Positions 1 through 55,293 are shown, counted from the whole stretch's first letter. The stretch: 55,293 nucleotides of DNA, filler included, from Platydemus manokwari (GCA_037951405.1; 5 parts of 5 records of this genome joined end to end with filler, not necessarily neighbours in it); one strand, 5' to 3'. The notes: generated from the letters alone by a model not told the origin. Numbers and translations are program-made.

Positions 1-41
1 TAAGATCTTCAATTTAATATTTAAAAATGAAAAGCCAATTT

Positions 42-74
42 AAAAAAGGCCATTATTTTTGCACCAACCTAATA
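42..74. mobile_element. Mariner (Tc1/mariner) terminal inverted repeat with flanking TA; the element extends off the left edge
   Basis: The reverse complement reads TA-TTAGGTTGGTGCAAAAATAATGGCCTTTTTT, close to the Hsmar1/cecropia-type TIR TTAGGTTGGTGCAAAAGTAATTGCGGTTTT. Confidence 0.8.
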
Positions 75-2449
75 ATTGAAATCTAATTAGGCCATACTTC
101 TATTCAAATTTTATGCAACATGATCGAATGAAGATTAATAAATAATTGCAAAATAATTGCATTTCTATAATTCGATATTATGTCTAAGCACTCCAGAACT
201 GCACAGCTGTTGGAGTCAATATAATTTATCCTTATAAAATAGAATAATTCTTTGACTAAATTATTAGTTCTTACAACAAAAGAAAAATTATTGAAATTTT
301 ATATGGAAAATAGTACGAATGATTTTAACTATAATGCCAAGCAAGAGATATGATTTTATAAAGTAGAGAGAGATTTCAAAAAATAAAAGAAATTTTATAT
401 CTATAGAAATCGGAACAACACACAATGCCTGCCGGTTCGAAAAATTATTTATTGTAGCATAAATAAAAGATTCCATTACTTAAACAGTCTTTTAGAAAGA
501 GTATTGAATCTTTTAATGGCATTGTATCCAAAAAATTTGTTTCTCAATGAATTGTATTGTTATGTTTGAGGTTCTATTTTTTTATAATGATTATTATCAC
601 CATGGACTCCTAATGACTTTGCAGAAATCTTAATCAATCTCCGGAGTTTTGATCGCATTTGGCCTATATCGCTTCTAATACTCATATTAGGATGAGATGA
701 ACGGTGTTGGACAATGTATTTTTTTATAACTTAGTTATTTAACCTACTAAAATATTTCAATTTAGATATTCCTTTACTTGTCTATGGAATTAAATCTTGC
801 AATTGCTTCAATTATCATGACGCCAATCTTTCTTATTTTGTAATTACTACAACTAAAAGGGTGATGGATTGTTTATAGTGATCAGATATTACCAAAATGT
901 AAAATGAACCCTGTGTCACTAATATCAAAAGCGAATTGTCGTTTTATAAAAACTACGATTCACATTAAAAACGACACCAAATTTAATAATAAAACAATGA
1001 TTTTACAACAACAACTAATAAACACCGAAACACAGATATCCGGGCAAAATTCGTGAAAGATATGTTTAACAACCTCCATAGGGAAGAAAAACCTTTAATC
1101 AAGAATGAGTCTTACTCTATAGACAGGAAGAATATACAGTTTAAATAACTTGTGTTATATGAAAATATGGTTTCTTACTGATTTTTGAAATTTGACAGTA
1201 TAATACTGGGCACATAATTTCACAAAATTGGCTAGAATTGGCTATGATTTTCTGTATTGCAGCTACTTACTTCTTTTGTAAAATTGCAAGGTCTTATGTG
1301 TTGTTGATATATTTATACATTTCACATTAAGTGAGTTTTATTTTATAAAAATTCTTAAAAAATTTAAGATGGTCAGGATTTATTATTTAATATTTTATTG
1401 AAGTAATCGTAATTTTCCTTACTGTTAGTCCTCATATAGCTTTAATTATTATTTTTAACTCTTGACTGTTGCCATACCGATAATAATGTTGGATATTATT
1501 TACTCTATTTCTATTTAGTTTTGTCGAATATTTTTGTATAAGGGTTCTAAATAATTAAATGAAGTTAAGCTACTTTTTGAGAAATTCATATTTTTTTATT
1601 ATTGACTAATGAATAGATTTTTTCTTCCACGAATATTTTATTATTTTTACTATATTAATAACAAGGTAAATAAAATACATTAAAACAAAAGGATTATTAT
1701 GCCTTGTACATTCATACCACAACAAACACATAAAACATTTTCTCCAATCATTTTGCCCAATCTCCAGCAATCTAATGTTAGTTTAATTTAATGGTCAGCT
1801 TTATATTGATAGAATTAGTAAAACATATTTACCTTTCGGATGATAATTAGATTTCAATTTTGTTTGGATTTTGACATTTGTTGTTGCGATTCTTTGAAAG
1901 TGAAAAATAAATATTTATGTATAAACATTACGGCAATTTGATATCGATTAGCTTGATTAATGTGTTTATAAATAAAAATATTTTCGTGAATTCGTTCTTC
2001 GCAGGAACATTACAACCAAAAATAATAAACCAAATAATAATTGATTCAAACATAAAAATTCAATAAAATAATATATAATACAATAATTCGATATTTTATA
2101 AAACAAAAATGATTTTATAAAAAAATAATCAATAATCATTATAAATTAATATCTGGTGAAGAACAACAAATATGAAAAGTAAATCATAATGCAATAAATC
2201 ACTGTCAGTTGCAATACAGTCGCAAAATATAATGATTCCCAAAGATACTGATTGAGTCTACCAATTGTAAAGATCACAATAAATCACGGGTGATAATTTA
2301 ATGATAAAACAAGTTATCTCAAACATATACATAATAATAAATAATAAACAAAGTAATAGTCATGGTAAATACAAATGAATATTTTAAAAACAGTATCAAA
2401 CAGCTGAATATTAAAACAAAGAATCACATAAATCTTCCTAGCTCAAGGT

Positions 2450-3780
2450 GCATTTAATCAAACTGAACATAATAGCATTTGGAAATGAAATCTCCTCTTG
2501 ACGTCCTGAACTAAAATATTCTGTTGGGGTCTGTCCAACTTTCTATCCAAATTCAATTTATCGATGTCCTTTTTTTCCGAAATGCGTTATATGCACCTTT
2601 TTAGCTCCCCCCATCCAGAATTGGTATGTACAATTTCCATTACAATGCCCTAGCGTACGTTCGGAGACTGACCTTTTTTCAAAAATGCAAAAAAAATATC
2701 AAATCTTAGCAAGCAGCGTTAATCGAAAATTCAATTCTTGGTAGAAATTCAAAAAGGTTTTGCTCACTGCATGCATCTAATGGGTGAAGTAACTGTCGTG
2801 TCTATAACTATGGGAATGAGTAATTCTGTCAATCAGTTTGATTTTCATGATGAGACGAACTAAACCTCTAACAAATATTGAATTTAGAACATTCTTTTAT
2901 AATAAATTGGTCTTCAAACTGTTTAACCTTATCTGTAAAAATGATTTTTGTATACTTTGTTCTGCTTTAAAAAATTGTCATTTTCGCACAATTACCTTTA
3001 TGCTGTTGGCTCATAGAAATTGTCTTGTATATACTGGAATGTCTTCTTAATTTCTAAGTTATTCCTCTTTTTTGGTATATATCTATAAATCATCGAGGGA
3101 AACAACAACCTCTTCGAAAAATAAGCCATCCAGTTGACGATACACCATTTAAAACATGGTTGGTGACGTAGCCAACTCAAACTGATGTCTGTTAAAAAAT
3201 TATAAAATATTTTTGCTAAAATCTGTAACATTCTGTGAATCTTCGTCATAGTCAACTTGGTAGTACGCTTGTTTGAGAAAATCTTTGCTTCAGCTAAACA
3301 GTCTGTAAGCATATGAATGCCATCTTCATGATTCCATTTGGATTACGAAAATCCAGACACATACGAATTAATTCATCATTTTTCCTCGACAATAACCAGT
3401 GACGAATTCCATGGGTTCTTACATGGCCTAATCACTAATATCGCAACAAATCCGATACTAATTCTTTTCCCTCTCCATGTGCATCGGTTCTCTCTTGGGA
3501 TTTTGTGATATTGAAGCTCCTGTAATTTCGATCTCGTGACAAACTAATGTGTTTCTTCCCAAATCAAATTTTGACATCATAAAGATCCGAGCATTTTGCT
3601 TGATTAATTTACCAAGCTGATTTCCTTTGTTCTCTTGACACACTCTAAATGAGGTCATCATCCTAAAATTCTGCTTTTGTTTAATGTAATCAATTGCATT
3701 GATATCTGCTAGTTCCATGGAGTAATGAAGAGAAAATACATAATTCCTCAATTTGGCACAATTTCTTCGTCGTTGTCTGC
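2450..3780 (-). mobile_element. Degenerate Ty3/gypsy pol remnant (RT N-terminus and downstream fragments)
   Basis: Minus-strand fragments 'KFDLGRNTLVCHEIEITGASISQNPKREPMHME', 'VIRPCKNPWNSSLVIV..K..ELIRMCLDFR' and 'LTDCLAEAKIFS' match the gypsy RT N-terminus. Many stops and frameshifts; boundaries approximate. Confidence 0.8.
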
Positions 3781-5613
3781 TTACAAAACATGATCTTGTT
3801 TAATAATAATAATAAAAAAAATCGAAAGACTCCCAAACGTATCAAAATCCAATCAATGAACTCCTAAATCATAGCTTCACCTTTGATTGGAATTTACAGT
3901 ATTTAGTAAATTAATAAATATATTAAATTAAAATAAAAATTAATCTAATTATGAATCGATATTTTTAAATTAATATTACAAAATTACTCGATAATATAAT
4001 TGATTGATATGCATCGACATCATTTTTATTGATACAATTGAAATTTGACAAATTTGGAATGAGAGAATCTCAATGGTTTCCTATGATTATAAAGATTAGA
4101 AACGTTGCCAAAAGAGGCATAAATTTAAATATCAAAAATAAGAAATTATGGTGAATTTAATTCGATTAAGACAAATCAGTTTGTCAAAACGTGTACATCA
4201 GTTAGGATGAAAGAATTGCAATTCAATCAGTCCCTTTGATCTGTTGCTGTCAGATGAAACTAGAATATTGTGGAAAAACTTCATTATGAAAGGAAAAACA
4301 GAGAACAATGTGAATTACCCATTGAAGCTAAAGTATATCCATGTATGCTTGTAATATTCCACGCAGCATAACGATATAAGGCGATGGAAGTGTAGGTCGT
4401 TCGATCTAAATAATACGCTGATATCTTAAACCATTTCTAACATCTAAAATCCGGGAAACTTATTTTCTTCACGGAAATTTTAATTGGTACAACGATAGGA
4501 CATCTAAATATTAATGGGAATCAATTGAATTTTGAGGTATGGAAATAATATTATTTCTCTAAATGCATGAGGAGTGGCACAAAAATCCATGAATTATCAC
4601 TCCATTAAAACAAGAGTAAAAAGTCGAAATAGTTATTGCAAAACTTATTCAATCGGCTTAAATCGTAATCCAAGAACAATTCAGGTTGTTTCTGATTTTA
4701 AAAGTACATTTTCTTTTCAAAAAGCCAAAACAATTCAAAATAGAAAATACAAAAATTACATGGTAAAACGGTTTTTTTCCAAAATTTCTCTTTGCATATG
4801 AAAATTAACCACAAAAGGTGTTCGTTGCCACTCTGTTGTTATTTTAAGGGCATTTATCAATGAGTTTTTTTTTAATATTTTTGATTTTAAACTTGTTGCG
4901 GACATGGATTCTCTTGCATTGGATTCATCTAGCAACGCAAAACCACCACAAGTCTGTCTTTATTAGTGGGTCAAAGAAATCTTATAACTGTATTTGCGAT
5001 GTATTCGGCTGAATAATCTTTGCTAATTTTTAAAATTTATACATAATTATCGAATTTCCGATCATGTTATATCACGAGATTATGAGTTCTACCAATAAAA
5101 TGCCAATTCTAATCGTGTCATTCAAAACGGAGCTCTCTTATCTTTGCTAAATTTGAACTCCACATTTTCGATAGAATTTTCAATTTCTTCTGATCATAAA
5201 GCGAAAAATTTAGTTTTTCATCGAATTGATTACATCAGATTCATTTTTCATTCTACTCAATAAGCATAAAATCGCGAACTCCCTTTGATATTCGACAAAT
5301 CAATATTAGATAGTGAAAGTACACTGATAAGGATATCGACTTTACTGTTATAGCATTTCACAGTGTTGCGATATCCCTCCAGATACCTGCTGAAAATAGT
5401 TATTGTTTCAATCATTGTTCACAGTGTTTTAACATCTACATTTTGTTTTATTGAACTGTTTAAAGGAAAGCAAAGAGATGTCTGTAACTGGATTTTTTTA
5501 ATTTATAATTTTAATTTTTTTTAAAATTATCAATATTTTTATCGATTACTTTCTTATATTTTAAATTATCGATATATTTGTTTAGATATTATTGAATAAA
5601 AATAATCGATGTA

Positions 5614-7194
5614 ATGTCTTATTGTAATATTTGTTATGAAGATGAAAACACGGAACTGGATAATTTAATCAAATATCAATGCAATCATGAATATTGTAGA
5701 CAATGCACTGAAATAATCATTGATAATAGTATTGCTACGGATGATATTGATAATAATAATGATCACAATTATCCGAAATGCCCTCTGGATTTGATACCGA
5801 TTGCAAACATTAGTGACCAAAACCAAAACAAATCCATCGGTGAATATACATGGGATATTTGGAATAAATACAAATCATCACGATTCGTTAAAATTGAAAA
5901 TTACTGGTCTCAAACGATTCAATGTGTCATTGAAGTGATGAAATTAAATATTCTCAATCTAAATAAAGATGATGTAATAACTGGAATTTGTGCTTCGAAA
6001 ATTAATATATCTGAAAAATTGATCGAAATCAATGGATCGACATCTAAAACAACCAATCTAATAGAGATACTCAACAGAAAAATCAGAACGATAAAGAATT
6101 TCATTTTGGATAAAGACGCACCAGAAGAGCTTTTCCATGCTATAAAATTGTTGAAAAGATATCCACCAACACAAATCGAACCTTTTTATTGTAATGTATT
6201 GAAAAGCTATTTCATTACGGCCGATGGTATTTTAGATGAACTGCAGAAGAGTGTAACATATATATTGGATGAACCCAGGAAAGCAAAATTGATTAATCAT
6301 TTTGAGGAGAAATTGAAATATTTCACTGGTGTGGCTTTATCTCATTTGAGTAATAACAGAAATATTTATCGACTGGTCAATGACCAAGAAATCAATATCG
6401 ATCAATGTTTGATATGCTTCTCATTGATCAATGAAAAGATTTTCGCCACATTTGCTCGATGTCAACACAAAATATGTATGGATTGCATTGAATTGTGCTT
6501 GATAATGCACGGTAGCTGTCCCTTTGATCCAACAGAAATTTTAACTTTGCAAATATCCGACAATGACGAATCGATCCTTTCGTATTTATCTCGTAATTAT
6601 GAAGACATTGCCAGTAAATTTTTCAAAACGTATATTAATGAAAATATTGAATCGATGAATAGGTTGTTAGAGCTACACACAAACATGCCAGATTTGATTG
6701 GTCAATTGATTAATTTGAAAACTCCAATCAAATTTCTTTCGAAAAATGAAGCTCTTTTAGAAGACATCAAAAATGAAAAATTATATAATCCTTATCAAAC
6801 GAAATGTAAACTTGAGTATGATCAGTTTTTCCTGCGTATCTCTATATTGGAAGAATATCTGTCTGGATCCAATGTGGAGATGTTCATCCATAAAATAAGA
6901 TCCGATTTTTGCGATATCAATAACCAAATTAAAATCAAATGCGATCGGATCATACATTGTTATAATTTATTGATAGAAAGGCTTTCAAAGTTTCCCAAAA
7001 GTTACAAGGAAGACGTTAGATGTTTTTTATTGGAATATGAAGAGAATTGTAAAAGCATTTTAGCTTACGAAATGAAAATAGATGGAAATAAATATTGCGT
7101 CGACATTTTCAAACTCATTCTAAAGCTACAAAACATTTTGGGAGTTCAAAGGAAAATTCTTATCAAATACTTTCCTACTGTGAGTAGAGGTTGA
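5614..7194 (+). CDS. Intronless 526-aa protein with two RING-HC-like zinc fingers (putative E3 ubiquitin ligase)
   Basis: Uninterrupted 1.58-kb ORF. RING1 CNIC..CNHEYCRQC..CPLD at the N-terminus; RING2 CLIC..CQHKICMDC..CPFD at about aa 265-305. Confidence 0.85.
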   Translation: MSYCNICYEDENTELDNLIKYQCNHEYCRQCTEIIIDNSIATDDIDNNNDHNYPKCPLDLIPIANISDQNQNKSIGEYTWDIWNKYKSSRFVKIENYWSQTIQCVIEVMKLNILNLNKDDVITGICASKINISEKLIEINGSTSKTTNLIEILNRKIRTIKNFILDKDAPEELFHAIKLLKRYPPTQIEPFYCNVLKSYFITADGILDELQKSVTYILDEPRKAKLINHFEEKLKYFTGVALSHLSNNRNIYRLVNDQEINIDQCLICFSLINEKIFATFARCQHKICMDCIELCLIMHGSCPFDPTEILTLQISDNDESILSYLSRNYEDIASKFFKTYINENIESMNRLLELHTNMPDLIGQLINLKTPIKFLSKNEALLEDIKNEKLYNPYQTKCKLEYDQFFLRISILEEYLSGSNVEMFIHKIRSDFCDINNQIKIKCDRIIHCYNLLIERLSKFPKSYKEDVRCFLLEYEENCKSILAYEMKIDGNKYCVDIFKLILKLQNILGVQRKILIKYFPTVSRG

Positions 7195-8004
7195 AATTCC
7201 AATGTGACATTGTATTGAAAGGAGCAATGGGCTTGTAGCAAAGAAGATTTGTAATCTAATATAGCTTTATTATTATATATGTTTTTATATTCAGTTCTTC
7301 TGACTTGCTGGTATTTTATTTTATCAGATATAAATTGAGGAGTTCGAATTTGAGTAACACCTGTTTAGTTTAAAATTTTGCTATCGTTTTATTTGCTCTT
7401 AATAATGTTTTGATATGTGTGGCGATGAAAAATTTTAAAAGCAGCTAAATTCTATCAGAAAAACGGCAATCACAATTTAATGTCGACTCAATGTTTTGAG
7501 CATAAATATCTCGGTTATCCGGTTTCATAAGGCGCAGTAATAACTCATAAGACCTCCAATAAAACCATTAATGGCTTGATACGACTTCATCCATCATCAA
7601 TTAAATATAAATAAATACTTTGATTGTTAATTTTTATATTCATCTCCCAATGTTTTCCTCTAGAATTGTTACACCTCAACTTTAAGATAGAAACAAGAAG
7701 ACAGATCAATAAATCTTAAAATTTTATGTAGCAATAAATTTTTTGATATGTAATTTTATTTTATAGGTTTTTTATCATTTCATGAAAGTTGATTTATTAA
7801 TATAATGATGTGAATGTCCCACATTTTATGAAAAAATATAATTCTAATCCAAATTGTTATTCTAATCACAGCTCTTCTGCAACGTTTATTGGAATTTTTA
7901 AAATTATATATTTTTTCGATTTCAAATCCTAACATGTCGGGATATTTAGAATTAATTGATTTTATCAAATAACTGTTAAAATTTCGAGTATCACTCAATT
8001 TTCT

Positions 8005-8235
8005 TCTTATAATAAAAAGGTGACCTAGTTAATTTTTAGTAAATTGCAATTTGACCTACTTTTACATGCTTTACACATAATTAATTTTGAGACTTTGAAA
8101 TTCAAGTCTGCTTCATATTTGATTTCAAACAACTAAAATTCTTCTCAAGTACTTAAATGAAAAATTCAAAATGTTTTTAAAGCATATAATTAAATAAACT
8201 ATATCGACTTTTGCAAATACACTCAACAAATTTCA
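8005..8235 (+). repeat. Dispersed repeat (probable non-autonomous transposon fragment), copy 1
   Basis: Aligns by eye with the reverse complement of about 15780-16010 (shared ctcaagtacttaaat.aaaaattcaaaatgtt and aattgca.tttga.ctacttt). Confidence 0.65.
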
Positions 8236-9408
8236 CTTTACGGACACTTTTCTTAACTTTAGCCAAAATTATAAATACATCGAGTACTTAAAGATTTATC
8301 AGCACACATTTGCTGTTTTAGTTGCTGGATAATTCAGTATTATTTTTATAATAGATTTCTAGTTTAGTTTATAATTTGAAATGTAGCTCAAAAATTCATA
8401 TCCCAGCAAATAATAAAATAATTTTTAACTTATTGATGGAAGGGGCATATTTATCACATTTCACAGTCTTTAGTAAATTAATAAATTCAATGTTCTCTTT
8501 AATTACAATCAACTACATTTATAAAAAACTCAATTCCAAAATTGAAAACTATCGTTAGATCACTATATTTCCTGTTACATCACAAAAATCCTTGAAAAAA
8601 CAATTCGTTAATTATGGTACATTTATAAAAACATCACAGCGTCAATTTTGGTTGGCATTGAAAAAATAATTTTGTTTCAGCTGAAATTTTATTTACTAAT
8701 CCTCATCTCGAAATGGAACTGCCGATTCATCTTCTTCATTTTTGGAATTCATGCGAATATTCGACTTTCGTTGATTTGTGTCTTTTAAAGTAAAATATTT
8801 ATTGATAAACCTTTACAATTTTAATTAAAAAATCAAATCAGAATACACCAGTCGACATTTTATTAATAATAAAGATTTATTAAAATGAAACAAACTGAAT
8901 AAATATTCGATAAATTAATAAATCAATAAATAGAAAAATAAATATTTATTAATAATCAATTCTTATCAAATTATCATCTATAATTAATGATTGAAAGAGT
9001 AGATATATTATGATGGGTTTCCATTAATATCAATAAAGGGGTAATTAATCAATACCTACAACATAAATATAACCAGATATTAATAGAAACAGATTCAATC
9101 AAATATATTGATATTTATTGATTGGTGTAATTTTATTATTTCAAGTAATAAATTAAAAAAGTATTATAGCGGAGAAAATTTGTAAAATCAGATGATTGGA
9201 AAATAATGTAAGAGGATTTGTTTGTATTATGATTGGAAAATCAATTAGGAAATAAATTACTTTTCGTTGAATATCTCGATTTGAATTTGGAATTGCTCAA
9301 CAAATCGGTATTTAATTTTGAAGACGGTCTGGAAACCAGCGAAGAATATTTTTCAATGACAAAAGTATACACTTTATCTCGATTATCCTAAATAATACTG
9401 CTTTAGGA

Positions 9409-9646
9409 NNNNNNNNNNNNNNNNNNNNNNNNNNNNNNNNNNNNNNNNNNNNNNNNNNNNNNNNNNNNNNNNNNNNNNNNNNNNNNNNNNNNNNNNNNNN
9501 NNNNNNNNNNNNNNNNNNNNNNNNNNNNNNNNNNNNNNNNNNNNNNNNNNNNNNNNNNNNNNNNNNNNNNNNNNNNNNNNNNNNNNNNNNNNNNNNNNNN
9601 NNNNNNNNNNNNNNNNNNNNNNNNNNNNNNNNNNNNNNNNNNNNNN
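9409..9646. other. Scaffold gap (N run without linker)
   Basis: Run of N with no TTAATTAATTAA core. Confidence 0.95.
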
Positions 9647-10413
9647 CGTCAGTAATTCTATTTACATTTTGATGGATTAACTAAAATTTTCCAACAATTC
9701 TGCACCCTTTAAATTTGTAAAATATAAATATGAAAGTTATACAATATTGCCATTTCATAAAAAAATTTTATTTGATAAAGTCTCAATCTGTCATTTATTC
9801 AATTAATCATCTTAAGATTCGAATAATAATAACACCCTTTTTTCTTTGTGAAAATTCTTGATAATGTATGACAAAATATAGTAATGTCTCATTCATTTTC
9901 GGAGCTTATCGTCTCAGATTTCATGACAGTTCTTGACTGCTTATTAAGTTCTTAGATTTTAATTTCATAATTTTCTTAACTTTTTAATAAATATTTGCAA
10001 GGATGTTTTAATTAAAATTTATATTTAATTACTATTAGGAAAACATAAATATTTGTTATTGTCAGACATTCATTTTAAAATAGCATATATAACAATAATA
10101 TATCTCTAAATTATTTAAATTATCTTGTTTGTAATAAATATTTTTAGATTTAAAAAGCAAACGTCAATTTCAAATAAAATAACTATTTATATAATTAAAA
10201 ATCTTATGGCATTTAAGTTTTGAACATAATTCAGCTTCCAATACTTGACCCTGATAATGTAATTGAAAATCTTAATTGCAGAAATGTATTCCATAGGTAA
10301 ATTATAGTGATCCAGATATAGCAGATCATCTAAAAATATTTTAAAAAATATCTAATGATATAATAACAAAGAGAAAATCAAGAAATAAAAAACAATAACA
10401 GAANNNNNNNNNN

Positions 10414-10578
10414 AGAGGAAATTTTACAGAAAATGGATGAAAGACGATTGGCAAAAAACACTAATAAATATAAGTCTTTTGACAAAATGATAAGACAAAT
10501 GTGTAGACAAAAAAAAGAGCAATGGTTAAATCAGAAGTGTCAAGAAATAAAAAACAATAACAGAAACGTAGAATAAAA
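10414..10578 (+). mobile_element. RTE-like LINE fragment (endonuclease-RT linker region)
   Basis: Translates as EEILQKMDERRLAKNTNKYKSFDKMIRQMCRQKKEQWLNQKCQEIK, the typical helical linker of RTE/BovB-like ORF2. It sits next to a 10-N gap. Confidence 0.65.
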
Positions 10579-11480
10579 ACAAAAAATAATTAATTTAGAA
10601 TTGAAATAGGTGTTGTAAACTCAAATAATATAGAACAAAAAACACGGTAGCATGACTCGTCATAAATTCAAAGAAAAGAAGAGAATGTCGTATTTGTGTT
10701 ACCAATTAAATAGGTCATTGGACTGGAGAACATGTATCTACACTAATTGGTCATAAAAGAAAAGTATAAAAAATCGTCTATTCAATCAGTAGTACGCAGT
10801 TATAAATCTGACACAAGTTTGATTTTAGTAAAAAAATCATTATTGCATTTTGCAAAAGAATTTTTTGATAAAACTATTTTGGTCATATTTTTAGATATTT
10901 GAAATAATTTTTTAATTATGTCTAAATTATTCCATGAATGATATTTTTTATATTATTAATTAGCACGCGCATGATTAATAATTAATCATGAGACCTTATC
11001 TCAAATATTATAAGTAATAAATACACATTAATGCACACAACTTCACTTTTATTTGAGAGGCACCCATGATCAATTAGTCAACATGCGCTACATAGATTTC
11101 TTGAGAGTACTACACTATCAGTGTCCAAAATAATTAAAGTGCATCTTGAGTGTTATAAATTAAGTTTTTAATTTAGGAATTGTAAAAATCTTTCAGATAG
11201 TAATATAAGAAATTATTTTATAATCTTTTAATAATTAGAAATTCTAAAGTTATCCATAATTAAATACTTCTAAATTAGTGATTAATGTTCATTTTAGCAT
11301 TAAAAAATAAATATTCTAAAATATTATAAATTAAAAATTTGAAAATAAATGGTAAAGGTCTTAATATATAATTCAGATATTAAATCATTTCATGTTAATT
11401 ATTATAAAATTTCTTTAAAGATGAATTAATATGTTTGTTGTTTAAATATTTTAGTTCTGGTGAAAACAAATTGCATATTA

Positions 11481-11494
11481 GCGTCCATAGTTAC
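11481..11494. promoter_or_regulatory. RFX X-box upstream of DYNC2H1
   Basis: GCGTCCATAGTTAC (reverse complement GTAACTATGGACGC) fits the X-box palindrome and lies 37 nt before the ATG of a ciliary gene. Confidence 0.65.
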
Positions 11495-11530
11495 ATTTAG
11501 ATTAATTAACAATTAAATCAGATTTATAAG

Positions 11531-12090
11531 ATGTCAAAAATCGAGGATCAAAGAAAAGATTCTATATTTCTTATCATAAAATCACATTTCCCAAATCAAA
11601 ATTCTAAAGCGAGTAATGAAGAATGCTTAGATCGTTTTCTCGATAATTTGGATAACAGTGTTTTAGTTGTTAATTCCCATGACAATAAAATTACTTTTTC
11701 TAATCAAGTAACTTAATGCTTTGAATTACTTTCATTATTTAACTATCGATAGCTTGATAAATCTGGTGATGCGTTGAATGCCTTGGTTTTTATAAAAACT
11801 AGTCCCTCTCTAATTACACCGAATAATATTAATTCTGGAATTATTGTCACAACATTATCCGAAAACCCTTTATCATCATTGTACAATATAATACAGAATA
11901 TTTACGGTCCGATTCTTCTTTCGGTAAAGATAATGTTTTTGTATTAATTAAACTAATTTTTTTCATTATAAGGATGCAGATCCAAAAATTCAAAAATTGA
12001 TAAGTGAGTTAGAGAATGGTCTAGGAAGCATTGTAAGAAAACCAGCATCAAGAAAATCAAGGTCCCAGAATGACGAAACGATTGTTTTAG
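11531..12090 (+). CDS. DYNC2H1: Cytoplasmic dynein-2 heavy chain 1, exons 1-3 (3' partial, cut by contig end)
   Basis: Exons 11531-11707, 11753-11923, 11973-12090 with GT-AG introns give ..DQRKDSIF..RFLDN..ITFSNQ/..ALVFIKTSPSLITPNNI..ENPLSSLYNIIQNIYGPILLS/DADPKIQKLISELENGLGSIVRK, matching the DYNC2H1 N-terminus (DPKLQNLLSELEAGLG). Confidence 0.88.
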
Positions 12091-12299
12091 GTAATTTATT
12101 CTTTAAATATTGATTATCGAAATTAAAAAAATAAAATATTTGAAATTTATTTATTAAAAAAATATATATATTGTCTTAATCAATTACTTATTCTTATTTA
12201 TCGGTATCAAATCTAATTTTCAATTTAAAAAAGAGTTTGGTGTTGTAGTTTCTGGTACGTAACTCTAGAGTTACTATGTGACAAAACATAAATATTTTG

Positions 12300-12399
12300 N
12301 NNNNNNNNNNNNNNNNNNNNNNNNNNNNNNNNNNNNNNNNNNNTTAATTAATTAANNNNNNNNNNNNNNNNNNNNNNNNNNNNNNNNNNNNNNNNNNNN
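12300..12399. other. Artificial contig linker N44-TTAATTAATTAA-N44
   Basis: Six-frame stop core at 12344-12355; the spacer is exactly 100 nt. Confidence 0.97.
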
Positions 12400-12416
12400 A
12401 TATTATTGATTTCTAG

Positions 12417-15400
12417 AAATCTAAGTTATGTCATCAACGGCTATTATCAAAACCACGTCATTGTGTTAGCCAATGTCGTATTGAATGAATTACAATTGTC
12501 TACCGATTGCCTACTTTTGTCATCTTCTCCTATTTATCCACCAGATTCTGGAATACGAAACACAATCACAATGACAAATCCGCTGAACTGTTCCACTGAA
12601 TTTCTTTGGCAGCCTGTGTTTAATTCAACTAATGGAATTGCTTTTTCCATACGGCCAAAAGAAGGTATTCAACTCGATTATATTCATCTCAACCATTTTA
12701 CTGTTTTACAACTAGATCTTGCTAGATAATTTAATCATATTTTTCAGTAGCTAGATTTTTAATATTGAATTTATCATTATTTGTTTTATTTCTGTGGTTG
12801 GAACTAATTTAAGAATTTTAAGGAGTCGTAGAACCTCATAGTACACTTGACTGCGAAGTTGTATTCCATCCTTCTTTCATGGCTCCAAGTGAAGGAGACT
12901 TTATACTGCGTATTCCTAGCAATGAAGAAAGAAGTATCGACAACAGCACTCAAGATACGGTACCGTCGGACAGTCCTAGTTTATCATTCAATGAAAAATC
13001 TACCATTACTCTTCATTGTGTTGCTAATCTTGGCATTCCACATGTAGCATTTCAATCTCGAAGAGTGATGTTTGGAAATATTCCGATCAATCTCACAACT
13101 TCTCGAACGGCGATTATGTTAAATACTGGCGGAAAACATGCCTATTTTCGAATAATTCCAGATGAATTATATGAAGAATATCCTGGAATGACAATCAATC
13201 CATTGAAAGGTTCAGTACCCGTTGGTGGCCAAGCCGAAATAACGGTGAGATTAGTTGCATCGATCTTTTTACGTTTAACACAACTAGTTATTATTAGTTC
13301 GATATTAGATGCTGGCGGTGTTTTATTATTAAAAAATGTATTTAGAATTTTCACATGACGTATAAAACTAATTACAGATAAAATATTTACCAACAGTTCT
13401 AACCAAATTTGATTGTTCTGTTCCCATAATAATTAGAGGATGGAAAGAATTGGAACTAAAAATCAGTGGGACAGTTATCATTCCTCAAGTAGAAATATTA
13501 CAAAAACGATTGGACTTTGGTGGTGAGACCCATTTGATCAGATTTCTTTTCATTGATAGATAAATTATTCGTTTGTTAGGAGTTCCTGTCGGATCTGAGA
13601 AGATATTGAATTTTGATATAATCAATAAATCACAATGCCGTGCAGAAGTTGAATTCGATTTTGTCAAGAACAAAGATTTCACAATTTCCAGTGAAAATTC
13701 ATCGGAGAATGAAAAATCTGTGATCAATTATGACAATCATAAATGCCTTATTATGCTGAAACCATTGCAGGATTTTACTTGCCAGCTTACGTTTAGTCCT
13801 AAAGAGGTTGGAATACAACAATGTTTTAACTTAATCTTTGTATTAAAATTATTAACAATAATTTTACTATAATAAAAAATTATTATTATTATTATTAAAT
13901 GTAATAATAATATTAATATTAATAATGATAGTAATTATAAGATTAATAGTAATTAATTAATTATAATAATAGTAATCATAATAATAATGTATTATAATGC
14001 TTGTGATGATATGGAACCAAAGCTCAATCACAAAAGGTGGATGGTTATGAATTCGAATTTATCAATGAGAGAATTAGTAAATGATGGATTCGATATAGTA
14101 TCTGATAGTGATGAGTGGTAAGAACTACAAAACCGGACTCTCATTGGACTACTTGTTTCTAGATTATCAGTAATTCAATCAGCAAGCTCTCGGAATCTTT
14201 ACAATTATTTTAATGAAAATTATTATAGAAAACATGTAGATATTTTATAACTGAAAGATTCTTTGCAATACTTTAAATATAAATAAAAGCAATCTAACGA
14301 AAATTGAATGATGTATATATGAAAACCAAGTGCTTTGAAATCCCGAATTATTATACAAAGCAGCATTACTATAAAAATCATTATATAAATTACGTATCCT
14401 AACTTTTAGGTTGCTTCATATGATTTTCCTCTATCAGTCAAGATAAATCAAGTTGAAATTACTCTACCTTCAGCGCAGTCGGATAATACCGATAATTCAA
14501 CTGTCTCCTCTAAGACCATGGGTAAGACACCTCTTCGTACTGGGATCGTTTCAACTCCTGCAACAACAGCAGAAAAATTACTAGCTTCAAATCTTGTTCG
14601 CACTGTGAGTGCTTGTGCCACTCGACAATTGATTGGCATATCTAAAACTAAATTCCAATTTCAATCAAGCTCCAAATCTGAGGAACTCTCAAAATGCCAG
14701 GTATTCATTATTTTCACTCATCAGATGTACACAAATTCTTCAAATCAGATTTATATTTTTATTGTTTTTGTAATTGCACTGTAAATTTTTGGATAGCACT
14801 TTTGAAATGTTTACATTTCGATAGTGGCACAATGAATATGAAATCATGATTATGATAAAATTCTTATTCTCATGGCTTATATTTAGAAAGATAATTTATA
14901 AGAAAGATCAAATGTCAAATTAATATTTACGATTACGACTGTCAGCTTTATGTCTAATTTAATGGGCTATTTCAGAGGTGACCAACTTTTGTGTACGTAA
15001 GATCAATAACATCTCACGCGATAGACTAAAATTGGCTTCAAGATCGACCAGTCGATCGCGATCGACCGGTTGGCCACCCCTGGGCTATTTGAACTAACTT
15101 TATGTTTTAAAATCAATCAAGAAGTTTCATTGATTTTCTGTCATTTAGCGATTTATTAAATGAAGATAAATTTAATAAAAATATCTGTCATTAGCCTTTT
15201 AAAATTATTAAACCTGAAAATATTCCAATTATTAAAATTATTACTTCAGCAATATTTTAAAATAATAATGGTATTTTGAAAATTTTGAAAATTTTATTTG
15301 ATTTATTAGATTTTATGTGTAACTGGTTCTGTAAGTAGTATGAGGACAATCACAGGAATTTTATTTATGAAATTAGTTTACCATCAATTTCAAATCCCAC

Positions 15401-18400
15401 ATTACGAGTTTTGATTTATGTATTTTATCTCTACATTCTCTCATTGGTGTTGTGTAACATTTACCGTTGTGCAACATTGACAATTTATGGTCACTCATTA
15501 TTTTGTTTAAAATATTCGATTCAATTATATTAGTGTAGAGAAATTGTCGATGATCTTTCTAATTTATAAATTTTTCACTTAATTAATTAATTCACAAAAA
15601 TCAAAATTACAAATCATTTACCAATAATAATTGTTAATCCACATAAATTTGTTAATCATTTTCAATAAAATCATTAATAATTTATGCATCAAAGTCATTT
15701 TTAATTAATTGTGACAAAATTGTTTTTAATTTCGAAATTTGTTTGAAAAATTGATTAAAGTTAAAAAATAGAATAAAATTTTAAAATTGTGGAGTGTAAT
15801 GCAAAAATCTATATAGATTTTTTAATTAAATTCTTTAATAACATTTTGAATTTTTTATTTAAGTACTTGAGTAAAATTTTAGTTATTTAGAATCAAATAA
15901 TACATGCACAGGATTTTTAAAATCTGCTAAAAATTAATTATTTTAAAAATGGGTCAAAGTAGATCAAAATGCAATTAATTAAAAATTAGCGAGGACCCCT
16001 TCTTTTAACATTAGATGCAATCAGAATAATATTTAAGATTTTTAGAGTTATTTTATAAAAATAAAGTGACTTCGAAATTATTGAGAAGTGCCAGGAACAA
16101 GGTACTTGTGTTTTTTCTCAAAATAAGTATATTAATATTTATTTAATAAATTGGATACATAGATCCCAAACCTGTCAACGTTGTAATGAAATTAAGATTT
16201 GATTCAAATCATATAAATCGCACAGGTGAAGATGCCACAAATATATAAGTTTCGGAATTCAAATAGGGACTTCGTTCAACAATTCAGCCTTGTCCATATT
16301 GGACATTCTGAATAAAGTATTTTTGGTTCACGGTGCTCACACAAAAAAATTATATTTACAAAATAATATCCATTAGTAAACTAACAACCAACAAATATTG
16401 ACAATTTTTATTCAAATAAAACCAACAATTTAAAAATTATTTATTGAGATACAACAAAATTTGTGGATTACTCGCCAATGAAGGAATATCTTGCCATAGA
16501 AATATAATTCCAGGCCTAAATATAGTGATAGAAATTGACGAGAAATGTTTCGAAAGTGCCAAATATAATAGCGGGCATCGAATACATGGTTTTTGATTGT
16601 CAGAGTTGATATTTGGTTTTTAATCTAAAATTGAATTTTATGTAAAAATTTCATTAAAAAGTGATTACAAATAAATTTAATATCAAATAACTCACGAAAA
16701 GTCATTATTTTAAAATTGGGTCAAAGGACCCTTTTTCTTAACTAAAGCCGAAAAGTCAAATTTATTGATTGAAAGATTGTTGATTGTCAGAGTTTTGCCA
16801 AAATTATTTGAAAATTAATTAATATTGATGGAGTTGAAGCGCGACAATTAAATTAATTTGATTAAAAGTAAAATATAAAATTATAGTTGCACTTTATAAT
16901 TTTATTTAAGTTTTGTTAGATCATTTGATCTGATAAATTATTTCTTGTCTCTGTCCACTGACATTTATAATACCAATGTCGGTGAATTTGGTGGCATGAT
17001 AATGCTAAGAATAATATTGAATTAGTTTATCCACTCATACCTCTACACTGGCCCCGTCCAGGACCAAAATTTTCCCTAAGCAAAGAATTTTGAAAATCTT
17101 CATATATTTATAACTAAAATTCACTGTGATCGTTGTATAGAATTTTGTTAGCAGACTTATTAATTAAATAATCGTCTACTAATTATTGATCTGGTGGCTT
17201 GTGAACAAATTGTTTTGGATATTTGAAAAATTCAAAAATTTTCATTTCTATTTATAGAAAAATTAAAATTACAGAATATGTAAAATTGAAAAATTTAAAT
17301 CCTTTTCATATTTTAATGTAAATGACAATTAATGTTTGTAAAATGACATATAGAAATAGAAATCAAAACATTATCTCAATTTTCCATATCACCCATACAG
17401 TGCCCGGTAAGAAAAAAATTAACAATGTCTATAATCGACCAGTATGGAGCGCTTACTTTAAACGGCTTTCTAAATCGAAGTGCTTTCACGTGAAAGATTT
17501 CACGTAGGTTTGATTGTCACTCTATATATTCAAAAGGTTACAAGAATGCTTTATGGAATTTTTACTGTAAATTACTTCCTAATTGGCATTGATTTTCTTA
17601 ATTGAGCCAACGGATTTATTTGAACTTTAATAATAGTAATTTGAGAATATTATCATAAAACTTCTGTAGCTAAACGTGAGATATAATTAATATGTAACTA
17701 ATCATTACACCACCTTTGCTAAATTTAGAATTAAAATTAATACTTCTATATTATATTTGAAGGCTTAATTTTTTAACCTAGCTTAGCTCCTTAGCAATTA
17801 AAATAATTAAAGTTCGTGAGACATTATTTAATTCATTTATAAGATCAATATTTTATTAAAGAAATATATAAGTTATTATAAACAATTTTCAAAGAATTCA
17901 ATTGTTGTTGTTACGTCATATCTCTTAATGAACGTTTGTATTTTAGAAATTGGTTATTTCCAATAACATGGATCGAACAGTTGAATTGTGTATAAGATTT
18001 TCTTCGGCTACTTGGAAATATGGGCTGGATTTGTTCAATAAGAAATCCATTTCTAAACCAAGACCCATTCCTTTTCAAATTTTCCAAAATTCACAATTAA
18101 TAGCAGCCAATGAAGATTTTACAGCGACATTGTCATCAGTTGGAGAGACAGTTTCTCTTGATATTAATTTTGGGCCTGGTTAGATTTAAAACATTGTAGA
18201 ATTACCATTGTTTATGTATTCATGACAACATATAAGTATTATTATTATTTTTATTATTATTATAAATATAGTTTATCAAGCTAAATAATATTAATATATG
18301 TAGATCAACCTGGTTGTTATGATGGTGAATTCGCAATTTTCGTTAACAATACATTTGAATTTCCATATCAACGAATATATTTATCCGGATATCAAGAAAG

Positions 18401-20614
18401 TCCGAGATTAATTTGCCAACCGAGTTATTTAACATTTATTTCGGCTCCTTTGAAGACTGAAGTTTCTCTTGATTTCAAGATTCTAGCTCTCAATTTTGAT
18501 GAACCAACAACTCTAACAATTGAACTACCTGTTGTTACCAGGCCGGGATCAGACATACCGTTTCAGCCTTTTAAATGTGTTTTACACACATCTAATGGTA
18601 AATATAACACCGTTTCAGTTGTCATGAGGAAATTATTATTATTGTTTTTGACAGAGATTTCATCAATAAAAGATAACTCGAAAATAACGGAAATTCGAGG
18701 AACATTGACATTTATATGTGATGTACCTATCAACATTAGATCATCGATGGAATTCGTTACTGCGTCAGGATTCAGAAAATCTGTAAATCTAAATGCAAGC
18801 GCTGATAATTGCCAGTTTTCATGGCATGCATTTATTAACAAACATCAAGCTGAATATCACATCATTTGTGATGAGGTAAGATTCCGTTATTTTTGCTAGA
18901 TAAATTATTTTCATTGTTTATTTTTATAAGAAATTTAAATCTGTCCTAGTTTTGTCTTTTCAATTACACACACAAAAAATCCGATTTGTTAGTCGCTTAT
19001 ATTTTAAAAATCACAGATTAAAAACGAACTGAATAATCAAGTCACCAAAAAAATTTACTTAAATACAACTATTAAAAACAAATAAATTTAATTTTATATA
19101 AATATTTGGGTTAAATTTGAATTAAAAATTTGATTTATTTAAAATATCTCACTTATCCAAATTTTTTTCCATTATACTTTCAAATCTAAAATTGAAACAA
19201 CTCTCAATAGTTTCACATCTTCTGAAAATTGTAAATTCATTTAAAATGTCGATGAGTTTTCAGAACAAATTTCAATTATTAAATAAATATAGGTGTGTGC
19301 CGTAATAATTTGATTTATTATATTTAATGTTTAGTTGCATAGATTTAGAATTATTTTACCACCGTTAAGATAAGAAAAATATTATTTTTATTATTTATTT
19401 ATTCTTAATATTCTACTTATTATAGAAAGTAGAATAACAAGAAAAATCTTGATAAATATTGAAATTAATTTGAACTTTTAGTAGTTCAGAAATTTTTTAA
19501 ATTACAATATTAAAAAATTTTTGAAATAGGGAAAGCATTTAGAGGGCACTGAAATTTCAAAATCTACCAAGTCGGTGGATGTTGGTGAAGCTCAATTGAA
19601 ACTCTTAAACAAGGATGTGAAACATCTCCATTACATTGGAGATGGTCGGTCTCATAGTCGAAACAGTACAACTGTAACTAGTTCAAACTTTGAAGAGTCG
19701 TCAGTGACTTACGAGGAAACGACTAGTGAGAATGGTAAGTCTTGTATTTTCTAATTTAAATTCTGTAAAGCATTTCTGAGTAATAAGATTTAAACGCAAT
19801 TTGGAATTAATTTCATTTTGAATTTTCAAGATTCTGTTACATTTTAGAATATAATCTTTCGATAATTCTTCATGCTTATATCAATTATACATTAAGATCA
19901 AATTACAATGGCATCTCAATAATTATGCTTTCAGAGTTGAAATATTAAATTTATCTTGGATAAAAATATAAAAATGAGTTTACGTTTTCTGAGATATACT
20001 TGTTGTCGACAGGAAAATGATTTTGTCATTTTAATTCTATTATTCGGATTTCCATATTTAAAAACCAACAATAGTTGTAACGAAATCCATAAATGATCCA
20101 TTTTGAAATTGTTCTTGTAATCGATTGTTTATCAGATATTGATTAATTATTTTTATATTGTTTTGATATTTTTATACCCCTACAGCATGATTTTTGATAG
20201 AAATTATTATTTGATCTATCTATTTTTAGAATCAGCATATATCGGTACTCCTGTTGCGTATCGTGATGGTGCATTGAACAATAATGGTGAAAAAGTGAAA
20301 TATAAATCATCCGCAAGCCCATCCATCAAACCCAATCAAAAACCCGCAGAGGGTTCAAGTGGGAGCACTTTAGAGATGAGCAGTTCGGTTATTTCTGATA
20401 AAAATTATATCAATATGTATGTTGCTCCTAATATGGGTCTGGGACTTATTAATGATGACAATGAATCAATGACTACTCAATCGAGTTTCAACAAAGATTT
20501 CGACATTCCAACCAACTACGATGCAGAATTGTTATTAATCGTTCAAAGATGGTTTACGATGCATGGATGGCCTGGAAATCTATATCCAATTAATGTACCT
20601 GTCAGCTTTAGAAA
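12417..20614 (+). CDS. CFAP47: Cilia- and flagella-associated protein 47, ten internal exons (partial at both ends)
   Basis: Phase-compatible GT-AG exons 12417-12664, 12823-13244, 13378-13522, 13580-13806, 14410-14700, 17947-18178, 18304-18597, 18655-18875, 19530-19734, 20230-20614. They encode tandem ASH/Ig-like repeats (FGNIPINLTTSRTAIMLNTG, INPLKGSVPVGGQAEITI) and CFAP47-like motifs ASADNC and VQRWFTMHGWPG. Confidence 0.82.
14973..15082. mobile_element. 110-bp hAT-superfamily MITE in a CFAP47 intron
   Basis: TIRs CAGAGGTGACCAAC / GTTGGCCACCCCTG (12 of 14 match); perfect 8-bp TSD GGCTATTT at 14965-14972 and 15083-15090; internal GATCGAC palindromes. Confidence 0.9.
15780..16010 (-). repeat. 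Dispersed repeat, copy 2 (inverted relative to 8005-8235)
   Basis: See copy 1. An internally deleted piece of the same end (ttttaaaattgggtcaaaggaccctttttctt) recurs at about 16707-16742. Confidence 0.65.
16150..16596 (+). mobile_element. Merlin (IS1016/ISXO2-like) transposase remnant in a CFAP47 intron
   Basis: 16501-16596 reads NIIPGLNIVIEIDEKCFESAKYNSGHRIHGF, matching the Merlin motif G.IVEIDESKFGKRKYNRGHR. An upstream CQRC is seen at about 16172. Heavily decayed. Confidence 0.75.
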
Positions 20615-21728
20615 GTAAGATATAGATGATTATATAAATATATTTTTTGAAATTTAATTTAATTCTCAAAAATGTTTATATTTATTTCTAGATTTACCAG
20701 TTACCGTGAGACTGGATCGAATTATTTCTTTGTCAAATAAATCTTTTAAACGACAAATTTCAGATACTTAAAAATATATTTAAGCTATTATTCGTTTGTT
20801 ATACAGTCGAACTCGATTGGTAACAACTTGTTTACCCCATGAAAAATGGTGATAACGACTGCGACATTAAGTGAACATACTAAAAAAACTAATTAAATAT
20901 AATTAAAACGTAATCACAATTTGTTATAAATCGATCGTAAGCGATGAGTCATCGTAAATCCATTGGTCGTAAATCTACTGTCACCCGTTATAAATTTATC
21001 GAACTAGTACTATCAATCTATATTTAGGTAGAACTTTTGAATTATATAAGTATTTTAAAAAATGGGGTAATATCGCATTTTCTCAATTTACTTAAACAAT
21101 TTTTTATCACATTTATTAGTCCCTTGTTAAAAGTCTCAAAATTAACAAATTTCTTCATTAAAATAAATTAATTTTAATATATAGTCGATAGCGAATTGAT
21201 TTCTGAAATGACTTTATATAAGTTAAATGTCATTTAATATTACTGTAAAGATTCAACTCAAATTTAAAATCAATTTCCATTCTTTAAATGTTTAACCAAT
21301 AATAAGAAAATTTTTTAATTAATTTGTGGAAGTTTATAAATACTAATAGATAGCTCAAAACAGTATGGTCATTTTACCAATTTTAAAATTGTGTTCGTCG
21401 GACACAAATATGTAACCACGCATTGAGGAAAACTTCTTAAATTTAAAATTAATCTTTTTGTGATTCTATTTAGTTTGGCAACGTAATTAGAACCTGGTGA
21501 AGATGATGTCTTTCAAGAATTTAACTTGTATTATATTTTCATATTATTCTATGGAAGAACTAGACCGATATTGGATATAGGAATTCAGAAATTTTATAAA
21601 TGGCTTTCATTTTGTAAAGTTAAACTTAAATTTCTCGCTATGACGTTTCTAACCTTTTTACTTTCATTATATTAATTATGTTAATCAAATATTATAAAGA
21701 GATCACTAAAAATAGTGTATACGATAAG

Positions 21729-21804
21729 TATTAGGTCATCCGAAAAGTAATGTCCGTTTTGACAATTTCAAATTTTGATTGATATATTATCAATCAATAG
21801 GATA
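21729..21804 (+). mobile_element. Mariner left end, truncated at contig break
   Basis: TA-TTAGGTCATCCGAAAAGTAATGTCCGTTTT resembles mariner TIRs; the contig ends about 45 nt later. Confidence 0.65.
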
Positions 21805-21904
21805 NNNNNNNNNNNNNNNNNNNNNNNNNNNNNNNNNNNNNNNNNNNNTTAATTAATTAANNNNNNNNNNNNNNNNNNNNNNNNNNNNNNNNNNNNNNNN
21901 NNNN
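21805..21904. other. Artificial contig linker N44-TTAATTAATTAA-N44
   Basis: Core at 21849-21860; 100 nt in total. Confidence 0.97.
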
Positions 21905-21974
21905 ATTAAATAATTTATTAATTAATATTTTCATTTCAAATTTTCTTCATTTATTAAAATACGTATTTAATTTT

Positions 21975-22043
21975 ATATTATTATGGTTGTTGTTGTTATT
22001 ATTATTATTATTATTATTATTGCTGTTGTTATTATTATTATTA
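21975..22043. repeat. (ATT)n/(GTT)n microsatellite
   Basis: Visible trinucleotide runs; these generate the spurious poly-Ile/Val ORF. Confidence 0.9.
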
Positions 22044-25000
22044 CACTATATTTTTTCATTCACTTTTATTACACCATAAAAAAGTTACATTTTGAAAAGT
22101 TACAATTGAAAATAAAAATTATTGACAATCCTATTTCAGCTCTTCAAAGACTTCATCAGCATCTCTGCACTGAGAAATATGGGATTAAAGACATTTTCAA
22201 TAATGTTTTCGTTTATAAAAATATTGAAAACAAATTAGCCAATCATAAATCAAATAATCGATCAAATTCCGGATTATTGTATCGTGGCTAAATTTACTAA
22301 AATACCTTGAACTAATTCTAAAGTGTTGACCCGCAACAAATTATGAAGTATTATTGATGTCAGGCCAAAGCTTGTCATTCCAATTGAGCTGCTAATAGAA
22401 CAGTCTCGAGCCGATTGAAAAGTAAGTTTCGGTTTTGATTTTTATATCGCATCTTAGTGAGATAACATTTCAAATATAATATTGATGTACTCATTAATAA
22501 ATAATTTATTAAATAGACACTTAATATATTGTAATTTAAGTTTGACAGTGAACTTACATCCTGAACTAATCAATAATATTAGTAACCCAAAATATGCATT
22601 TAATGTCTTTCCGAGAATTTTAAAATATAAAATTAAAATTAGAGTTATTGTCATATTATTAATTATTATATTATTATTATGTTATTATCATATTATTATT
22701 ATTAGTGTTAGTTAATAAAATTTGAACTTACTAGTTAATTTAAAAGTAGGCTTAATATCAAGTTCAGGTAGCAGTGATTTAAAGCAAACAAAAAACAAGG
22801 AATTATAAATATTTATATTAACGATGAAACTGGAATGAAGACTTAAACAAATATTCTCGGCAAATTGGCAAATTAAAAATGTATAATAACATTCAATTCG
22901 CTCAGAATTCAAAACCCAATTGAACAGCATTTATATCATTTGGACGAATTGATTTTGATATTGTAGAAAGGCTATTGAAGATCATTGATCTTTAAGTGAA
23001 ATGAAAAGAGATTGTGTAAAATTGTCATGAGAATTAATCGCTGATAGATGATATTAAAGGATATCAAAGGATAAAATTAACCATTAGTCGATTCTAACAA
23101 ATATCGGGTAAAATAATTTTTCAGTATTTATGTATTGGAAAATCAATATCACAGAATGTATTGAGGGATCAACGGTTCTTTAGTGGAACTCAATCTTTTT
23201 ATCTGACTAATATTTGATAAATTGAAAATTTGTGTACATTTTGTGTGACAGTTGCTCGTTTTTGCTGTGTGAGAAGTGTGATCTCTGACGAAATTAAATT
23301 ATTAAAGAAAACCTAACCTATACATCCCGGTATGAAAATCGATAAAATATTGTATTGCTTTTCGTAAAATTTTGACATCCTTTATCTGGGGTATGATTTA
23401 TGTATTGTGTTATTATGAATCATTAATCGTGACAGCATTAGGCTACTCTTTTTAATTAACTACAGCTATTTACAAAAAATTTACTGTATTATTTGTTGTC
23501 AAATATAACTGTACTGTACAATTTTTATCTCATTTTAAACTTGATATTACAATATTGATAACAACTTAAGAAGAAAGCATTTCAGCTTCTCGAATAAGTC
23601 ATGTTTTGCTTCTTGCTTTGACAACGTTTTTCGTAGACTGGTGAAATAGATTTATTAATATTTTCGTCCACCTTATATCGCAAATTATAAAGATAGCCAA
23701 CTAAATTCTAAACGTCTCAAATAGTATTTTACTTTAAAAATACCTTTTCACAATGTTTATCAATATACGAGCCTTTATTACCATTTATTATCAATTTTTA
23801 AATCGACATATGATTCTGAGGTTATTTTTTCATTCTGCTGATAAAAGTTAAAAAAGAATCTGTATGATCAATGGACCAATAAATATTTGAAATAATTACC
23901 TCAGAATAATATTCTATTTTACATATGCATACCCCTATTAATGTCTAATAGATAAGTGTGCATTTCGTGATAAAATTCTTAACAAGCCTGTTCATTTGTG
24001 ATAAGTTTCTTTCCCATTTTGTATAGCTCATCAATTTTATTGACTGTACGGTGTAATGCATCAAAATAGCTTTTTCGGTGCTGATCATTCCATATGAGAA
24101 CATAATGCATAATGAAGAGAAAATAGCTCTCATATTCAAAATAAATTTTTACCGAAACACATTTTTCAAGTTTAGAAGACATACTAATGACCAATGATGT
24201 TAGGGGAGAAATTTATTTCCTTTGAAAAATTTGGTATTATATCCAAAATTTCCTTCCCAATGTTTTTCAAGTGCGTCCAAGCTTTCAAAAAATTACATCG
24301 GAAAAAGTGATCGACAGCAATTGCGACTACGCACTTCTATCACAATATTTATCGATAACAGTTTTCATCAGATCTGATGACGTTTTTCCAATTCAAAGAG
24401 ATTTAAAATTGTATTTCCTTTTAATGAAAACCACTTTGATCTACACCAATAGCATATACTGTGATTCGCTGAGGTGACGTCATTTTTATTGAAGTAATTA
24501 CGGTAAATAGATAAATCAAAAATACTCTTGGAACTTATTCTAACCCAAGCTCACAGTATTTCTCAAATCCAAACAAAATGATTGTCTGAAAAATATCCAA
24601 AATCGATTTTTAATTTTAGAACCGCGCTGGGGAAACATACTTGTACATTTTATTATTGATTTTTTGAATTTTCTTTTCTAAAATGCAGAGAAAACAAATT
24701 TTTTGTGTTGATTTCGTTTAATTTTCCCAAAATCTTATGACAAAATCTATGTTTTTGTAAGCAAGAGGAAAGTAAATACTTTCAGATGATAGAGGACATT
24801 GAAATGAAAATCATAAAGGGAAATCAAAACAGTAAGAATCAACAAAGTTAATTAATGCCAGTAATAGCATTACAGCACACCACTATTTTGGAAAAAAGTA
24901 AATATGGAAATATGAAAATCGTTGCGATGGTAACCATATCTACTGGTTACAAAATTTCGGAATTATTACAACTTTTCGATGTGTTGTTGTATATTCCCAT

Positions 25001-25617
25001 TAAAATTATTATGTATCTCTCGATTTCCCTTGTTCCACTAAATTACGACAGATTACTGATCACCACTAACTAGTTCTGATTTGAGTGAGCGTTGGAACAA
25101 ACTATTTACGGTTTTCTCGATCTTTGAATATCACGCAAAATTTCACTGGAATATCTTTCGCCGAGAAATAAAAAGCCAAATAGCGATATAAATTTTTTAC
25201 TTGACCATGAATTTGAGAATTTTGTTAACATTTATTTCAAAGTCACTATATAAAGGATTTTATTTCAAGGTTATGATTATGATTAACATTGCCTCTTTGG
25301 TGATAAATTTTAGTAGCCATATATAAACCTTATGGAAAAGTCCATTTATTGCTGATAAGATAGTGTTTTATATTTTAATATAATTTATTAAATTTTTTTA
25401 AAAAATGACTTGAAAGAATCACTACTCAATACATTATCTACACAAATACGTTTTACAAAGAGATTTTATAACGGATAATAATAGGAAAACCTTGATAAGT
25501 AGAAAAATTAATGTTATAAATTTTAAAGCTGCGAAAAGACATTCGATAATATATTAATCAACAGAAATAAACTGGCATAAGATTTATTTATCACAAAACA
25601 ACAACTGTCAACTATTT

Positions 25618-25824
25618 TTATACACCCATTATATTACCTCGACTACGCTTCCCCATTCTTGTAGCCCAATAAGGACGCTTGAGAAGACTTCTTTTGTAGA
25701 ATGTTGTGTCATCAAGTTTGTCATTGAGCTCAAATTCTGGGTAGGAATCTTTGATAAATGCTTCTGTGACAAATTCATTCAACATAACAATGAAAACAAT
25801 TGTCAATGATAAAACGACCTTCAT
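25618..25824 (-). CDS. Neuropeptide prohormone encoding PYWATRM-amide (similar to planarian AYWASRMamide / spp-1-type peptides)
   Basis: ATG at 25824 gives signal peptide MKVVLSLTIVFIVMLNEFVTEA, an acidic spacer, then KR-SLL-KR-PYWATRM-G-KR (dibasic cleavage sites plus amidation Gly). Confidence 0.88.
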   Translation of the reverse strand: MKVVLSLTIVFIVMLNEFVTEAFIKDSYPEFELNDKLDDTTFYKRSLLKRPYWATRMGKRSRGNIMGV

Positions 25825-26846
25825 TATAAGCTTGCTAGACAAATCATCAAAAACTTCTTAATTTATGAACACTAAAATCCAATAAGATTGTACCTTTGCC
25901 TTTAACCAATGACATGTCTTCTCCACTTAATTCTGGAATTTCAGTTTCAATATTAAATTTCTTTTCTTCTCGAAATATCCAATGATAGACCAATTTTTAT
26001 GTTTCATTTTTATTTGATGATTGGCCGTGAATATTTTTATGAACTTTTTAAATCTGATCTAATCACAAATTTTAATAAGAACCACTATAACACAACCTAC
26101 AAAAATTTAAGATAGATTCGGATTTGTGAATTGGACATAGATGAAAATAAGCGGGTGGATGGAAAAGTTGATTACACTTATTTTATTTTTATTTAATGTT
26201 TATCTATAATAAATATAGTTCATTTTCTTCATTAATGAGTTTAAATATAAATCAAACCGAAGCACTTGTCAGGGGATAAAACTTGAATGTGTAATGAATA
26301 CAAAAGGCCCTATTTAAATAAATATATTTGAACGGCAGACTTAAATTTCAATGCATACATATTTGATTTTGAAATTTCTAAAATCAAAGAAATAAAATAA
26401 TTCACAAAATTATTAAACTTGAATCTATACAGATATTTTAACAAGTGCGGAGTAGTTTGCATATGAAAAGTTGGAATTTTTCTCAGTCATTCAAAATTAA
26501 AATTAAGAGAAAAAAGAAAATATTAAACAATTTATATAAGGACCTTTTAATTATAAGTAATAAGTGTTTATTATATAATAAGTTTGACAATGTCTTATCA
26601 ATTTGATTATATAAGAATAAACTAACAAATTAATTAATTTTATTAAATATTGAATTCGAATATTATTTTGATTTAAATTTTTACAACGACGAACCTACAA
26701 AAAATGATTAAAATCATAGCAAGTAATAAAAACTCATTTTTTCAACATATGAATAGAAAAATTAAAATGCCATTTTACAATTTGACTAAAATTTTCTTTG
26801 TTTATATATGCAAATCTTTTAAAATTCTCAAACTTTTTTATCAAAT

Positions 26847-28103
26847 ATGGATATCGATCTGGATGATGTTGAACATACAGACAAAACCAGTTAGTAAAAT
26901 TATAATTAAAAATTAAGTTCTATCAAATTTTGCAGATGTTCAAAAGGAGAAAAGGATTCGTAAAAGTGTTTCACGTTTAAGTGAAGTATATGATAAATCG
27001 TTCGAACTTCAGTCTGAAAGTAAAATGAAACCAGTTGTGGGTAATGGTATTAAGTTAGGTGACATTATTCGCATTCAAAATGCATCTCATCGAAGTAAAA
27101 TCACTGGTGAATTAGCACAAAATATTCATATGCTTTGTTATCGAACAAAAGGCAAAGCAAACAAACGACTATTATCGATAAAAAAATTTAATGGATTTGA
27201 TTCAAATGATGATAGTGAATTTAAAAAGCGTCTCTCATTGACTGAAAAGTGAGATCGATATGTAATTATAACATGATTTTAGAATTCATTTGTCGATTAG
27301 AATGAAGGTCGATGATTTGAAGCTGATTTGTGATTTATTTAATGTTCATTCCACTGGTAAACAGAAAAAAGATATAGCAAACAGTATTGTGGAATATTTA
27401 AAATGTCCTTTTGAAACTGGATCGGAAATATTTCGCATGAATGCTTTGAAACAAAAATCCAAAGGTGAGATTTGTGGGTTGTAAAATGAGAAATTAACGA
27501 ATGGAATAAGGTAAATCTCAACCAAAATCGTCGAATAACAAACAACAAAGCATCAAATCAAATACGAGCGATCTCAATGATGTCGATTTGAGTTCTATTG
27601 ATAATGATAAAAATGAATTGACAAACTCTGCAAGTAATACCGAAGAAACCGACAAAAATCATTCAGAAAATTCTAATTTGGTTAATAAAGAAAATTTAAT
27701 CAAGAAAAAGCCAGCAATGAAGGTGAAAAAAGATAAAAAAGAAAATAAAAAATTGCCCAAAGACAAACAAAAAACTGTAAACATCGAACAGCCGTTGCAA
27801 GAATCATCACAACAATTAAATGCCAACAACGTTTGCAGTGAAAACGAACTGAATTCATCGGGAGATAATTTATCCGATTCATGTTTTAAGGAGAAAATAT
27901 CAGAAATTCTTAACGGTGCTGATTTGAACAAGATCACGCTTAATCAGGTGTGCGATCGAGTAACAGAACAATTTCCAGATCGAGATTTGATTCACAAGAG
28001 ACAACATATAAAATCGCTTGTCAAGCAAGTAAGATTTTTTGTCCCTCTTGGTCATGTTGAATTGATTTTTTTTTATTTCAAGGTCATCGATCAAGCTTCG
28101 TAA
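26847..28103 (+). CDS. DEK: DEK chromatin protein (SAP and DEK-C domains), 5 exons
   Basis: Exons 26847-26889, 26936-27248, 27301-27464, 27511-28028, 28083-28103. Motifs KRIRKSVSRL, GNGIKLGDI, IKKFNGF, LKLICDLFNV (SAP) and EILNGADLNKITLNQVCDRVTEQFPDRDL (DEK-C). Confidence 0.9.
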
Positions 28104-28929
28104 AACAAAAATGCTGTCATCGAAAAATATTAAAAATGATTCACAAATATTATAAAAATTGAGATGTTTTACAAAATTCTTCCGTGTTTGATGATTTATT
28201 TATGAAATTTTTATTTTTCTGTTTGTCATTTTGTGAAATTTGTAAATCATAAATATCGATTTTTATATTTTAATTATTGATTGGATTATATAAATCATGT
28301 TCATAATTTTTGACGGAATTGCTATTTAATGTGTGCTTGATCGAAAATTTTCTTGGACTCCAATCAATGGTTTTATTCGTTTGATCAGACTTTGTCTGTG
28401 TTTAACGACTTTAATATGAATAAATTAAATTCGTTTTCTAAAGCAAAAAACCAATTTTCATTCGAGTCGTAGATATTAAAAGCAGTGTTAAAATCTTATT
28501 CGTTATGTAGTTTAGCTGACAAATTTTGGTCATGGGATTTAATCATTTGTTACTTTTGAGATGACAACTGAGTTGCCGAGTTATTGACATTTGTTGAGGA
28601 TATAGTGGTCAAATGCGTTAATTTTCGTCCATTATCTCAGATTGATTTCTTTGTTGTGTAATAAATTCCAAATTGCACAAACATTGGACTTTTAATTAAA
28701 TCTGTTTTTGAAATATTTAACTCGATAGTTTAAAATATTAAATGAAACTTGCGTGTATTATATTGATCCAGATTTCCATAGAAGAGCAGTGCAATGAATA
28801 TTAATAAACTTTGAATTGTTACAAGCCACTGGGATTACGTAATTTAACTTGCGTTTTTTTTAATTAAACGCTATAATGCTTTTGAACTTGCTGAACTTTA
28901 TGTTAGACTCTTATCAAGGTCTTAAAAAA

Positions 28930-31900
28930 GTATGCTCAGCGAGATGACGGGCTTAATTAGGCTTCCAATCCCAGGAGACACTCAGATAATCGATTTTCCG
29001 AAGAACCTAAGTTTTATTCTGATGGAAAATCTAAACTTACCTGGCATGAAACCAAACTTTTCTAAGCAGGCGAGGCAATCGCAAAGGTTGTACAGGAAAA
29101 AAGAGTTCTCCAACAAGGATGACAGGTTCAATACCTCCAGTCCTCAGGAATGCTCATAAAACCGATCTGAGATCTGGTAAACGAGGTCCGAGAAGGCCAA
29201 AAAATCGAAATTTTCGAAAAACTGAAAATTTCGCAAATGAAAAAGATTTGGAAAACCAACTGATAGAACATCTTAAACGCCATAAACGTCCAATCTCCAG
29301 AGACAATAGACGAAACCAAAAATCCAGATCCAGATCTAAACGCCGACGTCCCTATATCGAAATAGTAGAAAAACAAAAAGATTATGAAGCTTCCAAAAAT
29401 AACAACAAAGAGAATCCAAAACCTATATTTATCGACGATGAAGGGACAAAGAAATTATACCATGGGCAGCAAAACCATAGGAAGGATACAAGAACCGAGA
29501 ATATGAAGATAACAATTCAAGATAAACACAAAAAAATGCAGAGGAAAATTGAAATCTCGAACAAATCTTTATCAATGAATCTAGATAAAGCGAGGAACGT
29601 AATAAGTATAAATATTGATTGCAATAAATGCGAACATTCAACACCAAATATGAAAAAGTTGAAACATGCTATCGTCAATATAATTGGACCAAGAGCAAGC
29701 GAGAAAACCATGGAGAAAAGAAAACTAAAAAAACAAATCTCCAACCACTTGCGACGGAAAGAATGTTGATAATACTATGGATATTGACCTCGACAAAGAA
29801 ACTTATCAACCTGTAATTATCTCTCCATTCAAAGAAATTATCAAAATCCAAGTGATTGCCAGTACTCATACAACGATCGAAGAACCTGAACCGAGAGAAA
29901 CTACAAAGAAAAAGAGACAACTGATGAGCTCACCTATCACCAGCCCGAGCCAAGAAGTAATTGCATCTATGTCAAGAAAGATCCCTAGACCTAATATCTC
30001 AACAGAACAATGCAAAAATAATTTATGGGGTTGCACTGAGGGAGATTCCGGTTCATTTAGTTATGACCGCTAAGTGCTGGATAACCCACTTTGGTTTACC
30101 GGAGACCAAAATGATGCGTACATTAAATCTATTCCTGAAAATCCGAAGATCTTATACATCAATTCATACAACACAGAAGCGATTTTGCAATAAAATAAAA
30201 AACCAGGTTATCTCTCAATTTTGTAAAACATTCCACAATTGGCAAGTACAATAATTGCACCACTCAATATATAAAATACGCACTGGACTCTCTTCTGTGG
30301 ACAGATCGACGACATCGCAGAAATAGTCGATCCTCTCGGAGACCAAAGTCCTTTCTTACAATTGGCCATGGAGAGGACAAAATTCCTGTGTGATAACATC
30401 AATCAGTCGACAAATGGAATGATCATGGTCATAAAATTATTTACAAGTTTCAAAACTCAAATTTGCCAATCAAACAGTGATGACTGCGGACCCATGATTT
30501 GTGGCTATGCTGAAAAGGTTATGACTGAAGATAAGAATGCAGCAACAGAGATCGAAATAATTAGACAAAAAAGTACTTGATGTACATTGATCTATGGTCG
30601 AGACAATAGTGAACAAGGAAGATTATGCTCTTTTCTCTGAGAAACATATCCCCCTAGTAACAAGAAGTGAATTTAAACAGAGACGCAACCTAGTGCTTGA
30701 CCCTTTCATCAGTAAAGTAATAACGAGAAACAAGGTAAAATATATTATTGATAACCTTGACTTTATGTTTTTCAAAGATCGAGAACTAATATTCTGTCCA
30801 GCGCTCCTGAAGTAAAAATAATGGATCCTGGTGAAAATAAACGTTAAAGACGATCTCAATGTTGGACCGGATGAACGAGATTATTACCGATGAACACAGA
30901 CAAATACTCATAAATGCCAACAAAAACTTAACCATACTATTGTGAAAAGAGAATACTTTAAAGAAGGAAGGCCACAATCCAATTAGACTAACCCAAATGC
31001 AATTCGGGGACAGTGGCCCAATTGTCTTTGGCTACATCAGAAATATATATATATATCTACAAAGAATCAACACCAGAATAATCAAGGAGAAGGACAGGAA
31101 ACTTATTTTCGAGAGCGAGGATAAGATGAAAAATATGAGAAACCTGGTTTTGTCGATAACCAATAACAATCCTGGCAAAATTTACATGCCTACAGTATGT
31201 TCACTCATAGCAAAATTGTATTTTTTGTTAGGACATACTATGTGACTCACACCAGACTGGTGAAAATGGAGAGGCAGATACAAAAGGTCTTTAAGAAAAT
31301 TACTGGGGTCCAAAACTCTGCTCTAACTACTTCTTTTACGCAAGCAAGTCAAATGGTGGGTGTGGGTTATAGAGTATTGTAGCAGAGTTCACAGTCCAAG
31401 CCATATCAAATGGAATAGTGATACTTAAGAGTAAACTTGCAATGACAAGAGAAATCGAGAGAGAATCGTTACAACAAGCGTCCATTCAGGACCTTCTAAA
31501 CTCTCTAGATTGGCTGAACTCGCACCTTGGGACAAAGGAGAAGAAGCAATCTTGATGGGACAAAATTCGAGAGGCAATCAGATACGATCATATGGAAGTG
31601 CTGACAACCATTAGCTTTGAAATCATCAATGGAGATATTGGAATAAGAATCTATTAAAATGTTACAACAGATAGTGGAGAAAGAAGAACCTGAACAAACT
31701 GACCAAGATACTACAGATATGCTTCAACAGGTAATCAATAACTGAACCAGCTCTATTTTTCTAGTCGATGTGCCCCATGGACGAGGAAAAACTGATAAAA
31801 AATGCAAATGAAGTCAACTTGACAAAGTACGATGATCCTCGGAAAAAAACAAATACCCTCAGGCCAGGACGGACTGTTGAGCTTTATACATTCATAATTG

Positions 31901-32240
31901 GAGTTCTTGGCACTTGGAAATTAGAGAATGAGATCATTCTACGCAAACTTGGCTTCAAAAAAGACATATCGGAGAAAATACACTACGATTGTATCCGGTC
32001 AAACATCAATTCCACATATCAGCAATGGCAATTCCACCAAGGGAAAGCTATATTACTTTCGAGGACAGGAACCAGATCAAATGACATCTCGGACGACGAA
32101 TATGTGTGTTCTGAGGATGATGTGGTGTCCAGCAAACTTAAATAGGCGAGAATAAGAGCGCGTGAGACGAAGAGAATCCTGTGATATTTTGCCTGACACT
32201 ATGTGGTGATGGTGTCGAACACTGTCTGACTTGTATTATA
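28930..32240 (+). mobile_element. Decayed NeSL/R5-type non-LTR retrotransposon (Ulp1 protease, RLE), with the RT region internally deleted
   Basis: Basic N-terminus; Ulp1/C48 motifs IAPLNI..HWTL (30281), VDPLG and QSNSDDCG (Cys 30485); C-terminal RLE region CPMDE..KYD..FIIGVLGTW. Collinear with 49565-53200 but jumps from the protease region to post-RT sequence at about 31190. Ends approximate. Confidence 0.82.
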
Positions 32241-34164
32241 AAAAACTGTGTTTTATTAATAAATATTTGTATAATAATCATAATATCACCTATTAATACA
32301 TATTGGATAAATACAAAGTAAGGAGATATAAAATAAACATTATAGAAATACATAAATTTCAAAATTAAATAGACAGTAAATAATGATAATCATAATGTCT
32401 ACAAAATTTGAGAAATCCTCAAGACAGCAATCACTGAAATAATGTTTCACTGTCTATTAAATTGAGTCTCAATGGGTTATACGGCCTCATAGCCTTGATA
32501 TGTATATCCGAATATATCCATACTTATTCCTGATTCTCCCAAACCCTAATGTTTCTTGTGGTATGTATGGTATGATGCTTGCATTCAATTTTCTTTGGTG
32601 TATGCATGCAAAAATTTAAGTCAATTTAATGGAAACTCAGTTTTCAAGTTCTGCTCACAAATTTTATCAACAACAAATCAAACAAGATATCAAAAAATGT
32701 TTTATTATATCGCAAATATTGCCAAAATACAATAAGACTTTATTATGAACTTTCTCTTATTTTACAGAAGAAATATTGTACTACTACTACCGTCTTTTGG
32801 TCTGGAATTGTAAGCTAGTCTTGAACCAATTTTTATTAGTTGTAAAGTGTAGTTTTAAACTGTATTTGTTGTTATATATTTAATAAACGTTTAGTGTAGC
32901 AAAAGTTGAGTTTTTGATCGAGGATTGTTAAAATATAAGTGTAAAATATTGAAACTGATAAAATTAGAAATTCCTTTGGATCATTTTTGCCAATCAATTC
33001 TATTATCATATGGTTTTGATTGCGAGGTTAAAATAATAACAATAATGTTTTATAGATTGTAACTTGAGCTTGATTAGAACTCAGTTGAGACTGATTAAGA
33101 CAACGGTGATCCACAATAACAAAAATAATAAATTTGAGACTGATTAAAACAAAAAGAATCAGTAAGCCCGAAACACATCATGCCAATTTATCATTATCTT
33201 ATTATTTATGTGTATTATATTCGTTATTACATCAATTTAACACTATTTTCATTTACAATGTTAACATTATTGGCCTTTCTTAATATAACATCATTATTTG
33301 GTTATCTAATTATTAATAATTATTAAGCCGGTAAAATTTCATTATTCTGAGATAAATAAACCCAATAATTATAAACATGGAACATAACGAATGATAAATT
33401 ATAAATGAAGCTTAACGGAAATTAATGGAATGCATTATTATCTCAACCCTAGCAGAAATTATAACATATCACAAAACCAAATTCCATCACAATTAAAGGA
33501 GAAATAAATATTTTCACAATTTGATGAATTCTCATAATCATCTTTAATTAATATTTACAACAACTTCAAAGATTCGAAAATTTTTAACAATCTAATAAAG
33601 AAAGATTAAACATACATGAAATTGTTAAGCAGTCGGAAGATAAATATATTGTGAAAATAAACGAAGAGCAAAGATAAAATGCTATGAAAAATTCATTTTA
33701 TTATATTTCAGATAAAAATATTATTTTATAAAAATCCTGCAAAAATATACTTTTTAATTTTTAGCTGCAATTGTATTTATATTGAAATAATTAATTAAAT
33801 TCCTATGATAAAGTAAACAATAGTATGGACTGAATTTATACATTTTTAATTCAAGTGAAAATGTTTATATATTAAACTATTTGTTTTTGTACTTAAAATA
33901 TATTTTAATTCAAATATAACGTACATTTGTAAAACTTGTATGAACTTATTTTAATATTGTAATTTAAAGAAATATAATTTAGTATTTAATTTTCGAATAA
34001 CGAAATTTGTTTAACTAAATTTAAAAGCTTTTTCAAATTTTCAATTCATTAATTTCAAATTATTGAAAAATTAATTTAAACTTAACTATACTATTAAGTT
34101 AATAAAAATTAGCATATTTCATAATAAACGATATAATATTTTTCCTTCAAATTGTATTGTAACT

Positions 34165-34557
34165 ATGGTTGATAAATTATCTGACAGTAAATTTCATCGA
34201 TCAGAGTATAATTTAGACTTATTTAAATTATTATGACGAGTATATTTGCAAATTAAGATCTCTTAGAAAATTGTCACAAACCATTAGGCATGGTTCATTT
34301 TTGGAACCAGTGATTCTCAATCCATTTACAAGTCAACTAAAATTGCCATGGTACGAATGGATGAAAGTAACATTCATAATATATTAGTTATTAATATTTA
34401 TTATTCTAACCCAGGTAGGATTCATGTCTGTAACAGTAGCACCGATCAGATGCGTTTTAATTATCACTACTTTTGGACTTACATCGTTGTTAGCGTCAAT
34501 TGGTTGTTTATTTTCTGACGAGACTACTTTTATTGGTACTCTACCGTATTGGCGAAA
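34165..34557 (+). CDS. Lysophosphatidylcholine acyltransferase (LPCAT1/2-like), first three exons (3' partial)
   Basis: Exons about 34165-34205, 34258-34366, 34415-34557 give ..RHGSFLEPVILNPFTSQLKLPWYEWMK/VGFMSVTVAPIRCVLII..LPYWRK, matching LPCAT2 RQASFFPPPVPNPF..LLPIRVLL..GWRRK. Exon 1 is less certain. Confidence 0.78.
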
Positions 34558-35035
34558 GTAATTTTATTGATTTTGCGATGGGTAATAAATCAAATAAAAG
34601 TATCATGTTTATTAATGGTTATACATTTAAAATATTCGAAAACTGTTGTTTGTTATTCAGTAGACAAAATTATTATGTTAAAAAAATCCACGCATGTTGA
34701 AATATTTCTCTGATAATATTTAACAGTAGTATATGAAAAATCGATAAAAATCATTGATGGTTTTAATTGGGTGTTGTTGTAAATACAAGATCCAATCACG
34801 TTGGTTGTGTGATAAATATCGATCAAATATATTTTGTGACAAGTATTGTTCAGTGATATAATTAATTTAATTAGTCAACAAATAATGAACTTGAATTACA
34901 AAAAATTGATTAAAGTGAATCTATAATACTCCTAATATTTATTTCTCGAAATTTAATGTGTTGATTATTGGCAATATTTGTTTATACATATTTATGATTA
35001 TTATAATAATTATTATTATTGAATAATTATCATCT

Positions 35036-35135
35036 NNNNNNNNNNNNNNNNNNNNNNNNNNNNNNNNNNNNNNNNNNNNTTAATTAATTAANNNNNNNNN
35101 NNNNNNNNNNNNNNNNNNNNNNNNNNNNNNNNNNN
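35036..35135. other. Artificial contig linker N44-TTAATTAATTAA-N44
   Basis: Core at 35080-35091; 100 nt in total. Confidence 0.97.
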
Positions 35136-35410
35136 GCCTATCTCGTCAGTGGGGTTGAGTCAATAGGACATATATCAGCTAGAGATAGAATAGAAGTAAA
35201 GAAGAAAGACGGTAAGAGGAAGAGGAAGCATTCACAGATGTATCAGAAAGCAGATGGTAGACAGTGGAGTGAAATTGAGTGCAACAGTACACACATTTAA
35301 ATGTTATGGGATTCTGGTGTATCAATAACAGTAATGAACGAGAGCAATTGGAAGCATATTGGAGAGCCGCAGATTAAAAATTCGGATGTTCGATTGGCTG
35401 GCGTAAAATG
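35136..35410 (+). mobile_element. LTR-retrotransposon aspartic protease fragment
   Basis: FKMLWDSGVSITVMNESNWKHIGEPQIKNSDVRLAG, a retropepsin DSG motif in typical gypsy context. Confidence 0.7.
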
Positions 35411-36169
35411 CCTTTGTATAATTTCTCTTTTCGTTTTTATTTAGAATTAGCATTTCGAGGAGAACTCTCTGGGGAAGGACTGGTCAAATAAGAGCCTCTC
35501 AAGTGTCTCGGTTCCGGTCCTACCTCGGGGAGACTGGCTCGGAGTATCTCGACGTAAATATTTCTCTATAACCTTTTACATGGAATTTTAATTTAGTATC
35601 ATCATTTGAGGACTCTCTGGGAGAAAATTAGACAGACGAGCATTACTTATCGGTCTATTTGCCTATTCAATGACGTCCCTGCAATATCGACTTTTCTAAA
35701 AGCTCCCCAGAATTGCGTTTATTATTATGGTCTATTCATCAAATCAATCCCTTTATTATCTATTACAGCAATTACTGGGTCAACTACATTCTTATTTGAC
35801 TTTGAAAAATTTTGCTATCAATATCAATGACGTCCCGTCTACATCAACTTATGAAAAAGATCCCGACTTATGTGTGTATTATTTCAATTTTTCGGTGAAG
35901 TCAAAAGAAACTGAAACCAAATATTTCGTGGGAGTCTATTCACCTTGGAGTAAAAGAAAACTCGAAAATCAAAAAATCATTAGCTTTGACCAAAAATTCG
36001 GGAGACCTGTCAAACTAGGATGTGAAGAAAATTCTTCTACCTTCAAAGGAATGAAACAATTAAAAGCCAATGAATCATACCCAATAAAAATGATGTTAGG
36101 GATATCCCACCGCATCGAGAAGATCATATTTGTGTTTAAAGAAATATTAGATTTTTTTTATTCTTAAGG

Positions 36170-38160
36170 AAGCAAAGATCAAACATCTTAAGAACATAAT
36201 AGTGTGGCAAGCAGCAAATAGAGTAGAATGGGATACATCAAATATGATAATTTACGATAATCAGAAAAGAAAAGAAGATTGGGAAATAAGCTGAAATTCT
36301 AAAAGAAGATGAAATAAACATAAAAAAGTAATAATCGGCAAGATTTTTAAATGATGTATTCGGATGTTCTTGGCAAGAAATATGCCTCATATGCCCACTA
36401 ATAGCGAAACATCTAATATCATTAAAACATCAAAAAGATATAGAATTGTTAACGGCAGGAGTTTATGACCACAGAATACCATCACAATTAGTACAACCAC
36501 AAGCAATGTATAAACTCACAAAAAGAAAAAAAATCATAAATACCCGCAGGAATATTAACAACTATTATCAGTGGTAGAAGGAATAAAGCCAACATTTGTG
36601 GAGAAGGATTTACAAGCAAGGATGCAAATAAAAGAAACAGTAGATAGAACTAAACTACCAGGACAAGGATGGAAAAATTTACCACTATCTGTAAATACAA
36701 TCCCAATTATACAAAATAAGAATGGTACAAATAACATCTGAAAAAGGAACAAGACAAGTTATAATCATACAAATAAATATAAGATATGTAAAAGCATCAA
36801 TAGATAGAGGAGCTGATGCATTAATATTGATGACAAAAATACTAGTTACAGAAGAGATTGAAAAAACAGAAGTATATACAGACACATTAACAGGGGCACT
36901 TATAAGAACAGTAGGAAAAGTAGTCTTGAGCTTAATAATGGGAAACATCAAGATAGATCACATGTTTAAAGTAATTGAAAAGGAATCATTTGGAGCATTA
37001 ATAGGAATGCATTTGTTAGGATTGGCTTAAAGAATGGTATTTGGACTTGCGTACACTACAAATAAAATCAAGCGATGAAATTGAAAATTTAAAAAATTAC
37101 GAAGACCTGAGTATACCCAATAAGATTAATGATAAAAATGAAAAGCCTAACAATATGGTAAGGATGTGCGAAAAATTGAAAATCCAGAAATGGAGTAGAG
37201 GGCCATATAACATATCCATAAAGGAGATATATAAGGATATAAAAGTTAGAATCAAAAATGTTTAGGGAAAATGTTAAAATGATTGATATCTTTGCACTGA
37301 TTAAAGACGGATGTTTTTCAGTATATATATAACAAATGACGATACGGAAGATAAAATAATACATTAAGGAGAAGCGATAGGAAAATTAGTTAAGGCTAAA
37401 ATAATAGCAACAGTAAATGCTAATACAACTGATAGAATTAAAAAATACCCAGAAGTTAAAATACAAGAAGGAAATTTAACATTAGAACAAAATGAGCAAT
37501 TACAAGATGTAATAGACCGATATACGGACTTAATGGCAAAACACGATAATGAGGTAGGATCAACAGTTGTAATAGAGCATGAACTAGTAATGACCGATAA
37601 TACACATATAAAATTACAATCACGAAGAATGTCGTATAAATTATTAGAAGAATCTGAAAGACAGGTTAGGGACATGGAAGAATTTGAACTTGTAAGGAAA
37701 AGTAAATTACCGTTTAAAGCATACATGGTTCCAGTTAGGTAAAAAGGTGGAGAAATTGGACTTTGTGTACAAGTAAGAGATAAAATGAAACAAGAAGAAT
37801 GGAGAAAGATAATTAAAAGAGAAGTTTATCAGAAAGTAGAGCTGTGTAATCACAAATTAAAAATGAAAAAACAGGGTGGAGAAATCAATTTAATAAAAGA
37901 AAAATTAAGTCTAACAGAAATTCTAAGAGGAACAGAGAAAGACGGGAAAAATCTAAGAACAGCGTACATAATAAGTTTCACCATCATGGTTACAGCAATA
38001 ATAATAGCAGTTATAATAATTTATGCTAAGAAAAGGAAAAATAATCCATCAACTACAAATATGAGGCGAATACCAAGAATAGTGACAATGATGCCAACAT
38101 TGTTAGTGTTGCCAAATGTCCAACCATGTGAAAGACAGGTGATGATGTTTTTTTAGGAAG
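36170..38160 (+). mobile_element. Decayed Ty3/gypsy remnant (gag-like region, protease, RT N-terminus, distal TM ORF)
   Basis: YVKASIDRGAD..ALIGMHLL (protease); IEHELVMTDNTHIKLQSRRMSY..VRKSKLPFKAYMVPVR*KGGEIGLCV (start of RT); strongly A-rich plus strand. Confidence 0.8.
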
Positions 38161-38647
38161 ACTTTAATAAAGAAAAGATCAAAGCGTATTCTAGATTCGG
38201 TTAAATAACAATAATGGATAATAATGATAAGGGACCATTCACTACGCAAATATTAAACGAAATAAATATTCGATAACTCAAAAATCACAATCTGATCGTT
38301 AATTATCGTTAATTATTTATGTTTATTGTTATTTTAAATGAAAAACAAAATTTTTCAGCCATTTACTGTCTAAAAATATTATAAATACCTAAATGATAAT
38401 ACCTTAAACGGTCAATTTAATTTATTTAAATGTTCTAATTTTGAGTTTACACTTTCCTTTGAATATTGATGTATCAAGCTCGAAATTTCAAAATTACATT
38501 TCCTTGAAATCAAGCACATTTTTTAATATTCCAAAATAAATATTTAAAATAAAATAAGTTTTTGGTCTCTTTTTCTTAAAAAAGAAAATGTGGAAAAACA
38601 ATTTATAATAAATTATTAATGTGTTGTTTAAATAATTATTATCTTAA

Positions 38648-39233
38648 ATGGAATCGCAGTATTTGCATAGGTCGAAACAATCAAATAAAAATTTTAGATA
38701 TTCCACTAAATATGGTAAAAAAATTGCTAAAGATCAGAAGCGTTTTACTAAAACTCTGAGAAGAAATGAATATAATAAGGCTATTATGATTTACACCAAG
38801 TATTTTAAACATTTTATTTCAGGATTATGAAGATTATTCTGATGAAAGTGAGACTGATTGCGAAGGATTATCAGATGATGAAAAAATGTTAAATGAAGTA
38901 CATGAAGAAAGATCAGACCATAGACAAGGTTCACATTTCAACTATTCGTATGGTGATTCTGAATTTACTCATGGAAAATTATCTACTTTTTCTGATAAAC
39001 GAAAATCGAAAATTGTTGATTACACTTCTCTACCTTTTAAAATACTTAAGAAATTAAGGAATCATTTTGGTTTGTCAACTAGTAAGAAAAGTCAACTTGT
39101 CGATGTAACTTTGTGTGCTACTTATAACAATTTATTTATTGTAACTATTCAGGCTGTAACTCGGAAAATTTGCGAAAAACCATCAAATGATATAGATATT
39201 TTAAAGCAGTTTTTGATTAATATTAACAATTAA
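38648..39233 (+). CDS. SAP30-like protein (Sin3-binding domain), probably 3 exons
   Basis: Removing the 48-nt intron 39105-39152 gives VDYTSLPFKILKKLRNHFGLSTSKKSQLVDAVTRKICEKPSNDIDILKQFLININN, which aligns to SAP30 VDLYQLQVNTLRRYKRHFKL..NKAQLVEIV..PVNEKDTLTYFI. An acidic exon starts at 38823; the exon 1 join needs a GC donor at 38780. Confidence 0.68.
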
Positions 39234-40302
39234 ATAAATGTCATTGTATGTTATTAAATATTATAATAACATGTATCTTTTATTAGGTATCTTGATTATT
39301 GTCATATTATTTTGTTTAGTTATAAGCTTTAATCAAATTATATATTATTACGCAGCAAATTTCTGTAATTTATTATGTGATTACTGTACATTATAACAAA
39401 GGATTTGTCAACTAATTTTTTTAGCATAATGGGATACAAAATTAGATAATAAAACTGTTGTATTTAGTTGTTGCGTTAACACTTCAAAGAACGCAATGAA
39501 AATTAATAAATTTTGATGATAATCACTCTGGTCATGGGAGAAATTTAATTTCAATTTCATCCTATTTTTATGTGACAGATTGGTTGACAGAACAATTATT
39601 TGTGAACCCCAAAGTTTAATTAAAAATCAGTGTAATATATTTTGTAAATATAATTATGTTACTTTAGTTAAGAATACTTTGGTTAACAAAATGTAGTAAT
39701 TTTTTCTGTTTCGGTTTTTAAATTTCTTTAACTATGCAGCTGAACGAAGACATTATTCCTTAAAAACTGTGCCACGGGTGTGAATTAAGATAATAAGGAT
39801 TGATAGACTGTAATTTAGGGTAAATTTTCTACATGTCACAAATATCAAAATGCGGATAATCAGATCATTAGAATTTAATAAATTAAGTTTCTTAGGTTTT
39901 TGATACTTAGATGATGCATAAAACAAATAAAATGAAAGACATTGTTAAATATGCAATTATTATTGGTTAAGTTAAAATCATTTCAAAAAGATTAAACAAT
40001 TAAAATACAAATATTTAAATTTAGTGAAACAAATATAACAGTCTTAAAACGTTTCGGAAATTGAATATATAAATTTAATAATTAACAATTTACGAGAGAT
40101 TACAAGTCGTAAGAAAAAATTTAAATAATGATAATTATTCATAAATCCATTGTTCCAATGTAAATTACAAATAAAAACAGTCACATTTTATTTTGTGTAA
40201 AAGAAAATATAAAATTTTAAAGATCTTTTATGACAATATCTGAATGCAATTTTTGGAATCCTGAAAATGAAATATTGTTTCATGCATTTAAAAGATAAAT
40301 TA

Positions 40303-41096
40303 TTAATTGCATATTGCATCAGTGACCTTTCTTTTGCAAGTATCACAAACTACTTTACAACACCATTTGAATTTACATCGGCATGATTCATCTTTAATAT
40401 AAGTTTTAATATGATAACCACGCTGACAACATAAACGATAACAACTATTTTCTGGTTCTGGTTGAGAAGTTACAGTCGCATTACATAACCTGCCATTTGT
40501 TCCTAAAGTGCCTGCGTGAGGATTATGATTACAGTGATCCGGTGAATCGGTTAAGTAAAGCATATCAATTTCGGCAAACATTTCCTTTGACGGATATTTA
40601 GGAACTAATTTATTGTCGACGTAATCAACTTGTGTAATTTTTCGAAAACTTTCTTTTAATTGATCACTAATCACTCGAAAATCGGGTAAATTCCTGCTAC
40701 ATGTCTTCATTTCACATGATCCACTAACACCATGACATTTACATTTAATTTTCATTTTATTTATAACGGTCTGAAATAAAACCAAACTCATTTAAAATAA
40801 AAATGTAAACCTTACTTCTCGACCAACATGATTATTGTGCATATTAGTTAATGCACCGGGGGTTTGTTTTTTTAGTCTCATTTTCTCTCTAGCATCTAAA
40901 AACCTTCGGGAAAAAGCTGCTCCAAAATGTACATTATGTGAACAACCTGACCAAGTGAATTTGGAATCTTTTGGAGCCTCATAGACCGTCCTGTCACAAC
41001 CGCAGTTATTGTGAACTCCTTGACTGCATGCCCTAGTAACTTGATAAGAAACACCGGCAGAAATAACAGATAAAATAAAGGCTGATTCTGGAGTTG
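40303..41096 (-). CDS. WNT4: Wnt ligand, Wnt4-like (planarian wnt11/wntA group), last two exons (5' partial)
   Basis: Exons 41096-40816 and 40770-40303. CKCHGVSGSC, CGCDRT, FTWSGCSHN, HNNHVGRE and CRCKFKWCCKVVCDTC. Wnt family is certain; the subfamily is inferred from CGCDRT/WSGC. Confidence 0.9.
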
Positions 41097-44000
41097 CTAA
41101 ATTTTTATAAGATATTATTTTTAAAAAATCAAACAAAAAATTATATATGTACAAAATTTAACATATTTAAATACTAACAAAAAATTTATCGATAACACTG
41201 AATTTCTTTTACTTAAAAATAGAAAATTCCTTCACAGATCCTAAAAATATAACTATAAATTGATTCCAGATTATTTTAAAAATTATCTTTTATTGTGAAT
41301 TTACTCAACTAGGTTACATTCAAATTACGGTTAATATTATTATTTTATAAAGCTTCGTGCTTGTGATAAAAGCAATGTATAATTATTTATCTTTTCTTTA
41401 ATCTATTTGAAACTGTTGAAACCTTTAAGATGGTTCCCAAGTAGAAAATTTTGTAACATTGGTGGTTAAAATGAGTAAAATAGTTGTCGATTTGAATTAA
41501 TCTATAGAGGAATGTACGGTTCTATGCAATAATGATGAGTAAGGAAAACTAAGAAACCGATACATCGCCGGAATTTCCGGTTGCTCAATGTACACCTTAT
41601 TAGTCCTTACTATATATTTGGAATAATATAATAAAATTTTAGCCAATTATAATAAAATTAATTGTTTCATTTCTAAATTAAGTTTTAGCTTTTAAATGAA
41701 TTTTTCTGGTAAGTGGGTTTTAATGATTTATTATGTATCTCATTGATATATCTAATATACAGTTTTAATTACACCGTAATTGTGCCTTAGTAAATGTATA
41801 GCTACACTATGATGTTCAACAAAATTGATAAAACTTAACAAAATTAATCTCAAACAGGTTGGGGCACTAGGCATATTATTTAGAAATAGATAACTATTCA
41901 TTAACTAACCCTTTTAGCAATTAAAGAAAATCGCTAATAAGTAATACAGAATTATATACAAAAAAGATTCGTTCGAGAGATAATGATTATATAAAATATG
42001 AATTAATATTGAGACAATAATTAACACATCAGATATTATGTTAGAAAATTAACACTTCACAAAATCACAAGATATTATGGGAAAGATTTAATATTTCACA
42101 AAATCAATGTTCTCACACTTGTTTTGCAATTGGAAACTAATCTAAAATCGCTGCAACTACATATGAGTTATCAATTTATATCGAGATATTGATGAGATAC
42201 TCCTTGAGATATTTAAATATCGTATTTAGAAACACAAAACTAAAATCTTGTTTTATTTAAATGTAAGGTTTTCACTATGAAGCTCTAACACTTAATAATT
42301 GATTTTGTTTTATAACAACCATTGTATGACAACAATTAACACAATAATCAAAAAAATGATTAACAAACCACAGTTACACAATTATACAAAATCACAAAAT
42401 AATAACAACAAATCATATGAAATAATCAAACAAGCATAAGGAAACCAAATCCCAAACAAACAATCAGCGAATAAATCACAGAACAAAAACTATATATAGC
42501 ATGACAGAAAACGAAAATTAGACTACGCAACAATTGGTAGTACAAAATTTCGAAACACAAAAAGCATTCGCAAGCAGAATTATTCAAATGTGCACAAACA
42601 AAACAAATCAAGCATTCGCAAGGAAAGGAACAAAGCCTGAAGAAAACCTAGTATTCAGCAAGCAGACAGATTCAAGCATTCGAAAAGGCATTCACCAAGC
42701 ATTCAGCAGCTTAACCAATTAGTAACTTTTTACAGTTTAATTTCATGAAAATGTCCGTAAAAGGGATGATCACGCAGCAAATTAACCTAACCTTCTTTTT
42801 CATCCAGAATTGAGTGGCACTAGAACAACAGCTGAACACAAAAACCACTGCGTTACACATTCGTTGTGGTTATTTATTTTCCAATTTATTGTATCAAATA
42901 TATCTTAGTACTATATTTATTTACCCATAACCTTATTAACCGTAAAGGGTCAGATATTTAGTGGAGTTTATAACTCATAGGTTGATTGTTAGCAGCACAT
43001 TAAATTAAGAGTTTCTTGTCAGTCAATAATCGATATTACCAAAACTATTACATTTACAAAGTAATACATTTTATTAGCCTCTTCAGATTTTATTAAGAAT
43101 AAAATCTTTATAAATGAATGACTTTATTACAGAGTATCTATTTTATCAAAATAAGAAAAATTTCGAAAAAATTAATTTCAAAATATGTGTACTTATGAAT
43201 GGAAAGCATCCGACGTCTTAATATAGAAAGTTTCATTTTAAATGAATTTTTTAAACAATACTTTTGGGCGTGTGGAGTGTGTTTGTAGCATTAATGAGGA
43301 ACCGAGTGCATTTCAAGAGCAGGTTCAAATTAGCTAAACATAAAATTTTATAAATGAGTTTGTTCACTGTAAATTAAAATTTTTGATAATTTATCGAAAT
43401 AATTTATTTGTCTAAATTTATTTACAATTTCGATGTAGTTTCCTTACATTTTCTTGGTGTTTTATAACCAATTTATTCATATAAATATTTATTATATTAT
43501 GGTTGTTTTAAATCTTGGAAACGAATTGTTTGAATATCAATTGCATCATAATTCTGAAGAATGAAATAAATTCATACCGATGTTGGATGTATACATTATA
43601 TCGAACATTAATAATAATCACGGGATATTTCGTTACTATTAATCTACTTCAATTTAAAATATTTTTTTATAATTTACTTCTGATATAAAAATATATAAAT
43701 CTGAGCAGTATTATTCTTGTTTTAAATAATATTGGTCATAGGAAAAACATAGCAACAGTATTGGGGTTATGGTCAAAGCAAAGTTGAAAATCTAAACCAA
43801 ATAAATTTGAATCAATTTCTATATATATATCAAGCTAATTAACTTAGGTCTTTATTAAATGCTGAATAAAATAAACATTTTTTTTTCAAAGTTCGAATCT
43901 TAAATTCCGAAGCAGTGCAAAAATAACAGTTTTATAAATTTTAAGGGTGTCCATTTGAGGGTGTTCTGTTATATGACGATGTTCAAAAGGTATAATAGTA

Positions 44001-45451
44001 ATAATAATCATGATATTTGTTGCTGAATATAACAAGAACAGTCTATAATAATCAACAATATTTTATTTTTGTGCATGGAAAGTATTTTAATGTTAAATAT
44101 GTTTTATTAAATGAAAACCTCTTGATTAGCAACTGAAGAAAATTGAAAAGAATAGAAATTATTGTTTCATTAAAATGCTCGTGTTATATCTAAATTACCC
44201 CTATTCTATTTCAATAAACATCCGAATATTATCTCGGACTTTCAAGAGAGCAACAGAATATTGAAAAATCCAAAGATTATGTCCCAAAAAATTAAATAAT
44301 AGATTAATAAAAAATAAATAACCAATAATAAATTCATGAGAAGAACCTAGCATAAATATGGTATAACAATTCAATACCCTTGACCATAAACAAGAAATCC
44401 GTTAATGTGGTGGTAAGCCAGAAAATATTCAAACCTATTTTACTAACCATTAACTTTCCAAGAGGTAGTAGGTCTGTAAATCGTATTTGAATAGTCTAGT
44501 GTAGCATAAAAATCATTGTTATTTGTAATTTTGGTGAGTTATAATAATTAAAGTTTGGTTATAATAATTAAAGTATATATATTAAAGTCATTTTGATAAA
44601 GAAATCATTCCTTGCCAAGTCAGCATCGAGTTAATTCCGATTTGTAAATAATTAATGTCCATGTTAATAATAAGGATGGGATAAACAAAGACATGTATGT
44701 TTAAAGAAAAAAGAAGCCGTATTGATCATTATTCAAATGGAACTATGACTTTTAATGATATTCTGCCTAAAAATTTTAAAATATTTAAAATTAAATAATA
44801 AATTATATCCCACAAATTGATATATATTTTCATGATTATTATATTAGCCAAAAATATTATTGAAGTTGGTGCTAATTTCACTTCTGAGTTTAAATTTTCC
44901 AAAATAAATGAGTTAAATAGATCGAGGAAATTTAATTTTGCATTTCTCGTTCAATACATTGGAGGAAAAGGAAATTGTATTGGAACAAGAGATAGAACCG
45001 CTGATAAAAATTGTAGAACAGAATTTATACATATTGATCCATGTTGAGTCCGTAACACCTAGGTTCAAAAATGACATATTAAAAGTTGTGTTAATATACT
45101 TCGAATCGATAATTTTTTGAGTGAGAAAGAGTCTTGGAAGATTTATGATCCCATTATAACAAATGAAAAAATAAACGAACGAAAGTTGATAGTGGTTTAT
45201 AGTTTAAAATTTTGATATCTTATGAAATGTTAGGTATTACTACAACTATTTTACCTGCTTTCTGGTGTTGAGATTTTTCCTGTAATTACTTTATATTGCG
45301 TTGTAGGAACAACTTTACTAACAATAATAAATATAGATATCGAATAGTCTTTTAATATTTAATGAAGTAGTAAGAAAAAGAAAATATGTAGAGAAGGTAA
45401 TGAAGCAATGAAACATGGTATTGATAAACTTTATGTATTCCAACTAAAAGC

Positions 45452-45551
45452 NNNNNNNNNNNNNNNNNNNNNNNNNNNNNNNNNNNNNNNNNNNNTTAAT
45501 TAATTAANNNNNNNNNNNNNNNNNNNNNNNNNNNNNNNNNNNNNNNNNNNN
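45452..45551. other. Artificial contig linker N44-TTAATTAATTAA-N44
   Basis: Core at 45496-45507; 100 nt in total. Confidence 0.97.
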
Positions 45552-46330
45552 GACGATGATCCAAAGACTTCCTCTTTATTTAAAAGGCGCAGCAAGAGAC
45601 GCGTACAACCACATCGACAAACAAAACATTGCCTAATGAAAAGCAATGCAAGATGCATTACCAGAGAAGTTAATTAGCGGTGACGTTAGCCGCATTCTGA
45701 TCGCAGAAAGCAGGTGATATTGCGTGATATTGCGTGCCGAAAAACACTTGCAGAAAAAGTATTCGGACTGAAAGCGCGATAGTTAGCCAGCCTGTAACAT
45801 ATGCCACAGAAACAGATATCTCTTTTATGGGTAAAATTGAAAGGCCATCACTCACGAAATCCATCGTCAATACTCATCCAAAATCGATGTGTTCATTCGC
45901 AAAATTACGTCAATCGACTGTCAGTGACTCTCCGAGAAAGCAGCAAGTGGTGACATGCATTAAATGCAATGGATTTGAACACTATACCAATCAATGCAAA
46001 TTTGCATTTGCTATTGAGAATCCATAGAAATCTCGAAGTAGTTTCACTTTCACAATTTTCAAACGCAAGATTCATCAGTTCGCAACAATAGATTTTTCAT
46101 GTGTAATATCCATCATCTTGCGAGAGACTGCAAAACAGGAATCTTCACAAAATCACCTCAAGGTGACATTGTTAACACTCAAGGTCCTATTAAATTCTTC
46201 TCATGTGGTAACTTCAGGCATTTTGCAAGATCATGTCCACGAAACACAAGCAGATTTCAACAATCGCATCTAAAAAAGAAAGTAAGTTTTCAAGACAATC
46301 AATCCAAAGTCAATTTCACACAATCCTAAT
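45552..46330 (+). mobile_element. Retroelement gag remnant with three CCHC zinc knuckles
   Basis: CIKCNGFEHYTNQC, FMCNIHHLARDC and FSCGNFRHFARSC, the last two degenerate; frameshifted. Confidence 0.7.
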
Positions 46331-46339
46331 CACAAATTC

Positions 46340-47600
46340 CATGAGAATCAGAGATATTGATGATGAAAAATAAACTAGAACGATGGATCGACAGGCTAGG
46401 AGGTGACGAAGGGTATAATTTAATGATTAAACCAAATAAATTGTTGAGATGGAGAAATGAAGGGTATGGTATTAGTAATGAGAACATTGATGATGATGAG
46501 AGTATTAAAAAATTGAGGAGTTGGAACATAAAATTGAAGAATTGTATGACATGTTTTGAGGAAATTTCGAGAGTAGTTTAGAATACGGTGACGGACATCC
46601 ATTAACTTTCTAACTTAGGCGGAAATAAAAACGAGTTATGTTCGGTTATGTTGTCTCAGCTTTCGAGAAGTACTTTAATTTAATCAGGGTTTATGAAGGA
46701 AATGACGGATATGTTAAATTTTATAGCAATTACTTATAAAGGAAAAGATTTTGAAATTTTTGTTGAAAATTGGATAGGGGATTTGATTAAAGTAAAGCTA
46801 AATTCTTTTTCGAGAGTTCGAGATATTAGAAGCCAGATTGTTGGAGGAAATGCTCCTCTTACATTTTCGAATCAAATTTTACGGGGTGATGATTGTGTGA
46901 TGATTTATGGCATTGTGTCAGAAAAAGATATTGTTGCGAAAATGAAAAAAACGATGTATAGGAGAATGAAGGAACTTTGCAAAAATGTTAACGCAGTCTA
47001 TTTGTAAAGGAAGAACCATTGAATTTTAGCGAAATAGTGAAAATTTTGGAAATTATCAAGGAAAACATATCAATGTTTCTTAATTTGAATGAGTTAATAT
47101 ATTTATGAGAACCGTATATATAACAACGTTTACCTATTAATTCCACTTTCAGAAGTATTTTTACGTTGTGTGGAAAAATATGGAAAAAAGAAGGTTTAAA
47201 TTTACCTCCGTTTGAGATCAATTTGATGAAATCAGTAGTTGAAATGGAGAATTTCAAAGAGCATTGGTATACAAATGTAAAGAGGATCAGAAGAAATATT
47301 TTAGAAAAGTTGAGAAACGAAGCAGTAATTTATTATTTTATTATATTGCGGTCAAAAATTAGATGATGATGAATATTTGTTTAATTACGGATATGTTCAA
47401 AAATAAAATTAATGTGGAGTTCATTAAGAACAAGGTATTACTGATGAAAAAGTAGTAGCAAAAGTGAGCATTATTATTTATAACAAAGATATTATTATAA
47501 AGTACTAATTTAGAAGATTTGCGTACATTTTATTATTCAAAACAAATTAAAAATTTTAAAAGAAATTAAAATATTTCCCAGAAAGTTTTTTTTATTGCCA
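46340..47600 (+). pseudogene. Disrupted intronless ORF containing a ubiquitin-like domain
   Basis: A chain of same-strand ORF fragments; FEIFVENWIGDLIKVKLNSFSRVRDIRSQIV..LTFSNQILRGDDCVMIYGI follows the ubiquitin beta-grasp pattern (QIFVK..G..I.LEV..TI..VK.KI..LIF..QL..YNI). Confidence 0.5.
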
Positions 47601-48871
47601 GCCTTAATTTATTCACTGGTGAGAGAAATTCTCTCAGAATATATTTATTAGGTAGAGAAATTATTTGATATTGATATTTTATAAATTAATTTATTATTTT
47701 AGGGAATTTTGATGGATATGATATTGGTAAATTTATTGCTATATATTATTTTATGTATATATAATTAATATTTATTATAAATATCAATATTTCAAACGGG
47801 TCTTTTCTCAGGAATCCGTAGGTCATCAAAATATAAAAAATACACATTGATTAAATAAAAATTAATACCATAAAAATGAATTTTTTGTAATTGTAAATTA
47901 GTTGTTGCAAATAACTTGTTGGGCCAGAACCCCAACATCTTTTCCAAATATTTTGCCGTTAAATATTTTAAATTTTTTCAAGATGAGATTCTCAAGATTA
48001 TTTATTTATTCATTTAATTTACTATAAATAACTTGTTTGTATTTTTCACCATTATTAGAAGTTGAAACTTTACCCGGATTCTAAAATATTTTTTAACTTT
48101 CAAATCTTCTTCTTTTTCCAATGACTATTTCCCTTTCCTTATTTCATTTATTAATAAAGCTTTCTAATATCACGGCAGTATCTGCATGATATTTTTACTG
48201 AGATATAATTTACACTAACGAAGAATTAAATTGATTCTTTTAAAGATATTAAATTGACTTTTATAGTTAATTCTATATTTGAATACACAAATATTAGACT
48301 TTGATTGTTAAATTGCGTTATTCAAGTAAATATGAGTGTTTTAATTTATAGTTTGGTTTCTAAACTATTCTAGAGGAACTACTTGATCATTAAATTTGAT
48401 ATTAAAATATAAATTATTAATGAACTTTGATTATTAAACTAATGTCAATCTTTCAAACTTATTGTATCGTGTGTTCCCATATACTATATTATATTGCATT
48501 AATTGGATAAGATATATTAATTATTATATAAATTAGAAAACAAGTTAATTTTGCAATAAACTTTATTTAGATAATATATTAATTTAAGATATCTTTATTA
48601 ATACATTTAATTCTGACCCATGAAAAAAGTTTCTTGAACCTTAGTTAATTGTAATTATTTTTCGATGATATTATGGTTGTTAAACTTTATTTTTCTAAAA
48701 TATCAATTAAAATTTAATTATAGAAAATATTAAAAAGTACGAACTTATGTTTAAATAATGTCATTAGTTTCGAATATTTTAAATAAGATATATTTATAAA
48801 TATATTTAATCATGTCATGGATTAAACCATTCGATAAAATGTCTGCATAAATACTTCAATTTTAGTAAATC

Positions 48872-49311
48872 ATATCAACTAAATCTCGTCGAAGACTAAT
48901 GAATGATTTCCTTTAATTGCAAGGAGAACCTATTTTAGAAATCTATGTTGTACCTGTCGAATGTTACGACAAGCTATTATTCTTGGTCCTTGTGGAAATC
49001 TATTTGATGATGATGTATTTAAATTAAGCATGGAATTTTAAGAAGATTATCCACATAAGCCACCGAGTGTTAAATTCATCAGCCGAATGTTTCATCTCAA
49101 CATTTACACTGATGGAAATATTTGTCTGGACATTTTACAAGATATGTGGTCACCATCAGTCAATATTTGTGCCGTTCTTACATCTGGACAATCTTTGTTT
49201 GGTGATCCTAATCCCAATTCAAACGCTGCTATATTGCATGAAATGAGAAATGTCGAATATTGTAAAAAGTGCCCGAAATGGTCGATGAATCTCAGACATA
49301 TCGCAGTGTGA
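48872..49311 (+). pseudogene. UBE2A: RAD6/UBE2A-B ubiquitin-conjugating enzyme pseudogene (intronless, probably processed)
   Basis: (I)[72 protein letters not shown]. Start codon reads ATA, two in-frame stops, deletions, AATAAA at about 49350. Confidence 0.88.
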
Positions 49312-49564
49312 TGTAGAAATCTGTTATTTTCATTTAATTTTCTTTCAAAAATAAATAAAACTTGTCTTGTTCCATTAAATATTTTATTTATAAAGAAATT
49401 TGTTTAATATGCTTATGTTTATTGTTGGTTTTGTGTTATTTTTCAATGGAAAGCGCTTTGTTAAAGATCTGATCTGTCGATGTGGAGTAATTATTGGCGA
49501 TATTTGTGATTATTATTGATGATTTTGTTGGTACTAGTTGTATGCCCCTATATTGTTTATGTTA

Positions 49565-52500
49565 TAAAGGCACTACCCAGTCAAACTGTGGACCCTTCGT
49601 ATGTGGTTATGCAGTAAGTCTTGCCAACAATCGCAATATCAATGAAATCAATGCGATAGACATGCGAATCGAGGTTATATCAGAAACTGAGAGAGACTGG
49701 ACTAAACCAAGAAATGTTGGAGATGGTTATTCAGAACAAATGCAAATCACCCAATACCAAGATGATCACCTACTATTCACAGATAAGCAAATGATCGTAC
49801 TAGCCAGGAGAGAGATTATAAGTAAAAGTTTCTGGTTCTAGATCCATTTCTGAGTAAAGCCTATGACAACATAGAAGAAATCAATGAATTCCTACCCAAC
49901 AATAGAGAGATTATCTTCTGCCCATTACTAATGAAGTGTAAAAATGGATATTAGTAATGGCAAACACCACAACGAACGAAATAATAATGCTTGATCCAGA
50001 AGGCAACTCGCAGAACGATGAGAAGACAAGTATAACAAATAACGTAAATGAAAATCTCTCAATTCTAGTATGGAACAAAAAAGGAATTGATATCGTCGAG
50101 TTTAACCCCATCAGAGTGTTGCAAATAAACTTTGGAGAAAGCAGACCACTGGTCTTCGGGTATATACGCAATACTTGCAACAATAGTAGCCTGTTCCGAA
50201 TTAACACAACTGCAATTAAGATGAAAGCCATCCAAGCGATTATCGATCATCAGAAATGAATAATGAGGGGTGAACAACTACTAGCCATTCCAAAAGATAC
50301 AATTCAGATCAGGCAAAGTCTGGCTCACAGTTTGGCAAATAACTTGGAAAAAGATTCATTAAAAGAGACATACAAAATCATCTGTGAATTTATCATAACT
50401 ATGACAGTGATTAGATCACCTGGGTATCCATTCCTCGGTAAAGCAACAAATGAAATGGAAAGGGGAAAACAGACATGAAACTCCGAAATCTGTTCAATAT
50501 CGCCCCATCTGCTGCTTTTGGAATAATTATCAAATCTACTCATGCAAATACTTGGCCAAAATGGAAGACTTCGAAATACATTACAGAAACAAACCAGTCG
50601 ATCCAATAAAATTACCAGATTGTATTAGTCCTTGTGTGACACAATGCAATTAATTCTGTGAAATCAAAAGGTATGCAAAGAGAAGCCTTAATTTTTCATT
50701 TCAAACTATCGAAATTGAAACAATATATAAAACTTTACGTCATAAGAATCCAACAGCTCCGAGAAGGAACAATATCGAATACAAGGATATATCCTATGCC
50801 GACCCAAATTGTGAATTATTGAAAGTACTATCTGACAAATACATGGAGCTAAATGAAATACCTGAAGAGTGGAAAACATATTCTACGATCATGATACCCA
50901 AACCGATGAAGGAGAGTGAATATGACAATCGGATCATGGAGACCGATCGAACTCCTCGATTGTTGTTACAAAATACTCACAAAAATCCTATGCCAACAAC
51001 TTCGGAGTTGGATCAATGAGAACAATCTAATTCACTATTGCAAAAAAGTCTGGGGCCAACTGATGGGTGCAAGGAGGACAACTTTATTATTCGAGCTCTG
51101 TTAGAAAATTACTCAAGGAAAGTAAGAGATGACATTCACATCTCATTCATGGGCATTGAGGAAGCCTTTTCTTAGATAAACATCACAGCAATGACGAAGA
51201 TATTGGAATATATGGACCTGGATGAAAATGCTATAAAAATGGTCAAATGCATGTACAACAACTGCTGGACTACGTTCAAGTGTGGAGGTAATGAGACGTG
51301 AGGTTTGTCATGATTGCCCAATATCAATGTTGTTATTCAACATTTCAATGAACCCAATTCTTGTAAAGATGGATCAAAACCAATTGGGTCAATTATTATT
51401 GGCTAATAATAAAATCTCATGTCTTGCATACGCTGATGACCTTGAGCTGATTGGTAGGGACGCCAATAGTGTACAATGAATGATCAACAAGGCTTTTGAA
51501 TTGGCGACCACACCTGGATTCAAGTTCAAACCATCTAAATGCGGATACCTACACAATGAAAGAGAATGCTCTATGCTATATAACTTAGATGTGAACAATA
51601 AACCAGTTCCAATAATCATTTTTGACAACCATTATCGGTATTTGGGTGTGAATTTCTAACTGAAGTTAGACAATTCCACAGAAAATCTATTCAACGATTT
51701 GAAAACAACGATAAAAATGCTCACAAATTCAATTGTGCTTCCTTGGCAGAAACTCAGAACATTTGAACTTATTATCTATAAGAAATGCACTTTTTCCTGA
51801 GAAATTATTATATCACACATATAAAACTCAACGAATGCGACAATATGATGAAAAAAATACTTGAAGACAATACTGGATGTATCAAAATATTGCAGCACAA
51901 ATTACATATATGCCTCCAAAGCTAATAGGGGATGCGGTCTACGTAATATGACAGAAGGTTATACAATTTAATCAATCGTCCATGCCTACTATCTCTTCAC
52001 GAGCAAGCATGAAGTTATCGGACTGACAGCAGTGCACTCTCTATGTCAATCAGCAAAAACCGAAATAGAAGTGAATGACATCAACGACGCACTCAATTGA
52101 ATGAACTTACACATTTCTGGAACCCGCAGAAGCAAAACTTGGTGGGACGAAGTAATTGAGGCGATCAGATATGCAGCGAATAAACTCCACACAAATATTC
52201 GCTTTGAGACAATTAATGGTGCCCTCATGCTCAGAATCGTACATATATCAACTCCAATGGTCTTAGTTATACAAAAGCATCGACAGTGGAACAAAAAATA
52301 TTAAACAAGTTCCTAAACTTCTTTGACGGTATTTTTTTCAATCGTTTCAAATCCAATGGAATGAATAAATCAGAACGGGCGATACAAAATCTTATGTGGT
52401 ACGGTTAGCCCTATGTGGATCAAGACAGTATACCATGGCCACTTAACATTTCCAGAGTTCGTATTCATCAACAAGACCAAAACGGATTCCTTAATAACTT

Positions 52501-53200
52501 TGAATAAAAAATATATGGATGGGATGGCGTGCCGTAAATGTCTGTACCCAACGGAATCACAGACACACATTTTCATAATGTGTAAGCCATCTAACTTATA
52601 GGCGCAATGAAGTTATGGAGATTGTATCAAAGTATGTGGAATATCATACCGATTATAGAATCTTTATAGATCAGAAATCTCAATTTGCGAACTCCAACCT
52701 TCGATTCGACTTACAAAAGGTGAATGACAGAAAATCTACCATCATGTTACTTGACATCAAATATCCCATGGACGAGCCAAGGCTAATTGATGAGACAAAT
52801 CAATAAAAACCTTACAAGTACGACAGTCTCAAAAAAGGGTCAAAAAGAACAAGCCACAATTCACGATCGAACTCCACAAATTCTTCGTGGGTGTGCTCGG
52901 AACATGAGTGAAGTCAAATGATGGAATTCTACGAAAATTGGGACTTATCCATCAACTTATTCACAAACTAGCGATGAAATGCATAAAGTCAAATATCAAT
53001 GCGTCGTACCTTCAATGGCAGTTCCACACTGGCAAAATAAACTCATACTACCCCCAAATTAACGAAAACAAGAGATGAAGACTATTTAAAGTTGGACCTT
53101 GACTCTGAGGACGATAGCTGAACAATCAATCAATGGACGTAGCCAACGGAAGTGTGATAATAGGTTCAATCGCAAGAAAGAATCTATGTTATAAGTCGTG
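49565..53200 (+). mobile_element. 5'-truncated decayed NeSL/R5-type non-LTR retrotransposon (Ulp1, RT, CCHC, RLE)
   Basis: QSNCGPFVCGYA (end of protease); IPEEWKTYSTIMIPK, WRPIELLDCCYKILTKIL, CPISMLLFNI, LAYADDL, YRYLGV (RT); CRKCLYPTESQTHIFIMC; LRFDL..LLDIKYP (RLE). Many stops and frameshifts. Confidence 0.9.
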
Positions 53201-53451
53201 ATTTATCACGGCTAACCAATTAATCATTGTCTTAAATAGATATTTGTTTTTTGTTGTTTTTTTATAATTATTTTATAGTTATATAATTTGAGATATCTTT
53301 CATATAAAGTTTCAGGTAAAAAGAATTAAACTTTAAATTATTTTATTAAAAGTATCAAATTAAAAATTTTAACTATTAAATAAATATTGAAATAGAATAG
53401 TTTTAATTTCTCAATAATAGACTCTTAAAATAGTAAACAAAAATGTAAAAT

Positions 53452-54718
53452 ATGAATTTTTTACCGCCATGGTCACAAAAAGCTGTTCTAAATAAGTTAA
53501 AAACTAATTTAACATTAATTATCAACCGGTTAAAGTTACTAGAACGGAAAAAAACTGAAATTGGATTAAAGGCTAGAAAAGAGATTTCCAATTACATTAA
53601 AGAAGGGAAGCCTGAGAAGGCCAGAATCAAAGTTGAACATATTATTCGAGATGATTATCTAGTAGAAGCCTATGAAATGATTGAAATGTTTTGTGATTTA
53701 CTTATAGCTCGATTTGGATTGCTGGAATTTCAAAAGTAAAACTGTGGTTTTATGTAAATCCATTACTCTCTCTAGAGATATTGATCCTGGTTTGGAAGAG
53801 GCAATTGTTTCTATCGTTTGGGCTGTGCCCAGAATGAAGGGAGATGTTCATGAATTACAAGTCGTAGAAGATATGTTGGCTCGAAAATATTCCAAAGAAT
53901 TCATTCAGAAATGTCATGAAAATGTGAATAATAAAGTCAATAAAGACTTAATTCACAAAGTCACTGCATATGTACCATCAAAAGTAAGTTTTATACACAG
54001 ATTTACCCATTTTTTAATGAATGAAACGATTCATTATTGATTTACTTTTTTACCAGTGATAAATAATCATAACTTATATCCATTATTCTAAGAAGTTTCC
54101 TAATACCTTTTGAACAAGAAATAGATGTTCGAAAAGTAATTATTCTTAACGTATCTCTTTTCGTTTTCATTTTTTTTAAAATGCCACAATAAATAAAATA
54201 CATGCCCGGGTTTAATTAATTGTACCTAATACTAATTCATTATTTACAATTAAAAATATCAGGGAAAATTATTCAGGCAGTAATTTTAAATAAAATATCT
54301 TGGACTAAATACAGATGAAAATATATTACTGATGTTAGTAAGTACAGTATAAAGACCATTGATTTACAAAAAATTATTCGTCAATAAATATGTTTTGATT
54401 TTGTATTAATATTATTTCATTTAATTATTAAATCCTTTTTATCGAATTTGAAATTTGTGATTTCATAAAAAATTGAAGTTGAAAATGGATGAAATCGTTT
54501 ATCATTGAAAATCATTTTGAAAATCTGAACTTCATGTTTTATTTTGAAAATATTTGATTTTTCTAATATTTTAGCGCTTAGTAGAAATGTATTTGTTAGA
54601 AATAGCAAAGAACTTCAAGATTGAATATCATATGGATTTACCCCCTGATGACATTGATGGTGATCCACCCGCTATTTTCTTTAATTCAGATTCCACAAAA
54701 GTTAACAATATGTCAAAA
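53452..54718 (+). CDS. IST1: IST1 homolog (ESCRT-III associated), exons 1-3 (3' partial)
   Basis: Exons 53452-53735, 53776-53983, 54575-54718: KLKTNLTLIINRLKLLERKKTE..ARIKVEHIIRDDYLVEAYEMIEMFCDLLIARFGL..LEEAIVSIVWAVPRM..LVEMYLLEIAKNFKIEY. Confidence 0.93.
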
Positions 54719-54741
54719 GTTAGATCAATTTACAATTCTAA

Positions 54742-54789
<48 letters not shown>

Positions 54790-54811
54790 ATGTGTTTATG
54801 TGTGTGTCTGT
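54742..54811. repeat. Compound (TA)n(TG)n microsatellite in IST1 intron
   Basis: Directly visible dinucleotide runs. Confidence 0.93.
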
Positions 54812-55293
54812 ACTCGCATGTATGTCGGATTTAATCGGATGACACAGAAATCTGTCTATCTTTGAATCAGGCCTATTAGAAAATGTGGTTGATGCTTGTC
54901 GACTATCAGAACAACTTGATACTGAAAATAGTTCTCATTATTAATGTCTGCAAGAAATGTAACCTTTGCACTTCTTTTGTAGATAATTTTGTTAGTATTA
55001 CAAATTAATTATTAAATTTTGGAGAAAAACTAAATTTATAAGTTTAAAAAACTTAGCTTTTTATTCAGTAAAAGAATTAATATTAATTGAATGGATGCGA
55101 AAAAAGGCAAAATATTAAAAAAAAAAATAACTAGGTCAAGTGACAATGACGTGGTTCGAATATAAAAATGATATAGATAATCTTAGAATAAATAAAAAAA
55201 ATCTGAACTCAATGCAGTCTTAATAATTAAAACAATTATTTTATTAATTAATTAAATTTTAGAATATCTTTAATTCAATATTTCTAGCCGGTC

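What the first reader, a model, noticed from the sequence alone, without database searches (positions are those of the whole stretch)
30040..31100. NeSL-type retrotransposons carry a second, catalytically dead Ulp1-like domain behind the active one
Seen: domain 1 has IAPLNI..HWTL..VDPLG..QSNSDDCGPMICGYA (His, Asp, Gln and Cys in place). Directly after comes a parallel unit LDPFIS..LIFCPALL..xWILV..QMQFGDSGPIVFGYIRN with Ser at the Cys position and no His. The divergent second element repeats this: NCGPFVCGYA, then LDPFLS..KWILV..MLDPEG..QINFGESRPLVFGYIRN. Known: NeSL-clade elements encode a Ulp1/C48 protease upstream of RT. Inference: the same loss in two divergent families means a conserved protease plus pseudo-protease tandem predating their decay, perhaps a SUMO/Ubl-binding module that counters SUMO-dependent silencing. 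I do not know of this being described.
Basis: partly seen in the sequence, partly recalled or inferred. Interest (0 to 1): 0.75.

Follow-up and report, generated by a model that had tools for sequence, protein, structure and literature searches.

The report
Disabled second protease domain in retrotransposon
A decayed copy of a very abundant retrotransposon encodes a Ulp1-type (SUMO-protease-like) domain directly followed by a much-diverged duplicate that has lost the catalytic His and Cys; the duplicate is statistically real, but its fold, its presence in other families and any function could not be tested.

Summary
Window 28900-32250 (+) is a decayed copy, without a reverse transcriptase, of a high-copy retrotransposon. 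I read it by eye as a non-LTR element of the restriction-like-endonuclease (RLE) type.

Domain 1 (30074-30577) has His, Asp, Gln and Cys in Ulp1 order and spacing (16/52/6). It gets a weak Pfam C48 hit (E 0.07) and a strong language-model match to Ulp1 clusters (0.95).

Domain 2 (about 30690-31150) repeats the three motif blocks at nearly the same spacing (16/49/6).
- BLASTP matches the Cys box at E 0.001.
- In a spacing-constrained three-block test, 0 of 2000 shuffles reach the observed score, and nothing else in the 13-kb piece comes close.
- The Cys position is Ser (AGT).
- The His position is a stop here and reads Gln (CAA) in all 15 contigs of other copies.
- Trp, Asp and Gln are kept.
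- Domain 2 has 3 stops in 217 codons, against 13-23 in the other + frames, so it was coding until recently.

Not shown:
- a C48 fold for domain 2 (single-sequence models failed);
- the second family, which lies outside my piece;
- NeSL membership, because this copy has no RT;
- any relative in the protein or contig databases;
- any SUMO-related function.

Interest is moderate.

The parts
28900..32250 (+). Decayed copy, without an RT, of a high-copy retrotransposon. Both ends are approximate and were not mapped.
   Evidence: GC is 0.36 here against 0.21-0.30 in the flanks. 1044 contigs of run X1 lie on 28900-32200, and depth rises towards the 3' end. There is no second copy in the piece.
29050..29766 (+). 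Open 239-codon basic N-terminal region. It holds a C2H2-like finger remnant: Cys 29620, Cys 29629, His 29665, and Asn at the position of the second His (29677).
   Evidence: The only database support is a weak Pfam zf-C2HE hit, E 0.072. The finger is read by eye.
30074..30577 (+). Domain 1, a Ulp1/C48-like protease domain. His 30281, Trp 30284, Asp 30329, Gln 30467 and Cys 30485 are present. In-frame stops lie at 30191, 30224 and 30272. The frame upstream of about 30074 is uncertain.
   Evidence: Pfam PF02902 gives E 0.07 and 13.4 bits on piece 30275-30577. The Atlas's nearest clusters are Ulp1 protease, score 0.95, with 199/256 features shared.
30578..30593 (+). Junction. TGA (30578-30580) ends the domain 1 frame. 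ATG at 30594 opens the domain 2 frame 13 nt later. This is either a frameshift in this copy or a true boundary between two ORFs.
   Evidence: Contigs with different sequence upstream of 30599 and 30568 appear among the loose ends.
30591..30848 (+). Domain 2, N-terminal half. It holds the LDPF start, the IFCPALL strand, stops at 30813 and 30819, and Trp 30822 (WILV). The codon at the His position, 30819-30821, is TAA here and CAA (Gln) in 15 contigs of other copies.
30849..30849 (+). Frameshift inside domain 2. Other copies carry two or five extra bases behind this place.
   Evidence: table 4.
30850..31242 (+). Domain 2, C-terminal half plus tail. Asp 30865 (MLD), stop 30943 (TGG in 12 contigs of other copies), Gln 30994, Asp 31009, Ser 31012 at the Cys position, and Gly-Pro after it.
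31243..31555 (+). Short remnant without a long open frame, where an RT would be expected. There is no RT motif and no Pfam hit.
31556..32145 (+). C-terminal region read as a restriction-like endonuclease, running through three frames. Motifs in order: RYDH..VL, TD-x17-VDV, K..N..TKY, IIGVLGTW. It ends with a TAG stop at 32143. This is a motif reading only.
   Evidence: No Pfam, PDB or word-search hit.
31727..32250 (+). 3' module shared with many more copies. Depth is 9,000-21,000 here against 1,500-3,000 upstream. Thirteen contigs diverge upstream of 31727.
   Evidence: tables 2 and 7. One search shows that the loose-end consensus is unlike the window upstream of 31727.

Best explanation
The locus is a dead copy, with its RT deleted, of a very abundant retrotransposon. 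I read it as an RLE-type non-LTR element of the R2/NeSL kind.

Its progenitor encoded, in order:
- a basic, zinc-finger-like N-terminus;
- a Ulp1/C48 cysteine-protease domain with a complete His-Asp-Gln-Cys set;
- directly behind it, an ancient and strongly diverged duplicate of that domain.

The duplicate keeps the scaffold landmarks at Ulp1-like spacing: the strand before the His position, the Trp that follows it, the Asp, the oxyanion Gln, and the Asp-x-Gly-Pro of the nucleophile helix. It has Gln at the His position and Ser at the Cys position.

Shown here: the duplicate is real, it was coding in the family's founder, and both catalytic residues are replaced in the copies sampled.

Inferred: domain 2 is a pseudo-protease. 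It cannot cleave, but it probably keeps a binding groove. It would then act without catalysis in one of two ways. It could partner or regulate domain 1, as the inactive member does in active/inactive isopeptidase pairs. Or it could hold a ubiquitin-like protein or the element's own polyprotein.
For: Domain 1 is C48-like:
- motif order and spacing of 16/52/6;
- Pfam PF02902 at E 0.07;
- Atlas score 0.95, with all ten best hits in one family or clan.

Domain 2 is homologous to domain 1:
- BLASTP gives E 0.001;
- Smith-Waterman z is 3.4-3.9;
- the three-block test with constrained spacing scores 56, against a shuffle maximum of 33, 0/2000;
- the His and Asp blocks, given the Cys block, reach p = 0.004;
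- the genomic background maximum is 31.

Domain 2's spacing of 16/49/6 is close to yeast Ulp1's 17/49/6 (His514, Asp531, Gln574, Cys580; own knowledge).

Domain 2 was coding. It has 3 stops in 217 codons, against 13-23 in the other + frames. Three of its four breaks read as sense codons or as an intact frame in the other copies.

All 15 contigs read CAA at the His position.
Against: - No profile or structural evidence supports domain 2. Pfam finds nothing on its pieces, the Atlas gives no usable hit, PDB phmmer finds nothing, and the AF2 model is unusable.
- Pairwise identity is only about 20-25%.
- The His/Asp piece alone gives no BLASTP alignment.
- No relative was found anywhere, so conservation beyond this family is unshown.
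- The variant table is cut to 40 of 262 rows, so some copies could carry Cys at 31012.
- The copies sampled may all descend from a non-autonomous founder.
Confidence: 0.58

Rival explanations
1. Domain 2 is a true C48 duplicate, but the loss of His and Cys is decay in the founder of a non-autonomous lineage without an RT. The autonomous relatives would then carry either two active protease domains or only one. On this reading there is no conserved pseudo-protease module.
For: This copy has no RT. The region between domain 2 and the RLE seems continuous in most contigs, so the sampled family may be non-autonomous. Both replacements are one nucleotide away from His (CAY to CAA) and Cys (TGT to AGT).
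Against: In the same founder, domain 1 kept all four catalytic residues and the frame was largely open. Random decay would have to hit exactly the two catalytic codons of domain 2 while sparing Trp, Asp, Gln and Asp-x-Gly-Pro. That is unlikely.
Confidence: 0.17
2. Domain 2 is not related to C48. It would be a linker, or the N-terminal domain of a second ORF that starts at ATG 30594. The motif likeness would be chance plus shared composition.
For: No Pfam, Atlas, PDB or representative-library signal for any piece of domain 2. Plain Smith-Waterman reaches only p of about 0.003-0.02. A stop followed by an ATG lies at the junction.
Against: Three collinear blocks lie at nearly identical spacing: 0/2000 shuffles reach the score, and the genomic background maximum is 31 against 56. 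BLASTP gives E 0.001 for the Cys box. Even domain 1 is barely seen by Pfam, so silence on shorter broken pieces carries little weight.
Confidence: 0.2
3. Domain 2 is still an active hydrolase that uses Ser as nucleophile.
For: Ser sits exactly at the nucleophile position, and the Asp and the oxyanion Gln are kept.
Against: The general base His is replaced by Gln in all sampled copies. I know of no clan CE enzyme with a Ser nucleophile and no His (own knowledge).
Confidence: 0.03

Closest known systems
Ulp1-like protease (PR) domain of nematode NeSL elements and Utopia-1_TSP (PMC4640811; Malik & Eickbush 2000, not readable here)
   Same: A Ulp1/C48-like cysteine protease encoded in the N-terminal part of an RLE-type non-LTR retrotransposon. 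It sits upstream of where the RT lies.
   Different: Those elements are described with one protease domain. Here a second, catalytically disabled copy follows it. The host is not a nematode as far as I can tell (coded organism, AT-rich genome). No spliced-leader, tRNA, rRNA or U2 target flanks this copy. This copy has no RT, so the clade is unknown.
Cellular Ulp1/SENP proteases (MEROPS C48, clan CE)
   Same: Domain 1 has His-Asp-Gln-Cys in the same order and at similar spacing. Domain 2 keeps the Trp, Asp, Gln and Asp-x-Gly landmarks at 16/49/6, against 17/49/6 in yeast Ulp1 (own knowledge).
   Different: Both domains are far from the Pfam model: domain 1 scores 13.4 bits against a cut-off of 20.7, and domain 2 gives no hit. 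Domain 2 lacks His and Cys.
Planarian LIN and R5 families, NeSL-related, in Repbase (named in PMC4640811 and PMC7650587)
   Same: RLE-type non-LTR elements from an AT-rich flatworm genome. They would be the natural relatives if the window comes from a planarian.
   Different: The papers read here mention no protease for these families. They describe them as specific for 28S or tRNA genes. The sequences could not be compared because Repbase is not on hand.
Active/inactive isopeptidase pairs (MPN+/MPN-: Rpn11-Rpn8, CSN5-CSN6, BRCC36-Abraxas). Own knowledge; a functional analogy only.
   Same: An active isopeptidase domain is paired with an inactive paralogue. The paralogue keeps the fold and serves as scaffold, activator or substrate holder.
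   Different: A different fold and clan. Those pairs are separate polypeptides in cellular complexes, not a tandem in a transposon protein. No binding was tested here.

Membership tests
Peptidase C48 (Ulp1/SENP): domain 1 | Catalytic His, Asp, oxyanion Gln and Cys in this order at family-typical spacing | tested here: met
   His 30281, Asp 30329, Gln 30467, Cys 30485. Spacing is 16/52/6.
Peptidase C48 (Ulp1/SENP): domain 1 | Score at or above the gathering threshold of Pfam PF02902 | tested here: not met
   13.4 bits against 20.7, E 0.07, on the 101-residue stop-free piece only. The domain is cut by three stops, so it could not be scored whole.
Peptidase C48 (Ulp1/SENP): domain 1 | Nearest neighbours by language-model features are C48 clusters | tested here: met
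   Score 0.95, 199/256 features shared, and all ten best hits in one family or clan. This counts as a lead.
Peptidase C48 (Ulp1/SENP): domain 1 | Clan CE fold | tested here: inconclusive
   The AF2 single-sequence model has pLDDT 63.9 and is all-helical, so it is unusable.
Peptidase C48 (Ulp1/SENP): domain 2 | Catalytic His | tested here: not met
   The codon 30819-30821 is TAA here and CAA (Gln) in 15 of 15 contigs of other copies.
Peptidase C48 (Ulp1/SENP): domain 2 | Catalytic Cys | tested here: not met
   AGT (Ser) at 31012-31014. No uniform alternative is listed among the other copies, but the list is truncated.
Peptidase C48 (Ulp1/SENP): domain 2 | Non-catalytic landmarks (Trp after the His position, Asp, Gln, Asp-x-Gly) at family spacing | tested here: met
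   Trp 30822, Asp 30865, Gln 30994, Asp 31009. Spacing is 16/49/6.
Peptidase C48 (Ulp1/SENP): domain 2 | Significant sequence similarity to a C48 domain | tested here: met
   Against domain 1 only: BLASTP E 0.001, block test 0/2000, and a genomic background maximum of 31 against 56. No Pfam hit on the pieces.
Peptidase C48 (Ulp1/SENP): domain 2 | Clan CE fold | tested here: inconclusive
   Only a 99-residue piece could be folded. It gave pLDDT 59.0 and an all-helical model. The whole domain is broken, and no reference exists for a read-through.
NeSL clade of non-LTR retrotransposons | RT that groups with the NeSL clade | not testable with these tools
   There is no RT in this copy. Only about 310 bp lie between domain 2 and the RLE region, with no RVT hit. 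No other copy could be fetched.
NeSL clade of non-LTR retrotransposons | C-terminal CCHC plus restriction-like endonuclease | tested here: inconclusive
   PD..D..K-like and GxxGxW motifs were read by eye in 31556-32142 across three frames. No Pfam, PDB or word-search support.
NeSL clade of non-LTR retrotransposons | Site-specific insertion (SL1, tRNA, rRNA or U2 genes in known members) | tested here: not met
   No tRNA gene and no Rfam family anywhere in the piece. The element lies about 800 bp downstream of a DEK_C exon.
Non-LTR retrotransposons in general | Copies truncated at the 5' end, so copy number rises towards the 3' end | tested here: met
   Summed contig depth is 1,500-3,000 in the 5' half, 4,700-7,800 at 31231-31785, and 9,000-21,000 at the 3' end. 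Part of the rise comes from a 3' module shared with another family.

The most novel reading that the evidence does not exclude
A conserved tandem of an active Ulp1-type protease and a natural 'substrate-trap' pseudo-protease (His to Gln, Cys to Ser, binding groove kept) is a functional module of a flatworm retrotransposon lineage. The dead domain would hold SUMO or another ubiquitin-like protein and so help the element escape SUMO-dependent silencing. It might sit at the head of a second ORF that also encodes the RT.
Probability: 0.1. Interest if true: 0.7.

Novelty: new variant of a known kind. Interest (0 to 1): 0.4.

Why it matters
Ulp1-like proteases in NeSL-type elements have been known since 2000, but their role has never been tested. 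A paired active and inactive arrangement would point to something beyond simple polyprotein processing. One possibility is regulated deSUMOylation. Another is capture of a ubiquitin-like protein, in an animal group where SUMO- and piRNA-dependent transposon silencing is central to stem-cell biology. It would also add a clan CE example to the growing list of pseudo-enzymes that partner their active paralogues. As it stands, the evidence is one decayed copy plus coarse information from contigs of other copies, so this is a lead and not a result.

Tried and rejected
Searches for relatives, all blank:
- Word searches with the domain 1 piece, the domain 2 N-piece and the RLE piece.
- Exact look-up of six ORFs.
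- phmmer of the domain 2 C-piece against 1.84 billion representatives. It gave one hit, P0001, a SUEL-lectin repeat protein. That hit matched by a repeated FGDPCPGIFKY motif and is spurious.
- Two metagenome scans.
- PDB phmmer for three pieces.

Blocked or low-yield steps:
- AlphaFold2 without an alignment gave low-confidence all-helical models for the domain 2 C-piece (pLDDT 59.0). It did the same for domain 1, which is C48 by other evidence (pLDDT 63.9). The method has no power here, so I ran no fold search.
- I did not send a read-through of domain 2 with X at the breaks to Pfam or to AlphaFold.
- Complex prediction with SUMO was not run, because domain 2 is broken and nothing here shows binding.

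Readings considered and dropped:
- The 97-codon open frame at 29961-30251 as the true frame of domain 1's N-terminus. The frame of 30074 carries the C48 landmarks.
- A Myb-like or RT N-terminal identity for domain 2. It has no matching motifs.

Full report
**What is at the place.**
The piece 21905-35035 is AT-rich, with GC of 0.21-0.30. One block of GC 0.36 lies at about 28900-32400. On the + strand this block carries a chain of open stretches in changing frames:
- a 239-codon basic region (29050-29766) with a C2H2-like finger remnant;
- domain 1 (30074-30577);
- domain 2 (30591-30848, then 30850-31242);
- a short stretch with no open frame (31243-31555);
- a C-terminal region (31556-32142) that ends in TAG.

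No second copy or fragment lies elsewhere in the piece.

**The element is a high-copy repeat.**
One public run (coded X1, organism A) holds it. At 80% likeness or better, 1044 of its contigs lie on 28900-32200. Of these, 104 are at least 99% alike, 219 are 95-99%, 404 are 90-95% and 317 are below 90%. Summed depth rises from 1,500-3,000 in the 5' half to 9,000-21,000 at the 3' end. That is the pattern of 5'-truncated non-LTR copies. Part of the rise has another cause. Thirteen contigs diverge upstream of 31727 into sequence unlike the window, so the last 400-500 bp are shared with another, more numerous family.

**Class of element.**
I read the C-terminal region as a restriction-like endonuclease of the R2/NeSL kind. 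The motifs, in order, are RYDH..VL, TD-x17-VDV, K..N..TKY and IIGVLGTW. This rests on my own knowledge of those motifs. Pfam, PDB and the word search give nothing for these pieces. Only about 310 bp separate domain 2 from this region, and they have no RT motif, so this copy lacks the reverse transcriptase. 'RLE-type non-LTR' is therefore an inference, which I put at about 0.75. 'NeSL clade' cannot be tested. No tRNA gene or Rfam family flanks the element, so the site specificity of known NeSL-related families is not seen at this locus.

**Domain 1.**
The frame of 30074-30577 contains His (CAC 30281), Trp, Asp (30329), Gln (30467) and Cys (TGC 30485). The spacings are His-Asp 16, Asp-Cys 52 and Gln-Cys 6. 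Three in-frame stops interrupt it. The one at 30224-30226 reads TAC in other copies. The 101-residue stop-free piece gives Pfam Peptidase_C48 at E 0.07, 13.4 bits, below the 20.7 cut-off. It gives no PDB hit by phmmer. Its nearest Atlas clusters are 'Ulp1 protease family' at 0.95, with 199/256 shared features, and all ten best hits fall in one family or clan. I accept domain 1 as a divergent C48/clan CE domain with a complete catalytic set.

**Domain 2: is it more than chance?**
Four tests bear on the likeness to domain 1:
- A plain Smith-Waterman comparison with X at the breaks gives z of 3.4-3.9, and 5-20 of 2000 shuffles reach the score.
- BLASTP of the two stop-free pieces aligns the Cys box with the Ser box at E 0.001. 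The small His/Asp piece alone gives nothing.
- I took three ungapped blocks from domain 1 around His, Asp and Gln..Cys, and laid them on domain 2 with each spacing free by +-3 residues. The score was 56. Shuffles gave 4.4+-6.6 with a maximum of 33, so 0 of 2000 reached it. With the Cys block held in place, the His and Asp blocks alone reached p = 21/5000.
- The same scan over all six frames of the 13-kb piece covered about 25,700 positions. Outside domain 1 itself it found nothing above 31, except domain 2.

Domain 2's spacing is 16/49/6. Yeast Ulp1 has 17/49/6 (His514, Asp531, Gln574, Cys580; own knowledge). I put homology of domain 2 to a C48 domain at about 0.75-0.8.

**Domain 2: coding and catalytically disabled.**
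In its two frames domain 2 has 3 stops in 217 codons. The other + frames have 13-23. That makes it as open as domain 1, which has 3 in 168. The contigs of other copies differ from this copy at the breaks:
- 30819-30821 reads CAA in all 15 contigs (depth 3633 of 3633);
- 30943-30945 reads TGG in 12 contigs;
- two or five extra bases lie behind 30849.

So the founder of the family had an open frame through domain 2. The residue at the His position was Gln, not His. The Cys position is Ser (AGT 31012-31014). No uniformly different letter is listed there, but the table shows only 40 of 262 rows, so a minority of copies with another letter cannot be excluded. Trp (30822), Asp (30865), Gln (30994) and Asp-x-Gly-Pro (31009-31020) are kept. 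Both replacements are one base away from His and Cys codons. This pattern, with the two chemistry residues gone and the scaffold and groove residues kept, is that of a pseudo-enzyme. Engineered Cys-to-Ser SENP mutants are used as substrate traps (own knowledge). That makes a binding role conceivable, but nothing here tests it.

**What could not be shown.**
- *Fold.* Domain 2 is broken into pieces of 74, 23, 34 and 99 residues. The tools take no read-through by reference, and I did not type one. AlphaFold2 without an alignment gave unusable all-helical models for the domain 2 C-piece (pLDDT 59.0) and for domain 1 (pLDDT 63.9), so I ran no fold search.
- *Relatives.* Three word searches, an exact look-up, phmmer against 1.84 billion representatives (one spurious lectin hit), two metagenome scans and PDB searches all found none. 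This shows the family is missing from these collections. It does not show that the tandem is unique.
- *One ORF or two.* The domain 1 frame ends in TGA at 30578, and an ATG opens the domain 2 frame 13 nt later. Some contigs diverge upstream of 30568 and 30599.

**Comparison with what is known.**
Kojima & Jurka (PMC4640811) describe an N-terminal Ulp1-like protease in nematode NeSL families and in Utopia-1_TSP. It is drawn as a single domain. They list planarian LIN families among the NeSL relatives without mentioning a protease. Searches for tandem or inactive Ulp1 domains in transposons found nothing relevant. Malik & Eickbush 2000 is not held, and Repbase is not on hand. If the tandem holds up, it is a new variant of a known kind, namely a protease-bearing RLE retrotransposon.

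**Verdict.**
Whether the pseudo-protease is conserved, and what it does, is unproven. Probabilities:
- a disabled C48 duplicate that was part of the ORF: 0.58;
- a duplicate whose catalytic loss is decay in a non-autonomous lineage: 0.17;
- no relation to C48: 0.20;
- a Ser-based active enzyme: 0.03.

I only described what other copies read at given places.

Noticed in passing
window 27025-28103 (+): A host gene lies just upstream of the element. The ORF 27588-28103 carries a DEK C-terminal domain (PF08766, E 2.3e-08). ORFs at 27025-27252 and 27290-27484 may be further exons of the same gene. The element lies about 800 bp downstream.
   Followed up: partly
window 25618-25842 (-): A 74-codon ORF with a hydrophobic, signal-peptide-like start, dibasic KR sites and a Gly-Lys-Arg motif. 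It looks like a small neuropeptide precursor. It has no Pfam hit.
   Followed up: no
window 31727-32250 (+): The element's last 400-500 bp have 3-10 times the contig depth of the rest. Thirteen contigs switch to unrelated sequence upstream of 31727. This is a 3' module shared with another, more numerous family, possibly a SINE-like partner or a sister subfamily.
   Followed up: partly
window 29961-30251 (+), frame of 29961: A 97-codon open frame overlaps the start of domain 1 in another frame. In addition, 15 contigs of other copies read TGA at 30023-30025 in the frame I used upstream of domain 1. The true frame between about 30020 and 30074 is therefore uncertain, and this copy probably has one more frameshift there.
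   Followed up: partly
window 29233-29454 (+): A stretch of the basic N-terminal region has very low contig depth, 177-394 against 1,500-2,900 beside it. It also holds a short ATCCAG repeat (29322-29336). This looks like a hypervariable or subfamily-specific segment.
   Followed up: no
window 30578-30596 (+): A TGA stop ends the domain 1 frame, and an ATG in the domain 2 frame follows 13 nt later. This is either a possible ORF1/ORF2 boundary or a private frameshift.
   Followed up: partly
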